Shown here in pieces: positions 1 through 64,000 of a stretch of 64,000 nucleotides of DNA. The stretch is from an uncultured Thiotrichales bacterium (GTDB taxonomy: Bacteria > Pseudomonadota > Gammaproteobacteria > UWMA-0217): the NCBI GenBank assembly GCA_964430355.1, contig CAYSFW010000005.1:13177-77176 (forward strand). The letters run 5' to 3'. A model generated the notes under the pieces. That model searched no databases, was not told where the DNA came from, and was given only the letters and a program-made list of their open reading frames with translations. Numbering within the stretch: the first letter of the stretch is position 1; each line of letters opens with the position of its first letter. The translations under genes were made by a program, and so were the position numbers.

Positions 1-1
1 G

Positions 2-946
2 GTCGAGTGGCTCGATGAGGCCAGCACACGCAGCACCGGCCTGCAGACCTGCCACCGCCGTGCGGCTAGCGCGCAAGGCTTGCTGGCGACGCTCGATGCG
101 CCGGGTGAGAATCTGGTCCACTGGTACGAGACGACCGGGCAGGGCTTTCACCTGCACGCCTCGCCTCTGGAAATCGCGCCCGTATTTCGGAAATACCTCG
201 ACCGACTTCCGGTCGGCTGGGTGTTCACGTCGGCAACGCTCGCCGTGGGTGAGGACTTCTCTCACTTCACGACGCGTTTGGGCATTGGCGAGGTGGTCAC
301 GCGGCGCTGGGACAGCCCGTTTGACTATGCCCACCATGCGTTGCTGTATCTGCCGGCCGGTCTGCCGAATCCTGACCACGCTGCTTACACGCAGGCTGTC
401 GTCGCGTGCGTGCAGCCGCTGATCGAAGCCAACCCCGGGGGGACGTTCCTCCTGTTCACGAGCTTCCGGGCGATGGAGATCGCCGCGAGCGAACTCGAGG
501 GCCGCATCGCGCGGCGCGTGCTCGTGCAGGGCACTGCGCCGCGTCACGAGCTGCTGACGCTGTTCAGGGAAGCAGGTGACGCGGTGCTGTTGGGCACCAG
601 CAGCTTCTGGGAGGGAGTGGATGTGCGCGGGAGGGCGCTCTCCTGCGTGGTCATCGACAAACTGCCCTTTGCTGCCCCGGGTGATCCCGTGCTTGAGGCG
701 CGCAGTGCAGCCCTGCGCGCGCAGGGGCGCAACCCATTCATCGACCATCAAGTGCCGCAGGCCGTCATTGCGCTCAAGCAGGGCGCGGGCCGGCTGATCC
801 GCGACGTCGAGGATCGCGGTGTGCTGGTGTTGTGCGATCCGCGTGTCACCAGCCGGTCCTACGGCCGGTACTTCCTCGACAGCCTGCCGCCCATGCCCGT
901 CACGCGCGACGGCGCGGAGGCGGAAGCCTTCTTACGCAGCCTGTAA
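2..946 (+). CDS. ATP-dependent DNA helicase, DinG/YoaA (Rad3) family, C-terminal fragment (5' end outside window)
   Basis: Helicase C-terminal motif VI-like 'QGAGRLIRDVEDRGVLVLCDPR'. The ORF runs open from the window edge in the 80..946 frame. Confidence 0.65.
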   Translation, partial: VEWLDEASTRSTGLQTCHRRAASAQGLLATLDAPGENLVHWYETTGQGFHLHASPLEIAPVFRKYLDRLPVGWVFTSATLAVGEDFSHFTTRLGIGEVVTRRWDSPFDYAHHALLYLPAGLPNPDHAAYTQAVVACVQPLIEANPGGTFLLFTSFRAMEIAASELEGRIARRVLVQGTAPRHELLTLFREAGDAVLLGTSSFWEGVDVRGRALSCVVIDKLPFAAPGDPVLEARSAALRAQGRNPFIDHQVPQAVIALKQGAGRLIRDVEDRGVLVLCDPRVTSRSYGRYFLDSLPPMPVTRDGAEAEAFLRSL

Positions 947-956
947 ACTTTACCGC

Positions 957-1640
957 ATGCGCCTGCTCGCCCTCGAAACCTCTACCGACGCCTGCTCCGC
1001 CGCGCTCTACCTCGATGGAGAGGTGACGGAGCGCTTCGCGATCGCGCCGCAGCGCCACGCCGCGCTGATCCTGCCAATGATCGACAGTCTGCTCCGTGAG
1101 GGCGGGCTGCGCCTGCCTGACATTGACGCGATCGCATTCGGTCGCGGACCCGGGTCGTTCACAGGCGTGCGCATCGGCACAGCCGCAGCACAGGGGTTAG
1201 CGCTCGCCACCGGATTGCCGCTGCTGCCGGTCTCTACGTTGGCCGCGCTGGCGCAGCAAGCCATGCAGGAAGCGAGTGCGGATGCGGTCGCGGCAGCGCT
1301 CGATGCCCGCATGGGCGAGGTCTATGCCGGGCTCTACCGGCGGGGTGAGAGCGGGCTAGCCGAAGCCGAGTGTGAGGAGTGCGTTTGCGCGCCGAGTGCC
1401 GCGCCGATGCCGGGGGGTGGGCTGTGGCTTGGTGCGGGCTCCGGCTGGCTTGCGTATGCGGATGCGCTCACTGAACGCTTTGGCGCGCGTCTCGCTGGCA
1501 CGCTGCCCGACTGTCATCCCCGCGCCGGTGCGGTAGCCCGTCTGGCTGCCGTTCGATTCGCGCGCGGAGAATGCGTGGATGTCGAAGCGGCTCAGCCCGT
1601 CTACTTGCGGGATCGGGTGGTACAGTCGCCTCGGGGATGA
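957..1640 (+). CDS. tsaB: tRNA threonylcarbamoyladenosine biosynthesis protein TsaB (YeaZ)
   Basis: N-terminus 'MRLLALETSTDACSAALY' and 'GPGSFTGVRIG' are typical of YeaZ/TsaB. Internal ATG at 957 within ORF 819..1640. Confidence 0.8.
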   Translation: MRLLALETSTDACSAALYLDGEVTERFAIAPQRHAALILPMIDSLLREGGLRLPDIDAIAFGRGPGSFTGVRIGTAAAQGLALATGLPLLPVSTLAALAQQAMQEASADAVAAALDARMGEVYAGLYRRGESGLAEAECEECVCAPSAAPMPGGGLWLGAGSGWLAYADALTERFGARLAGTLPDCHPRAGAVARLAAVRFARGECVDVEAAQPVYLRDRVVQSPRG

Positions 1641-1691
1641 GCAGAGCGGGGATACCCGTCGTCACGGGATTCACGATTTCGGCCCAGACGG

Positions 1692-2228
1692 TCAAGACGA
1701 CGACGCGAGCGCAGCCGGGGTGACGTAGGAAAACTTGAGTAGTTCGATGTCCCAGTTTTTCTCAGCGTCGATGCGGAGAATAGCGCAACTCGGGCCGCCA
1801 TGCGTGCGCGTGTTGCCCGCGGCACCCGGGTTGAGCACCCAAGGGGTCTGCTCCGTGTCCAGCACCTGGATGTGCGTATGCCCGTAGATGATCAGGCGTG
1901 CGTCACGGTAACTCTCGCGCAGCCGGTGGTGCGGCGGGTGGTTGCCGAAGCGATGGCCGTGTTCCACGCAGACCAGCCCCCCGGGCAGCGGGATGGCGGC
2001 CGCCTGGGGCAGCGTCTCGAGCCAGTCGTGCTCATCGTCTGACCACACATCGGGTCTGTCGTTGTTGCCCGCTACGGCGATGACCCGGCGCCCACGCTGC
2101 CCAAGTTGCCGTAGGACCTCTGCTTCGAACAGGTCGCCGGCGTGGATGATGAGGTCCGCGCCGGTGGCCGCGGACGCCACGCGGGGGTCGAGAAAGCGGT
2201 GCGTGTCGGAGAGGATGCAGACCCGCAT
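1692..2228 (-). CDS. metallophosphoesterase (YfcE-like phosphodiesterase)
   Basis: 'MRVCILSDTH', 'IIHAGDL', 'GHTH' calcineurin-like phosphoesterase motifs. Start taken at MRVCI. Confidence 0.7.
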   Translation of the reverse strand: MRVCILSDTHRFLDPRVASAATGADLIIHAGDLFEAEVLRQLGQRGRRVIAVAGNNDRPDVWSDDEHDWLETLPQAAAIPLPGGLVCVEHGHRFGNHPPHHRLRESYRDARLIIYGHTHIQVLDTEQTPWVLNPGAAGNTRTHGGPSCAILRIDAEKNWDIELLKFSYVTPAALASSS

Positions 2229-2749
2229 GGGCGTGTGTGCCGGGCCAGGGTCGTAGCGCTTCACGTCAGTTCCCCTGTGTCACGGTTGCCGTGAGCCCGA
2301 GTAACCGCAGGGGCTCTCACAAGAAGCGTGGAGCTACGGCGGCGACCGCCGTCGGCGGCCGTGGTATCGATGGGAGCGGGCAAGATGCGAGGCAACATGG
2401 CGTAATTATGGGGGGGTGAACCATCAACGCGCAAAGACAATGAGGATATCGGCGTACCCAGGTCAGCGGCAAGCGATCGCGGTGCGCTCGCAGAACGCTC
2501 AGCGGCCTGCGCAGGCATCGTGATCCCGAGCGCCCTGTTCCCATGTCCCCCTCAACCCACTTCCCCCGGCCACCTCCCAGAGACGAAGCGCTTGACGCTA
2601 CGCCGCTGGTTCGTGCAACAACGCCAGTAGGTGCGACGGCTTTCAGTCCTCACCTTTTTCCCGCTGGCAGGCAATCTTCGCCGTCCGCCGACAAGAGATC
2701 GGTCGATCGAGTGGAAGATCCGCCCAGTTCGATCTGCGCGCCTCTCCCG

Positions 2750-2810
2750 ACGTGTTCATAAATAAGCTGAAGTCATCAATCAAATATTCTTATGGGGGAA
2801 TAAGCGCATT
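2750..2810 (+). promoter_or_regulatory. AT-rich patch in the 700-nt sat upstream region (candidate promoter or leader)
   Basis: 'ttcataaataagctgaagtcatcaatcaaatattcttatg' stands out in a ~65% GC background, about 150-200 nt upstream of the sat ATG. No consensus -35/-10 could be assigned confidently. Confidence 0.25.
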
Positions 2811-2964
2811 CGACTTCACGCCTCAACCCGATTCAGCTACATTCCGTGCGTTTTTTCCGAGGGGGAGGACGTGCGCGTATCAGTCGCGTCTCGGCGGACC
2901 TCCAACACGCAGCACCGCATACCAGCCTGTTTTCGAGCCCGAAATCCTGTAGGAGGGATAATCA

Positions 2965-4155
2965 ATGATCAAGCCTCATGGATCAGACACCCTGAATCCA
3001 CTGTTTGTATATGACTCCGAGGAACATCATGCCCTTAGCCACGAAGCCGAGAGTCTGCCCTCGCTACTGCTGAATTCCGCGGCCGCTGCCAATGCAGTCA
3101 TGCTCGGCGCCGGCTACTTCAACCCGCTCACCGGCTACATGAATCTTGCCGATGCCATCAGCGTCGCCGAGAACCTCAAGACCACCGATGGTCTATTCTG
3201 GCCGACGCCGGTCCTCAACATGACCAACGACATCGACGCGGTGAAAGGTAAAAAACGCCTCGCGCTGCGCGATCCGAACGTCGAAGGGCACCCGGTCCTG
3301 GCGGTGATGGACGTCGAGGATGTCGAGGAGATCTCCGACGACGAGCTGAACCTGATCGCCGAGAACGTCTACGGCACGCTGGACATGGAGCACCCGGGCG
3401 TTGCCACGTTCATGAACAATGGCCGCTATGCCGTGTCCGGCAAGATCAAAGTCCTGAACTTCTCATACTTCCAGCAGGACTTCCCGGACACCTTCCGTAC
3501 CGCGGTCGAGATCCGCAACGAGATCCAAGAGCGCGGCTGGAAAAGGGTCGTCGCGTTCCAGACGCGCAACCCGATGCACCGGGCCCATGAGGAGCTGTGC
3601 CACATGGCGATGGAACGACTGCAAGCGGACGGTCTGGTGATCCACATGCTCCTAGGCAAGCTGAAAAAGGGTGACATCCCCGCGCCGGTGCGCGATGCCT
3701 GCATTCGCAAGATGGTTGAGCTGTACTTCAAGCCCAACAGCGTGATGGTCACCGGCTACGGTTTTGACATGCTCTACGCCGGTCCGCGTGAGGCCGTGCT
3801 GCACGCCGTATTCCGCCAGAACATGGGAGCGACGCACTTCATCATCGGGCGTGACCACGCGGGCGTGGGTGATTACTACGGTCCGTTCGACGCGCAGACC
3901 ATCTTTGAAACCAAGGTGCCCAGAGGTGCCCTCGCGATTGAGTTGTTCATGGCTGACAACACGGCCTGGTCGAAAAAGCTCGGACGCGTGGTCATGATGC
4001 GCGAGGCCCCAGACCACACCAAGGATGACTTCATTACGCTGTCCGGCACTAAGGTGCGCGAGATGCTTAGCCGCGGCGAAGCGCCGCCGCCCGAGTTCTC
4101 GCGTCCCGAAGTGGCCAAGATCCTGATGGACTACTACCAAAGCCTGGGCGGCTGA
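2965..4155 (+). CDS. sat: sulfate adenylyltransferase (ATP sulfurylase), homo-oligomeric dissimilatory/sulfur-oxidizer type
   Basis: 'QTRNPMHRAHE' and 'GRDHAGVG' ATP-sulfurylase signatures. Strong SD 'aggaggg' 6 nt upstream of the ATG. 396 aa. Confidence 0.9.
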   Translation: MIKPHGSDTLNPLFVYDSEEHHALSHEAESLPSLLLNSAAAANAVMLGAGYFNPLTGYMNLADAISVAENLKTTDGLFWPTPVLNMTNDIDAVKGKKRLALRDPNVEGHPVLAVMDVEDVEEISDDELNLIAENVYGTLDMEHPGVATFMNNGRYAVSGKIKVLNFSYFQQDFPDTFRTAVEIRNEIQERGWKRVVAFQTRNPMHRAHEELCHMAMERLQADGLVIHMLLGKLKKGDIPAPVRDACIRKMVELYFKPNSVMVTGYGFDMLYAGPREAVLHAVFRQNMGATHFIIGRDHAGVGDYYGPFDAQTIFETKVPRGALAIELFMADNTAWSKKLGRVVMMREAPDHTKDDFITLSGTKVREMLSRGEAPPPEFSRPEVAKILMDYYQSLGG

Positions 4156-4174
4156 TCTTCGTCACCTACTGACG

Positions 4175-4203
4175 CGAAGGGCCCGGTTTATCTGGGTCCT
4201 TCG
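4175..4203 (+). terminator. terminator-like hairpin between the convergent sat and hypothetical genes
   Basis: cgaagggcccgg-tttat-ctgggtccttcg forms a 12-bp stem with 2 G.U pairs. The U-tract is weak. Confidence 0.3.
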
Positions 4204-4411
4204 CTTATCGAGTAGCGAGGCGGATCGAGGATAATACGGTGACACCTAGCGGGGTGGGCGTCTTCGACGGAGCGACCACACCCGAGATTCAAGGATCGAT
4301 CGAAACTGCGTCGCCTGGCGCTTGAGCCGGTCGGTGTGCCGGGTATCTCGCCGAAAGTGCCCGCGCCGCGCTGAATCTCACGGCGGTTTTCCGCAACGTC
4401 GCGGCAAAACC

Positions 4412-5017
4412 TCAGCTGGATTGCGACGGCTTCTCCAGCCGCAGCAGTCTGGACTCGAAATCCCGTTTCATAGACAGAAAATCTTCTGGCGTCAGATACC
4501 TGCGGGCCTCGTCGATCGCCGAGTCGGCCAGCAGTCCGTAGGTCCTGGCTTCTTCGTGGCGCTGCTGACGGCTCAGGCAGATAGCCTTGGCGAGATGTCG
4601 CTCGGCGTTGACGCGGAGCTTTCGGCTGAGCGAGTCACAGAGCGTGCCGAGGTAGTTGTTCGCGAGAAATCGTGTGCCGAGGTGGCTGTGTTCTGGCGGT
4701 GTTCCGGTCGAGGTATCCGTGCCCCGCACTGCCTCACCGCTGGCCATCTCCTCGGCCGAGCGCTCGCAGTCAATGAGGAGGGGGGGCACACTGGCAAAGG
4801 GTGCTTTGTGCGCGTCCAGTGTCGCCGTGATGCTCGGAAATTCGATAAGGCGATTGTGTGCATCGTGCAGTCTCAGCCGTTGGCGCAATCTTTCATGAAA
4901 CAGGCGATGATACAGGTCCCAGATCGCTGCGATCAGGCTGCCCAGTTCCTGACGTGATCCAGGCAAGTCTTGCAAGTTTTGAGCGTGAGCGTGATGCTTT
5001 GGCTCAGTGATTGGCAT
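4412..5017 (-). CDS. hypothetical protein (201 aa), downstream of the Ehr-like operon
   Basis: Long ORF with no motif I recognise. It is separated from the upstream nuoB-like gene by about 620 nt. Confidence 0.4.
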   Translation of the reverse strand: MPITEPKHHAHAQNLQDLPGSRQELGSLIAAIWDLYHRLFHERLRQRLRLHDAHNRLIEFPSITATLDAHKAPFASVPPLLIDCERSAEEMASGEAVRGTDTSTGTPPEHSHLGTRFLANNYLGTLCDSLSRKLRVNAERHLAKAICLSRQQRHEEARTYGLLADSAIDEARRYLTPEDFLSMKRDFESRLLRLEKPSQSS

Positions 5018-5641
5018 TGCGATTCCTCCTTATGATGTCAGCAGGCTGGGTGGTTTGTGCCTCGGCCTCTCGGTATCGACCCATTTACCCTTGGGGACGC
5101 GGCGTCGGGCCGGTGGACGTTTCCCTCGGCGGGTAGGTTGCGGCATGGTCCGTGGCAAACGTCGTATCGGCGGATTTTTCCAAAACCTCAGGAAAAGCTG
5201 ACGGAATGGCCGTGCGGGCCGAGGGGGCGTTGCGTGGTGCTTGCTTCTCGTCTGCCAGCTCGAGCTGCTCCGTCGCCGTGCATAACAGTTCCATGGTTGC
5301 TTGGCTTTAACCCGGGTTTGGTCATCGCCGGTCCTGCGTAGCGGTCCCGGCATTCGATCAAGCGCGCTCCCTCATTGGTAGACCATCCGGGTGTCAACGG
5401 TGCGTTAAAAATCACTTGGCGAAGTTTGGGGCGGAGAAACTGCAGGGTTCGGAAAGAGCGAACCGTGTTCCTCCACGAGCCTCGTGAGGTGATTCAATAC
5501 GCAGCATTGGCAGTCCGCAGCGGGATTCCGAGGCACAATGGGGCGCTCAAATCGGCGGGCTTGTTATGCTGTGTTGCAGGCAGCGCAGATCGGGGTGCCC
5601 TCTGCGGCAGCAGGGGCCTCGCTCAGGGCTCTATGAATTCT

Positions 5642-6172
5642 TTATCGATCCTTACTGACCGCCGCGAGTATGCCCTGAAGAATTGCGATGGGGGCAGGTG
5701 GGCAACCCGGCACTTCGACGTCTACGGGAATCACATCCGAGACTTTCCCGCATGTCGCGTAGTTTTTTCCAAACAGGGCGCCAATTTCGCCCGTTCCGCA
5801 ACCGCAGTCACCCATGGCGACGACCCATTTCGGTTCGGGTGTCGCCTCGTAAGTGCGCTTGAGCGCGACTTCTAGGTTACGGGATACCGGCCCGGTGACT
5901 AAGAGCATGTCGGCGTGACGAGGACTAGCGGCGAACTTCACGCCCACGCCTTCGATGTTGTAGTGGGGTCCATTGAGGGCATGGATCTCCAGTTCGCAGC
6001 CGTTACAGGAGCCCGCGTCGACGTGGCGAATGGTAATGGCCTGACCGAAAATCTTGAGAATTTCTTCCTGCAGGGTTTGAACCCGAGTGCGCAGCGTCAG
6101 GTCAGGATTGGGAGGCGGTTCGGAAACAATCCCTGTAGAGAGAATTTTCTGCAGTATTCGTCGAGTCGCCAT
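5642..6172 (-). CDS. NuoB/HycG/HyfI-like small subunit of an energy-converting hydrogenase-related complex
   Basis: 'GSCNGCE', 'MGDCGCGTGE', 'GCPPAP' Fe-S ligand motifs. The ATG lies 1 nt after the stop of the upstream gene. Confidence 0.8.
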   Translation of the reverse strand: MATRRILQKILSTGIVSEPPPNPDLTLRTRVQTLQEEILKIFGQAITIRHVDAGSCNGCELEIHALNGPHYNIEGVGVKFAASPRHADMLLVTGPVSRNLEVALKRTYEATPEPKWVVAMGDCGCGTGEIGALFGKNYATCGKVSDVIPVDVEVPGCPPAPIAILQGILAAVSKDR

Positions 6173-6173
6173 G

Positions 6174-7724
6174 CTACAAATCCTGCCCGCTGTAGCTGAG
6201 GTTGAAAGACTTGTTGATGAGTGGGAAGTCCGGCACGATATTACCCAGGACCCCAACTTCCATCACGGGCCAGTTCTGCCACGAAGGGTCGTGCGGATGC
6301 GCATAATCCAGTCGCCCGTTCGCGCCGATTCGCACAGCAATGATCACGGGACCCCTCCAGCCCTCAACCCAACCCAAGCCCTCGCAGTGAGCGGCCGGCA
6401 CCGGCAGCGGCTGGAGGATTTCTCCTGTGGGTAGCTGCTTGAGGATTGCCCTTATCAGCCTCAGGGACTCGAAGACTTCCCCGAATCGTACCGCGGCGCG
6501 CGCTTGGACATCACCTTGACGTTCAAGCGTCATGTTGACATCCAGCTTGTCGTAGGGTGGATGCGGAAACTGAACGCGCAGATCCCAGGCTTGACTGCTG
6601 GCGCGGCCCGCTAGGCCAACCAACCCGAGGCGGGCGGCAAGCTCTGGTTGTACGATGCCGGAATGGGTGAATCGATCCTGCACACCGGCATGTTCGTCAT
6701 AAATCTCTTTGAGATCAGAGACTTCAGCTTCTATCCGGTCGCATAGCTCGACAAGCCGACCCGCCCCACCCTCCGGGATGTCGGACGCTACGCCGCCGGG
6801 TACGATTCGGTCAAACAAGTAGCGGTGACCAAATACTTCCGCGGACAATCTGAGCCAGTTTTCCTTGAGGCGCCAGAATTGCATGAAACCGAAAGACAAT
6901 GCCACGTCGTTGCCGAGGTAGCCGAGGTCGCCGAGGTGATTGGCGACACGCTCCATCTCGAGGAACAGCCCTCGCAACCATGAGGCACGTTCGGGCACTT
7001 GGCTGCCTGTCGCACTCTCCACCGCCATGCAATATGCCCAGGCGTAAGCGATGTGGGAATCGCCCGACACGCGGCCCGCGAGCTTGGCACCCAAACCAAG
7101 ATCGATACCGCGAAAGCGCTGTTCGATACCCTTGTGGGTGTAGCCCAAGCGCTCCTCGAGTTTGAGGATTCGATCGCCGATGATGGAAAAACGGAAATGG
7201 CCTGGCTCGATAGTCCCGGCGTGAATTGGCCCAACGGGTATCTCATGGACGCCATCGCCCTCGACCCGAATGAAAGGATAGGCATCCGTCTCGCTTGTGG
7301 GCGGCGTTGCCGGATCGAAGTCGACACGCAGCGGGTATACCATGCGGGGCCATGCGCCGTGACGCAACCACTTGCGGTCGTCGACTGCGCCATCTGCGCG
7401 AATGCCGAGGAGGTCGAACGTCGCGCGCTGCATACGATCCGCCTGTGGAAAGGTTGATGCGAGATCAGGGTAGACCGGCGTATTCCCATCGAGTGAACTC
7501 GTTGTCCAGATCAGGCCGACGCGGCAGAGAAATGCCACATGAATTGAAAAGCCACGGCCAAACTGCCGGTCGTCGGACCCCCAGAGGGCGAGCAAAGTGC
7601 CTCCCTCATCCCTTACACCCAAGGCAAAGGAGGGGAGACGATTGGGATCGAGCGAAAACCGCCATATGGTTCCCCACTGCTGAGGAATGAGGTTGAGGTC
7701 GATGCTTCCCATCTGATGTTCCAT
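6174..7724 (-). CDS. fused NuoC-NuoD / HycE-HyfG-like large subunit, without [NiFe]-binding cysteines
   Basis: 'PVGPIHAGTIEPGHFRF' large-subunit core. No DPCxxC at the C-terminus (ends ...NLSYSGQDL) and no N-terminal RxCGxC. Confidence 0.8.
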   Translation of the reverse strand: MEHQMGSIDLNLIPQQWGTIWRFSLDPNRLPSFALGVRDEGGTLLALWGSDDRQFGRGFSIHVAFLCRVGLIWTTSSLDGNTPVYPDLASTFPQADRMQRATFDLLGIRADGAVDDRKWLRHGAWPRMVYPLRVDFDPATPPTSETDAYPFIRVEGDGVHEIPVGPIHAGTIEPGHFRFSIIGDRILKLEERLGYTHKGIEQRFRGIDLGLGAKLAGRVSGDSHIAYAWAYCMAVESATGSQVPERASWLRGLFLEMERVANHLGDLGYLGNDVALSFGFMQFWRLKENWLRLSAEVFGHRYLFDRIVPGGVASDIPEGGAGRLVELCDRIEAEVSDLKEIYDEHAGVQDRFTHSGIVQPELAARLGLVGLAGRASSQAWDLRVQFPHPPYDKLDVNMTLERQGDVQARAAVRFGEVFESLRLIRAILKQLPTGEILQPLPVPAAHCEGLGWVEGWRGPVIIAVRIGANGRLDYAHPHDPSWQNWPVMEVGVLGNIVPDFPLINKSFNLSYSGQDL

Positions 7725-7725
7725 G

Positions 7726-9177
7726 TCAGCCCCCTAACAACTGCGCCGCTTGACGGTACCAGGTAGCCAGGTAGGGCGGAATGAACAACCCGAGCATCAG
7801 CACCAGGACCAAGTGCACGAAAACTGGAGTCAAGGCAGGCTGATGGGGCAATCGCGGGAGTTGCGTCTCACCAAAAACCATTGGCTGCACCTTGCCGAAA
7901 ATCGAGGCGAACGCAACACCTAGGGCGACGAGCAGAAACGGCGTCGCCCAAGGATGCTCGTGCATCGCGGTGGTAATGATCAGAAATTCACTCGCAAAGA
8001 CACCGAACGGAGGAATACCCAAAATGGCTACCGTGCCGAGCATGAGACCCCAGCCGATGGTCGGATTGGTCTTGATCAGGCCGCGGATACTCTCCATGCG
8101 CTGAGTGCCTGCGCTTTGGGTGGCGTGTCCCACCGCGAAAAAAATGGCCGATTTCGTCAAAGAATGCATCGTCATATGCAGCAGACCCGCGAAAGTTGCA
8201 ACCGCGCCGCCCATGCCAAAAGCAAAGGTGATCAGTCCCATGTGCTCGATCGACGAGTAGGCAAACATTCGCTTGATGTCCGTCTGGCGCTTGAGCAAAA
8301 AAGCTGCAACCACAACCGATAGCAGACCAAAACCCATCATCAGATTGCCTGCGATCTCGGTGTTGAGAGCACCGTCTACGAGCACCTTGGAACGCATGAC
8401 CGCATAGAGTGCTACGTTGAGTAGCAGCCCCGAAAGGACCGCGGATATCGGTGTCGGCCCCTCAGCGTGGGCATCCGGGAGCCAGTTGTGCAGGGGCGCC
8501 AACCCAACCTTCGTCCCGTATCCTACAAGCAGGAACACGAACGCCAGCTGCAGAACGGTAGGCTCAAGCTGACCCTTCACGCCGTTGAGGTGAGTCCACA
8601 GCAGAGCAGCCCCCCCCTCCCCGAGAACCTTTTCGGATGCAAAGTAGAGCAGGATGGTTCCGAACAAGGCGAGCGCGATGCCTACGCCACAAAGTATGAA
8701 GTACTTCCATGCAGCCTCCAGCGCCGCAGGGGTTCGGTAGATGGACACCAGCAACACCGTGGCGAGCGTCGCCGCCTCCATCGACACCCAAAGTATGCCC
8801 ATGTTGTTTGTGGTTAAAGCCAGCAGCATCATGCTGATGAAAATCTGATAGCTGGAATGATACAGGCGCAGTCGCCTGTCGTTGAGACGACCGTGCGCCT
8901 TCTCGATGCGCATGTAAGGCCGCGAGAACAGCGCAGTGGTAAACGCTACGAAAGCAGTCAATGAGACGAGGAACACGTTGAATGAGTCTATGAAGAACCA
9001 GCCCTCACCGACCATGACAGGACCGTTTTCGATGATTTTCTCGGTGAGTACGGCCGACGCGACAAATGTCAGAAAGCTTAATAACGCATTGATTTCCGGC
9101 GCGGAATCACGATTTCCCCACAGCGCCAAAAATATCCCCCCAGCCAACGGAAGCCCAATAACCCAGTAGATTTCCAT
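7726..9177 (-). CDS. NuoN/NuoM/HyfF-like proton-pumping antiporter subunit
   Basis: 483-aa polytopic membrane protein carrying a 'WLPDAH' (WLPxAH-type) antiporter-subunit motif. Confidence 0.8.
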   Translation of the reverse strand: MEIYWVIGLPLAGGIFLALWGNRDSAPEINALLSFLTFVASAVLTEKIIENGPVMVGEGWFFIDSFNVFLVSLTAFVAFTTALFSRPYMRIEKAHGRLNDRRLRLYHSSYQIFISMMLLALTTNNMGILWVSMEAATLATVLLVSIYRTPAALEAAWKYFILCGVGIALALFGTILLYFASEKVLGEGGAALLWTHLNGVKGQLEPTVLQLAFVFLLVGYGTKVGLAPLHNWLPDAHAEGPTPISAVLSGLLLNVALYAVMRSKVLVDGALNTEIAGNLMMGFGLLSVVVAAFLLKRQTDIKRMFAYSSIEHMGLITFAFGMGGAVATFAGLLHMTMHSLTKSAIFFAVGHATQSAGTQRMESIRGLIKTNPTIGWGLMLGTVAILGIPPFGVFASEFLIITTAMHEHPWATPFLLVALGVAFASIFGKVQPMVFGETQLPRLPHQPALTPVFVHLVLVLMLGLFIPPYLATWYRQAAQLLGG

Positions 9178-9180
9178 GGC

Positions 9181-9843
9181 TCAGTATTCCTTGAGTTTTT
9201 CCATGTGTTTCAGGTCGAGCGACTCGAACGTGTCGCGGATCTGGAAGAAGAATATGCCCAGCACGAAAACGCCAACGAGCACATCTAGCGCCACGCCCAG
9301 TTCGACGACCATAGGCATCCCGTAGGTCGCAGAAGTGGCCGCGAAAAAAAGCCCGTTTTCGATCGACAGAAAGCCGATCACCTGCGGAATCGCCTTGCTG
9401 CGCGTGATCATCATCAGGAACGAGAGCAGCACACTGGCCATGGCGATCCCAAGCGTAGAGCGCGTTATGGTTCCGGCAAACTGCACGATCGGTGCTGCAA
9501 GTTTGAACGCGAAGATCACCAGAGCGATGCCAATGAGCATCGTCGTCGGTATGTTTATCATCGGCTCCGTCTCGCGGCTCACGTTCAGTTTTTTGATGAT
9601 GCGGTAAAAAAACCACGGCATGGCAATGACTTTCAGGATCAGCGTCAATGCTGCTGAGTAATACAAATGGTGCTGATGCGTGGACCAGCCGACGATAGCG
9701 GTGGATAGGGCGAGCGCTGCGCCCTGCCAACCGAATAGCGTCACCAGCCCAACGATGCGACGTTGCGACAGCATTGCGAAAGAAATCAGCAGCAGAATAG
9801 CCGCTAGCAGATTGACGATCTGGAGGTGGAAACTCAGTTCCAT
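9181..9843 (-). CDS. HyfE-like small membrane subunit
   Basis: 220-aa hydrophobic protein placed between the NuoH-like and NuoN-like genes, as in hyf operons. Confidence 0.55.
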   Translation of the reverse strand: MELSFHLQIVNLLAAILLLISFAMLSQRRIVGLVTLFGWQGAALALSTAIVGWSTHQHHLYYSAALTLILKVIAMPWFFYRIIKKLNVSRETEPMINIPTTMLIGIALVIFAFKLAAPIVQFAGTITRSTLGIAMASVLLSFLMMITRSKAIPQVIGFLSIENGLFFAATSATYGMPMVVELGVALDVLVGVFVLGIFFFQIRDTFESLDLKHMEKLKEY

Positions 9844-9844
9844 T

Positions 9845-10789
9845 TCAAACCTCGAGGAGAAAATGCGTTAGCATGCCGAGCACGGCTAGCAGGAATGCCG
9901 TGCCGAGGAATTCAGGGGCACGGAACAGCCGCAGCTTGGCCAAAACGGCTTCGATCAGTGCCAGCGCAGCTCCGCCAATGATCATCTTCGACACAAGGGC
10001 GAGCATTGCCAAAGGGATGTCGGCCAGCTCACCCCGGGGCGCGATGCCCCATGGCACGAACAGCGCGATCCCCAATGTCGAATAGGTGAACAGTTTCAGC
10101 GCGACCGTCCACTCGAGAAGTGCGAGATGGCGGCCGGAATACTCAAGAATGGCAGCCTCGTGGATCATCGTTAGCTCCAAGTGTGTCGTGGGGTTGTCCA
10201 CCGGGATGCGAGCATTTTCCGCCACCGAGATCATCCAGAAGGACACGGCCGCAAACGCGAGGCTTGGATAGATGACAAATTGCTTGTGCGCAAGCGTCTC
10301 GACGATCGTGGGTAATTCCGTCGACGCCGATATGAGGCTGGCAGTGAAGAACACCATCAGCAATGCAGGTTCAGCCAAAAACGCGATGAGCATTTCGCGG
10401 CGTGCCCCGAGCGTTCCGAATGATGTTCCGATGTCCATCGCTGCAAGCGCAAGGAACATTCGCGCCAGCGCAAAAAGCCCAACGAGGGCGATAGCGTCGG
10501 CGGCAGGAGAAAATGGCAGATCGTTCGCAATGGTCGGGACGATGCCAGCCGCGAGTGCCATGCACGCAAATTTTACGTATGGGGCAAAACGGAACAGGGG
10601 CGAAGCGTCGTGCGCTATGACTGCATCCTTGTGAAACAGCTTGCGGAGAGTGCGGTAGGACTGCGTCAAGGGCGGCGGCGTACGCCCTTGGAGTAGTGCC
10701 CGGCATTGATTGACCCAGCCCATCAACAGCGGGGCCAGAGCAATAGCAATGAGTGTCTGAAATACTTGAAGGAGGATGCCGGTGGTCAT
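9845..10789 (-). CDS. NuoH/HycD/HyfC-like membrane subunit
   Basis: Polytopic protein in hycD/nuoH order. Start taken at MTTGILLQ. Confidence 0.7.
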   Translation of the reverse strand: MTTGILLQVFQTLIAIALAPLLMGWVNQCRALLQGRTPPPLTQSYRTLRKLFHKDAVIAHDASPLFRFAPYVKFACMALAAGIVPTIANDLPFSPAADAIALVGLFALARMFLALAAMDIGTSFGTLGARREMLIAFLAEPALLMVFFTASLISASTELPTIVETLAHKQFVIYPSLAFAAVSFWMISVAENARIPVDNPTTHLELTMIHEAAILEYSGRHLALLEWTVALKLFTYSTLGIALFVPWGIAPRGELADIPLAMLALVSKMIIGGAALALIEAVLAKLRLFRAPEFLGTAFLLAVLGMLTHFLLEV

Positions 10790-10793
10790 GCGT

Positions 10794-12806
10794 TCACCGT
10801 GAGACGAATGCAAGTAGGAACAGCAGCGTGGCAAAGCTGTAAATCAGATACCACTGGATGCGCCCATGTTGTAATCGACCGGCCAGCTCGGAAAGCGACT
10901 CAGCCAGTTTGGCGATCGGCAGGTAGATGAAAAACCAAATCTTGTCGAGTGATGCGCCTCTATAGCGGGGGTGGCGATCAAAGGGGTCGGGCCGCTCGCG
11001 CTCCACTTTCATGAACGGCTCAAAGATGTGCCGGATGGGTTGTCCAAAGCCTTCAGCAGTATCCTGCATACGCGCATCCTGCTCCGGGTATCCGCAATCC
11101 CAGGGATCACTGCGCCTGACACGACCGTGATAGAAATGCCGTACACCGAGGAAAGTCAACAGCAGCACGATCGCAACGACTGCGAGGAAAACCAAGGGGG
11201 CATAACTTGCGCGCTCGGCCGACACCGGTGCCAGCAGGATCCAGCTCGTGGTCTGGGGTAGGGTGTGCCCCGTCAGCAACCGGGCGACCGGATTCAGCCA
11301 GGAAATGACGACAGTGGGAAACAAGCCAAGCAGTACGCAGCCCGCCGCGAACCAGAGCATGCCTACACGCTCCCGCCAGCTTGCCTCGTGCGCGTGCCGC
11401 AGCGCGGGGTGTCTGGGCTGACCGAGAAAGATCACGCCGTAGAATTTCACCATCACATAGGCCGCCAGTGCCGCGGCCAGGATGACGGACGCTGTGGCGA
11501 CGGGAATGACCATGTTCAGATACGATTGGGACAGTCCAGGGGTCATGAGGAACGCCTGGAGCAGCAGCCATTCGGAGACGAAGCCGTTTAGCGGTGGTAG
11601 CCCGGCGATGGCAAAGATACCAATAAGAACGAGCCAAGCTGTCCATGGCATGGCGCGCATCAAGCCGCCAAGCTGCCCCATGCGGCGCTCGCCCGTGGCG
11701 TGCAGCACAGAGCCCGTGCCAACGAATAGCAGACTCTTGAAAAAGGCATGATTCAACGTGTGGTAGAGAAGCGCCGTCAAACTCAACGCCGCGAGCGTTC
11801 CTTTGCCGTCGGTGTGGAAGATGAGCGTCAGGCCCAGCGCGGCGATCAGAACGCCTATGTTCTCGATCGACGACCATGCCAGCAGCCGTTTCATGTCGGA
11901 TTGGACAGCCGCAAAAATCACACCGTAGAGGGCCGTGACCAGGCCCACCGTCAATGTCAATGTGCCCCACCAGGTGAGCTGCACGTTCAGGAGATCGAAC
12001 GTTACCCGCAGGAGGCCGTAGATCGCGGTCTTGAGCATGACCCCCGACATCAATGCCGAGACCGGCGAGGGTGCAGCTGGGTGCGCTTCCGGCAGCCAGA
12101 TGTGCAGTGGAACGAGACCGGCTTTCGCACCGAAACCAAACAGCGCGAGCAAGTACGCGATAGACGCCCAGAATGGCGAAAGCTCGGCAAACCGAATGTG
12201 TTCGAACGTGTAGGCGCCATGACCGCCCTGTAGAACACCAAAGCAGAGCAGGAGAGATACGGCACCGACGTGCGCGATCAGCAGATAAAGGAAGCCGGCC
12301 CGCCTGATTTCGGCGATTTGGTGATCGGATGTGACCAGGAAATACGACGACAACGCCATCAACTCCCATGAAACCATAAAGGCGTAGGCGTCATCGGCTA
12401 GCAAAACGAGGACCATGCCAGCCAGGAACAGGAAATACCAAGTGGACAGCAGTGCGAAAGGTTGATCCGCCATCGAGCGGAAGTACCCGTACCCGAAGAC
12501 CGTCGTGCCGAAGGCGGCCGCACCAAGCAAGGTCAGGAAGAAAGCGGAGAGCGCGTCCAGGCGTAAGTGAAACGGCAGCTCAGGCAACCCAAGGGGGAGC
12601 ACCAGTGTCGTCGCCGGACTCATCAGCCCGAGGACGCCAACGCTGGCGATGAAGAGCGCGCCAAGGCCCCCAAGCGGAAATATCAAACGTCTGGCCACAG
12701 TGATGCGCTGAGTCAAGACGGCGGTGGCCGCGAGGAGCAGCCAGAACAAGACGCCCAAGGCCGCGAGGTTTACCGTGCCCAATCCCAGAGACTGCATAGT
12801 TGCCAT
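10794..12806 (-). CDS. NuoL/HyfB-like antiporter subunit (first gene of the operon)
   Basis: 671 aa with 'WLPEAH' (WLPxAH-type) and 'ENIG' antiporter-subunit motifs. ATG at 12806; the tracked ORF begins at GTG 12809. Confidence 0.8.
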   Translation of the reverse strand: MATMQSLGLGTVNLAALGVLFWLLLAATAVLTQRITVARRLIFPLGGLGALFIASVGVLGLMSPATTLVLPLGLPELPFHLRLDALSAFFLTLLGAAAFGTTVFGYGYFRSMADQPFALLSTWYFLFLAGMVLVLLADDAYAFMVSWELMALSSYFLVTSDHQIAEIRRAGFLYLLIAHVGAVSLLLCFGVLQGGHGAYTFEHIRFAELSPFWASIAYLLALFGFGAKAGLVPLHIWLPEAHPAAPSPVSALMSGVMLKTAIYGLLRVTFDLLNVQLTWWGTLTLTVGLVTALYGVIFAAVQSDMKRLLAWSSIENIGVLIAALGLTLIFHTDGKGTLAALSLTALLYHTLNHAFFKSLLFVGTGSVLHATGERRMGQLGGLMRAMPWTAWLVLIGIFAIAGLPPLNGFVSEWLLLQAFLMTPGLSQSYLNMVIPVATASVILAAALAAYVMVKFYGVIFLGQPRHPALRHAHEASWRERVGMLWFAAGCVLLGLFPTVVISWLNPVARLLTGHTLPQTTSWILLAPVSAERASYAPLVFLAVVAIVLLLTFLGVRHFYHGRVRRSDPWDCGYPEQDARMQDTAEGFGQPIRHIFEPFMKVERERPDPFDRHPRYRGASLDKIWFFIYLPIAKLAESLSELAGRLQHGRIQWYLIYSFATLLFLLAFVSR

Positions 12807-12831
12807 CACTTCTGCTCGATCGCTTTGATTC

Positions 12832-12848
12832 GGTGGCTATTAGCCACC
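12832..12848. promoter_or_regulatory. 17-bp perfect palindrome GGTGGCTA-T-TAGCCACC, 26 nt upstream of the Ehr operon start codon
   Basis: Read directly from the sequence. Could be a regulator site or a 5'-UTR hairpin. Palindromes with 8-bp arms are expected several times by chance in 64 kb. Confidence 0.3.
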
Positions 12849-13085
12849 ACGCTTCCGTATCCGTCAGATGCTTGCAAAACCGCTAACTGTGTTGGGTCCA
12901 GCGGACCGGGAAAGTCCCTCCGCGGCCGGCGCAGCCATTCGGAGCTCGGCAAGCCTTGCACGCGATCGTGGTTATTGTATCCCCAGCGCAACGGTCCTGT
13001 CTGGGCCAGAGTCGCCTCGGTACACCTTGATCGCCCGCGTCTTGCATCACTGGGCTCAAGCGTCGCACGGGACCAATGACCTGCC

Positions 13086-14825
13086 CTAGGTGGACCCGGG
13101 TTGCGCGTGACTGCGGTGGCTGAACAGCGGACGCTCATGCTCCTCGACGCCGAGGCGGCGGTAGATGTCCTCCAGTGCCATGTCCTCGGTCGCGAAGATG
13201 TTCTCCTCACCGATGAGATCGCGCAGGTGCGTATTGCGCATGACCTCCAGGACCTGGCGCTTCAGTCCGCTCATCAGCAGCGTGATGCCGTTGCTGCGAA
13301 GCCGTTCGGTCAGGTGGTGCAGCACCTCTTCGCCGGAGGCGTCGAGCTGGTTGATGCCGTCGCCGACGATAAGCACGAACTTGGCATTCGGTTTATCCGC
13401 GACCGCAGTCAGAATCGAGTCTTCGAAGTACGAGACGTTGGCGAAGTAGAGTGAGCCGTCGAACCGGATAATGATGATGCGCGGATCGGTTGGCAGCGTC
13501 GGGTGCACGGCCAGGTCGCGCAGCGTGCCGTCGTTGAAGCGGCCGAGATGCGCTACCCGGGGTTTCATGGTGCGGTAGAGGAATAGACCGATGGCGAGCC
13601 CAGCGCCGACCAGGATCCCGTTGTCGAGGTGCGGGGCGAAGGCCAGCGTCGCAATGAAGGTGATGACCGATGCGATGCCGTCGTGCTTGCTCGCCTGCCA
13701 GGCGTGCTTGATCGCTTTGAAGTTCACCAGACCAATGACCGCCATCATGATCACGGCGGCCAACACCGCCTGGGGCAGGTGGTAGAGCAACGGCGTCAAG
13801 AACAGGAGCGTCAAGAGTACGAGCAGCGCCGTGAATACCGAGGACATCCCGGTCTTGGCGCCTGCATTCAGGTTCACCGCCGAGCGAGAGAACGATCCGG
13901 AGACTGGATAAGCCTGCGTGAAGCTGCCGACGATGTTGGCAAGCCCTTGCCCAACGAGCTCCTGATTGGGATCGATACGATCCCGGGTCTTGGCGGCCAT
14001 GGCCTTGGCGATCGAGATGGCCTCCATGAATCCGACCAGCGAGATGACAAAAGCCGAGGAGATCAACTGCATGATCACTGCCAGGTCAAAGGTCGGTAGC
14101 GCAAACGAGGGCAACCCCTTGGGGATGTCGCCCACCACGGCGCCGCCGAGCTGCTTGTAGCCGATCGCCCAGCTTACGGCGGTGGTCAAGGCAACGGCAA
14201 TGAGCACGCCGGGCAGTTTGGGTGCGAACCTCTTCAGGCCCCACATGATCGCAAAGGCCGCCACGCCGAACACCAACGTCAGCAGGTGGGTGTTTCCGAT
14301 CTGCTGCAGCACGCCCCAGATGTCGACCATGAAGTGCTCGCTGCGGCCCATCTTCACGCCAAAGATCTTCGACAGCTGCGACAGCCCGATGATGATCGCT
14401 GCGGCGTTGGTGAAGCCGACTATCACCGGGTGTGAGAGAAAGTTCACCACCACGCCAAGCCTGAACACGCCGAGCAGCAGTTGGATAATGCCGACCAGGA
14501 GCGCCAGCAGGATCGCGAGCGCAACGAACTGCTCGGAACCGGCTGCGGCGAGCGGCGCTAGCGCCGAGGCGGTCAACAGCGACACGACGGCAACCGGACC
14601 GGTCGCAAGCTGGTGCGACGAACCGAACATGGCCGCAACGGCGACGGGCAGGAAGGCGGCGTAAAGCCCATAGAACGCAGGCAGGCCAGCGAGCTGTGCA
14701 TAGGCCATTGACTGCGGGATTAGTACCAGCGCGACGGTGATGCCAGCGATCAGATCGCTGCGCACCGTTTCGGCGCGCAAGGGAAACCAGCGCAGGAATG
14801 GGATGAAGCGGGCAAGGTCGTTCAT
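13086..14825 (-). CDS. SulP-family sulfate permease with C-terminal STAS domain
   Basis: 'AYAQLAGLPAFYGLY' SulP signature, multiple transmembrane segments, and a C-terminal STAS domain ('IIIRFDGSLYFAN'). Confidence 0.85.
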   Translation of the reverse strand: MNDLARFIPFLRWFPLRAETVRSDLIAGITVALVLIPQSMAYAQLAGLPAFYGLYAAFLPVAVAAMFGSSHQLATGPVAVVSLLTASALAPLAAAGSEQFVALAILLALLVGIIQLLLGVFRLGVVVNFLSHPVIVGFTNAAAIIIGLSQLSKIFGVKMGRSEHFMVDIWGVLQQIGNTHLLTLVFGVAAFAIMWGLKRFAPKLPGVLIAVALTTAVSWAIGYKQLGGAVVGDIPKGLPSFALPTFDLAVIMQLISSAFVISLVGFMEAISIAKAMAAKTRDRIDPNQELVGQGLANIVGSFTQAYPVSGSFSRSAVNLNAGAKTGMSSVFTALLVLLTLLFLTPLLYHLPQAVLAAVIMMAVIGLVNFKAIKHAWQASKHDGIASVITFIATLAFAPHLDNGILVGAGLAIGLFLYRTMKPRVAHLGRFNDGTLRDLAVHPTLPTDPRIIIIRFDGSLYFANVSYFEDSILTAVADKPNAKFVLIVGDGINQLDASGEEVLHHLTERLRSNGITLLMSGLKRQVLEVMRNTHLRDLIGEENIFATEDMALEDIYRRLGVEEHERPLFSHRSHAQPGST

Positions 14826-14831
14826 GATGGC

Positions 14832-15212
14832 CTAAAGTTCTTTGGGTAAATCAGGATGGTCGGACGCCGCAACCAATGGGCACTCCAGCTTAGCCCACGG
14901 GTCGCCGCCGTCTGTAGCCCAGGCAGCGGGGCGCCCCACGACCACTGTCGTAACACACTCGTGCAGTCGCGCGTGTTCGACCACGTAACGGGCATCAAGC
15001 CCTTCGATGGGTGTCAGGTGGCACTGCACGCCACCCTCCTCGAGGGCGGCGAGTCTGGATTCAATAACCGACCAGTCGGTGCGGGCAGGATCGGCCAGCA
15101 CTTCGAGATCGGCATCCATGCGCCTGCAGAGCGCAGCGCCAACCGATAGCAGCCGATCCACGGGTGAGATCGGGCGCAAGGCGACGACGACTCGGCGTTT
15201 CACCGGTTTCAT
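14832..15212 (-). CDS. universal-stress-protein-like small protein, co-oriented immediately upstream of SulP
   Basis: 'RRVVVALRP...' and 'VVVGRPA...ECPLVAA' resemble the UspA fold pattern. Weak call. Confidence 0.4.
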   Translation of the reverse strand: MKPVKRRVVVALRPISPVDRLLSVGAALCRRMDADLEVLADPARTDWSVIESRLAALEEGGVQCHLTPIEGLDARYVVEHARLHECVTTVVVGRPAAWATDGGDPWAKLECPLVAASDHPDLPKEL

Positions 15213-15761
15213 GCCGACCGTGCAACCGGGGTCAGTCCAGCACGAACCGCCGCAGCGCCATCGAGTGTCGCGGGGACATGAAAGCACCCCGACGCAAGGC
15301 GGGTCTGCCCAGCCGCGATCGCTGAGGCATTGTACCCGGTGCGTCGAGGGGTCTGGGTGCGGAATGTCATGTTTGACCTATACGGCAAAGCAGTTTTGTC
15401 GATGGGACCGCCATTAGCAGTTTGCGTGCCAAGTAAGGGCACTGGCCTACATCATTGAAATGGCACATGGATGATGCCCAGCCATACCGGCTTCGTATTG
15501 CGATATGCAACATCCCTGTTACACTGCGCGACACTGGTCGGTCGCCGCATGAAACGAGTGGGCCAGAGGCGGCATCCATGGTAGCCGGGGATGGATCGTC
15601 ACCGGAGGGGCCGTCGGTGTTCAGGGGATTGGCACGTCAGCCCTGTGAGCCGCACCTCCAGCCGCGTGCATACGGGACCGTGCCGTGACTTTGCGTTTTC
15701 GTCGCGGCTACGCAGGTACTGGCCCAGCGACTGCGCCGGACGCTCGACGTTGCAGAAACCC

Positions 15762-17132
15762 ATGACCCAAGGATCACCCATGACCGGCCGACTACTTCTG
15801 GTCGACGCCGAGCGCGTCCCGCTCGACCGGCTCGAAAGCTCCCTGACTGCTGCAGGCCACAGGGTCACGGCGGTGCGCAGTGGCCGTCATGCCCTCGCGC
15901 TGATCGATACCGAGCCTTTCGACGTGGTGATCGCCGACTTGTCGGGTGAGGATCTGGACGGTATGCAGTTACTGCGGCGCTCCAAGGCGCTGCAGCCCGA
16001 CCTGGAGGTGATCCTGTTCGCGGCCAATGCCAGGCTGGAGGTGGCGGTGGAGGCCATGAGGGAAGGAGCTTTTCATTTCCTGGCAGGACCCGTCCAGCCC
16101 AATGCGGTGCGCGCCGCCGTCTCTGAGGCGTTGGAGCGCGTCCGCCGCAAACAGGAGCGGCAAGCCCTGCGCGCGCAACTGCGCGCGGTCGCCGGACAGA
16201 CCCGGGTCATCACGCGCGATGGCGGGATGCAGAAGCTCCTCGAGATGGCGCGCCAGGTAGCCCCGACTGGCTGCAACGTCCTCATCACGGGCGAGTCCGG
16301 CACCGGCAAAGAGCTGTTTGCCCGCTATCTGCACGAGCACGGTTGTTGCGGATCAGGCCCTTTCGTGGCGGTCAACTGCGGGGCATTCAATGAAGAACTG
16401 CTCGCCAACGAGCTATTCGGGCACGAAAAGGGCGCCTTCACGGGGGCCGTGGGCAAGACGGGCCTGCTGGTTGCCGCCAGCGGCGGCACCTTGTTTCTCG
16501 ATGAGGTCACCGAGATGTCGCCGGCGATGCAAGTCAAGCTACTTCGCGCGATCCAGGAGCGGGAGGTGTTGCCGCTGGGCTCCACCACCCCGGTCAAGGT
16601 CGACGTACGCTTCATCGCGGCCAGCAACCGAAACATGAAAGAGTGGGTTGCGGAGGGCCGCTTCCGGCAGGATCTGTATTTCCGAATCAATGTCGTCAAT
16701 CTGCACATTCCCCCACTCTCACAACGTCGTGAAGATATCCCCCTACTCGCGCAGCACTTCCTGGAGCGCGCCGCGCGGGTGATGGGCAAAGGCGTGCACG
16801 CGATAGCCGAGGACGCGCTCGCGCTGCTCTCAGCCTATGACTTTCCGGGCAATGTGAGAGAGCTGGAAAACATCATTGAGCGGGGCGTCGCCCTGTGTCT
16901 CGGCGACACGCTACAGGCCGCCCATCTGCCGGACGACCTGCGCGATCTCAGCATCCGCGCCTTCCGCCGACGCGATGGCCGCGTGGTCCCGCTCGAAGAG
17001 TGGGAACGCGAGTACATCTTGTGGGTGCTTGACCAGGCGCACGGTAACCAGACGCTCGCCGCGCAGATGCTCGGTATCGACCGCGTCTCGCTATGGCGCA
17101 AGCTCAAGCGCTACGATGGTGGGAGGGACTAG
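15762..17132 (+). CDS. sigma-54-dependent response regulator (NtrC family: receiver + AAA+ + HTH)
   Basis: 'ITGESGTGKE' Walker A and 'GAFTGA' sigma-54 interaction motif. N-terminal receiver domain ('DVVIADL') and C-terminal HTH. Confidence 0.85.
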   Translation: MTQGSPMTGRLLLVDAERVPLDRLESSLTAAGHRVTAVRSGRHALALIDTEPFDVVIADLSGEDLDGMQLLRRSKALQPDLEVILFAANARLEVAVEAMREGAFHFLAGPVQPNAVRAAVSEALERVRRKQERQALRAQLRAVAGQTRVITRDGGMQKLLEMARQVAPTGCNVLITGESGTGKELFARYLHEHGCCGSGPFVAVNCGAFNEELLANELFGHEKGAFTGAVGKTGLLVAASGGTLFLDEVTEMSPAMQVKLLRAIQEREVLPLGSTTPVKVDVRFIAASNRNMKEWVAEGRFRQDLYFRINVVNLHIPPLSQRREDIPLLAQHFLERAARVMGKGVHAIAEDALALLSAYDFPGNVRELENIIERGVALCLGDTLQAAHLPDDLRDLSIRAFRRRDGRVVPLEEWEREYILWVLDQAHGNQTLAAQMLGIDRVSLWRKLKRYDGGRD

Positions 17133-17389
17133 GGGCCATGCTGATGGAATGACTGATCGGGCGGAACGCTGCATCGCGAGGTGCTCGCTGCGTGTATGTC
17201 AACAGGATGTGTGTCGTCGCCGAGCCGTGTGCCAGGTGTTCCATCCCGTTCGTCCCAGCAGTCCGCGTTACCTTGGTTCGCAGGGTGCGACCCTGCCTCA
17301 CCCCGCCGCGCCCGCACGCCCGGCGCCTTCGATAGACCGCTTGGCCGGCTGGCATCCACCCGTGATAGTGATCGTCACAATCAAGGTTT

Positions 17390-17406
17390 ATATTGCAGTG
17401 CAATAT
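17390..17406. promoter_or_regulatory. AT-rich perfect palindrome ATATTGCA-G-TGCAATAT, 165 nt upstream of pat
   Basis: Read directly. It is preceded by GTGAT-A-GTGAT-CGTCAC. Unusual AT-rich symmetry in GC-rich DNA. Confidence 0.3.
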
Positions 17407-17569
17407 GTATGTCGGTGTTTGCCCCATTCGGCTCGAGGCCGGATGGATACCCGGCGGCAGGTAGTAAGCGGCCGATGGTTTCAATCGGCGCAGCAACCGG
17501 GCAATCGTGGCATAGGGTAACGCCACCGCGTGACGGGAAGCCGCCCCAAAACGTCTCAGGGACCTGTCT

Positions 17570-20248
17570 ATGACGACGCTAAATCTCGATTATCTGTTCC
17601 GTCCCAGCTCCGTGGCCTTGATCGGGGCATCGAACCGGCCGCGCAGTGTCGGCGCGGTGGTGATGCGCAACCTGCTAGCTGGCGGATTCTTGGGGCCGGT
17701 GATGCCCGTCAATCCTCGGCATCAGGCGGTTTCGGGCGTCTTGGCTTACCCCGAGGCCGGGGCGCTGCCTGTCGTGCCGGAGCTGGCCGTGATTGCCACG
17801 CCGCCGAAGAGTGTGCCCGGGCTGATCGATGAATTGGGCGCGCGCGGTACCCGAGCGGCCATCGTCATGACCGCGGCGCTCGGTCAGCACCGCGACGAGC
17901 AGGGCCGGACCATGCTGGAGCTCATGCTTGAGGCCGGGCGCCGGCACGGCGTGCGCATTCTCGGACCGAACTGCCTGGGGCTCATTGTGCCAGGGATCGG
18001 TCTGAATGCGAGCTTCTCTCACACCGGCATCCTGCCGGGCAGGATTGCGTTCCTGTCGCAGTCTGGCGCGCTGTGCACAACGGTGCTCGATTGGGCGAAG
18101 TCGCGCGGGATCGGGTTCTCGCACTTCGTTTCGCTCGGTGACAACGCCGATGTGGATTTCGGTGACCTGCTCGACTACCTCGGCTCCGACCCGAGTACCG
18201 AAGCGATCCTGCTCTACATCGAGTCCATCAAGGATGCGCGCAAGTTTATGTCGGCAGCGCGCGCCGCGGCGCGCAACAAGCCGGTGCTCGCGATCAAGTC
18301 AGGCCGGGTGGCCGAAGGCGCCAAGGCAGCAGCCTCGCACACCGGCGCACTGGCCGGCGCGGACGATGTGTATGACGCCGCCTTTGCCCGCGCGGGCATG
18401 CTACGGGTCTTTGAGATCGACGAGCTGTTCGACGCGGTGGAGACGCTGGCGCGGGCCCGGCCGCTGGCCGGCGACCGGCTGGCCATCCTTACCAACGGCG
18501 GGGGGCCAGGGGTGATGGCGGTCGACTACCTCATCTCGAGCGGGGGTCGACTGGCGGAGCTCAACGAAAGGACCATCGCCGCGCTTGATGCGGCATTGCC
18601 CGCCTCGTGGTCGCGCGCCAATCCGGTGGACATCATCGGGGATGCGCCGGATTCCCGGTATGCGGATGGGGTGCGCACGCTGCTGAAGTGCGAGCAGATC
18701 GACGCGCTGCTGGTGATGCACGCGCCGACTGCGATCGCGCCGAGTGAGGAATCGGCCAGGGCCGTGGTCGAGGCGGTCGCCGGCACGCGGCGCAACGTCC
18801 TCACCTGCTGGCTGGGGCAGCAGGGCGTGCAGCTGGCGCGCGACATTTTCCGGCAGGCCGGGATTCCCACCTACGACACGCCGGAGAGCGCGGTGCGCGC
18901 CTTCATGCACATGGTGCGTTACCGGCGCAATCAGGAACTGCTGATGGAGACGCCCGCATCCGTGCCGAGCGAATTCACGCCGGCCACGACCACGGCGCGG
19001 CTGGTGCTGGAGAATGCCATCGCGGAGGGCCGCGAGCAGCTCAGCGAGCCCGAGGCCAAGGCGGTGCTGGCGGCCTACGGCATTCCGGTGGTCGAGACGC
19101 ACATCGCCAGCACGCCGGAGTCGGCTGCGCACCTTGCGCTGGAAATCGGCTTTCCCGTGGCGCTCAAGATCCTCTCGCCGGACATCATCCACAAGTCCGA
19201 TGTCGGCGGCGTGGTGCTCGATCTCGAGGGCCCCGAGGACGTGGTGCGGGCGGCGCAGGGGATGCTCAACCGGGTGCGCGAAATCCACCCGGAGGCCAAG
19301 CTGCGAGGCTTTTCAATCCAGAAGATGGCGCGCCGGCCGGGTGCATACGAGTTGATCATTGGCGCGGCCACCGACCCGATTTTCGGACCCGTCTTGCTGT
19401 TCGGTCAGGGCGGGGTAGCCGTCGAGGTGATCAAGGACCGTGCCGTCGCGCTGCCACCCCTGAACATGAACCTCGCGCGCGAGCTCATTGGGCGCACGCG
19501 CGTCTCGCGTCTGTTGGCCGGGTACCGCGGACGGCCCGCCGCCGATCTCGATGCCGTCAAACTCACCCTGATTCAGGTTTCGCAGATTATCGTCGACCTG
19601 CCGGAGATCGTCGAACTCGACATCAACCCCTTGTTTGCCGACCACGAGGGCGTGCTCGCACTCGATGCACGCATCCGCGTGCAACCGGTGACGCGGCCGG
19701 GCGACGTGCGGCTGGCGATCCGCCCATACCCCAAACACCTCGAGGAGAAGGTGACGCTGCCCAACGGCAAGAAGCTGCTGATCCGGCCGATCCGGCCCGA
19801 GGACGAGCCGGCCCATCACGTGTTCATTTCCAAGCTAACGCCCGAGGACATCCGGTTCCGCTTCTTTGGCCTGCTGCGCGAGATTCCGCACTCGCAGATG
19901 GCGCGCTTTACGCAGATCGACTACGACCGCGAAATGGCCTTCATTGCCACCGCGCCAGATGAGCACGGACAGCCTGAGACCCTGGGCGTGGTGCGTACGG
20001 TCACTGATCCCGACAACGTTCGCACGGAGTTTGCGATCATCGTGCGTTCCGACTTCCAGGGTCAGAAGCTCGGTCGCGTGCTCATGGAAAAAATGATCCG
20101 CTACTGCCGGGAGCGCGGCACGCGGGAGATCTTCATGCTCACCCTGTTCGACAATCGGGCCATGCAGGCGCTCGCGGCACGCTTCGGCTTCGAGAGCCGG
20201 ATGTCCGACGACGGCGAGACCGTGGAGCTCAAGCTGCGGCTGGCTTGA
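17570..20248 (+). CDS. pat: protein lysine acetyltransferase Pat (NDP-forming acyl-CoA synthetase-like domains + C-terminal GNAT)
   Basis: CoA-binding N-terminus ('VALIGASNRPRSVG'), ATP-grasp region and a C-terminal GNAT ('FAIIVRSDFQGQKLGRVLM'). 892 aa. Confidence 0.85.
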   Translation: MTTLNLDYLFRPSSVALIGASNRPRSVGAVVMRNLLAGGFLGPVMPVNPRHQAVSGVLAYPEAGALPVVPELAVIATPPKSVPGLIDELGARGTRAAIVMTAALGQHRDEQGRTMLELMLEAGRRHGVRILGPNCLGLIVPGIGLNASFSHTGILPGRIAFLSQSGALCTTVLDWAKSRGIGFSHFVSLGDNADVDFGDLLDYLGSDPSTEAILLYIESIKDARKFMSAARAAARNKPVLAIKSGRVAEGAKAAASHTGALAGADDVYDAAFARAGMLRVFEIDELFDAVETLARARPLAGDRLAILTNGGGPGVMAVDYLISSGGRLAELNERTIAALDAALPASWSRANPVDIIGDAPDSRYADGVRTLLKCEQIDALLVMHAPTAIAPSEESARAVVEAVAGTRRNVLTCWLGQQGVQLARDIFRQAGIPTYDTPESAVRAFMHMVRYRRNQELLMETPASVPSEFTPATTTARLVLENAIAEGREQLSEPEAKAVLAAYGIPVVETHIASTPESAAHLALEIGFPVALKILSPDIIHKSDVGGVVLDLEGPEDVVRAAQGMLNRVREIHPEAKLRGFSIQKMARRPGAYELIIGAATDPIFGPVLLFGQGGVAVEVIKDRAVALPPLNMNLARELIGRTRVSRLLAGYRGRPAADLDAVKLTLIQVSQIIVDLPEIVELDINPLFADHEGVLALDARIRVQPVTRPGDVRLAIRPYPKHLEEKVTLPNGKKLLIRPIRPEDEPAHHVFISKLTPEDIRFRFFGLLREIPHSQMARFTQIDYDREMAFIATAPDEHGQPETLGVVRTVTDPDNVRTEFAIIVRSDFQGQKLGRVLMEKMIRYCRERGTREIFMLTLFDNRAMQALAARFGFESRMSDDGETVELKLRLA

Positions 20249-20266
20249 TCACGAACACCCGCAGCG

Positions 20267-20287
20267 AACGCCGCAAGAGCGGCGTTT
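20267..20287. terminator. bidirectional terminator-like hairpin between pat and the sel1 gene
   Basis: AACGCCGC-aaga-GCGGCGTT perfect 8-bp stem followed by TTT, 19 nt after the pat stop. Confidence 0.4.
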
Positions 20288-20338
20288 AGCTCATCCGCTA
20301 TTGCAAGCAGAACGCAGATGAGTCCACCGGCAACGCAA

Positions 20339-20920
20339 TCAGGGGGGTTCGAAGGCGGCCACGCGGCTCGTCGTGACCTCGGTGCTCATCCCGGCACGGC
20401 GCTTGAGCTCTGCCAGCACTGCCTCGCTGTCGCGCTGCATCGCCGATACCCTGTCCCTCTCGGCCTGTGCTTCGAGTAGCGCTCGGGCCTGTGTCTGCCA
20501 CTCCAGGAATTGAGCGGAGTGATGATTATGGAGATGCGCTCGGCGATGCTGGGTAAACCACTCGTGTGCGCGCTTTGCATCAGCAGGGACACCTTCGCCC
20601 TTGAGGTACATCATGCCGAGCTCATACTGCGAGGCGCGATCGCCACCCTTGGCGGCCATTTCGTACCAGCGCATAGCTTCGGCAGCGTCGTAGGGAACAC
20701 CGCTGGCGTAGTGGTAGACCGTCCCGAGATTGTAAGCGGCGTTGACATCACCTTGCTGCGCCCAGTGTTTCCACAACTTGATGGCGCTGGCCGAATCACC
20801 CTTGTAGTAGTGTTGCGCGGCCCGATACAGATCCTCGTCGAACGTCTCCTGCGCGACCAGCGCGATGGGGCTGACACCAATCATCAAGGCGGTTGCCAAT
20901 GCGAGTTTGCGTGCTGTCAT
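20339..20920 (-). CDS. Sel1-repeat (TPR-like) periplasmic protein
   Basis: Signal peptide, then repeated 'A..YNLG..Y..G.GVP.D..EA..W' Sel1 units. Confidence 0.7.
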   Translation of the reverse strand: MTARKLALATALMIGVSPIALVAQETFDEDLYRAAQHYYKGDSASAIKLWKHWAQQGDVNAAYNLGTVYHYASGVPYDAAEAMRWYEMAAKGGDRASQYELGMMYLKGEGVPADAKRAHEWFTQHRRAHLHNHHSAQFLEWQTQARALLEAQAERDRVSAMQRDSEAVLAELKRRAGMSTEVTTSRVAAFEPP

Positions 20921-21059
20921 GGTGCGCTCCGCGGTAATGGATGCGTCATCATAGCCATGCGCAAGGGCCGGAAGAATGAGACAAATCGACGCGCGACAAA
21001 CCGTCGCACCTGGGGCACGGCAGCGGGAACACCGGGTTGGGGGCGAAGGATGGCGCAAG

Positions 21060-21278
21060 CTAGAGCCCCAGCAGCCATTGAATCACACCCTTCGCTGCGA
21101 AGCCGAGGATGCCAAAGGCCAGCACGAAAAACAGCACGAAGGTGCCGAACCGTCCTGCTTTGGACGCCTTGGCCAAGTCCCAGATGATGTAGAGCATGAG
21201 CAGGATGAAGCCGCCAATGCCGTAGGTCAGGCCAAAATCGGCGATTTGCGCCTCGGTGAGTCCGAACAGGGGTTGCAT
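21060..21278 (-). CDS. small membrane protein (DUF2788-like)
   Basis: 72-aa ORF with two hydrophobic helices. Confidence 0.45.
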   Translation of the reverse strand: MQPLFGLTEAQIADFGLTYGIGGFILLMLYIIWDLAKASKAGRFGTFVLFFVLAFGILGFAAKGVIQWLLGL

Positions 21279-21293
21279 GGGGCCGATTCCGTA

Positions 21294-22082
21294 TCAGCTG
21301 CGCCGCGGTAGGGACGAGGCGTCCACCAGATCGCGATAGGCGTGCCAGGTCGCATGGCCGACAACGGGGATGATGACGATGAACCCGAGCATGAGCGTGG
21401 CCAGCCCGATGACGGTCGCGAGCATGATGATCACCGCCCAGAGCGCGAGCGCAAAGGGGTTCTCGGCGACGGCGCGCAGGCTGGTCTCCACGGCGGTCAG
21501 GAGCGAGACGTCGCGGTCGAGCAGCAACGGCGCCGAGACCACGGAGGCGGCAAACACCAGCGATGCCATGACACCACCCAGCGTCATCCAGATCGGAAAC
21601 AGGTGCGAGCCCTCCGACAGCACGACATGCCGCACGAAGTCGTCGAAGCCCGTGATGGAATCCTGCACGAACAGGGCAACCAGCACGGCCGAGATCAGTA
21701 CCCAGAGGGTGGCGACCAGGGCCAGCGCGAGTCCGAGCCACACCAGGTGACACGCGCCGCAGCGCCAGGCCGCGATCACGTGGTCCCAGTGCGGCCGTTC
21801 GCCGAGTTCGCGGCGACGGCTCAGCTCGTACAGCCCGGTGGCGAGTATCGGCCCGATAAGCAGAAACCCCGAGACCGCGCCAGGCAGCAAGTACCAGACG
21901 ACCAAGGCCACGGTGACGATGACTTGTCCGCCGACGGCCAGCAGCAGGCCATGTACGACACTCGGCCAGCCGATGCACAGCAGGTCGAGCCACCCAGCGC
22001 GCAGCCACCGCAAGGGTTGCAGCAACGAGACGCTGCGCACGCTGGGCAAGGCTGTTTCGGCGATCGGTTCCAGTGCTGGCAT
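21294..22082 (-). CDS. integral membrane protein (DUF2189-like)
   Basis: 262 aa with several transmembrane segments. No catalytic motif recognised. Confidence 0.5.
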   Translation of the reverse strand: MPALEPIAETALPSVRSVSLLQPLRWLRAGWLDLLCIGWPSVVHGLLLAVGGQVIVTVALVVWYLLPGAVSGFLLIGPILATGLYELSRRRELGERPHWDHVIAAWRCGACHLVWLGLALALVATLWVLISAVLVALFVQDSITGFDDFVRHVVLSEGSHLFPIWMTLGGVMASLVFAASVVSAPLLLDRDVSLLTAVETSLRAVAENPFALALWAVIIMLATVIGLATLMLGFIVIIPVVGHATWHAYRDLVDASSLPRRS

Positions 22083-22190
22083 GGTCCTGCGCCCGTGGCG
22101 TCGGGCAACGAGATGGGCGTTGTCGGAGTATAGCGACGAACGCCCTGGGTAGTGGGTCGCTACGCGTCGCGAGACGGGTACAAGGCGCCG

Positions 22191-23564
22191 CTACTCGGCC
22201 TCGTGTTGCCTGGCGGGTGGGTAGATTCGGCTTCGGGCCAGGTGGAGCAGCCTGAGCTGACCGCCGGGTTCACTCTTGCAGGCCCGCGGCAAGCATCGTT
22301 TGATCAGGTCAGCGCGGTGCTGGAATACGACCTCGTCGCAGTAATCGCCGCCCAAAGCCGCAGCGCGCTCGATCGACCGCGCGAGCGCCTCTCGATCCGC
22401 ATGCAAGCGGATGACTCGCTTCGCCAGCGCGTCGGCGTCGCCGCGGGGGGCCAGCATCGCCTCACCGTCCCCCTGCAGCAGGTCGCGCGGATAGGGACTG
22501 TCGTAACCGAGCAGCGGGGTGCCGGCCATCAGGCTCTCTATAAGGCAGCGCGGTGACTCGGGCGTATGGTGACAGAACAGAAACATATCGGCATCGCGTA
22601 AGTGATCGAGCAGGGTCGCGCGATCGCTGACGTGTCCCGGAAAGCTCACCGCCGCGCCGAGGCCGAGCCGCTGCACCTCCGCGCGCGCGTCCTCAAGCAG
22701 TGGGCCGTCACCCAGCCATTGCGCGCGGAACGCCACGCCGGCCTCGCGCAAACGGGCGAGCACGCGGATCCAGTCGAAGGGCCCTTTCATTGCCACGACC
22801 CGACCGGCGTACGCGATGCGCAGCGGCTCATGGCGGCGCAGTCGGGCGATCTTGGCGGCCAGGGCGTCGGGCGTGATGCGATCCTCGGCCTTGAGATGGA
22901 TGTCATGCACCAGATGGGGTGATCCGTTCCAGCGTGCGTAGAAATCATACGTGTCGCGACCGTGGAACAGCCCGAGCGCGGCGCGCTGGATGATGTAGCG
23001 TTCGAGCCGGAACATCAGGGGCGATCTGAAGAGCCGGTTGCGCGTCCACTGATAAGCGCGGCGCAGTCCCGCAAAGTCCAGGTGTTCCCGGCAAGTCACA
23101 GCGTGTTCGACACGGTCGGTCCACACGGCGAACGCTCGGCGTTGCGAAATCGCTTCAAGTGCGGCAACCGATGCCCAGTCGCCGATCAGGCCACCGACGG
23201 CGAAGCACAGATACTCAGATCTCGCGATCTGCAGGGCCAGCAGGCGGCGTGTCGCTGGCAGCGTCGGGATGAAAGTGCGGGTCTGGTAGGCCCAGGGCAA
23301 CGGCACGCATTCGATGCGCTCGTGTGCCCCGATGTGCGCCACGGGCAGATAAGTGCTGGTCGAACCCGGCCCGCGACGAGTGTGCGTGCCAGCGTCGAGG
23401 GGCGCTGCGACGATGACTTTGCGGAAGTGCCGCGCCCACAGATCGAGCCCGTTGCACGCTTGCGCCTCGAACAGAAGCTCCCCGCCGGCAGCGCGACGGA
23501 ATGGCACGGGCAGGACCAGCAGTATCGAGTCTCGCTCGAAGGCGTTCATGTGCAACCTTGTCAT
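22191..23564 (-). CDS. glycosyltransferase, GT4-like (GT-B fold)
   Basis: 'ESPRCLIESLMAGTPLLG' matches the E-X7-E GT4 motif region. Confidence 0.7.
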   Translation of the reverse strand: MTRLHMNAFERDSILLVLPVPFRRAAGGELLFEAQACNGLDLWARHFRKVIVAAPLDAGTHTRRGPGSTSTYLPVAHIGAHERIECVPLPWAYQTRTFIPTLPATRRLLALQIARSEYLCFAVGGLIGDWASVAALEAISQRRAFAVWTDRVEHAVTCREHLDFAGLRRAYQWTRNRLFRSPLMFRLERYIIQRAALGLFHGRDTYDFYARWNGSPHLVHDIHLKAEDRITPDALAAKIARLRRHEPLRIAYAGRVVAMKGPFDWIRVLARLREAGVAFRAQWLGDGPLLEDARAEVQRLGLGAAVSFPGHVSDRATLLDHLRDADMFLFCHHTPESPRCLIESLMAGTPLLGYDSPYPRDLLQGDGEAMLAPRGDADALAKRVIRLHADREALARSIERAAALGGDYCDEVVFQHRADLIKRCLPRACKSEPGGQLRLLHLARSRIYPPARQHEAE

Positions 23565-24111
23565 TCGTCGCCGGCTCCGGTTGATCGATGCGCTGAATCA
23601 CCCACCGCGACACCCGTGTTGCGCTGTCGGTGATACGCGCCACGCCGCGCGAGCCAAGCCTGATCGGCTTGGCTCTGACTCCATGGCCGCGCGACCGCGA
23701 GGCAGCGCTTTGCTGCCTCGCGATTGGACAAGGTTAGGGCGTAATTGTTTCGATTAGTTCTCGTTTTGAGTGAAAGAAACAATTGTTAACTGTTGTTATG
23801 CTGTGTTTTGTTGCTGTCGGTGGGGCGTGGCAGCGGGTCGGCGACCGGAACGTGATGGGGCGGTGAGGCCGCGGTCAAGGTGGCCGGTCTCGGTGCCGGT
23901 GGGCACGGCCGCGCTGCGAGCGCGCAAGATCTAGAACGCGACGCGGTCTACCTTAAGAAACACTGATGAATTTCTCTGTTGCCCCAAGGGAGGGGTAAGC
24001 ATGCAAGGGAAAGTCCGTTGATTCAGCAAGTTGCCGTCTCCCCCGCTAGCGCGGGGAGGAAGCGAAATGGTCAGAATTTGCTTCGTTGGGCAACAGCGAC
24101 GGCTCGGGCTG

Positions 24112-24567
24112 TCATTTGCGCGGGCCGGGCGGGGACTGGATCTGGTAGGCTTGATGGCAGGCCACGCAGCGGCCGAGCGTCTCGCCGAGTTGCGCCAGGG
24201 TGTGTTGCGTATCCCCGAGCGTGTCTGCATCGAGCGCGATGCGGTCGAAATCGGCGTGTACCGAGAATCCGAGATTGCGGAACTCGGGCGGGAGTTGCCG
24301 CTTGAGTGACTCCGGCACTTCGTGCGTCATCGCTGCCCCCAGCGATTTCGCGGTCGCGGCGACGGACTTGAAGTCGCCTTTCGCGAGCGCCTGGGTCATC
24401 CGTTGCAGGCCGGCGAGGAAGGCGCGCATTTCGGCGAGCACATGGGCTCGATCGGTCGCGCTGAGGGTGATGACCGTGCGCTTGTCGGCTAGTTCCGCAG
24501 GGTGATCCGGAGCGGCTACCGCAGGCAGGGCGTGGATCAGGAGCAGGGATGCAATCAGCGTTCGCAT
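24112..24567 (-). CDS. cytochrome c' (class II cytochrome c)
   Basis: Signal peptide, about 130-aa helical body and a single C-terminal CxxCH ('CVACH') heme motif, which is the class II topology. Confidence 0.6.
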   Translation of the reverse strand: MRTLIASLLLIHALPAVAAPDHPAELADKRTVITLSATDRAHVLAEMRAFLAGLQRMTQALAKGDFKSVAATAKSLGAAMTHEVPESLKRQLPPEFRNLGFSVHADFDRIALDADTLGDTQHTLAQLGETLGRCVACHQAYQIQSPPGPRK

Positions 24568-24571
24568 GGCG

Positions 24572-25525
24572 TCAGTCTCCGTTTTCGATGCGTTGCCACG
24601 AGTTTTCATTGAGCTGGACTTCGTAGGCCGCCCAGCGCGAAAACTCCGCGCGGGTGGCGATCCCGCTGTCGCGGCGACGCAGCCCTGCCACGACCCGGTA
24701 GATCACCGTGCCACCGTCAGGCTCGTTGTCGCCCGATTCGTCGATCACCCGTCGAATCTCCCACTCGTCACCGTACTTGCCGTTGCTGTAGTAGTGGCCG
24801 AGCCGGATCGAGCGCGGATGCAGTGTTTCGCGGGTGTGCCGGTGCATCGCGATGTCGTAGATGCGCAGCAGATCCTGTTCGCTGACGTCGACGAAGGAGC
24901 CGATCTCGCTGAGGGCGTAGACGAAATCCGCGTGGCTGATCGCGGGCTCGCTCGTGGGTTCGGCCTCTGGCGCCCGCAGGCGCGGCTTGAGCGCGGCCGG
25001 ATAGCGCCGCCAGGCAAGCGGGTAGTTGAACGCGATGGCGACGACGAGCAGGACGATGAGGTTCTCCAAGACGGGCGTGAGCACAAACCCGTATCCGAGG
25101 GACTGGATCTGTGGTCCGCCCACGGCCGCGACGAGCGCAGTGCCTCCGCCGGGCGGATGGATGCAACGCAGGTAGTGCATCGCACCAATGCTGAGCCCGA
25201 CCGCAAGCGCCCCGGCCAGCGCGGGCTCTGCGACCGTCTTCGCGCAGGTCACACCGATCAGTGCGGCGATGAGGTGCCCCCCGGCGAGCGGCCAGGGTTG
25301 CGAAAACGGGCCGTGCGGGGCGGCGAAGAGCAGGACCGCGCTCGCACCCATGGAGGCGACGACCAGCATAGCGCCGGTGTCGCCCACGAACGCGCGGGCC
25401 ACCCAGAACGTGGCCAGTATGCCGATGAACCCGCCGAGTGCCGAGAGCGAGCGCTCCGTGTGACTGACAGGCGCCCCGGCCACGCCGAGCCACTGCACGA
25501 GCCGGGCGGCGATGGGGTGGTTCAA
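24572..25525 (-). CDS. HPP-family membrane protein with a cytoplasmic C-terminal extension
   Basis: Four hydrophobic segments including the 'HPPGGG' family motif, then a ~110-aa soluble C-terminal domain. The stop lies 4 nt before the cytochrome c' start. Confidence 0.6.
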   Translation of the reverse strand: MNHPIAARLVQWLGVAGAPVSHTERSLSALGGFIGILATFWVARAFVGDTGAMLVVASMGASAVLLFAAPHGPFSQPWPLAGGHLIAALIGVTCAKTVAEPALAGALAVGLSIGAMHYLRCIHPPGGGTALVAAVGGPQIQSLGYGFVLTPVLENLIVLLVVAIAFNYPLAWRRYPAALKPRLRAPEAEPTSEPAISHADFVYALSEIGSFVDVSEQDLLRIYDIAMHRHTRETLHPRSIRLGHYYSNGKYGDEWEIRRVIDESGDNEPDGGTVIYRVVAGLRRRDSGIATRAEFSRWAAYEVQLNENSWQRIENGD

Positions 25526-25834
25526 TGCGCGATTCCGGTAGCGAGCGCGGGACGTTCGTCAGCCTGGCCGTACCCGCCAGCTGCCACACACACGTTCGGG
25601 ATTCTTCGCTCAGTCATGGCCTTGCGCACCGAAGCAGGGGTTCACTCGTCATTAGGGGCGCGCTGACTATTGCACCCGGAATGCCTGAGAGCAAGCTAGG
25701 GCCCGCACCACCTCGCGGCGGTTACTTCGGCGAAGCACGAATGAAACGCCCGCTCCCTTGGGGCGAGGGGCAGGCGAGAGAGAGGGAACGGGTCGCTCAG
25801 CATGGCCCTCGCGTGCTGGCCGGCGACGGCCGAG

Positions 25835-26230
25835 TCAGCGCCTGACATCGGCCCCAAACGTCCAGAAGTGGTTGGCGGAGAAGTTCCAGAGCAGCACGAG
25901 CGCAGTGGTGATCGCCTGCGCCAACAGGTAATAAATCCCCAACCTCACGGCCAACACCTCCATGCCAAGCGCGTTGAGGACGAAGCCGACGCCAGCGACC
26001 GCAAGAAACCGGGTCAGCGCAACCCGGTGCTCGGCCTGCGATCGGTAGTTCCAGCGATAGTTGAGCGCGTAGTTGACCAGTGCGCCGGCGATCGCACCCA
26101 GGCTCGACCCCGCCACCGGCCCCATACCGAGCACGTCCACGCCCAGCGCGAGCACCGCAAAGTGACACAGCGTGCCGAGGACGCCGAACGCGGCGAAGGT
26201 CAGGAAATGTCGAACCGTGCTGGCCACGTC
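25835..26230 (-). CDS. GtrA-family polysaccharide biosynthesis membrane protein
   Basis: 'LVNYALNYRWNYR' and 'NFSANHFWTF' are typical of GtrA. Start uncertain, possibly a GTG. Confidence 0.55.
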   Translation of the reverse strand, partial: DVASTVRHFLTFAAFGVLGTLCHFAVLALGVDVLGMGPVAGSSLGAIAGALVNYALNYRWNYRSQAEHRVALTRFLAVAGVGFVLNALGMEVLAVRLGIYYLLAQAITTALVLLWNFSANHFWTFGADVRR

Positions 26231-26317
26231 GGGTGTGCCTATGCCGTGATCCCGTCGCGGACGGGATCCGCCGGTGGCAACGCGGGTTGCCCGGTGCACC
26301 GGCTACAATCGTCGTGC

Positions 26318-27340
26318 ATGATGACCACCGAGCATCCCCTCATGTCCGCAAGCCCCGCATCCGCCCAGTCCACCGCGCCGGCACAGCCCGAACTGAGCCT
26401 CGTTGCGCCGGCCTACCGTGAGTCCGCCCACCTTGCCACATTCGTGAGCGAGGTTGAACGACAACTCGCGCCGTGCGGCGTGGACTTTGAGCTGATCGTC
26501 GTAGACGACGGCAGCCCGGACGACACCTTCGAGGTTCTCACCCGGCTGGCTGCCCGGCGCCCGTGGCTGCGTGGGTTGCGGCTGTCGCGCAATTTCGGCA
26601 AGGAGGCGGCGCTGCACGCGGGCCTGGCCGAAGCGCGCGGCCGCGCAGTGGTCACGCTGGATGCCGACCTCCAGCATCCACTCGCGCTCGTACCGGCCAT
26701 GCTCGAGGCCTGGCGGAGGGGTGCTGAGGTTGTGCACGCCGTCAAGACCGAACGCGCCGCGCACGGGCGGGCCTACTCGCTCGCGGCCAACGCCTTCACC
26801 GCGTTGTTGTCGCGCTTGTCCGGCGTCGCCCTGCGTGATGCGTCGGACTACAAGCTGCTCGACCGCGGGGTGGTGGACATCCTGGTGCGCGACCTGCCCG
26901 AGCGGGAAAGGTTCTTTCGCGGACTGGCGCAGTGGGTCGGCTTCCGGCAAGTGGAGATCCCGTTCGACGTCGCACCCGGCACGCGGGACGAGCGGCGCTG
27001 GACGCTGCAGGGCCTGGTCAAGCTCGCGGTATCGGCCCTTGTCTCCTTCACCAACCTGCCGATGCAGCTCGTGACGTTGTTTGGTTTTATCACCCTGCTG
27101 CTGTCAATCGGACTCGGTGGCGAGGCCCTGGTCTCGTGGGTGCGAGGCGAGGCCGTCGCGGGCTTTCTCACCATCATTTCCGTCCTGCTCATCCTCGGCA
27201 GCTTCATCATGATCAGCCTCGGCATCATCGGCGTCTACATCGCCAAGATCTACGAGGAGGTGAAACGCCGGCCGATGTTCATCGTGCACCGGCGGCTGCC
27301 GGGCGGCGACGAGGTTGCCGGGGGGCGTGATGGTGACTGA
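26318..27340 (+). CDS. GT2 polyprenyl-phosphate glycosyltransferase (DPM1/ArnC/GtrB-like)
   Basis: 'LIVVDDGSPDDT', 'TLDADLQHP', and two C-terminal transmembrane segments. The tracked ORF 25802.. is an upstream run-on; the real ATG is at 26318. Confidence 0.8.
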   Translation: MMTTEHPLMSASPASAQSTAPAQPELSLVAPAYRESAHLATFVSEVERQLAPCGVDFELIVVDDGSPDDTFEVLTRLAARRPWLRGLRLSRNFGKEAALHAGLAEARGRAVVTLDADLQHPLALVPAMLEAWRRGAEVVHAVKTERAAHGRAYSLAANAFTALLSRLSGVALRDASDYKLLDRGVVDILVRDLPERERFFRGLAQWVGFRQVEIPFDVAPGTRDERRWTLQGLVKLAVSALVSFTNLPMQLVTLFGFITLLLSIGLGGEALVSWVRGEAVAGFLTIISVLLILGSFIMISLGIIGVYIAKIYEEVKRRPMFIVHRRLPGGDEVAGGRDGD

Positions 27341-27463
27341 CGCGGTACCCGGACCTTGGGGTATCGCACGGGGGAACCGTCCGGCATGGGTGGGTACGGC
27401 GGAAGCGAGCCTATGCCGAGCGGCATGGCGCGAAGGCAAGGGGTGTGCCCGCAGACGCTGCGC

Positions 27464-28057
27464 TCACGGTGCGGCTGGCCTCGCGGTGGTTGAAGCCGCG
27501 TCCGTACCGTGCAGCGTGAGGTCGAAGGCGAGGGGTCGCCCCCCGGGGTCGTGCAGCTGCAACTCCACGCGCCGGTTGATCGCGTGGGCGGTCGCGGGCT
27601 CACCTGCGGGGAGCGGCAACGCCGCGCCGATCGGCGCGGCGATCAGGCGCTCACGACCGATGCCTCTCTCAACGAGCGACTCCACAACGAACGAGGTTCG
27701 GCGCCGGGCGAGGTAAAGGTTGTATTCGTTGCTGCCACGGGGGTCGGTGAAGCCCTGGATGCCAAGCTTGAGCTCCGGGTACGCACGCAGCACGGCGACG
27801 ACGCGATCTAGCCGCGCGGCTTCCGTGGGCTGGAGCTCGGCGCGGTCGTAGGCGAAGTACACCGCCGGTTCCCAGGGCAGACCTGCTGCCGTCGGACGAC
27901 CGCTGATGACCGGTTTCTCGTCGACGAGGGTGACGACCTGCGGCTTGCAAATGTGCTGATCATACTCAGCGTAGAGCGCCTCGGTGGTGGCGCAGCCTAG
28001 CAGCGCGGCGGTGCCGGCCAAGGCGAACGCTAGTTCCAGTTTGATCGTGGGCTTCAT
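27464..28057 (-). CDS. OmpA/Pal-like peptidoglycan-binding lipoprotein
   Basis: Lipobox 'LLGCAT' and OmpA_C-like 'TDPRGSNEYNLYLARRR'. Confidence 0.8.
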   Translation of the reverse strand: MKPTIKLELAFALAGTAALLGCATTEALYAEYDQHICKPQVVTLVDEKPVISGRPTAAGLPWEPAVYFAYDRAELQPTEAARLDRVVAVLRAYPELKLGIQGFTDPRGSNEYNLYLARRRTSFVVESLVERGIGRERLIAAPIGAALPLPAGEPATAHAINRRVELQLHDPGGRPLAFDLTLHGTDAASTTARPAAP

Positions 28058-28154
28058 TCGTCACTCCCTTCGTACAGCCTGGCCCATCTCGCGCACATTG
28101 CCCGGGCTCGATAGGGCGCGGTATTCGACGAAAGCCGGTCGCCGCCGCGGGCGG

Positions 28155-31100
28155 TCAGTGCGCATCGCTCAGCCATCCGAGCAGGTCCTCGTCGAACTTG
28201 AATTGGAAATCGAGCTGGAAGCCACGGGCGTTGTAGCCCTGCGGGTCGAGCTCGCGATCGCGGAACCCGGCGAGGTTGTAGGCCGACCCAACCCGCAGGT
28301 TGCGGTTGAGCAGGTAATGCACGCCAAAGCCCGCCGCGTGTCGCAGCGACTTGCCGCCATCGGTGGCAAGCAAACCCGCACGCAGGTCGATATCCCAGCG
28401 GCGGTCGACGTCCCAGGTGACGCGCCCGTCAAGGAGCCACGCATCGCCTGTCGTCTCGAGGCCATCGGCGAGTTCGCTGGTGACGTGCTTGTGGCCCAGG
28501 CGGCCGAAGAGCGTCAGCGCCGAGCTTAGTTCGTAGTTGTGGTGCGTGGCGAACAGGTGCACATGGCGCTTGTTGGCGTCCATGCCGAAAAACTCCTCGA
28601 TCCACTTGTACATCACCAGCAGGTGGTAGCGGTTGTCGAGCTTGGGGCGGCGGGTGACGCCGATGGCGAGTTCGCTGCGGTATTTGCGCGCGCCTTCGTC
28701 CGGGACCTGCAAGGTGAGCTGCTCGCGCACCATGCCGCTCCAGTCGCGGTCGAGCCGGGTGGCGAAGCTGCCGCGCACGCCGTAGTAGTCGCTCGCATCG
28801 GCCTGTCGAGTCTCGATCTGTGCGGTAAGGCGGCGGTTGGGGTCGCGCGCATCCTTGATGGCGATTGAGGTGGCCACGCCGTCGGCTAGCTCCGCGCTGC
28901 CCTTGCCCTCGGTGCGCAGGGTGTCGACGACCTCTACGCGCGGGACGACGGTAAGGTTGGGCACCGGCTCGAAATTGCCGCGCACCCCGTTGGCGGTGGC
29001 GAAGTCGCGGCCGTCCGTCACGCCGCGCACGCGGTATTCGCTGTAAAGCTGGGTACCCGGCAGCAGATCGGTCTTCACCCCGGCGGAGAGCGTCCGGCGG
29101 GATTCGGTGTCGCTGACTCCTGCAACGCCGGCCAGGCTGTCGATGTGCTCGAAATCCGCGTAGACGGACGCCTTCGGCAGCACCTTGACCTCGCCGGAGA
29201 GCAGCACGCGCTTGCGTTCGGCGTCGGCGAAGGCCCGCTCGAACTCCACCCCGACCGTGCCCTGGCGCCCCAGCAGCTCAAAGCCCTTGCTCACGCCGAG
29301 CACGAACGTGGAGAAGTGCTCGCGCTCCTCCTTGTGCTCCTGCGCGATCTGGCGCACGCCGACGCGCAGCTTCACGCCGGCCTTCGGCAGCGTGGTGTCG
29401 ATCAGCGCGCCGACGGCACTGCGGCTGTCTCGCTCGCCGCTGAGTGCGCGGCTGTGCGTGCCCTCGACGGTAAGTATCTGTCGCTCGTTGAGGCGTTGGC
29501 TGTGGGCGAGGCGCGCCTCCTCGCGACCGGCGAGCACGCCACTCCCGGGGTTATTGAAACCGGCTTCGGCGCGTGCGGCCTTGACCTGGGTACGGGCATC
29601 GGCGTTCCAGCGTTGTTCGAGCTGGACATCCCAGGCCTTGCCCTCGCTGCCATTGGTGTCCTGCGTCATGCGCCCGACGCTCGCCGCGATGCGGGTGCGG
29701 TCATCATCACTGCGATACTCGACGAAGCTGCCGGTGAGCTTGCTGCCTTCGGTGGGATGGGCGTTGTTGGTGTGACTTACGCCGGCCGTGAGGCCCTTGC
29801 AAATGCGCTGCACGAGGCGCCAGCCGGTCACGGTGTAGGGCGCGCCTTTGCCAGCGAGGTCGTAGGTCACGCGCAGGAACATCGGATTGCGTTCCTCGTC
29901 GAAGGCCGGGATGGTGCGGAAGAAGGTCAGATTGCCGGTCAGGTGGTCGAGTTGATAGTCGCCGAAGCGCGTGAGCGTTTCGGCGGACAGGATGAGACCC
30001 GGGTTGTCGCGCCCGCGCACGATCAACTCGATGACCTCGCTGTTCTGCACGATCGGCGCCCGAGACAGGCGGTAGAACATCGCCGTGCCGTTGCCCCGCA
30101 GCTCCTCGGTGAAGCGCAACGCCTCGGTTTCTGCCCGGAGTGCCTGAAGGCGCGTGCCGCCCGTGTCGAACAGGGCATTGGCGCCGGTCAGTGTGTACTG
30201 GGTGCGCGCGACGTTGGAGAGCGGCGTCTGGGCATCGGTGAGGAAGTCGCCCCACATCAGGCTGTGCTTGCCGCGTTCGAGCTTGGCGTAGAGCTTGCTG
30301 CGGCTCTGTGCCTCGTAGCCGCGTACCGAGGCGTCACCGAGGATGGGGTAGGTCTCGGCCGGATCGATGTCGCGCAGGAGGGTCTCCTCGCCGCGCTTGT
30401 CGGTATCGTAGGAGAGGGTGAGGTGCAAGTCGCCGCGCACGCGGCCTTTCATGAACACCGCGCTGCGGCCCTGCGCCCGCGTGCCGTCGGCGAGCCCCTC
30501 GCGCTGGCGGGTCGGCGCCTCGATGCGGGTATCGAGCGCGTTCCGGCGCACAGTACCGTCGACGACGCCGATGGCGACGAGCGGTCGCATCGGCGCAACC
30601 TGGGTGAGGCGGACCTCCTCCCGCAGCCTGCCCTCGGCGGCGCGGATCGTGAGCTGCCCGGTGAACTCCGAGCTTCGCAGGTGCACGGTGCGCTCGCCGC
30701 CGCGGATGCGGATCTGATGGCCAGGCTCGCGGTCCTGGATGTCGGGCTCGACCCACTGGCCGTCGCTCGCCTGGAGCGTTACGAAGTAAACGCCGTGCGC
30801 CGGCTGGCCGAAGCGGTCGAGCAGCCGCACGCGCACCGGCAGGGTGGAGCGCCCGCCATCGGCCTCCAGCGTGTCGCGCTCGGGCTTGAGTTCGATGCGC
30901 TCGGCCACGCCCGGCCGGCGCAGCGCGCGCTGTGTGAGCACGCGGCGGTTGCCGAAGGGGTCCGTCGCCACGACCTCGACCGCGTTTTCGCCTTCGCGCA
31001 GATTGACGCCGTACCACGCGAGGACCTGGGCCTGCTCGGCCTTATTCACGATCTGCTCGCCGAGTTGGCTTCTCGGGACTTCCTCGCCGTTGACGGTGAG

Positions 31101-34100
31101 CCTTGGTTCGATGTTCGCTGGCAGCACGATCATCAAGCGGCCATCGTCGCTGAGCTCGCCAGGTGGCCATAGCCATTCCGCGGCCTTGGCCTGCGCGCGG
31201 GTCACGCTTTTCACGATCTCGCTCGCCTTGGGCGGTTGCGGTTCGGGCGGCTCGCGCGTGTTGGCCGGCTGGGGCGATGGTGCGGACGGCCGGGCATCGG
31301 GTGGGCGTGGCGCCGTCTGCGCCTGCCGTGGGTCGCGCTGACTGCGCGAGCCGTTGAGGATGCCTTGGGACAGGTCGCCATCGGCTGACCCCACTGTGCC
31401 CAGCCGGTTCCGGTCGCGTTGGGTCCGATCTCCAGCCAAGTTGGCGCCGGGTTCCGGCGCGAGGCGCGCTGCCTCATCCAGCGCCCAGGCGCCGTTGAGC
31501 AGGGCGTTGCGGGCTTTAATCTGGGCCAGCACACGGTCGACCTGGTCGGACGGGGGGCAGGCTGCGGCGAAATCGGCGCGGTGGAACTCGCCGGGCACGA
31601 GGTCGAGCAACCGGCTGTCACCATCGGCCAAATGGCGGTTGCCGAGTGGCTTCAGGCGCAGCCCTTCGATCAGGGTCAAGGGGTCCACCTTGATCGCGTG
31701 CAGGCCCGGCTTGAGTCCGTAGAGGCTGTATTGGCCGTGCTCGTCGGTGATGGCGAAGCTGCCGTTTTCCAGATACAGCTTCACCCCGCCGATCGGCCAC
31801 TCGCCACGGCTCTGGATGCGGTTGCAGTCCGCATCGAGATACACCTTGCCGAAGACGATGGCGTTGTCGGAGAGGACACCCTCTGGCCGTACCTGGACTT
31901 TGACGCGCGCCTCGGTCGAGCGCAGCGTGCGGTCGGACGCGGTGCGGCCCTCGGCGCTCGCGCGGTTCAACCCGTCGCCGTCCACTGCACCGGCGCTGGT
32001 GCGCAGCGCATAGCTGACAGTAGTCCGCGCGCCGGGGGCCAGGGTGCCGAGCGCGAACTCGAGTTCCGGCGTGAACCGTAGTGGACCGTCTATGGGTTTA
32101 CCGTCCCAGCGCGCGGAGCGCTCGACGTACTTGAAGCCGTAAGGTGGCTGGTCGCGCAGCCGTACGTCACGCAGCGCTTGAGTACTGCGGTTGCTCACCA
32201 CGACCTCGTAGGCCACGACGTCGGCCAGCCCCACAGCCGGTCGCGAGGCGCGCTTCTCCACCGTGAGGTTGCCGGTCACCGCGGGGTCGAGCGGCACGTC
32301 GATGCGCGGCAGGTCGCCATCCGCATCGAGCTGGAACACGCTGCTCGCGCCGCCGCCCGGTGGACCATCGCGCCCGTAGGAATACGCGCCGACTTGGCGT
32401 CCAAACTGCGCGCGCAGGGCATCCGGCGCGACGGTCGAGGGGAAGTCGTGGGAGGGTGGTGGCTCGACACGCAGGTAGTAGGCGCCGCTGCCGAGGCGGG
32501 GGAAGCGGAACTGACCGTCGGCGCGGGTGGTTGACGCGGCGCTCTCCGCTTCCCCCGCGTCGGGGTCGTGCGCCGGGGCACCGTCCGCGGTGTGGAAATA
32601 CACTGTGGCGCCGGCGACCGGCTGACCGCTCTGACTGTCGAACACCGTGCCGAGCGGATCCACGACGGCCGCGTCGAGCAACACCGGGCCAAGGCGGGAC
32701 TCGCGGAAGGTCACGCGCAGGGTATCGTTGCCGCGGGTCAGCAGCACGCAGGCGCCGTCCGGGGTTGCCGTGTAGCTCGGCAGGGGTGTGGCATCCGGCG
32801 CGAGGCGGGCGGCGCGGGCCGGACAGACGCTGCCATTGCCGCGCAGGCGGTCACTGGTGACGACGGGCTCGATGCTGCGGTAGACGCCCGAAAAGGGCTG
32901 GGTCTCGAGCATCACCACGTCGATCCAGTCGCCGGTTCCGGTCGATTCCAGCCGCACACGGATCACGGTCGGCTTGCCGTCCGCCCATTGGGCGATGGGT
33001 CGGAAGCTCTCCATCTGGACCTCGATGTAGATGCCGTCGCGCAGCGCGTTGTAGGTTGTCTCACCGGAGGCGATGCGGTACTGGCGTGCGTCTTCGAAGT
33101 CCGCGTCGCGCCAGAAGTCGGGGGCAGCTGTCGTGCGGCGCAGCGCTGCGACAGGCTGAAGGAAGCGGATCTTCGCCGTCGGTGGTGGTCCGTTGACCGC
33201 GTTGCACACCGGGTTGCTCTGGAACTCGGCCCGTCCGTCGCCGTCGAGGTCCGCCTCGGCCACGCTCTGCAGTCGTTCGTCCGCGTACGGCGCACGGTCG
33301 ACGCGCATGGCCCAGGCAAGCGCACCGCTCTGGTTGGGGCGCAGGTGTTCGGGCGGGACCAGCAGGCCAATGCGTGCCAGACGGTCCGTGCCGTTCCATT
33401 GCGCCAGTGTGTGCCAGACGTCGGCAGGGTCCTGGCTGCGGTGCACGAGGGTCACCCCCTGCACCGGCGCATGGCGGAAGAACGACGGCTGAGGCTTGAG
33501 CAGGGCGGCGTAGGGCGACAGCGTGGCCGTCACCAGCGCGCCCTGTCGGGCTGCGCCGTCTACCAGGATCACGCGCGGTGGCGGCGGGCGGTCGCCAATG
33601 TTCGTGAACTCCAGCGTGTAGCGCAGCTCCGCACCGCGCTCGAGCGGAAATTCGCAGGGCGAGGAAGCGGTCAGCTTGAGGTCCAGGAAGGCCGTGTCGG
33701 CGAGCAGGCTCGCGGTATCCGTGACCTCGGCTAGGGCCTCTGCGTGCGCCTGTGATTGCGCAGTGAGCCGCAACGCAAGCCGGTGGCTGGCGCCCGCGCT
33801 GCCCGGCACCGTCCCCGTGACCACCAGATCCAGCGCGCCGCCCGGTGGCAGGGGGGCAGTCTGGCTGACGCGAGGTTCCCCGGGATCGGCCACGCCGTTG
33901 CCATTTCGATCCTCGATGACCCGAATGTCGAGAAAATCGGCGTCGTCGCCGGTCAGGTTGGCCGCGGTGAGCTGGAAGCTGTCCGCGACATTGCCCGTGT
34001 TGACCAGCCGGTGGCCTAGGTTGACCGTCTGCCCGGCGCGCACGTTCAGCGTACGCGGGTTGTGCAGCGCGACCGCGAAGCCCTGGCCAACGACGACCGA

Positions 34101-34376
34101 AGCGATGTTGGAAACCACGCGCACCGCCTTGCCGGCCTCCTCGTCGAAATACGTCGCCTCGGCGACGTTGATGATCTGCGTGCCGGCCGGTGTCGCCGCC
34201 AGGACGCGGAGCGGGAGTAGCACGAGGGACAGAAACGCGCAGAGCACCCAGAGCCAGCAGGCTTTGGGCGCTCGGGAAATGCGGACGTTCCGGTCCGCGA
34301 TGTTCACCGTCCCTGGTTGCAATGCTCCTCCCGTGCCGGTTTCGACCGCGGGTTTGGCTGGCCGCCGGAGAACCAC
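28155..34376 (-). CDS. giant (about 2070 aa) DUF11-repeat surface protein with carboxypeptidase-regulatory-like domain and C-terminal beta-barrel-like region
   Basis: N-terminal 'TPAGTQIINVAEATYFDEEAG' DUF11 signature shared with the next gene. 'GATVYFHTADG' CarbPepD_reg-like motif. The last ~750 aa show alternating amphipathic beta-strand periodicity. Start may be an internal GTG. Confidence 0.7.
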   Translation of the reverse strand: MVLRRPAKPAVETGTGGALQPGTVNIADRNVRISRAPKACWLWVLCAFLSLVLLPLRVLAATPAGTQIINVAEATYFDEEAGKAVRVVSNIASVVVGQGFAVALHNPRTLNVRAGQTVNLGHRLVNTGNVADSFQLTAANLTGDDADFLDIRVIEDRNGNGVADPGEPRVSQTAPLPPGGALDLVVTGTVPGSAGASHRLALRLTAQSQAHAEALAEVTDTASLLADTAFLDLKLTASSPCEFPLERGAELRYTLEFTNIGDRPPPPRVILVDGAARQGALVTATLSPYAALLKPQPSFFRHAPVQGVTLVHRSQDPADVWHTLAQWNGTDRLARIGLLVPPEHLRPNQSGALAWAMRVDRAPYADERLQSVAEADLDGDGRAEFQSNPVCNAVNGPPPTAKIRFLQPVAALRRTTAAPDFWRDADFEDARQYRIASGETTYNALRDGIYIEVQMESFRPIAQWADGKPTVIRVRLESTGTGDWIDVVMLETQPFSGVYRSIEPVVTSDRLRGNGSVCPARAARLAPDATPLPSYTATPDGACVLLTRGNDTLRVTFRESRLGPVLLDAAVVDPLGTVFDSQSGQPVAGATVYFHTADGAPAHDPDAGEAESAASTTRADGQFRFPRLGSGAYYLRVEPPPSHDFPSTVAPDALRAQFGRQVGAYSYGRDGPPGGGASSVFQLDADGDLPRIDVPLDPAVTGNLTVEKRASRPAVGLADVVAYEVVVSNRSTQALRDVRLRDQPPYGFKYVERSARWDGKPIDGPLRFTPELEFALGTLAPGARTTVSYALRTSAGAVDGDGLNRASAEGRTASDRTLRSTEARVKVQVRPEGVLSDNAIVFGKVYLDADCNRIQSRGEWPIGGVKLYLENGSFAITDEHGQYSLYGLKPGLHAIKVDPLTLIEGLRLKPLGNRHLADGDSRLLDLVPGEFHRADFAAACPPSDQVDRVLAQIKARNALLNGAWALDEAARLAPEPGANLAGDRTQRDRNRLGTVGSADGDLSQGILNGSRSQRDPRQAQTAPRPPDARPSAPSPQPANTREPPEPQPPKASEIVKSVTRAQAKAAEWLWPPGELSDDGRLMIVLPANIEPRLTVNGEEVPRSQLGEQIVNKAEQAQVLAWYGVNLREGENAVEVVATDPFGNRRVLTQRALRRPGVAERIELKPERDTLEADGGRSTLPVRVRLLDRFGQPAHGVYFVTLQASDGQWVEPDIQDREPGHQIRIRGGERTVHLRSSEFTGQLTIRAAEGRLREEVRLTQVAPMRPLVAIGVVDGTVRRNALDTRIEAPTRQREGLADGTRAQGRSAVFMKGRVRGDLHLTLSYDTDKRGEETLLRDIDPAETYPILGDASVRGYEAQSRSKLYAKLERGKHSLMWGDFLTDAQTPLSNVARTQYTLTGANALFDTGGTRLQALRAETEALRFTEELRGNGTAMFYRLSRAPIVQNSEVIELIVRGRDNPGLILSAETLTRFGDYQLDHLTGNLTFFRTIPAFDEERNPMFLRVTYDLAGKGAPYTVTGWRLVQRICKGLTAGVSHTNNAHPTEGSKLTGSFVEYRSDDDRTRIAASVGRMTQDTNGSEGKAWDVQLEQRWNADARTQVKAARAEAGFNNPGSGVLAGREEARLAHSQRLNERQILTVEGTHSRALSGERDSRSAVGALIDTTLPKAGVKLRVGVRQIAQEHKEEREHFSTFVLGVSKGFELLGRQGTVGVEFERAFADAERKRVLLSGEVKVLPKASVYADFEHIDSLAGVAGVSDTESRRTLSAGVKTDLLPGTQLYSEYRVRGVTDGRDFATANGVRGNFEPVPNLTVVPRVEVVDTLRTEGKGSAELADGVATSIAIKDARDPNRRLTAQIETRQADASDYYGVRGSFATRLDRDWSGMVREQLTLQVPDEGARKYRSELAIGVTRRPKLDNRYHLLVMYKWIEEFFGMDANKRHVHLFATHHNYELSSALTLFGRLGHKHVTSELADGLETTGDAWLLDGRVTWDVDRRWDIDLRAGLLATDGGKSLRHAAGFGVHYLLNRNLRVGSAYNLAGFRDRELDPQGYNARGFQLDFQFKFDEDLLGWLSDAH

Positions 34377-34571
34377 CGCAGTGGCCGTTTCCGCACTGAC
34401 CTGTCGGGCCTGAGTCGCCCGCTCTTTTGTTGGCCGCCTGTATGGCGATGTGTTCTCGCCGCGTCTTGCCGGTCATCACGCCGGTGGCATGACGGAAGCG
34501 CCGCGGGCATCCGCGCCAATCCGTCTCACCGGCCGGTCGCCGTTCCCTTGCCGATTCCGAGTGCGGCGTGC

Positions 34572-37496
34572 CTACTGCACACGTACACAGAACGCACCGG
34601 TCGCTTCGTCCCCGGCAGCCACGTCGCCTGCCGAGAAGGTGACGTTGGATCCCGACACACTGCCCTTGTCCGCATCGGCCGCGTCAGTCACCGCAGCGAG
34701 GGTGCAGCCGAGGTGTTCGCAGTACCGGAGCCTGCCGGCTTCGAGGGTGGTGAAGGCCGGCGCCTGGTCCTGGATCGTCACGTTCCTCGCGACGGTAGCC
34801 CCTTCGTTAACGGCCCGAAGCTGCCAAACGATGCACTCGTCCGGCTTGACCCGGGTCGATGGCATCTCGCTGAAGCTCGTTGCCGTGCAGGCGCAGGTGG
34901 CATCGACGGCGGCCTTCTTGTAGAGCCGAACCTGGCTGGTGATGACCTCGCTCAGGTCGGCCACGCTCGAGGCGCCGCAGCTGTCAGAATCTGCGTCGGT
35001 GGCACTGACCGTGCTGGTGTCGACCAGACCGGCCGTCGCGCTGGAGGGTGCAAATACACGCAGCTTCATGGGTAGCGAGTAACCCGGCGGCAGGGTAATG
35101 GTCGGTCCCGCACCGAGAGTCACCGCCACGGCTGCACCGCTGCCGTTGAGCGCATACACGGTGCTGCCCCCGCTGAGCGTCGACCAGGGCGCGAGCGTGG
35201 TCATCCCGGCGTTGGTGTAGAGCTCGAGCTGGCCAGCCCAGCTCTGCGAGCTTCCGAGCGTGAGGCCGAAGGTCTGCGGCTTGTTGCCGGCGTTGGTCAG
35301 GGTGTGCAGGTAGTCTACCGTGCCACCCGGCTGGATCTGGTTCTGCCCCGGCGGAGTCAGGGCGACCGAGCACAGGCCGGCGACATCCACCGCATCGTGC
35401 ACCACGTCGCTCGCACCGGTTGCGGAGGACACGGCGCGGAAGAACAGCAGGTAGTCGTTGTCCCCGTCGGCGTTGCCGTCCACTGTGCTGTTGCCGTTCG
35501 CGAGCGCGAGCACCGGGTCATTGGGGATCCTGACCTCGGCCTTCAGCCACATGACCGCGCCGCCGGGCAGCACGGGCGTGCTGGTGATCGCGGCGTTGGT
35601 TGCAGCGATGTCGAAGCTGCCATTGCCGTCGCTGTCGATGCCATGGTGGCGGAATATGACCTGCCAGCCGGCGTGCAGCGCCCCGAGCGTCGTACCGTCC
35701 CAACTACCGCCTGCATACAGCGCGTAGGCATCAGGACTACCCGCCTCGTTGGCGACGTAGAGGTCGAAGGTCACGGTGGCACCGACGTTACCGGTCTGGG
35801 TCTGGGTCGGGTTGCCGGCGCTGTAGGCGTGGATGTCCGTGCCCGTGCCGAGGCCGGTGGCGGTGTTGGCAATATCGACCGCCGTGCCGGCGATGCTCGT
35901 CAGAACCTCGAGAACGGTGTCGCTCGCGGGTGTGGCAGCGGGATCACCGGCGGACGTTGCCTTGGCCGTGGCAACGAAGGGCCCGGCCCCGCTTGCGCCG
36001 GAGGGCAGCTTGGCCTTGATCACCAGCGAGTAGCTCGCGCCCGGCGCGACCGGTCCCGTGTCGACCACGCCATCACCGTTGGTATCCGTGAGCTGGACCG
36101 CTCCTGTTGAGTCCCACACCGAGAACATAGTCCCAGCCGGGAATGCCACTGCACCACCGGGCACCGTGCCACTGCCCACGTAACTCGCGCCCGCATCGTT
36201 GCTCACGGTGATGTTGAAGGTATCGTTTCCGTTTGCGCCGTTCACGACAACGTGACTGAACAACACGAAGGCGCCCGCCGACGCGGTGTCGACGATCTGC
36301 TCGTCGTCCAGCGTCGCGTCGTCGTCGCCGCCGTTGTTCACGCCGGCGCCGGCGTTGGTGCCGGTGTCCCGGAACGTCAAACCGAAGGCGGAGGTCAGCG
36401 GAACGATGACCTTGTTTGAGCGGGTCGCGGGGGTGTTGGTGCCATCAGCGTAAGCGACGTTAGCGATGACGTCATCGGCGATCTGGCCGTTGCCGTTGCG
36501 ATCGAGGGCGGTGCTCGTGGGCGAGTAGCTCACGGTAAAGCTCATTGTCACGGTGTTGTTGGGAGGTAGCGCGGCGTCCGTGCCGGTCACCGTGTAAAAC
36601 CCGGAAGTCGTCAAAGCGCCGTCACCGTCTACGTCCTTGCCGAGCGTCGCCTCGCTGGTGGTAGAGCCGGAAACGGCGGGCAGGGTGTCGCCGTTGCCCA
36701 CGAGCAGACCGGAGGCACTTGCCGAGGAGAACGTCGTGCCGACCGGCACCCAGTCGAGGATTTCGACGTCGGTGGCGGTCTGTCCGCCCACGTTCTTGAC
36801 CGTCACGGTGTAGGTGACGGTGTGCGCGGCCGTGTCGTGCGTCGCGCTCTTCGTGACCACCAGTACGGGGCCGTTGGTCACGGTGACCACCCCTTGTACG
36901 GCGCCCTCGGCGGCGTCCAGGCCGTTGCCCGTGGAGAGATCATCCACGGTGATGTGCGTCGAAGAGACAGCGAGGTTGACGGCGATGACCTGGCTCGCCG
37001 AGGCCGTGCCGGGGACTTCTGCCGCGACGACGACGCTTTCCCGTTGGGAGGCCAGCACGGTCAGGGCGCCGGTGATCTGCGGCTCACCCGGGTCCGGCTG
37101 GCCGTTGCCGTTGAGGTCGTGGTAGATCGCGAGCGACGAAGCATCCTGGTTGTCGCCATAGGTGCCAGTGCCGACGTTGCTGGCGGTCAAGGTGTAGCTG
37201 TCGGTCGCGTTGCCGGTGTTGCTGAGCACGAAGGGCAGGTAGACGGTCTGGCCCGGTGCGGCCTCCAGCGCCACATCGCGTTCGATGGTCGCAGCGTAGA
37301 CCTCGGCAACCGTAACGATGGCCTCGTTGGACTGCGCGGAGTAGGTGTTGCCAGCCTCGTCCTGGTAAGTCACGGTGGCCAGGTTCTTGATCTGGGTGCC
37401 CGCCGGGGTCATGCCCCAGGCAACGCCCGCGACCAGCAGGGCGAGCAGGGCAGCGCCCCTGCACAGCCACGGTTTTGTCCTCTTGCGCGTGTTCAC
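34572..37496 (-). CDS. DUF11-repeat secreted/surface protein (974 aa)
   Basis: Signal peptide followed by 'TPAGTQIKNLATVTYQDEAGN', then multiple T/V/G-rich Ig-like repeats ('VTYTVTVKNVGG'). Confidence 0.7.
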   Translation of the reverse strand: MNTRKRTKPWLCRGAALLALLVAGVAWGMTPAGTQIKNLATVTYQDEAGNTYSAQSNEAIVTVAEVYAATIERDVALEAAPGQTVYLPFVLSNTGNATDSYTLTASNVGTGTYGDNQDASSLAIYHDLNGNGQPDPGEPQITGALTVLASQRESVVVAAEVPGTASASQVIAVNLAVSSTHITVDDLSTGNGLDAAEGAVQGVVTVTNGPVLVVTKSATHDTAAHTVTYTVTVKNVGGQTATDVEILDWVPVGTTFSSASASGLLVGNGDTLPAVSGSTTSEATLGKDVDGDGALTTSGFYTVTGTDAALPPNNTVTMSFTVSYSPTSTALDRNGNGQIADDVIANVAYADGTNTPATRSNKVIVPLTSAFGLTFRDTGTNAGAGVNNGGDDDATLDDEQIVDTASAGAFVLFSHVVVNGANGNDTFNITVSNDAGASYVGSGTVPGGAVAFPAGTMFSVWDSTGAVQLTDTNGDGVVDTGPVAPGASYSLVIKAKLPSGASGAGPFVATAKATSAGDPAATPASDTVLEVLTSIAGTAVDIANTATGLGTGTDIHAYSAGNPTQTQTGNVGATVTFDLYVANEAGSPDAYALYAGGSWDGTTLGALHAGWQVIFRHHGIDSDGNGSFDIAATNAAITSTPVLPGGAVMWLKAEVRIPNDPVLALANGNSTVDGNADGDNDYLLFFRAVSSATGASDVVHDAVDVAGLCSVALTPPGQNQIQPGGTVDYLHTLTNAGNKPQTFGLTLGSSQSWAGQLELYTNAGMTTLAPWSTLSGGSTVYALNGSGAAVAVTLGAGPTITLPPGYSLPMKLRVFAPSSATAGLVDTSTVSATDADSDSCGASSVADLSEVITSQVRLYKKAAVDATCACTATSFSEMPSTRVKPDECIVWQLRAVNEGATVARNVTIQDQAPAFTTLEAGRLRYCEHLGCTLAAVTDAADADKGSVSGSNVTFSAGDVAAGDEATGAFCVRVQ

Positions 37497-37571
37497 TGCG
37501 TGACGCTCCCTTTCGTCGGTTCAGCCCGGCCCGTCTTGTCGCGGGCCTCGTGGGTAATGGTGGTGGAGGAT

Positions 37572-38069
37572 CTAGTCGACCTTGACCCGGTAGCGAAACC
37601 GCTTTTCAGCGCCTGCGGCCAGTGCTCCACCCAGCCGCCAGCGCAGGTGGGTGTATTCCTCGGGTGGGACGACGTAGGTCTCCTCACGGCCGTTGGGCAA
37701 CCGGCGCACGCGTTTGACCGGCTCGGGTTCGAAGGTCTTGCCGCCGTCGATGCTGACCAAGACCTCACGGGCGCCCTCTGGCCTCGCCGAGCCAGGAACG
37801 AACTGCGTCTTGGCGGGTACGGGGCCCGTGACCTCGATACCGTTCAGCGCCTGCTTGCCGGCGTTGCGGTACACCAACTGGTACTCGAGCACATCGCCCG
37901 GCACGACGGCCGCACCGGGCTTGAGCGTCTCCTTGCCGTCCTTGTCGCGCTTGACGACAAAGGCATCCATGCGGCTTTCCAGCGGCGCGGCAGCGAGCGG
38001 CTGGACGGCGAGTAGTGCCAGACAGAGCAACACTGCGAACCGGACGAGGCAATGTCCTGTGATTTCCAT
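37572..38069 (-). CDS. small secreted single-DUF11-domain protein (166 aa)
   Basis: Signal peptide and 'VLEYQLVYRNAGKQALNGIEVTGPVP' DUF11 core. First gene of the three-gene DUF11 locus. Confidence 0.6.
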   Translation of the reverse strand: MEITGHCLVRFAVLLCLALLAVQPLAAAPLESRMDAFVVKRDKDGKETLKPGAAVVPGDVLEYQLVYRNAGKQALNGIEVTGPVPAKTQFVPGSARPEGAREVLVSIDGGKTFEPEPVKRVRRLPNGREETYVVPPEEYTHLRWRLGGALAAGAEKRFRYRVKVD

Positions 38070-38500
38070 GTCTCTCCCCTTGCAATCCGTCGCTTGGCAG
38101 GCGCTGGTTAAGCGCGTGCGCAGTTCGAACATCAAACACCTGGCCGGATTTTAGGCGCCCGACCCAGTCGGTTCGGCGACACAGCGCACAGCCGGCCCGC
38201 TATCGAAAGGGACGTTCACACAATAATTGAGCAACCTGGGGAATCGGGATTCGCTCGGCACACAGCGAACCTAGGGCTTGCGGCGAGCGGGAGTGCGCTG
38301 CACAAGACGAGTATCAGCGGGGTGGACACGGTAGAGAGGCGGAGCCGTCGCAGAGGCTTCCTCGCAAAACCGTGAAGTCCGACTAAACTCGAAACAATTA
38401 TTTTCATCGTGTGGCTGGTGTTGTTTCCGCGTGTGGGAACGGTGTCGCGGCTCACGCCGCGTCGTGTTGTGTATCGATGGATTTCCGAGGGAGGTGGGCC

Positions 38501-39331
38501 ATGAGCAAACGGGCGCTTTGCATCGGCATTAATGACTATCCAGGCACCGCGAACGATCTCGCCGGTTGCGTGAATGACGCGCGCGACTGGGCGGATGTGC
38601 TGGATAAGCGGGGGTTCTCCGTCACGACGCTGCTCGACGGCGCCGCGACCAAGGCGGGTATGGTCGCGGCGATCCAGGATCTGATCGGTAGTGCAGTGCG
38701 GGGCGACAGCCTCGTGATCACCTATTCCGGTCACGGCACCTTCGTGCCCGATGCCAGCGGCGACGAGCCCGACGGGCAGGATGAGGGCCTGTGCCCCTAT
38801 GACATCGGCCAAGGCGCAGTGCTGCTCGATGACGAGATCCACGCGTTATTTGCCGCCCGCGGCCCGGGCGTGAAGATCGTGCTGATCTCGGACAGCTGCC
38901 ACTCGGGCACCGTTATCCGCTGGGGCGGACCCGATCCGGACAGCGATGCGCCCCGTGCGCGGTTTCTGCCGCCCGCTGCCTGGATGCCGGCGGAGCGCCT
39001 GCCGAGGAGTGCCTCGGGCGGTAGCCTAACGCGGGTACATCCCGGGCGCCCGGTGCAGAGCGCCTGGACCAACGCGCTGTCACTCGGGGAGGGTGATCTG
39101 CTCATGGCCGGCTGCCGGGATACCGAGTACAGCTACGACGCGCGCTTTGCGGGCCGCCCGAACGGGGCGTTCACCTACTACGCGCTGAAGACCCTCAGGA
39201 CGCTGCCAGCCGGTGCGACCTACGGCAATTGGTACACCGCCATCCGCAACTACCTGCCGGCGGCCAGTTACCCGCAAACGCCGCAGATCCTGGGCGGCAA
39301 GGCGCAGCGGCGCTTCAAGGTCCTGGCGTAA
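38501..39331 (+). CDS. caspase-like peptidase, MEROPS C14 (metacaspase/orthocaspase)
   Basis: 'ALCIGINDYPG...LAGCVNDA', catalytic His in 'YSGHG' and catalytic Cys in 'DSCHSG'. Confidence 0.8.
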   Translation: MSKRALCIGINDYPGTANDLAGCVNDARDWADVLDKRGFSVTTLLDGAATKAGMVAAIQDLIGSAVRGDSLVITYSGHGTFVPDASGDEPDGQDEGLCPYDIGQGAVLLDDEIHALFAARGPGVKIVLISDSCHSGTVIRWGGPDPDSDAPRARFLPPAAWMPAERLPRSASGGSLTRVHPGRPVQSAWTNALSLGEGDLLMAGCRDTEYSYDARFAGRPNGAFTYYALKTLRTLPAGATYGNWYTAIRNYLPAASYPQTPQILGGKAQRRFKVLA

Positions 39332-39470
39332 GCACCAGCCGGCAGTGCGTCCGTCCCGCACCGGGCGGACCCGTACCTGGCCCCTCTGCCGCGGGTGACG
39401 CGGCGGGTCCCGTGGGGGCCAGTAGGCTCTGTGGCCGGATCACAGATCGATAGACCCATCGGAACCTCGA

Positions 39471-42400
39471 ATGGCAACAACACGTTCCCCCGTCCGCTTG
39501 CAAATCCAGGGCGTTGCCCTCGCGGCCGGGACGCTGCCCAGCCTTCTGCAGGCGGGAAGCCGCTCGGTGAGCGACGCGGACAATCGATTCCTCCCGCCTG
39601 GCTTCGTGCAATCCACACAGGCCTATGACCTGTCGCGCTCAGCGCGCGCGACGGTGGTGCAGGCAGCACACCCCGACGTAGAGCCCGACGCAGTCCTGTC
39701 GCTCGAGCTCGAGGAGGGCGTCACCGTCTTCGTGCGTGCGGATCAGTTCCGTGAGGACCTCGAGCGCAGCGACCCGGATGCCATTCGCGACGGCGAGGTG
39801 ATCCTCGACGAGGCGGTGCGCGATCGCGGCGTGAGCCAGCGCGGGCTGTTCGGCGACGTCGTCAGGCATGTGTTCGTGCTCAAGCTGGGCACTGATGAGA
39901 TCATCGCCGACGCGAAGGCGCAGCTCCTGGAATGGCTCGGTGAGCAGGCCGGCGCGGAGCTCGGCCGCCTGGGTGTCTCCTGGTGGGGCACCAAGGCGCT
40001 AATGTGGGCGATCGAACGCCAGCTCGGCCACGAGCCTGGCCTGTACCGATGGGGAGATGACGGAGCCTTGCGGGAGCGCCTCACCGAGGGGGACGCACGG
40101 CTCGCGCAGGCGGCGCAGCAGGGGCCGCTGCTCGTGTTCATCCACGGCACGGGCTCGAGTGCGGCAGGGAGCTTTGGTGATCTGCGCAGTGCGGACGCCG
40201 CCGCCGACTGGCGCGCGCTCGAGGCCCGGTATGGCGACCGGATCTATGCCTTCGAGCATCGCACCTTGTCGGAAAGCCCTGTGGAGAACGCGCTTGCCTT
40301 GGCGCGCGTGTTGCCCGCTGGGGCGCGCCTGCATCTCGTCACGCACTCCCGCGGTGGGCTGGTGGGCGACTTGCTGGGCCTCGACGGGCTGGATGCGGAA
40401 GCGCTGCAGGGTTTCAAGCGCCGGAAGCTGGGTGATCCCGAGCTCGATGCCGAGCTGGAGCGCGCCGATGCGGCGGACCGGGAGCGCCTGCGCGAGCTCG
40501 CGGCGGTGCTCGCGCTGCGCCGGTTCCACATCGAGCGGTACGTGCGCGTGGCCTGTCCGGCACGCGGCACGCGGCTGGCGAGCGCCAATTTCGACGTGTT
40601 CATGTCGGGTTTGCTGTCGCTGATTGGCCTGGTGCCGACGCTGGCAGGAAGCCCGTTCTACGCCGCGTTCAAGCGTGTGGTGCTGGAGGTGGCGCGCAAC
40701 CGAACCCGGCCCGAGTGCGTCCCGGGTATCGAGGCGATGTTGCCGGACGCACCACTCGGACGGCTGCTGCTCGCGGCGCGGCCCGTCAAGGATCTACGGC
40801 TAGCAGTGATCGCGGGCGACATCGAGGGCGGGGGGCTCCTCAAGCGGCTCGGTGTGCTGTTCACGGACTACGTGTTTTTCGACGCGGTCAACAACGACCT
40901 CGTGGTCGACACCGACTCGATGTATGCCGGCCTTGCGCGGCCTGGCGCCGCCCGCCAACGCTTCGAGCAGGGCGCGGACGTGAGCCACTTCCGCTACTTC
41001 GCCAACCGCGGCTCGCGCGCGGCGCTACGCCAGTGGCTCACGGCCCCGGAGCCCGATGCGCTGGCCGAATTCGAACCGCTGGCGCCGGGCTTCGACGAGC
41101 CGAAGGTCGGCGCGGAGCCGGTCGCGGGCGCGCCCGCCCGCGGCGGCGCGGCCGACCGGCCGATCGTCGTGCTGCTCCCCGGGATCATGGGCTCCCACCT
41201 CACCGCCGACGGCGGCCGGGACCGCATCTGGTTCGACCCGCTCGACATCGCCGCGGGCAAGATCGAGCGGCTGCGCTGGGGCTCAGGCGGCATCGCGGCC
41301 GAGCGCCCGTTCGACCTGTTCTACGGCGATCTGATGCGGTACCTGGCCAGGTCGCAGCGCGTGGAACCGTTCGCCTACGACTGGCGCCAGCCGCTCGAGG
41401 TGCTCGGCGAGGCGCTGGCGGCGCGCGTGCGGGACTGGCTTGCTCAGACCGCCCAGCCCATCCGCTTCCTCGCCCACAACATGGGCGGTCTGGTGGTGCG
41501 GGCGATGATCGCGCGGCATCCCGACCTCTGGGATGAGGTCATGGCCCGCGACGGCGCGCGGTTCGTGATGCTCGGCACCCCCAACCGCGGCTCGCATAGG
41601 ATGGTCGAGACGCTGCTCGGCAAGTCCGAGCTAATCCGGCGGCTCGCGCGCATCGATCTCGGGCATAGCCTGCACCTGCAGGAGCTGCTGGACCTCGTCG
41701 CGGCGTTTCCGGGCGCGCTGCAGCTCCTGCCGCAGCCCGGCTTCGTGGACGAATCGGGCGAGGCCGGGGCGGACTACTATGCCGAACCGGTGTGGCACGA
41801 ACTCAAGGCGGCGTGCCGCGACCTGTGGTTTGGGGACCGCGTTGCCGCCACGCCGGCGCAGGCGGCCCTCGACGCAGTGCACGCCCAGTGGGACGAGCCG
41901 AATTTCAAGGCTGCTCGCCTGCCCGAGCGCCACCGGCAGCGCACGATCTATGTTTATGGGATGGCTGACAACACGCCCTGCGGTCTCTCCCGTCGCGGTG
42001 GCGTGGTGAAGATGCTCGGCACCCCACGAGGCGATGGCGCGGTGACCTGGAAGTCTGGCGCGCTCGAGGGCGTCGGGGCGTACTACTACATGCCTGTGCC
42101 ACACGGCGAATTGCCGGACACGCCGGCCTACTTCCCCGCGCTCGAGGCACTGCTCGAGCGCGGTGCGACTGACGCTCTGCCGACCGCGGCACCCACCCTG
42201 CGCGGTGTCGCACCGGTTCGGTCCTACGACGCCGGACCGACACCGTATCCCACCGCCGAGGAGGTCGCGCGCGGCCTGCTCGACGCCCGTCCGCGCACGC
42301 GCGCGCGCCGGCGGGCCGTGCCCACCCTGGCCGTGCAGTGCACGGCGATGGATCTGCGCTGCGTCACGCAGCCGATCATGGTCGGACACTACGAGCAGGA

Positions 42401-45215
42401 CACCATCGCGGGCGCCGAGGCGCTGATCGACCGCGAGCTCGTCAATCACGAGCTGACTCTGCGCAAACACCTGGGGCTCTATCCCGAGGCCATTGGCACG
42501 GCCACTGTCGTGCTGCAGGCTCGCAACGAGCAGGAGCAGCGTCGGGGGAGTTACCGCGGCGCGGTGGTGATCGGGTTGGGCAAGCTCGGTGAGCTGACCG
42601 GCGCGGGCCTCACCGAGGCGGTGCGCACCGGGACGCTGCGCTACCTGCTACAACTCACCGACATCCGGGCCGGGCGCGGCGAGGCGCACGATGCGGACAT
42701 CTGCCTCGCGAGCCTACTGGTGGGCTCCAATTCCACGACGAACCTCACCATTGAGGATTCCGTCAGCGCCATCGTGCGCGGGGTGCTGGAGGCCAACCGC
42801 CAGTTCGTGGAGACCATGACGCCGGCATCACCCACGCCGCCACGCGTCACGCGCCTGCAATTCGTGGAAATCTTCCTCGAGAACGCGATCGCTGCAGCCA
42901 AGGCCATCCGTACGCTGGCTGCCCAGATCAACGAGCGCGACAGTGCGCGCTACGGTATGCGCGTGGAGGCCGCAAGCGAGCTCTGTCAGGGCGACGGCAT
43001 GCGCCAGCGTCTGGACGTGGGCGGGGTGCAGTCGTTTTGGCCGCGGCTGATCATTGCCGATGCCGATCGCGAGCCCGACGACGAGACCCCGCGCGACGCC
43101 CAACAGCCGGCCACGCGGCTGCGTTTCGTCTTCCTCGGCCAGCGGGCCAGGGCCGAGATGGTGGTGCATCAACGCCAGCCAGGGCTCGTGGAAAAACTCG
43201 TCGACAAGTCGGTGAACCAGCCGCGGTTTCGCAAGGAGCTGTCGCGCTCGCTGTTCCAGCTCATGGTGCCCAACGACTTCAAGGACGCCGCGCGGCAGGT
43301 CGAGCGCATGATGCTGGTGGTCGATGGCTACACCGCCAACCTGCCCTGGGAGCTGATGCTGGCCGATGACCAACCGCTCGCCGTCCAGACCGCGTTGGTG
43401 CGCCAGCTTCGCTCGACGCGGTTCCGTCAGCGCGTCCGCACCACCCTGGATGCGCTCGCCTATGTAGTGGGCAACCCCTCAACGCAGGGCTTTGCCGCCA
43501 GCTTTCCCCGCGCCTCGCGCGACCCGGAGCCGCTCGCCGGCGCCGAGGAGGAGGCCTGCGCGGTGCGCAGCCTGCTTGCCCAGCAGGGCTTTCAGGTCAC
43601 CGAGGCGATTGGCAGGGATCAGGAGGCGCTCGACGTCATTAACAAGCTCTACCTGCAGCCGTATCGCATCATCCACATCGCCGCGCATGGCGTGTACGCA
43701 GAGCCCGACGGCCACGGTCTCGCGCGCAGCGGCGTGGTGCTCTCCGATGGCCTGCTGCTCGGCGCTGCGGAGATCGGACAGATGGAGGTGGTGCCCGATC
43801 TCGTGTTCCTCAACTGCTGCCACCTCGGCAAAACGGACACCTTGCCAGTGGCGTTCAACCGGCTGGCCTACAGTGTGGCGCGCGAGCTTATCGAGATCGG
43901 CGTGCGCGCCGTGGTGGTGGCCGGCTGGGCGGTGGATGACCAGGCCGCGCGCCTGTTCGCGGAGACCTTCTACGGCGCGCTGATCGGCGGCGACCGGCCC
44001 TTTGGCGAGGCGGTGTTCACGGCGCGCAAGAAGGTTTATGAGCGTTATCCGGAGAGCAATACCTGGGGCGCCTACCAGGCTTATGGCGACCCGGGATTCC
44101 TCATCCGTCCGGGTGTGGTGCGGGCGAACGGCGGCGCATCCGCCGCCTGGCAGCCGGTGACCATTGAGGAGCTGATCGAGCGGCTGACGGCGGCGCGCAA
44201 TGACATCCGGCGCATGGCCAAAGCACTCGATACGCGCGAGGCCCGGCGGCGGGCCGCCGAGTGTGGGCGCCTGCTCAAGGCTTGCCCGGCGCGCTGGTTG
44301 TCGGCGCCGTCGGTTAACGCGGAGCTCGGCCGATACTTCGCCGAGCTCGGCCCAGCCTATTTCGGCAAGGCGCGCAGGCATCTGGAACAGGCCGTTCAGG
44401 CCGAAGACCGGCTGGCCCGGGTACCCATCACCGCGCTCGAGCTACTCGCGAACCTGGAGGCGCGACAAGGCGAGATCGACGCCGATCTGCCGCTCGTCGA
44501 TCGTGCGATCCAGCGTCTCCTCGCCCTCGTGGAAGGGACGGGCGCCGGCACCGTCAATCCGGAGCGTTGCGCGTTGCTCGGCAGCGCCTACAAGCGGCGC
44601 GCGGTCGTGCTCGCGCGCGGCGAGGCGGGCGCGAACGGCTCGCGCAAGCTGCGCGGGCAGGTCAGTGAGGCGTTGAGCGCCAGCATCACGTGGTACCAGC
44701 GTGCCGAGGGCGCGCCTGGCGAGGGTAACTTCCGGCCTTACCATGCGCTCAACCGTCTGGCGCTGCAGGCCGTGGTTGATTTCGAGCGGCCGGAGGTGGA
44801 CGGCGATCGGGTCGCGCTGGCGCGATTTTGCGCTGAGGCGGCGACTGAGCGCTTCCGCCGTGAGCCCAATTTCTGGGATGCGATCGGCGTCGCCGATGCC
44901 CAACTCACCCAAAGCCTGCTCGACCGGACGCTGGAAGACCCGGGTGCGCCCGGCGATCTCGCGCTCGAGACGGTGCGGCGTGCCTATCGGGAAGGGCTCG
45001 TGGGCACCCTCGTCCAGCCGAAGCATCTCGATTCGGTCGTCGCGCAGATCCGTCAGATAGCCGAGCTGTACCGCGCACTCGTGAAGTTCGCGCAGCGCGA
45101 CCGGCGCGAGGCCGCACAGCGCACGGCGCTGAGACTCGACACGCTGGCCGGTGATCTGGCTCCTCGGGTCGCTCAACCGCCGTTGCTGGCAGAGTCGCAG
45201 GACGCGGAACGTTGA
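39471..45215 (+). CDS. 1914-aa multidomain protein: unknown N-terminal domain + two lipase-like alpha/beta-hydrolase domains + CHAT (caspase-like) protease + helical/TPR-like C-terminus
   Basis: Hydrolase 1 '[11 protein letters not shown]...[10 protein letters not shown]' (intact GxSxG). Hydrolase 2 '[11 protein letters not shown]...[10 protein letters not shown]' (Asn in the nucleophile position). CHAT 'RIIHIAAHG' plus '[10 protein letters not shown]'. Confidence 0.8.
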
Positions 45216-45308
45216 GGTGGGGCAGCCGCCGTGGCGAAGCCGTGCGCCGGTTGATGCGCTGCCTAGGATTTGGGTTCGCGATGTCCGCAGAGATGGCGAA
45301 GCTCGTCT

Positions 45309-45330
45309 GCCCTCGCGGGCCCGCGAGGGC
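45309..45330 (+). other. perfect 22-bp GC palindrome/hairpin between the CHAT gene and the GH19 gene
   Basis: GCCCTCGCGG-GC-CCGCGAGGGC. It lies 94 nt after the CHAT gene stop and 46 nt before the GH19 GTG. No U-tract. Confidence 0.35.
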
Positions 45331-45375
45331 CGCAGATCCCGTTCGTTGATCTCATCGCTGTCGGAGGAGGATGAC

Positions 45376-46041
45376 GTGCAGTTCGATCGCAAGCAGTTTT
45401 TCGATGCCTACCGGGGCGTGTTTGGTCGGCTCAGCCAGAAGCAGGTGGTGGGTCTGGGCTTTCTGCTCGAGTCGCTGGAGGCGGACGCTCGCGTCACCGA
45501 CCTACGCTGGATGGCCTACATGCTCGCCACCGTGAAACACGAATGCGCCGACACCTGGCGGCCGATCGAGGAATACGGCAAGGGCAGGGACTGGCCCTAC
45601 GGGAAGCGGGTCAAGGTGCAAAGGCCGGACGGCAGCAGCGCGTTCGTCGCCTACTACGGGCGGGGCTACGTGCAACTGACCTGGCCCGAGAATTACTCAC
45701 GGCTCGGCCAGGCGCTCGGCCTGGGCGAAACACTCGCGCTCTATCCCGAGCGCGCGCTCGAGCCGCAGATCGCCTACCGCATCATGTCCTACGGGATGCG
45801 GCGTGGTGCGTTCACCGCGAGGAAACTCGCCGACTACATCAACGATGCCGACTGTGACTACAAGAACGCCCGCCGCATCATCAACGGCCTGGATCAGGCA
45901 AGCCTGATCCAGGGCTACGCCGAGAATTTTGAGCGTTTCCTCGGCTTGAGCCGCATCGATGCGCCTCCGCGCAGCCCCTACGTACCGGTGCTCAAGCCGC
46001 GGGGGCTCGATCTGCCGGAGCCGGAGCCCGAGACCGATTGA
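45376..46041 (+). CDS. GH19-like peptidoglycan hydrolase (COG3179 'predicted chitinase'/phage-type lysozyme), no signal peptide
   Basis: 'ATVKHECAD' and 'YYGRGYVQLTWPENY' GH19 catalytic signatures. GTG start with a strong SD GGAGGAGG 5 nt upstream. Confidence 0.7.
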   Translation: MQFDRKQFFDAYRGVFGRLSQKQVVGLGFLLESLEADARVTDLRWMAYMLATVKHECADTWRPIEEYGKGRDWPYGKRVKVQRPDGSSAFVAYYGRGYVQLTWPENYSRLGQALGLGETLALYPERALEPQIAYRIMSYGMRRGAFTARKLADYINDADCDYKNARRIINGLDQASLIQGYAENFERFLGLSRIDAPPRSPYVPVLKPRGLDLPEPEPETD

Positions 46042-46303
46042 GTGTGTGCCCGGCGCGTAACTGCCGGCGGGCAGTCGATCCACCGCGTAGGGCTCTGCCG
46101 CAAACGCACCGGGCTCGGTGAGCTGGGCAGCTACAGCTTCCTGCCAAACCGTGCGTGGAGCGCCCACGGGGGCGCTTCCATGCTCAACAGGAAAATCCCG
46201 ATTCATTCGTTGCCCCTCGACGCGAAGGGTAGCGAGGGGACTCATTCAGGGCATCCAAAGGCATCGCGTGGCCAGCGCCGTCCCCACCACGACGAGGGAT
46301 TTT

Positions 46304-47536
46304 TCAAAGCAGGGCTGATTCGATCTTCCCGCGCAGCCGCTCGATGCGGCGCAGGGTTTGCGGGGAGCGATCCAGACGCGCACCGAGCGAGAGCGCTGTA
46401 GCGTAGTCCTTAAGGTGATGCTCGTGGTATTTCGCGAGGTGCTCCAGCGAGGTCTGACAGCCCTCGGCTGCGAGCCGGTGCCAGATCGCAACGGCGGCTC
46501 GCCAGTCACCCGCGCGACGGTGCAAGCGCGCGAGCAGGCCAAGGGCGCGTGCATCGAGTGCCTGCGCGCGGCTGGCGAGCAAGGAACGAGCGCGTTCCGG
46601 GTCACTGCCGCTGATCCAGGACGCAAGGGCGTGCAGATCGAGATCGGGGTGCGTGGGGGCTCTGCAGGCGTGACCCAAGGCAACGTGAGACGCCGCCAGC
46701 GACACAAGATCCTCGCAGTTGTGCTGGGTGACCTGCACGAGCCGATCTATAGCACCGAGGTTCAACCAATCGAACCAGGCCTGCGGCACTTCGGACCCCG
46801 GCAGATCGTCACGGCGGCGGTAGCCGAGCAGGCGGGCTTCGACGCTCGTCAATCGACAGTCGGGCCAGCTCGCGGCAAACAGCCTGCGCATTGGGTGCAG
46901 CAGGTCGAGATGCCCGAGTGCGGGTAGGGGATCGCGCAGGCCGTGCATGCGCAAGCGCGTGGCGAGCAGCGGGGCATCGAAGCTCCGACCGTTGTAGGTC
47001 ACGAGGTGGTCCGCTGGTTCGAGCGCGCTGGTGAGCTCGGCGAGCAGGGTGGCCTCACCGACGAAGCGGGTGAGCAGCCATTGCGTGACCCGCAGCCGTT
47101 CGCCTCGCACGCGCGCCAGCCCGACAAGGAAGGCGAGGGTGCCGCTGCCGCCGCTGAGTCCCGTGGTTTCGGTGTCGAGGTAGACGTGTTGCTCGGGCTT
47201 GATGTCTGGCCCGCCCGGCAGCGGCACGGGATGCCGGAGGTTGGCCAGCGGGATCCCGCCCCGCTGACTGTCGAGCGGAACGTCGCGTTCAATGCGAATG
47301 AGACCGTCGGCGATGAGTTCACCACCCGCGCGCGCGGCGAGTTCCGCGGATGTCGCACGCGCCGTGCTGGCGGGCGCAAGGCCGCGGGCGCGCGCGCCCG
47401 ACAGTCGGGCGAGCCGGTCGCGGAGGGTGCTCGTGGGGTTGCCGCTGGCCTGCGCATCGGGCGGGGATGCGCCCGGCGCCGGCGGTCGCGCGCCGGCCTG
47501 CCTTTGTAGCTCAGCGAGTCTATCGCGCAGGTTCAT
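46304..47536 (-). CDS. YprB/MrfB-like RNase H-fold exonuclease with C-terminal TPR
   Basis: 'VYLDTETTGLS' and 'LVTYNGRSFD' DEDD/RNaseH-like exonuclease motifs. Overlaps the upstream helicase stop. Confidence 0.7.
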   Translation of the reverse strand: MNLRDRLAELQRQAGARPPAPGASPPDAQASGNPTSTLRDRLARLSGARARGLAPASTARATSAELAARAGGELIADGLIRIERDVPLDSQRGGIPLANLRHPVPLPGGPDIKPEQHVYLDTETTGLSGGSGTLAFLVGLARVRGERLRVTQWLLTRFVGEATLLAELTSALEPADHLVTYNGRSFDAPLLATRLRMHGLRDPLPALGHLDLLHPMRRLFAASWPDCRLTSVEARLLGYRRRDDLPGSEVPQAWFDWLNLGAIDRLVQVTQHNCEDLVSLAASHVALGHACRAPTHPDLDLHALASWISGSDPERARSLLASRAQALDARALGLLARLHRRAGDWRAAVAIWHRLAAEGCQTSLEHLAKYHEHHLKDYATALSLGARLDRSPQTLRRIERLRGKIESALL

Positions 47537-49953
47537 GGCGTTGGCGTCGCGTCGGTCAGCAGGCCCAGCACGGTGAGTGCTGCGGCCCTCGGCGAGTAGC
47601 CACGGTCGGCATCCGAGGCGAGGATGGGGCCGATGCAGCTGGGGCAGCCGTCCTCGCACTCGCAGCGCTCGATGAGGCGCAGGGCGTCCATGACGATGCG
47701 GGCACGCTGTTCGTACAGCGGCTCGCTGAGGCCGATGCCGCCGGGATAGTTGTCGTAGAGGAACAGCGTCGGCACGAACTGTGCGAGCGCCGCGGGATCG
47801 ACGGCTTGCCCGTCCATACCTCGCATCTGCCCGCGCCCTTGGCTGCCAGTAGTCGCGAACCAGGTCGCGTTACCGTCGCCCACGGCGCGGCCCAGATCCC
47901 GGGGTTCGGCGAGCATGCGCATCGCGGCGACGTGGTGCATGGCATAGGCCGCGCCGAGAAAGCCGTCGAGTGCCTGCTGCCGACTGGGGAAGGCGCAGTC
48001 GAGCGCGCCGGGCTCGACCTGCCACCACACCGCGGTGGTGTGCATCTCCTGGTCGGGCAGGTGGATGTCGCCGTAGCCGATGTTCTCGTGGGTGTAGTAA
48101 CGGATCTTCTTGTACCCGGCGATGCGGCGCACGAGATGCACCTCGCCGTGCGCGCTTGCCTGCGTCGCCCCGGGGACATGTGCGAAGGACTCGAGGATCT
48201 TGAGCTTCGTGTAGTCGATGGCGTCGGTGTAGTAGTCGGCGCGGGTGCGGGTGACGAAGGCCTTGCGCCCGGTCCAGTCGAGCCGTTCCACCTGCCAGGG
48301 TTGGGCCTGGATCATGTAGATTGCGCCTTCGTAGAGCGTCATCGGTGCGGCGCTGTAGTCCACCTCGGCGATGATCTTCTGCTGGCCGTCCGTCGTGTCC
48401 ATCACCACGAAATTCCCCTCGGCGACGGAACGCAGGCTGACGGCATTGGCTGGATAGCTGTCCGCCGACCAGTGCCACTGGGCACCCTCGCGGTGCAGCA
48501 CGCCAGCTTCCTCAAGATAGGCCAGCAGGTCCGGGAGGCTCGGGGCGTTGCCGAAGCGCTCGCCGTCGCGGAACGGCAGTTCGAAGGCCGCGCAGCGCAC
48601 GTGGTCGAGCAGGATCAGGAGTTGATCCGGGTCGATGCGTGCCGTCTCCGGCGAGGCGCCGAGGAAGAACTCCGGGTTGCGTACGATGTACTGATCGAGC
48701 GGCTGCGAGGTGGCGACCAGTACGCCGAGCGACGTGCGCTGCCTTCGCCCCGCGCGGCCCAGGCGCTGCCAGGTCGCCGCGATGGTGCCGGGATAGCCGT
48801 TCAACACGCAGACATCGAGCGCGCCGATGTCCACCCCGAGTTCGAGCGCGGAGGTGCTCACCACGCAGTCGATCTGACCCTCGCGCAGCTTGCGTTCCAT
48901 CGCACGGCGCTCGGTCGGCAGGTACCCGCCCCGGTAGGCGGCGATGCGGGCCGGCTTGCGGGGGTCGTGGTCGAACACGTCCTTCAGGTACTTCGTCAGC
49001 ACCTCGACCATCAGCCGCGACTGGGCGAACAGGATGCTTTGCAGGCCGAGCTTGACCGCCAGGCGGGCGATGCGCGTGGTCTGCGAGCGGGCCGAGGCGC
49101 GGATGCCGAGATCGGGATTGATCACCGGCGGGTTCCACAGCAGCAGGTGCTTCGCGCCCTGCGGCGCGCCGCTCTCGGTGATCGCGCGCACCGGGGCCTC
49201 GATGAGGCGGCTCGCGAGTTCCGCCGGGTTGGCAATCGTTGCCGAACACAGGATGAATTGCGGGGAGGTGCCGTAGAACCGGCAAATGCGCTGCAAGCGC
49301 CGCAGCACGTTCGCCACGTGGGCGCCGAACACGCCGCGGTAGGTGTGCATCTCGTCAATCACCACGTAACACAGCGACTCGAAGAACTGCGCCCACTTGG
49401 TGTGGTGCGGCAGGATGCCCTGATGCAGCATGTCCGGGTTGGAGACCACGATATCGCCGCGGGTGCGCACCGCCTTGCGCGCATCGCCCGGGGTGTCGCC
49501 GTCGAAGGTAAAGGCGCGCACGCCGAGGCGGCCCGCCTCATTGAGCTCGAGCAACTCGGCGACCTGATCCTGCGCGAGCGCCTTGGTGGGAAACAGGTAC
49601 AGCGCCTTGGCCTGCTCGCGCATCGCGGCCTGCAGCACGGGCAGGTTGTAGCAGAGCGTCTTGCCTGAGGCCGTGGGGGTGACGATGACGACGTGCTCGC
49701 CGCCGTGCACGGCCTCCCACGCCTGGGCCTGGTGTGAGTAGAGCCGGGCGATGCCGCGTGCCTGCAACGCCCCGGCGAGCCGGTCGTCCAGGTCCGCCGG
49801 GAGGGGCGCGAACCGTGCGGCGCGCGCCGGAATCTGCAGTTCACCCGTGATATGCGACTTGTATTTCTTACGCAGACGATCGGCCAGCTCTGCAACGGGG
49901 TCTGACGGGCCCTCGGCGACGGTGCGCAGCGCTGCGGTCATGGCGTTCTCCAT
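47533..49953 (-). CDS. DEAD/DEAH-box helicase with C-terminal DUF1998 zinc domain (MrfA/YprA-like)
   Basis: 'TPTASGKT' Walker A, 'VIDEMH' box and C-terminal 'CECEDGCPSC' zinc cluster. Start taken at MENAM. Confidence 0.85.
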   Translation of the reverse strand: MENAMTAALRTVAEGPSDPVAELADRLRKKYKSHITGELQIPARAARFAPLPADLDDRLAGALQARGIARLYSHQAQAWEAVHGGEHVVIVTPTASGKTLCYNLPVLQAAMREQAKALYLFPTKALAQDQVAELLELNEAGRLGVRAFTFDGDTPGDARKAVRTRGDIVVSNPDMLHQGILPHHTKWAQFFESLCYVVIDEMHTYRGVFGAHVANVLRRLQRICRFYGTSPQFILCSATIANPAELASRLIEAPVRAITESGAPQGAKHLLLWNPPVINPDLGIRASARSQTTRIARLAVKLGLQSILFAQSRLMVEVLTKYLKDVFDHDPRKPARIAAYRGGYLPTERRAMERKLREGQIDCVVSTSALELGVDIGALDVCVLNGYPGTIAATWQRLGRAGRRQRTSLGVLVATSQPLDQYIVRNPEFFLGASPETARIDPDQLLILLDHVRCAAFELPFRDGERFGNAPSLPDLLAYLEEAGVLHREGAQWHWSADSYPANAVSLRSVAEGNFVVMDTTDGQQKIIAEVDYSAAPMTLYEGAIYMIQAQPWQVERLDWTGRKAFVTRTRADYYTDAIDYTKLKILESFAHVPGATQASAHGEVHLVRRIAGYKKIRYYTHENIGYGDIHLPDQEMHTTAVWWQVEPGALDCAFPSRQQALDGFLGAAYAMHHVAAMRMLAEPRDLGRAVGDGNATWFATTGSQGRGQMRGMDGQAVDPAALAQFVPTLFLYDNYPGGIGLSEPLYEQRARIVMDALRLIERCECEDGCPSCIGPILASDADRGYSPRAAALTVLGLLTDATPTP

Positions 49954-49986
49954 TCGTTCTCCTGCTAGACTATAGAGAACGAATGG
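49950..49986. promoter_or_regulatory. 37-bp element: 12-bp perfect inverted repeat CCATTCGTTCTC-N13-GAGAACGAATGG spanning the divergent mrfA/lexA starts
   Basis: Read directly. It contains GTTC/GAAC half-sites and an adjacent GAAC-N7-GAAC direct repeat (49977-49991). It overlaps the mrfA ATG and ends 14 nt before the lexA ATG. Confidence 0.5.
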
Positions 49987-49999
49987 AGAACGGGCAACC

Positions 50000-50602
50000 A
50001 TGCAACTGACGCGGCGGCAACGCGAAATCCTCGACTGGCTGCGGGCTCACGCCGACGCCTTCGCGCAGCCGCCCACGCTGGATGAACTCTGTCAGGCGCT
50101 GGGGATGGCCTCGCGCGGCTCCCTGCACAAGCATATCCAGGCGCTGGTGGAGGCGGGGCTCGTCGAACCGCTGGAGGGCAAGCGGCGCGGCGTGCGGCTG
50201 CGGGAGGAGAGCGATGCACCAGAGCCCGGGATTCCGCTCCTTGGGAGCATCGCCGCAGGGCGGCCCATCGAAGCGGTTCCGCAGCCCGTTTATATGCCGG
50301 TGCCGCCGGAGCTTCTGACCGGGGGTGACTGTTACGTGCTCAAGGTGCGCGGGGATTCGATGATCGACGAGGGCATCCTCGACGGTGACTGGGTGGTGAT
50401 CGAACGACGCGATCACGCGCGCAACGGCGAGATCGTCGTTGCCCTCGTGCGCGAGGCCGAGGCCACCCTCAAGCGCATCGAGCAGCGGCCGGGCGAGGTG
50501 CTGCTGCACGCGGCAAACCCGGCGATGCCGACGCTGCGCTACCACCCGGACGAAGTCCGCATCCAGGGCGTGCTGGTCGGCTTGATGCGCCGCTACCGAT
50601 GA
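50000..50602 (+). CDS. lexA: LexA repressor
   Basis: Winged-HTH N-terminus, 'AAG' cleavage site, 'GDSM' Ser nucleophile and 'ATLKR' Lys. Confidence 0.9.
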   Translation: MQLTRRQREILDWLRAHADAFAQPPTLDELCQALGMASRGSLHKHIQALVEAGLVEPLEGKRRGVRLREESDAPEPGIPLLGSIAAGRPIEAVPQPVYMPVPPELLTGGDCYVLKVRGDSMIDEGILDGDWVVIERRDHARNGEIVVALVREAEATLKRIEQRPGEVLLHAANPAMPTLRYHPDEVRIQGVLVGLMRRYR

Positions 50603-50651
50603 AGGCAGCATTTTGCGCGCGCGGTACTCTCGGTTGGCAACCACTGGCCGT

Positions 50652-51242
50652 ATGATCGCAGGTCCCACGCAAACCCGGGCGATTGACGCCATGCCGCTGT
50701 CCGACCTCTATCTCGATCTCAAGGATCTGCTGTTCCCGACCCGGGTCGAGCAGGTGTCGCCACGCTCCGAAGGGCAATTCGTCCGCGGCATCAACCTCGG
50801 CGGCGACGCAGTCACCATCGACGGCCTCCGCTGGGAGGGCTACCGGCAGGCCCTCGGCAACGGCTTGGCCACCCCCGGTGCCACTGCCGCGCGGACGTCC
50901 GTCAAGCCCGAGCCCTACCTGGGCGGGGATCTGCGACGCATGTTCAATACCGTCGTCTACCGCCCGCGAACGCTCGATCTGTCGGTCAGCCTTGGCAACG
51001 GCGCGTACAAAGTCTACCTGTGGGTCATGGAAAACCACCAATCCGGCTGGCACGGCATGGAGCTGCGCATCGACGGCAAGCCGGTTGATCGTGAAATCGG
51101 CCGTCTGCCGCTGGGCGGCTGGAAGAATTACGGACCCTATCCCGCTGAGGTGGGCGGCGGTGAGCTTTCCATCACGCTCGACACCGGCAGCGACCAGGTC
51201 GACGCGCACCTGATGGGCCTGAGCATCTACCGCATGCGCTGA
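50652..51242 (+). CDS. hypothetical protein, apparently co-transcribed with lexA
   Basis: ORF opens 11 nt after the lexA stop at a TTG (50613). ATG candidates at 50652 and 50691. No recognisable motif. Confidence 0.4.
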   Translation: MIAGPTQTRAIDAMPLSDLYLDLKDLLFPTRVEQVSPRSEGQFVRGINLGGDAVTIDGLRWEGYRQALGNGLATPGATAARTSVKPEPYLGGDLRRMFNTVVYRPRTLDLSVSLGNGAYKVYLWVMENHQSGWHGMELRIDGKPVDREIGRLPLGGWKNYGPYPAEVGGGELSITLDTGSDQVDAHLMGLSIYRMR

Positions 51243-51353
51243 GTCATTCCGCACATGGAGGAATTGGCGTCACGCTTCTCGCCATCCACACAGACCTTAC
51301 GGCGGCGCAGCGCTGGCAACCCGTCGCCACGCTGGGTACAATCGGCGACTCAC

Positions 51354-51441
51354 GGAGAGGTGGCTGAGCGGTCGAAAGCGGCGGTCTTGAAAACCGTTGA
51401 AGGGCAACCTTCCGGGGGTTCGAATCCCTCCCTCTCCGCCA
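51354..51441 (+). tRNA. tRNA-Ser (anticodon UGA), CCA encoded
   Basis: GGAGAGG acceptor stem pairs with CCTCTCC+G+CCA. Anticodon loop cTTGAaa. Long variable arm and GTTCGAATCC T-loop. Confidence 0.9.
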
Positions 51442-51934
51442 TCGAATCAACGGGTTGCGGGCTCTTTGGCGTGAAGCTGTGAGAGTGCGCGACTCGTGTC
51501 CCAGACACCCCTTCCATACCCACTGATGCCCTGGGCCCACCGCAGCAGCCTGTAGAACAAGCTGCGCGGTCGAATCGCGAGTTCGCTAACGCCTTCATCC
51601 CCGTACGGGCCGCTCAGGCCACACCGCTGCCGGTTTCGGCCAGCGCGATTGTGACGACGGGCAGCGTCGGCGCGTCACAAACTGAATGTCGTCGTCTACC
51701 GCCCGGGCGGCGCCCACCTCTATCCTTGAATCGCGATCGTGACTGACAAGCTGCCCGATGCGCCGGGTTGCTCCCCTGGGGTGTCCGGGCGTGCACAGGG
51801 ACCTGAACGACGGGCTGCGAACGGCGGGGCGTCAACGCCAGAGGGCGCACTACCACGCGGGAGCATGGGGGCGTACGTCGATGCGCTGTCCGCGTAACTT
51901 ACGCCATAGAAACCACGAAAATGAGGGGGGTCAG

Positions 51935-52495
51935 ATGCGAAAAAACCACTTTGCTGTGCGTGGAGGTCGTTGTTTCCCCGGCGGGCGTTGGCGGGCCTGG
52001 TTGCTCGCGATGTTCGCGACACTGATGGTGGGAGGTCCCGCCCAGGCGGCCATTCCGGATGCGCTCGAACCCTTGGTGGTCGAGGCGCCGTTCAGCGTCA
52101 CCGGCCGGGTTTTCGACCTGACTGACGCATTCCAGCGTGCCGCCGTGGAGAACAAGCCCGTGTTCATCTACCTCGGCGCCAAGGACTGTTCCTCGTGCGC
52201 CGCGTACTCGAATTTCCTCGAACTCAACGCGAGCCTGCTCAAGCCGAGCTTCGAACGGCTCGTCGTCGTTGACATCCGCACCCGCATGGGTGGCCTGCCG
52301 ATGGTGTTCAAGATCGGCGAGAAACGCTACTCGTTCGAGGCGTTCAAGCGCCTCGTAGGCGACCAGAACAAGTTTCTGACGTTTCCGTATTTCTGGCTGG
52401 TCGGCCCCGACCTCAAGCAACTCCGCCAGCTGCCGATGGGCGCCTTCGAGGAGACGCGTGTTGAGCGCCACATCGAGCTCATGCGCGTTCCCTGA
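51935..52495 (+). CDS. periplasmic thioredoxin-fold protein (CxxC)
   Basis: Signal peptide, 'LGAKDCSSCAAY' CxxC, SD gagggggg upstream. The long overlapping antisense ORF 51899..52750 is considered spurious. Confidence 0.55.
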   Translation: MRKNHFAVRGGRCFPGGRWRAWLLAMFATLMVGGPAQAAIPDALEPLVVEAPFSVTGRVFDLTDAFQRAAVENKPVFIYLGAKDCSSCAAYSNFLELNASLLKPSFERLVVVDIRTRMGGLPMVFKIGEKRYSFEAFKRLVGDQNKFLTFPYFWLVGPDLKQLRQLPMGAFEETRVERHIELMRVP

Positions 52496-52959
52496 CCGCG
52501 AGTCAAACGGATACCGCTGAACCGGTGCATTGGGGCGTTTGCCGAACGCTGTCGTCTCACCGCACCACAGAGCGCCAGCCGAGAGGCTCGACGAAGGGAT
52601 CGAAATCCCGGTCGCTACACAGCGGCGGCAGTCCATCTTCGGTTCAGCGGGTTGCGATGAGGGTGTCGAGGGTCTTTCTGACCGCCGCGCCGCGCGCGCA
52701 TAGCGTTCGGTCGTTTCTGGCAACCTGAAGCGCGGTGTATTCACCGCCAAGGCTAGAGACTTCCAATGCCGCGACCAGCCTTTTGGCCGCGTTGGGGAAA
52801 CACGGATTGAGCCCCTTGTATGTTGCAGGGGTGAGGAAGAAGTTGCGCTGATTCAGCAGATGACCACTCACCCGAACCCTGTCCCCCGCAAGCGGGGGAC
52901 ACGGATTGACTGGATCGCTGTCACCCCAACTCGCGGTCAGGGTGACACTGCGGGGTCGC

Positions 52960-53820
52960 TCAGTGCAGCAGCGCGAACATCTTGCGACGGTAGGTAGCAA
53001 CGGCCGGGTCGTCGCCGAGCATGTCGAAGAGCTTGAGCAGCGTCTTGCGGGCGAGGTCGTCCTTGAAGGAGCGTGCGCGCTGCATCAGGGTCAGCAGGTT
53101 GTCCATCGCGCCGGTGTAGTCGCCTTCAACGATTCGCGCAACGGCAAGGTTGTATAGCGCCTGATAGTCCTTCGGGTCGGCGGCTACGGCGGCCTCCAAC
53201 TCGGCGGTTTCAGGCAGCGCGCTCGCTTCGCGGTAGAACTCGAGCTGTGCGAGCAATCCGGCGACTTCCGCCGAGGTTCGCGCCGATTCCGGCAGTGCGT
53301 TGAGAATGCCCTCGGCGCGCTCGGTCTGGCCCTGCTCGGCGAGCAGCCGCGCCAGATCGAGCGCAATCGGCGCCCGTTGCGGGTCCATGGCATGGGCCTG
53401 TTCCAGCAACGCGAGTGCCCGGCTGACGTCGCCAGTCTCGAGTGCCTGCAGCGCGGACTGGTGCACGCGGTCGGATTCGCGGACGATGTGCCGTTCGAGC
53501 AGTGCGCGGATCGTCCCTTCGCCCTGTGCGCCCACGAACTCGTCGACGACCTGTCCGTTGCGGAACACCTTGACGGTCGGCAGGCTGCGCACGCCGTACT
53601 GCTGGGCGAGCTGCTGCTGTTCGTCGGAGTTCACCTTGGCGACGATGAACTGTCCCTGGTACTCGTTGGCGAGTTTCTCCAGCAACGGCATCAGCATCCG
53701 GCAGGGTGCGCACCAGGCGGCCCAGAAGTCAACCAGCACCGGCCGCGACTGCGATCCGCGCAGCACGACTTCGGCAAAGTTCTGGGCGGTGACGGTGATC
53801 ACGTAAGGGGATTCGCTCAT
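52960..53820 (-). CDS. thioredoxin-domain + TPR chaperone (CnoX/YbbN family)
   Basis: 'FWAAWCAPCRML' thioredoxin motif followed by a TPR-like C-terminus. Confidence 0.8.
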   Translation of the reverse strand: MSESPYVITVTAQNFAEVVLRGSQSRPVLVDFWAAWCAPCRMLMPLLEKLANEYQGQFIVAKVNSDEQQQLAQQYGVRSLPTVKVFRNGQVVDEFVGAQGEGTIRALLERHIVRESDRVHQSALQALETGDVSRALALLEQAHAMDPQRAPIALDLARLLAEQGQTERAEGILNALPESARTSAEVAGLLAQLEFYREASALPETAELEAAVAADPKDYQALYNLAVARIVEGDYTGAMDNLLTLMQRARSFKDDLARKTLLKLFDMLGDDPAVATYRRKMFALLH

Positions 53821-53993
53821 GAGTGGATTCCTTATCGTCGCAATTGAATTGTGCGTTTATGGTGGTCGGGGGTTGGGTTTTCAACCCACGGTCGGGCGCA
53901 TCCGTGGCCGGGGTGGTACAGCACTGCGGTCGTACGTCACTTGCTCCTTGCCGTGTTGTTCCCTCCCGTTTCCCTTCACGGTACGTCTAGGGT

Positions 53994-56900
53994 TTATTCC
54001 CAGACGCTCGATCCGTCGGCGATTCCCTCGCACGGCTGCCACGTCCCGGTGTGCGTGAACAGCAGGCCTGCCTCGAGTTCCTGCCGCGGCCAGATGCGGC
54101 GGACGCCGGCGGCATAGAGCCCGAGCTGGGCTCGATACTGTTGTGCGATGGCAGCCAACCGCTGGGGGTCGGACTCGCGGTGGGTCTTGTAGTCGATAAG
54201 CAGGATGTGCCGCGGGGTGACCACCAGGCGGTCGATCACGCCGTAAACCATGCGCTCATCTACCCGATAGACGATCGGCAGCTCGTTGTAGGCCACGGCG
54301 CCGGGTTCCAGCCGAAACGCCCGCGGGAATGCTGCGAGCGCGTGCCGGGCCTCCTCCAGCCACTCACGCAAGTCCGGGTCGTCGGCCCCAACGCCGAGGT
54401 CGCCGCCGATGCGGGCCAGCAGTTCCTCATCGCGCCAACGTGGTGCCGGGCGGGACAGATGATCCAGAAAGGCGTGGATGGCCTGGCCGCGCACGCGGCC
54501 ATCCTCATCCTCGGTGACCGCGCTGCTCGCAGCGGCGCTTGGCACCGCGGCCCGGCTGGGCGTGACGGAGCGGGGGTGCTGGCCCGCCGGAAACGGCTTA
54601 TCGAGTCCTATGGGGGCGACGGTTGGCGGCTCGACAGCGTCTGCGCTGGCACAGGGGGTGACTGTCGGGATTGTACCCGACTGCATCGCCCAGGCCTTGG
54701 CGAAATCCAAGCCCTCGCCCTGGAGCGCAAGGCGCAGGCGGCCGTAAAGCGTCGACCCAATCTTCGTTTGCCGGTTCCCAGCGGCGCTCAGCACCAGCAT
54801 CTGGCGCGCGCGGGTCAGGGCGACGTAGAGCAGGTTCGCGGATTCCCGCGCCTGCAGACGCGCAATCTCGGCCTGCAAGCCGTCGGAGTATGCGTCCCGA
54901 TGCTCCTTCTTCTGCAGAAGAAGGAAGGTCGTAGGCCGGGGCTCGGTGGCTGGCCACAATACCAGCGCATCGCCCCCACGGGCGGGTTTGTCCTGCTGCG
55001 CGCCCAGGCCGGCGTAGAAGATCACTGGCGCCTCCAGGCCCTTGGCCGCGTGGATGGTGAGGATCTCCACGGGCGCGGCGTCGTGCTCCGGCACGGGCTC
55101 AGAAGGACTGTCCTCATCGCTGCCTTCGAGGTCGGTCAGCCGCTCGAGAAAGCGCTCGAGGCTCGGGTAGCGTCCGCTGTCCAGTTCGAGCGCCAACTCC
55201 ACCAGTCGCTGCAGATTGGCGCCCACCTGGGCGCGCTGCCAGGGTTGCACGGCCGCGCGATAGCGCGCGAGCACGTCGCCTTCGTGGAAGACGCGGTCGA
55301 GCAGGTCGTGCAGGGGGAGAGTGGCGGTGAGCTTGCGCCAGTGCTTGAGCCAGTGCGCCGCGCGCGCCAGCGGGTGATCGGTGGCAAGGTCGGGCGCGAG
55401 CCGCAGGAGCGCGTCATACCAGCGCCGGTGGTTGCTGATCGGCTGCGCGAGCCGGGCGAGGTCGTCGTCTCCCGCGGCGAAGAGCGGTGAACGCAGCACC
55501 TGCGCAAGGGCGAGGTTGTCGTGCGGGGTGGCGAGCACGGTGAGCAGCGCCCGCACGTCGCGCACCTCGAGCCGTTGCAGCAGTCCGCCGCGCCGCGTGC
55601 CGCGAAAAGGGATATGTGCCGCGCGCAGGGCCGCCTCGATCGCCTCCGCATGGGTGCGCTGGCGCAGCAGGATCTTGATGTCGCCGTAGCGAATGGGGCG
55701 CTCTGCGCCGGGCTCGCCGATGCACCAACCCGAGGTGACGAGCGCCTGAATGCGCGCTGCGATCAGGCTGGCCTCGGCGGCCTGGGCGCGCCGTGGGGTG
55801 GGGCGGGGTGTGGTGAGCGGGTTGCGCAGCGTCCCTGTGTCTTGAGCCTCTTTGGGGGCATCGTCCTCGTCGATGGTGGCCACCGGCAGGCACTCCACGC
55901 GACCCCACAGCGCGGTCTTGTGCGTGCCGTGGTGATGAAACGCGGTAATTTGCTCGATAAACCCCGGGGCGATGAACACACGGTTCACGGCATTGATGAT
56001 CGCGGGTGCCGAGCGTCGCGACTGATCGAGCGACGCCCGCGCACTGCCGAGGTGCTTCTCCAGCCATTCGGCGGCGGCCTCCTGCAGTTCCGGGTTGGCG
56101 CGGCGGAAGCCGTAGATCGACTGTTTGGCATCGCCGACCAGGAACACGCTGCGCTGGCGGTCCGAGGCGGCGGCGAATTCCTCGAGCAGTGGCAGGAGCA
56201 GCCGCCACTGCGTGGGGTTGGTGTCCTGGAATTCATCGATGAGCAGATGCTCGATCTGGCGGTCGAGTTTGTACTGTACCCAGTGGCAGTCGTCGGCACG
56301 GTTCAGCAGCCGGTAGGCAAGCCATTCGAGGTCGGCGAAGTCGAGCTGACGGCGCTGGCGCTTGATGTGCTGGAAGAGTTCGAGGTAGCGCGCCCCGGCG
56401 AGATACCAGGCGCGGTTGACCGCGACCGCGCGTTGCCGACGGAGCTGGTCGCGCAGCGCGAGCATCTCCTCACCCAGTGCTTGGTGCTGGTCGAGGAGCC
56501 GCCGTGCGCGATCGGGTCCGAGGGCCTTGTCGAGCGTTTTGCTCGGCTTCGGGTCCTTGCGCAGCGTGCCTTCCTGGGTGAGGAAGGCAGCGGCAGCGCC
56601 CTCGAGCAGCAAGACCGGATCGTCGTGACCTAAAACGCGCTTGAGCTTTGCGGCGTTGCTACGCAGCGTGTTGCTGTTGCGCTCGTCCCCGAGCAACTCG
56701 GCGTATGCGCGGAGTTCCTCCCGCTTGCCGACGTCGAAGAAACGTGCGGCGTAGTCGATGGTGGGATCGACGTCGAACTGGCGCTGCATCGCACTGGTCG
56801 CGGCGGCGACCGGATCACGCTCACCCTCCGTATAGGCCCACCAGTCCGCCCGGTGTGCGAGGAACTGCTTTAGCACCTCCCGCGTGCCGACGAGTCCACC

Positions 56901-57431
56901 GCACGTGTCGAACAGCGTGGACAACGCGTGAGCGAGGGGACTCTCCTGTGCGGCAGTCGCTTCGGCAAACAGCGTATCGAGCGCCGCATCGCTCTGCTCC
57001 TGATGCGATTCGAGCAGCTCAAAGCCGGGGGGGACGCCCGCCTCGAGCGGGAAACGCGCGAGCAAGTCCTGGCAGAAGGCATGGAAGGTGCTGATGCGCG
57101 GCGGAAAATCCGCCCACAGCAAGGTCTCGTACAGACTGCGCGCCCGGCTGCGCAGCGAGGCATCCGCGGCGCAGCCGATCTGCTGCAGCGCCGCATCCAG
57201 TTCCGCATCGTCCGCGAGCGCCCACATCCTGAGCCGGTCGAGCAGCCGCTCGCGCATCTCCCCGGCCGCCTTGCGGGTGAAGGTGATGGCCAGCAGCGAA
57301 CCGGGGTCCGCGCCGTCGAGCAGCAGGCGCAGGATGCGGGAGACGAGCAGCCAGGTCTTGCCCGTGCCCGCGGAGGCGAAAACGGTGCAGGAGCGCTGCG
57401 GCGACAAGGCGGCGGATGGGACTGCGGTCAT
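53994..57431 (-). CDS. AddA-like UvrD-family helicase with C-terminal RecB-type PD-(D/E)XK nuclease
   Basis: 'ASAGTGKTWLL' Walker A, UvrD motifs, and C-terminal 'GVIDRLVV...LLIDYKT' nuclease motif. No addB-like gene is adjacent. Confidence 0.8.
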   Translation of the reverse strand: MTAVPSAALSPQRSCTVFASAGTGKTWLLVSRILRLLLDGADPGSLLAITFTRKAAGEMRERLLDRLRMWALADDAELDAALQQIGCAADASLRSRARSLYETLLWADFPPRISTFHAFCQDLLARFPLEAGVPPGFELLESHQEQSDAALDTLFAEATAAQESPLAHALSTLFDTCGGLVGTREVLKQFLAHRADWWAYTEGERDPVAAATSAMQRQFDVDPTIDYAARFFDVGKREELRAYAELLGDERNSNTLRSNAAKLKRVLGHDDPVLLLEGAAAAFLTQEGTLRKDPKPSKTLDKALGPDRARRLLDQHQALGEEMLALRDQLRRQRAVAVNRAWYLAGARYLELFQHIKRQRRQLDFADLEWLAYRLLNRADDCHWVQYKLDRQIEHLLIDEFQDTNPTQWRLLLPLLEEFAAASDRQRSVFLVGDAKQSIYGFRRANPELQEAAAEWLEKHLGSARASLDQSRRSAPAIINAVNRVFIAPGFIEQITAFHHHGTHKTALWGRVECLPVATIDEDDAPKEAQDTGTLRNPLTTPRPTPRRAQAAEASLIAARIQALVTSGWCIGEPGAERPIRYGDIKILLRQRTHAEAIEAALRAAHIPFRGTRRGGLLQRLEVRDVRALLTVLATPHDNLALAQVLRSPLFAAGDDDLARLAQPISNHRRWYDALLRLAPDLATDHPLARAAHWLKHWRKLTATLPLHDLLDRVFHEGDVLARYRAAVQPWQRAQVGANLQRLVELALELDSGRYPSLERFLERLTDLEGSDEDSPSEPVPEHDAAPVEILTIHAAKGLEAPVIFYAGLGAQQDKPARGGDALVLWPATEPRPTTFLLLQKKEHRDAYSDGLQAEIARLQARESANLLYVALTRARQMLVLSAAGNRQTKIGSTLYGRLRLALQGEGLDFAKAWAMQSGTIPTVTPCASADAVEPPTVAPIGLDKPFPAGQHPRSVTPSRAAVPSAAASSAVTEDEDGRVRGQAIHAFLDHLSRPAPRWRDEELLARIGGDLGVGADDPDLREWLEEARHALAAFPRAFRLEPGAVAYNELPIVYRVDERMVYGVIDRLVVTPRHILLIDYKTHRESDPQRLAAIAQQYRAQLGLYAAGVRRIWPRQELEAGLLFTHTGTWQPCEGIADGSSVWE

Positions 57432-57911
57432 GCCAGTTCGGGATTGGAAATTTGCCAAAGCCTAACAAGCCGGACGCCCGGTGGTCGAATCGTTGGGGTG
57501 CGTTCGAGGGGCTGCCGCGCGTAGTTTGGTGTGCTCGCGCGGTAGGGTCACGTGGCCTGTGATGTCACACCGCGCGTACGGCCAACGTGCAGGTCTTGGA
57601 AGCGCACGAGCTGTTCGCGCTAAGCGCTTGAACAGGCTATGCTTCAAGCCAGAGACTACGGTTGCTCGCGGGCCGACCATCGAGTGTGCAAGGCGTGTTT
57701 CGAATCGCATGGCCGCAAGCGATGACTGTCGGTGTGTGGAGCGCCATCCGTGGGTGGGCTGGCGCTGATTCGGCAACGGGCATCGGTGGTCCGTCGCGAA
57801 CGGACGACGGCGCTCGTTGATGTGTCCGCCAGCGACTGGATGTTTGAGTTTTGACCCGAATCGGTGCGAATCACCGGTTTGCATTTTCCCGTCCAACTGT
57901 CAGGAGTGTTC

Positions 57912-58238
57912 ATGAAAGCCATCATCAGAAAATCCGATGCCGCCGAGCCGTTCACCTTCGTCTTCGAGGACGACGGCAAGACGGTGATCCGCAGCGAGAA
58001 CTACAAAGAAAAGCGAGCCGCCGTGAACGGCGTGGAATCGGTGAAGAAGAACTGCGACAACGACGCCCGCTATGAGCTGAAAACGGCCAGCAATGGCAAG
58101 TTCTTCTTCAACCTGAAGGCGTCGAACGGGCAGGTGCTGGGTACGAGCCCGATGTACGCCACCGAGGCCGATCGCGCTGCGGCGATCGCGGCGCTGAAGG
58201 GCGCGGCCAACGCAGAGGTCGAGGACACCACCGGCTAG
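57912..58238 (+). CDS. YegP/DUF1508 (UPF0339) tandem-repeat protein
   Basis: Two ~50-aa repeats ('FEDDGKTVIRSENY', 'NLKASNGQVLGTSPMY'). SD 'aggag' upstream. Confidence 0.65.
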   Translation: MKAIIRKSDAAEPFTFVFEDDGKTVIRSENYKEKRAAVNGVESVKKNCDNDARYELKTASNGKFFFNLKASNGQVLGTSPMYATEADRAAAIAALKGAANAEVEDTTG

Positions 58239-58406
58239 CCGGGCGCGAACTGCAAGCCCGCGCGGATGACCGCGGTCTCGTCGCCGCGGCCCGCGTCGAA
58301 TCCGTGAACAATCGCCGCGCGCCGATGAGTTCCCGCTCCGACGGTCTGGACACGTCCGCGAGGTGGAGCCGCGCCGTGACTCACGCCCCCCGCGCGAGGT
58401 GTCGAA

Positions 58407-59741
<1,335 letters not shown>

Positions 59742-59795
59742 GACGTGAATTCCTTGTTTCGCGTGGTGTTCAGGCTTCTCGCCCGGGCTTGGGGT

Positions 59796-60917
59796 TCAGG
59801 ACGGCTCAGCCTTTTCCGGCGCTTCGACCATCGGCAGCGCGCTGCCGTCCTCATCGAACAGCCGCAGTGCCTCGGTGTGCATGCCGAGCTGCAGTTCGGA
59901 ACCGGGGCCAAACTCATGCCGGCCAGGCAGTCGTGCGACGATCGGGCTGTCGATACCGGGCAGCCGCAGGTGCACGAGGCTTTCGTGGCCGAGGAATTCC
60001 GCGTACTCGACCACGCCAAAGAAACCCGTGTTCACGGTCGCGACACACAGGCTCTCCGGCCGCACGCCGAGCGTGAGCTGCTGGCCCTCGTGCAACAGCG
60101 GCGCAAAGCGCGGCTCGAGCGCAAGGCTGGTGAGCGACTGCGTGCCGAGTTTCAGCGCAGGTTTGGGCAGCCGGGTGAATTCGAAGGGCAGGAGGTTCAT
60201 CGGCGGGCTGCCGATGAACGAAGCGACGAACGTGTTGCACGGGCGCTCGTAGAGCTCGCGCGGACTTGCGACCTGCTGCAGGCGCCCTTGGTGCAATACC
60301 GCGACCCGTTGCCCCAGGGTCATGGCCTCCACCTGATCGTGGGTGACATAGATCATCGTCGTGCCGGTGCGCCGCTGCAGGTCGGCGATCTCGGTGCGCA
60401 CCTGGCCGCGCAGCTTGGCGTCGAGGTTGGATAGCGGCTCATCGAGCAGGAACACCGACGGCTCGCGCACCAGGGCCCGGCCCATCGCCACGCGCTGGCG
60501 CTGACCGCCGGACAACTGCCGGGGCAGGCGGTCGAGCAGGGCGCCCAGCTCGAGCATCTCCGCCACCCGCGCCACGCGCCGCGCGATCTCGGCCGGGGCC
60601 ATCCGCCGCATGCGCAGCGGAAAGTCGAGATTCTCGCGGACGGTCATCGTGGGGTAGAGCGCGTAGTCCTGAAACACCATCGCGACGTTGCGCGCCTGCG
60701 GCGAAAGGTCGTTGACCACGGCATCGCCGATGCGGATCGTGCCCGAGGAGATCGACTCCAGCCCGGCGAGCATCCGCAGCAGCGTGGACTTGCCACACCC
60801 CGAGGGGCCGACGATGACCATCAGCTCACCGTCGGCGATCTCCAGCGACACCTCGTGTACCGCCGTCGCGCCTCCGGGGAACGTCTTGGACACACGCTTG
60901 AAAACGACCCTCGCCAT
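59796..60917 (-). CDS. sugar ABC transporter ATP-binding protein (MalK/UgpC/MsiK-like)
   Basis: 'GPSGCGKST' Walker A, 'LSGGQRQR' signature, Walker B 'LLDEP' and a C-terminal TOBE-like domain. Confidence 0.9.
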   Translation of the reverse strand: MARVVFKRVSKTFPGGATAVHEVSLEIADGELMVIVGPSGCGKSTLLRMLAGLESISSGTIRIGDAVVNDLSPQARNVAMVFQDYALYPTMTVRENLDFPLRMRRMAPAEIARRVARVAEMLELGALLDRLPRQLSGGQRQRVAMGRALVREPSVFLLDEPLSNLDAKLRGQVRTEIADLQRRTGTTMIYVTHDQVEAMTLGQRVAVLHQGRLQQVASPRELYERPCNTFVASFIGSPPMNLLPFEFTRLPKPALKLGTQSLTSLALEPRFAPLLHEGQQLTLGVRPESLCVATVNTGFFGVVEYAEFLGHESLVHLRLPGIDSPIVARLPGRHEFGPGSELQLGMHTEALRLFDEDGSALPMVEAPEKAEPS

Positions 60918-60920
60918 GCG

Positions 60921-62954
60921 TCAGCCGTCCTTCCAGAAATCCTCGCGCGCGAGCATCGGCAGCGCGCGCTGGATGATCGGGTCGGATTCGAAGTAGCGCT
61001 GCACGCTGCGCTGTGCGAGGTGATTCGCTAGCGCGAGGAACAGCATCGCCTGATCCAGCGCCAGGTACTTGTAAGCGACCTGACCGGAACGAGGGTCCAC
61101 CGCGTCGTAGAAGCCGTATTCGCCGTAGATCGGGTAGCGCCGCGCCAGCTCGCGCAGGTTGCGCGTGGCCTCCTCGGGCAGGGATGCGATCGCGAGCGCA
61201 GCCGCATGTGGCGTGACCGCGCCCGGCTTGTAGCCCTTGGCGCCGAGGGCCTTGACGCCGAACTCGCTGTAATCATCGCCTGCGGGCGTGGCGCTCGGCG
61301 ACAGGCCCCACACCGGATAACCGAGCTCGTCCCGCGCGAAATCGCGCTGCACACGAGCGTGGATTTCGCCGTTGCGCCCCAGGCTGTGCGGCGCGTGGCG
61401 GCGCTCGTCGAGCACCAGCGCCGGCATCAGCGCCTCGAACATGCTGCCGCCCCAGGATGGTATGTAGCGCTCGTTGCCGTAGCGATAAAGCCCGCCGACG
61501 ACCTCGTGGCCAGCGACCTTGTGCAGCACCTTGCCCTGGGGCCGCTGCGTCTGCCAGCCGTACGACGGGGGAAAACTGCGCACCATGCGGTACCAGTGCT
61601 CCTCGGGCACGTCGCCCTTGCCAATGGCGATCACGCTGCCGAGGCGCGCCTCGGTGAACAACAGTCCATAGTGATACTCCGCGTAGCCCGGCAGGTGGAC
61701 ATAGAACCCGTGGGACATGAGCTGCTCGACGGGGTCGTAGAAAAACCCGTAGTCCTCGCGCTCGATCAGCCGGGTGATGCGCTCAGCGAGCGCCGAAAAC
61801 GCCTGCCTCGTGACGATGAGCCCGGCGGTGAGCCACGCCGAATCGACGAACGAGATGAAGTGGCTGCTGTGTTCGAGCGATGTGGTGTCGTAGTAGTTGT
61901 AAAAAAAGCCGCGGTAGGTATCGAGCCGCTCCAGGGTGTCGAGCAGCTGGCGAATGCGCGCCGTGGCGGCCTCGCTGTCGATGAAGCCGAGATCGCGCGC
62001 GGCCGCTACCGCCATCAGGTACAGCCCAATGTTGGTGACGTTGGTGTAATCGCCGATGCGCGAGGCCTCGAGCGCGGTGGACGAGTCGCCGAAGCGGATC
62101 GTATCGAGCGGCAGGCCGTTCTCGCGATCGCGCAAGCTGTCGAGCCCCCGCCAGGTATCGCGGGCGACGCGCAGCAGAAAGGCGCGGTCCTCGGCGGGGA
62201 GGCTCGCGGGATCGACGAGCAATTTCTGTGGCCAGTCGATCAGCCGCTTCTGCAGCAGGGCGCGCGCGGCCTGCTTGCCGCCCGCGGCCTCTTCCCAAGC
62301 CTTTTTGCGCACCGGTTCGAGCCGCTCGTGAACGCTCGGTCCGGGTTGGCCCGTCTTGACCAGCATGACCTCATCCACACAGTAAGCCCCTTCGCGCACC
62401 GGGGAACGCCGGGACTGGAAGGTGAACACGAGCGCCGTGAGCGGCTTGCGCTCGCGCAGTCCGGTCATCTGGTTCAAGGGCACAGAGATTTGCTGCCAGT
62501 CGCCGGTGATACCATCGACGACGACGCTGCCGCGCTCGAATGCACCGTCGATCTCCGGATCAGGCCGCTGTAGTTCCAGCCGAAAGCGTGGGGCAAAGCC
62601 GATGGTCTCGTCACCGCGTACCCAGAAGCTCAGGTGATCGAATTCGCTGGCGTCGATCTGCGCGAGGTGCGCCCGATAGCCCATCTGCGCAGGGCGCGGA
62701 TCGACGAACCGGTAGTGCAGGTGCAGGGACTTACCGGGCGCTGGCCGCCGGGGTGCGCAGCTCAACACCGCGCGCATCCGGTTGCCTTGCCGGACCGGCC
62801 AGCCTTGCCAGCTCTCGCCGAGGTCGTCGGCAATCGCGCCGTCCGTGAGCCCTGCATAGTCGAGTAGCGGCTTGGTCCGCTGCGACTCCCCGGCGGGTGC
62901 CACGGGCAGCGCGAGCAGGGCGAGCAGGAATGGGACGCTGGGTGGCAATCGCAT
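60921..62954 (-). CDS. periplasmic glucoamylase-like (alpha/alpha)6-barrel glycoside hydrolase (GH15/GH144/DUF3131-like; family uncertain)
   Basis: Signal peptide, N-terminal beta-rich region, then a helical repeat region rich in Trp/Tyr. Adjacent to a GH1 gene and a sugar ABC ATPase gene. Confidence 0.45.
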   Translation of the reverse strand: MRLPPSVPFLLALLALPVAPAGESQRTKPLLDYAGLTDGAIADDLGESWQGWPVRQGNRMRAVLSCAPRRPAPGKSLHLHYRFVDPRPAQMGYRAHLAQIDASEFDHLSFWVRGDETIGFAPRFRLELQRPDPEIDGAFERGSVVVDGITGDWQQISVPLNQMTGLRERKPLTALVFTFQSRRSPVREGAYCVDEVMLVKTGQPGPSVHERLEPVRKKAWEEAAGGKQAARALLQKRLIDWPQKLLVDPASLPAEDRAFLLRVARDTWRGLDSLRDRENGLPLDTIRFGDSSTALEASRIGDYTNVTNIGLYLMAVAAARDLGFIDSEAATARIRQLLDTLERLDTYRGFFYNYYDTTSLEHSSHFISFVDSAWLTAGLIVTRQAFSALAERITRLIEREDYGFFYDPVEQLMSHGFYVHLPGYAEYHYGLLFTEARLGSVIAIGKGDVPEEHWYRMVRSFPPSYGWQTQRPQGKVLHKVAGHEVVGGLYRYGNERYIPSWGGSMFEALMPALVLDERRHAPHSLGRNGEIHARVQRDFARDELGYPVWGLSPSATPAGDDYSEFGVKALGAKGYKPGAVTPHAAALAIASLPEEATRNLRELARRYPIYGEYGFYDAVDPRSGQVAYKYLALDQAMLFLALANHLAQRSVQRYFESDPIIQRALPMLAREDFWKDG

Positions 62955-63181
62955 GGCTTTGGTGTAGTACGGGGGCGGTCGGGGTGGCGAGACGCTATCG
63001 TACACAGGATGGTTGATCTTGAGCCGCTTCGGAGCCGCGGACGAACGACGACCCCAACGGGTACGGGGCATCGCACGGCCGCGAGGTCGGCCCGTTTTGA
63101 GCGCTTGGAAACGTTGCTTGACGGCTAGTACGCAAAGTTTACCTTCATCCGACTGCCGAAATCAGTGCATCGCACGCGTGC

Positions 63182-64000
63182 TCAACGCAGTCCCAGACCC
63201 TGATTCACCTTTGCGCTGCGCCGGCGGACCCAACGCCAGAATGTCCCGCCCGGGTACGCTTCGCCCGTCACGATGTAGCGCAAGAGATTCACGTTGAACA
63301 GTGCGGCCGCCTGCTGGTGGCGGCTCCTACGATTGCCGCAGAACAAGATCACATCCCCGTGGCGCAGGACGAGCTCGTCGTCGGGGAGCAGCGTCTCCTC
63401 CAGACCGCGCTGCAGCAGCAGCGGCAGGCAGCCGATGCGCCTTTGTGCCGGACCCGGCTCACGTTGCAGGTGGGCCAGTTGCACCGGGATGCCGGCGGCG
63501 GTGAGTTGCGTGACGGAGGCCGCCATCTCCTCGCTGATCTGCAGGTCCCACAGTTCGGGGACTGTGTCTCCCACCACGGCGCTGATGCGGCTGATCAGTT
63601 CGTTCGCCCATTCGTTGCTGTGGTGACGGGAGAGAAGGAAAAAGCGCGAGAGCAGGGGCGTGGTGAGCTGTTCCAGAAACTCGTGGGCGAGGATGTGGCT
63701 GGGCTGCATGGTGATGTCGGCGCCAAAGCTGTCGAACAGGGCGTCGTGCGCACGCAGGTTCTTGCGCAGCACGACGAACAGGTCGGGCTTGAGTTCGCGC
63801 GCGGTCATCACGATGGAGAGATTGTCGATGTCACGGTTCGTGCCGGCGACGATCCCCACGGCATCCTCGATGCCGGCTGCGCGCAAGGTGGCCGCATCGG
63901 TCCCCTTGCCGATGATGCAGTCGGGGCACTTGGTGAGCGCGGGGTCGGCTTCGACGATCACGATCTCCATGCCTTCCTTCGTTAGGTTGGCCACCACTGC
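63182..64000 (-). CDS. potassium channel/TrkA-family protein, C-terminal RCK (TrkA-N/TrkA-C) region; 5' end outside window
   Basis: 'MEIVIVEADP', 'VIVGAGR'-like Rossmann segment and 'GIEDAVGIVAGTNRD'. The ORF runs off the window end. Confidence 0.55.
   Translation of the reverse strand, partial: AVVANLTKEGMEIVIVEADPALTKCPDCIIGKGTDAATLRAAGIEDAVGIVAGTNRDIDNLSIVMTARELKPDLFVVLRKNLRAHDALFDSFGADITMQPSHILAHEFLEQLTTPLLSRFFLLSRHHSNEWANELISRISAVVGDTVPELWDLQISEEMAASVTQLTAAGIPVQLAHLQREPGPAQRRIGCLPLLLQRGLEETLLPDDELVLRHGDVILFCGNRRSRHQQAAALFNVNLLRYIVTGEAYPGGTFWRWVRRRSAKVNQGLGLR

Follow-up and report, generated by a model that had tools for sequence, protein, structure and literature searches.

Gene content of the lexA-mrfA locus

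The window, that is the whole stretch of 64,000 nucleotides that was analysed, carries a lexA gene which lies divergent from two genes on the minus strand. These three genes were identified as follows:

46304-47536, minus strand: mrfB (yprB) homologue, 410 aa, a DnaQ-like/RNase_H_2 exonuclease (PF13482)
47533-49941, minus strand: mrfA (yprA) homologue, 802 aa, with DEAD, Helicase_C and MZB (formerly DUF1998) domains
50000-50602, plus strand: lexA, 200 aa (PF01726, 9.7e-14; PF00717, 2.9e-29)

The lexA product consists of an N-terminal winged-helix LexA DNA-binding domain and a C-terminal S24 peptidase domain, and scores 181.9 bits against the TIGR00498 equivalog, the cutoff of which is 110.95. 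The residues for self-cleavage are present as IAAG at 83-86 (Ala85-Gly86), GDSM with Ser120 and LKR with Lys158, and the Ala-Gly pair and the Ser and Lys align with the same columns of E. coli LexA. Based upon these matches the protein is a true LexA which carries the cleavage residues; its recognition helix is SRGSLHKHIQAL. Two open reading frames downstream of lexA (50613-51242 and 51758-52495) were considered as operon partners and rejected, being conserved in no relative and giving no informative family match.

The larger of the minus-strand genes encodes an SF2-type DEXH helicase in which a winged-helix domain is combined with the MrfA Zn-binding domain; the product matched PDB 6znp (YprA) with an E value of 5.2e-225. 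Burby & Simmons (10.1101/426304) recognize MrfA by a DEXH core, a C-terminal Zn-binding domain and four conserved cysteines, all of which were found here (DEMH at residue 196; CxCx3CxxC with Cys 760, 762, 766 and 769). The smaller gene product matched PDB 8un9, "Exonuclease MrfB", with an E value of 9.2e-28, and its catalytic motifs DTETTGL, YNG..FD and HN..D align with 8un9, as read from the alignment and not from structure mapping. By homology, the helicase and exonuclease are real MrfA and MrfB homologues. The mrfA-mrfB-like pair proposed in an earlier note on this DNA was thus recovered, and the domain matches also agree with its description of lexA as divergent from the helicase gene. The mrfB ATG (47536-47534) and the mrfA stop codon (47535-47533) form an ATGA overlap (gccATGAac), on the basis of which the two genes were assigned to one operon.

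The mrfA start codon was placed at the ATG at 49941, in frame with the open reading frame; in relatives the ATG lies 3-5 nt from the left of the two boxes described below. This leaves 58 nt (49942-49999) between the start codons of lexA and the helicase, and not the approximately 47 nt given earlier. An upstream in-frame ATG at 50001 was rejected since a start there would run into the lexA start codon and across the operator; alignments with homologues, and the conserved place of the ATG beside the left box, are in favour of 49941.

Inverted repeat and direct-repeat boxes

The interval between the two start codons holds an interrupted inverted repeat with the following parts:

49944-49961: left arm, CGTTCTCCATTCGTTCTC, perfect over 18 nt (sequence match)
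49945-49959, plus strand: predicted LexA box L, GTTC-N7-GTTC, inside the left arm (PSSM score 26.4 bits)
49962-49974: spacer, CTGCTAGACTATA, 13 nt, non-palindromic, holding two overlapping, oppositely oriented -10-like hexamers
49975-49992: right arm, GAGAACGAATGGAGAACG, perfect over 18 nt (sequence match)
49977-49991, minus strand: predicted LexA box R, GAAC-N7-GAAC, i.e. GTTC-N7-GTTC on the minus strand, inside the right arm (PSSM score 29.7 bits)

With two arms of 18 nt and the 13-nt spacer the element measures 49 bp. The 12-bp arms CCATTCGTTCTC (49950-49961) and GAGAACGAATGG (49975-49986) on either side of a 13-nt spacer, on which the earlier note had based a "37-bp perfect palindrome", do exist, but the perfect arms reach further and the spacer between them is not palindromic. 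The GAAC-N7-GAAC direct repeat that it had listed as an additional feature was found at 49977-49991, while the second copy, in the left arm at 49945-49959, had been missed. As the direct repeat is present once per arm, palindrome and direct repeat are a single feature. The centres of boxes L and R are 32 bp apart, or about three helical turns.

Among the perfect inverted repeats of the window (spacer of up to 40) this element is the longest; in ten shuffles of the window the longest arms were 10-13 nt, against the 18 nt observed. A matrix built from related promoters was used to score the boxes, and apart from boxes L and R no site of 10 bits or more was identified in the 64-kb window. Exact GTTC-N7-GTTC has four matches in the window, a number within chance (10 of 100 shuffles), and the two matches outside the element, at 4690 and 29604, score less than 10 bits. 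The absence of CTGT-N8-ACAG reported earlier was confirmed and extends to the whole 64-kb window (0 matches). Besides lexA no SOS gene is located in the window, which lacks recA, uvrA, imuAB and ssb.

Candidate promoter and translation signals

Based on promoter scans and on reading of the sequence, the following signals were tentatively identified:

49966-49971, plus strand: TAGACT, -10-like, candidate for lexA, extended -10-like with TG at 49963-49964 (sequence reading)
49974-49969, minus strand: TATAGT, -10-like, candidate for mrfA (promoter scanner)
49992-49997, minus strand: TTGCCC, -35-like, candidate for mrfA, 17 nt from TATAGT
outer half of the left arm, minus strand: GGAGAAC, likely Shine-Dalgarno sequence of mrfA (sequence)
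49985-49990, plus strand, inside the right arm: GGAGAA, likely Shine-Dalgarno sequence of lexA

The promoter scanner called TTGCCC-17-TATAGT on the minus strand (one promoter-like site against 0.0 expected), and the gap between its two hexamers is filled by box R. No plus-strand promoter for lexA was called by the consensus promoter scan. Relatives have TAGAAT or TATAAT at the place of the -10-like hexamers of the window. From reading of the related loci, a TTG at the -35 position recurs in helicase-linked relatives and is missing in the Sedimenticola loci without the helicase.

Conservation of the boxes

Boxes are located directly upstream of lexA in approximately 60 of the 67 loci of the clade to which the window LexA belongs (54-77% LexA identity). 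The usual layout is that of two inverted boxes flanking TAGAAT or TATAAT, and the boxes are kept whether or not the helicase gene is the neighbour. From 96 boxes the consensus tGTTCTc-N5-GTTCT(c/a)t was derived. The distance between same-strand GTTC motifs was 11 in 93 pairs, versus 3 in the control region, while the inverted GTTC distances among relatives are spread over 20-23, 31-34 and 42-45. CTGT-N8-ACAG was found in none of 80 related lexA upstream regions. As controls of the method, the same scan located CTGT-N8-ACAG twice in each of the lexA promoters of E. coli, Ralstonia and Pasteurella; with five lexA genes of Alphaproteobacteria it located GAAC-N7-GAAC.

Promoters with a single box occur (for example loci L006, L008 and L036, and a Methylobacter plasmid), and where mrfA has been parted from lexA it still has a box (loci L014 and L007). 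The Methylobacter plasmid carries a copy of the window-type lexA divergent from umuDC, with one box in between. In relatives the variable positions of the arms show 46% identity and are complementary at seven of seven positions in only one of 35 loci, so that arm pairing is not conserved; the GTTCT cores are invariant. Judged from these alignments, the recognition unit is the direct repeat with 11-bp spacing, not the palindrome, and the perfect 18-nt complementarity of the arms in the window may be the result of chance or of local conversion.

Lineage of the LexA protein

The closest LexA relatives (57-77% identity) belong to Gammaproteobacteria (Thiotrichales, Ectothiorhodospiraceae, Sedimenticola, Thiodiazotropha and Methylococcales) and to a few Burkholderiales, and the window-type lexA is carried by large chromosomal contigs, on which its context varies. 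In neighbor-joining trees the window-type clade received bootstrap values of 97/100 and 94/100, and its grouping with alphaproteobacterial LexA appeared in 2/100. This clade is thus well supported, and it is separate from the LexA of the alpha type as well as from that of the E. coli type. Identity between the window LexA and alphaproteobacterial LexA is 36-40%, and the linker insertion of 30-40 residues which the latter has between its DNA-binding and peptidase domains (proteins of about 227-246 aa) is absent from the 200-aa window LexA in the alignment. In view of this identity, the separate clade and the short linker, a specificity in common with alphaproteobacterial LexA was deduced from the operators and not from homology.

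An alphaproteobacterial origin of the window, which the box might suggest, was rejected, the closest relatives of both LexA and MrfA in a genome scan being Gammaproteobacteria. A recent lateral transfer of an alphaproteobacterial lexA, as in Acidobacterium, was likewise rejected on the basis of the low identity, the 2/100 bootstraps and the absence of the linker insertion. In Gammaproteobacteria CTGT-N8-ACAG is regarded as the rule (PMC3323433), and since the host belongs to this class a GTTC-type box is unusual here.

In all of the GTTC-box-linked LexA proteins compared, the recognition helix follows the pattern S-[KR]-[GS]-x-[ILV]-H-[KR]. It reads SRGSLHK in the window, SKSGIHR in the alpha type and SKGTVHR in distant metagenome LexA proteins, as compared with SPNAAEE in E. 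coli.

Proposed regulation of lexA and mrfAB

The most probable interpretation, to which we would give a probability of roughly 0.8, is that the 49-bp element represents a double SOS operator, in which two inverted GTTC-N7-GTTC LexA boxes flank the -10 hexamers of overlapping divergent promoters. It most likely places lexA and the mrfA-mrfB operon under DNA-damage (SOS) control. From the observed anatomy of the sequence, its conservation in relatives and the identities of the genes, we infer the binding of LexA and its stoichiometry, the points at which transcription starts and the induction by damage, in the following manner. Each direct-repeat box would bind one LexA dimer, giving two dimers on the shared operator. 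Box R would lie between the -35 and -10 hexamers of mrfA and cover the region in which the lexA transcript begins; for box L the two genes would change places. With this placement an occupied pair would shut off both lexA (autoregulation) and mrfA-mrfB. Upon DNA damage, RecA would stimulate LexA to cleave itself, and the repression of lexA and mrfAB would be lifted. A separate LexA lineage, present in Gammaproteobacteria and in a few Betaproteobacteria, would read an alphaproteobacterial-type box rather than CTGT-N8-ACAG. The earlier note had proposed a non-canonical LexA operator based on GTTC/GAAC, and a shared operator of this kind remains the best explanation, although "non-canonical" applies only with E. 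coli as the yardstick.

A wider reading is put forward tentatively. In many sulfur-oxidising and methanotrophic Gammaproteobacteria and some Burkholderiales, a separate short-linker LexA lineage (recognition helix S-[KR]-G-x-[LV]-H-[KR]) may have replaced the CTGT-type LexA as sole SOS repressor, its GTTC-N7-GTTC specificity having arisen independently or come from a deep ancestor. The characteristic operator would be the pair of inverted boxes, three helical turns apart, to which two dimers would bind in a cooperative manner over bidirectional promoters; mrfAB would be a core member of the regulon. Were this so, the MrfAB excision pathway would for the first time be linked to the SOS response.

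Alternative explanations

It is conceivable, though unlikely, that the operator is as described but that the window LexA is a second, cassette-bound paralogue which controls only itself and mrfAB, the main SOS regulon being run via CTGT-N8-ACAG by an E. coli-type LexA encoded elsewhere. Such an arrangement would resemble that of Pseudomonas putida LexA2 with imuA-imuB-dnaE2, and duplicated lexA genes with diverged motifs are on record (PMC8565304). It would fit the conservation of the lexA-mrfAB module as a unit in about half of the clade loci, the lack of any further box in the 64-kb window, and the plasmid-borne copy with umuDC, which indicates that the window-type lexA can move as a cassette. 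The score above the NCBIfam lexA equivalog cutoff and the location of these genes on large chromosomal contigs in varied contexts argue against a paralogue. In addition, many members of the clade (Sedimenticola, Methylococcales) keep the boxes without a linked helicase, Sedimenticolaceae have additional operators beside other genes, and no second lexA was present within the +/-4 kb examined per genome.

Binding of the GTTC repeats by a regulator other than LexA, which the earlier note had allowed as an alternative, is very improbable. Direct repeats with 11-bp spacing are typical of some response regulators as well. However, the boxes track the promoter of this LexA clade's own gene in about 60 loci irrespective of the neighbour, they are lacking in the next-closest LexA clades, whose lexA promoters carry other repeats, and in sequence they are identical to the box established for the LexA of another class (PMC8565304). 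Among the neighbouring genes no further regulator is conserved.

Also very improbable is a reading of the element as a palindrome, with one LexA dimer on the inner halves GTTCTC-N13-GAGAAC and the direct repeats incidental. LexA proteins mostly bind palindromes, the linker of the window LexA is short and E. coli-like, and the arms in the window are perfectly symmetric. In relatives, however, the distance between inner halves varies by 4 nt, as opposed to a constant same-strand spacing of 11, and boxes that occur singly, with no inverted partner, are common. Moreover, the centres would be about 21 bp apart, far more than in any LexA palindrome quoted in PMC8565304 (maximum GGTT-N10-AACC).

That the element acts as a hairpin in RNA or DNA (a terminator, an attenuator or a processing site) in place of a protein binding site is highly improbable: the perfect 18-bp stem could fold and Rfam returned one weak chance match to a miRNA hairpin model (E 0.14), but in relatives the arms do not keep their pairing, in contrast to the invariant GTTCT cores, no T-run follows the stem and no terminator was called, and between two divergent start codons there is nothing to terminate.

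Comparison with known LexA systems

GTTC-N7-GTTC is the published LexA motif of Alphaproteobacteria (PMC8565304, PMC3323433, PMC9578287). With the SOS box of Rhodobacter sphaeroides, Caulobacter crescentus and Sinorhizobium meliloti the predicted operator shares two same-strand GTTC motifs, 11 bp from start to start, and a place in the promoter of lexA, where more than one copy is frequent. In S. meliloti and Shinella, an inverted near-copy comes after GAAC-N7-GAAC upstream of lexA; three tandem units are present in Cereibacter, Methylobacterium and Sphingomonas. The recognition helices of the alpha and window LexA proteins follow a similar pattern, S-[KR]-x-x-[IL]-H-[KR]. The differences lie in the host, which is gammaproteobacterial, and in the protein, which belongs to its own clade and lacks the 30-40 residue linker insertion; furthermore, the consensus here extends to GTTCT and the typical layout is that of two diverging boxes around a -10 hexamer.

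A GTTC-N7-GTTC box outside the Alphaproteobacteria has a reported precedent in Acidobacterium capsulatum (Mazon et al. 2006, cited in PMC3323433 and PMC7739468), where it was put down to lateral acquisition of an alphaproteobacterial lexA. The window LexA, unlike that of A. capsulatum, is not of the alpha lineage, and the Acidobacteriota LexA relatives which were retrieved have a different repeat, TTACGC-N5-TTACGC. Compared with the CTGT-N8-ACAG box standard in Gamma- and Betaproteobacteria, the box described here differs entirely in sequence and symmetry, although tandem operators in the lexA promoter for autoregulation are a common trait (two in E. coli, Ralstonia and Pasteurella).

In 2015 Sanchez-Alberola and co-workers reportedly described a LexA of the Betaproteobacteria Sideroxydans and Gallionella which is unrelated to the CTGT-type LexA of its class and uses the motif of another phylum. 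This motif is said to be a Gram-positive-like palindrome, GAACGaaCGTTC, with a regulon validated by EMSA. Both that LexA and the present one are proteobacterial and not typical of their class; the motif here is a direct repeat, predicted from sequence.

A description of the motif of this clade was not found in a literature search of incomplete coverage, so a prior description is possible. Nothing here is categorically new, since LexA motif turnover and direct-repeat LexA boxes have both been documented (PMC8565304, PMC7739468). If confirmed, the operator would nevertheless mean that the assumption of CTGT-N8-ACAG for Gammaproteobacteria other than Xanthomonadales fails in a large environmental group (Thiotrichales, Chromatiales, Ectothiorhodospiraceae, Sedimenticolaceae, Thiodiazotropha symbionts and Methylococcales), and a prediction based on the E. 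coli motif would leave the entire SOS regulon of those genomes undiscovered. It would also add a case of how LexA motifs change or converge, the same GTTC repeat being read by a LexA which is only 36-40% identical to the alpha type and lacks its long linker, and a simple, testable correlation with the recognition helix would accompany GTTC boxes.

The mrfAB (yprAB) operon for mitomycin-C repair in Bacillus subtilis is a homologous pair with the same gene order in a single operon (10.1101/426304; PMC7797055), a DEXH helicase with Zn-binding Cys4 being followed by a DEDDh-type exonuclease. The difference is that the operon described here shares its promoter region with lexA. The literature search gave no report connecting mrfAB to LexA; if confirmed, the arrangement would bring the MrfAB pathway in Proteobacteria under DNA-damage control, of which no report was found. 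The mrfAB genes of P. aeruginosa failed to complement B. subtilis (10.1101/426304), and by analogy MrfAB may function differently in distant species.

Metagenome scan for the double operator

A metagenome scan for the double operator yielded about 28 lexA promoters, nine mrfA promoters and one SET-domain gene; recA, uvrA and imuAB were not among these double-operator matches. Approximately half of the matches of the scan were unrelated long perfect hairpins composed of tandem 11-mers. These hairpins were located on Bacteroidota-like contigs, where they adjoin BspA-type LRR genes.

The probable operator between lexA and mrfA

The interval between lexA and the divergent genes mrfA and mrfB contains two 15-bp direct-repeat boxes, inverted with respect to each other. 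The best explanation, to which we give a probability of about 0.8, is a GTTC/GAAC-based LexA operator common to lexA and mrfAB. The genes and sites are:

46304-47536, minus strand: mrfB, 410 aa, RNase_H_2 domain
47533-49941, minus strand: mrfA, 802 aa, DEAD, Helicase_C, winged-helix and MrfA Zn-binding domains
49944-49961: left arm, 18 nt, CGTTCTCCATTCGTTCTC (perfect inverted-repeat search)
49945-49959, plus strand: GTTC-N7-GTTC, left box (box L)
49963-49971, plus strand: TG-n-TAGACT
49975-49992: right arm, 18 nt, GAGAACGAATGGAGAACG (same search)
49977-49991, minus strand: GTTC-N7-GTTC, right box (box R)
49997-49992 and 49974-49969, minus strand: TTGCCC and TATAGT, separated by 17 nt
50000-50602, plus strand: lexA, 200 aa, PF01726 and PF00717

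Judged by its sequence, the plus-strand product is a true LexA; it scored 181.9 bits on the TIGR00498 equivalog (cutoff 110.95) and retains Ala85-Gly86, Ser120 and Lys158. The mrfA product matched B. subtilis YprA/MrfA (PDB 6znp; E 5e-225), with both DEMH and the CxCx3CxxC cluster present. The mrfB product matched "Exonuclease MrfB" (PDB 8un9; E 9e-28) in an alignment that includes the exonuclease motifs, and the mrfB ATG overlaps the mrfA stop codon (ATGA). By Burby and Simmons' criteria (bioRxiv 10.1101/426304), the earlier note was correct in describing these genes as an mrfA-mrfB-like pair.

The two start codons (49941 and 50000) are separated by 58 nt, and the two arms by 13 nt. Among perfect inverted repeats with a spacer of up to 40, this one is the longest in the whole window; the longest arms in shuffled controls (n=10) were 10-13 nt. 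The inverted repeat of the earlier note is real, but only the inner 12 nt of its arms had been given. Since each arm holds a full GTTC-N7-GTTC, the palindrome and the GAAC-N7-GAAC repeat, previously listed as separate items, are a single structure with the direct repeat in both arms. The observation was thus genuine, yet under-described. It was correct in reporting no CTGT...ACAG box, CTGT-N8-ACAG having 0 occurrences anywhere in the 64-kb window.

Conservation among relatives

Approximately 130 nt upstream of lexA were taken from all 80 loci (L-numbers below), 67 of them gamma- or betaproteobacterial. Based on pattern and matrix scans, GTTC-N7-GTTC was identified in about 60 of these 67 regions and CTGT-N8-ACAG in none, which favors the operator proposed earlier for lexA and the helicase-exonuclease pair. 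The identical procedure recovered two CTGT-N8-ACAG boxes for lexA of E. coli, Ralstonia and Pasteurella, and 2-3 units of GAAC-N7-GAAC for that of S. meliloti, Shinella, Methylobacterium, Sphingomonas and Cereibacter. The motif had been called non-canonical; it is already known as the published LexA box of Alphaproteobacteria, GTTC-N7-GTTC (PMC8565304, PMC3323433, PMC9578287).

From 96 boxes, the consensus tGTTCTc-N5-GTTCT(c/a)t was derived. The usual layout, as in the window, is GTTCTC-N5-GTTCT, about 13 nt with TAGAAT or TATAAT, and AGAAC-N6-AGAAC. It is present in about 35 loci that have mrfAB as the divergent neighbor, and no less in Sedimenticola, Methylococcales and others without mrfAB there; because the layout is kept with or without this neighbor, the element belongs to lexA and not to the helicase. 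At L007, L026, L058, L064 and L021 the operator adjoins mrfA and 160-290 bp of extra sequence, repetitive in L026 ("ccctctccctcag..."), precede the lexA start, which suggests insertions into the lexA leader.

GTTC-to-GTTC distances were plotted as a histogram for 65 upstream regions, with no spacing presumed. Same-strand distances clustered sharply at one value, 11 bp (93 pairs vs 3 in the control region), and opposite-strand distances were spread over four values in each class (20-23, 31-34 and 42-45). Several promoters, among them L006, L008, L036, L053 and the Methylobacter plasmid, have one box. Between paired boxes the seven variable positions were only 46% identical, and fully complementary boxes occurred in only 1 of 35 loci. 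Fixed same-strand spacing, spread inverted distances, single boxes and unconserved complementarity therefore identify the 11-bp-spaced direct repeat as the conserved unit; the perfect symmetry of the window copy is peculiar to this locus. Action as an RNA hairpin is not supported, as there were no compensatory changes among relatives, no terminator called in the scan and no Rfam family matched.

Proposed promoters

The minus-strand TTGCCC-TATAGT pair was the sole promoter-like site called by the scanner, and box R occupies its -35/-10 spacer. In our own reading of the upstream regions, helicase-linked relatives repeatedly show a TTG just beyond the right box, and loci without the helicase lack it. 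The plus-strand TG-n-TAGACT, for which the scanner gave no call, resembles an extended -10, and at the TAGACT position the relatives carry TAGAAT or TATAAT. Given these -10 elements, each of the two boxes would cover the spacer or -35 region of one promoter and also the site where the opposite transcript begins. On the sense strand of its gene, each outer half-site has the sequence GGAGAAC, spaced from the start codon as expected for a Shine-Dalgarno element; relatives likewise have the mrfA ATG 3-5 nt away from the left box. With 32 bp (about three helical turns) between the box centers, two bound dimers would lie on one face of the helix, and cooperative binding of the two LexA dimers is conceivable.

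LexA lineage and recognition helix

In a scan with one genome per species, the closest LexA relatives (57-77% identity) were from Gammaproteobacteria (Thiotrichales and Ectothiorhodospiraceae MAGs, Thiogranum, Sedimenticola, Ca. Thiodiazotropha, Methylococcales, Chromatiales) and a few Burkholderiales; the next tier (42-49%) comprised Acidobacteriota and others. The helicase is 83% identical to those of the two best Thiotrichales MAGs. The window has 65% G+C, encodes ATP sulfurylase and sulfate permease, and by its sequence relationships derives from an uncultured gammaproteobacterium; an alphaproteobacterial host was ruled out, the closest LexA and helicase relatives being gammaproteobacterial.

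In a neighbor-joining tree (100 bootstrap replicates), the GTTC-associated gamma/beta LexAs formed one clade (97/100 and 94/100), apart from the alphaproteobacterial (100) and E. coli-type (100) groups. This clade and the alpha group were joined in only 2/100 replicates, the tree giving no firm deeper branching. The window LexA is 36-40% identical to alpha LexA and 36% to that of E. coli. Alpha LexA, whose published box is also GTTC-N7-GTTC, has a linker insertion of 30-40 residues that is absent here. The separate clade, the 36-40% identity and the missing insertion rule out a recently acquired alpha lexA; for Acidobacterium capsulatum, by contrast, such acquisition was given as the explanation (Mazon 2006, cited in PMC3323433).

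All LexAs found beside GTTC boxes have the recognition helix S-[KR]-[GS]-x-[ILV]-H-[KR].

Recognition helices and boxes of LexA proteins
LexA; helix; box
Window; SRGSLHK; GTTC
Alphaproteobacteria; SKSGIHR; GTTC
Distant metagenome LexAs (41-46% identity, same double boxes); SKGTVHR; GTTC
E. coli; SPNAAEE; CTGT-N8-ACAG
Methylophaga; SHGTAHR; ATTCTC-N5-ATTCTC

This correlation suggests specificity determinants. Direct-repeat recognition by LexA evolved several times (PMC7739468). In Methylophaga thalassica (L085, NZ_CP143310.1), ATTCTC-N5-ATTCTC replaces GTTCTC-N5-GTTCTC about 30 nt upstream of lexA and the helix begins SHG rather than S[KR]G, possibly a one-residue/one-base specificity change.

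The lexA loci L068-L079 (Acidobacteriota, Thermoanaerobaculia, Holophagales; LexA 42-49% identity) carry another direct repeat, approximately TTACGC-N5-TTACGC, about 30-60 nt upstream of lexA and with the 11-bp period of the GTTC boxes. Flanked by a TTGAC -35 on one side and a -10-like hexamer on the other (e.g. L073, "TTGACgTTACGCccagtTTACGCCtaaagt"), it is distinct from the GTTC-N7-GTTC box described in A. capsulatum and may be a separate LexA motif. At a Ca. Saccharibacteria lexA locus (L070), TTCGGTAT-N3-TTCGGTAT, also with an 11-bp period, follows a TTGACA-like hexamer upstream of lexA and is a candidate LexA site.

Candidate regulon beyond lexA-mrfAB

No recA, uvrA, imuAB or similar gene is present in the 64-kb window. 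At L014 and L007, mrfA lies away from lexA and still has a box. On the 61-kb plasmid of Methylobacter sp. YRD-M1 (L081, NZ_CP091426.1, 5162-7627), a lexA of the clade type (63% identity) is divergent from umuD-umuC (Y-family polymerase), with one GTTCTCTTTTTGTTCT box in the interval and a Tn3 transposase close by; this looks like a mobile lexA-umuDC cassette. In Sedimenticolaceae, a second double operator, made of inverted GTTCT-N6-GTTCT boxes, follows lexA at a distance of a few hundred bp:

L040, 5073-5120
L016, 1322-1369
L020, 4648-4695
L031, 4967-5014
L027, 8517-8565
L117 (metagenome locus), 1831-1876

In L040 it lies between a SET-domain-like gene, PF00856 being confirmed in the L117 homolog, and an ORF of 51 aa that has a hydrophobic tail. 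Both may be new members of the SOS regulon, the latter perhaps a small membrane peptide.

No core SOS gene was among the matches of the metagenome double-operator scan. The scan also matched long perfect hairpins of two tandem 11-mers and inverted copies, e.g. GTTCTTCAGTC x2 ... GACTGAAGAAC x2 (L099, L105, L107, L116, L125, L131, L139, L144, L154, L156, L157, L162, L165, L169 and L170). They recur in Bacteroidota-like contigs, often close to BspA-type LRR surface-protein genes, and appear to form a repeat family of their own that matches the pattern by chance.

In the literature found, with incomplete coverage of key LexA-motif papers, there was no report of GTTC boxes in this LexA lineage or of SOS control of mrfAB. 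The motif itself being known, the unusual features are the lineage that uses GTTC-N7-GTTC and the putative control of mrfAB by the SOS response.

Other genes in the window

80-946: DinG-type Helicase_C_2 fragment at the window edge, its promoter lying beyond
28155-37496, minus strand: two very large genes (2073 and 974 aa), DUF11, SdrD_B and CarboxypepD_reg repeats
38411-39331: caspase-like Peptidase_C14 gene
39471-45215: following gene, 1914 aa, DUF7379, CHAT and TPR-S sensor domains
53994-57458: AddA-like UvrD helicase with PD-(D/E)XK nuclease domain, 1154 aa

The matrix scan of the window gave no LexA box upstream of the AddA-like gene. The region 38411-45215 looks like a conflict or defense-type protease module adjoining the mrfAB operon. 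The 2073- and 974-aa repeat proteins are probably surface adhesins, and a 14-nt perfect inverted repeat (32496-32558) lies inside the gene for the former.
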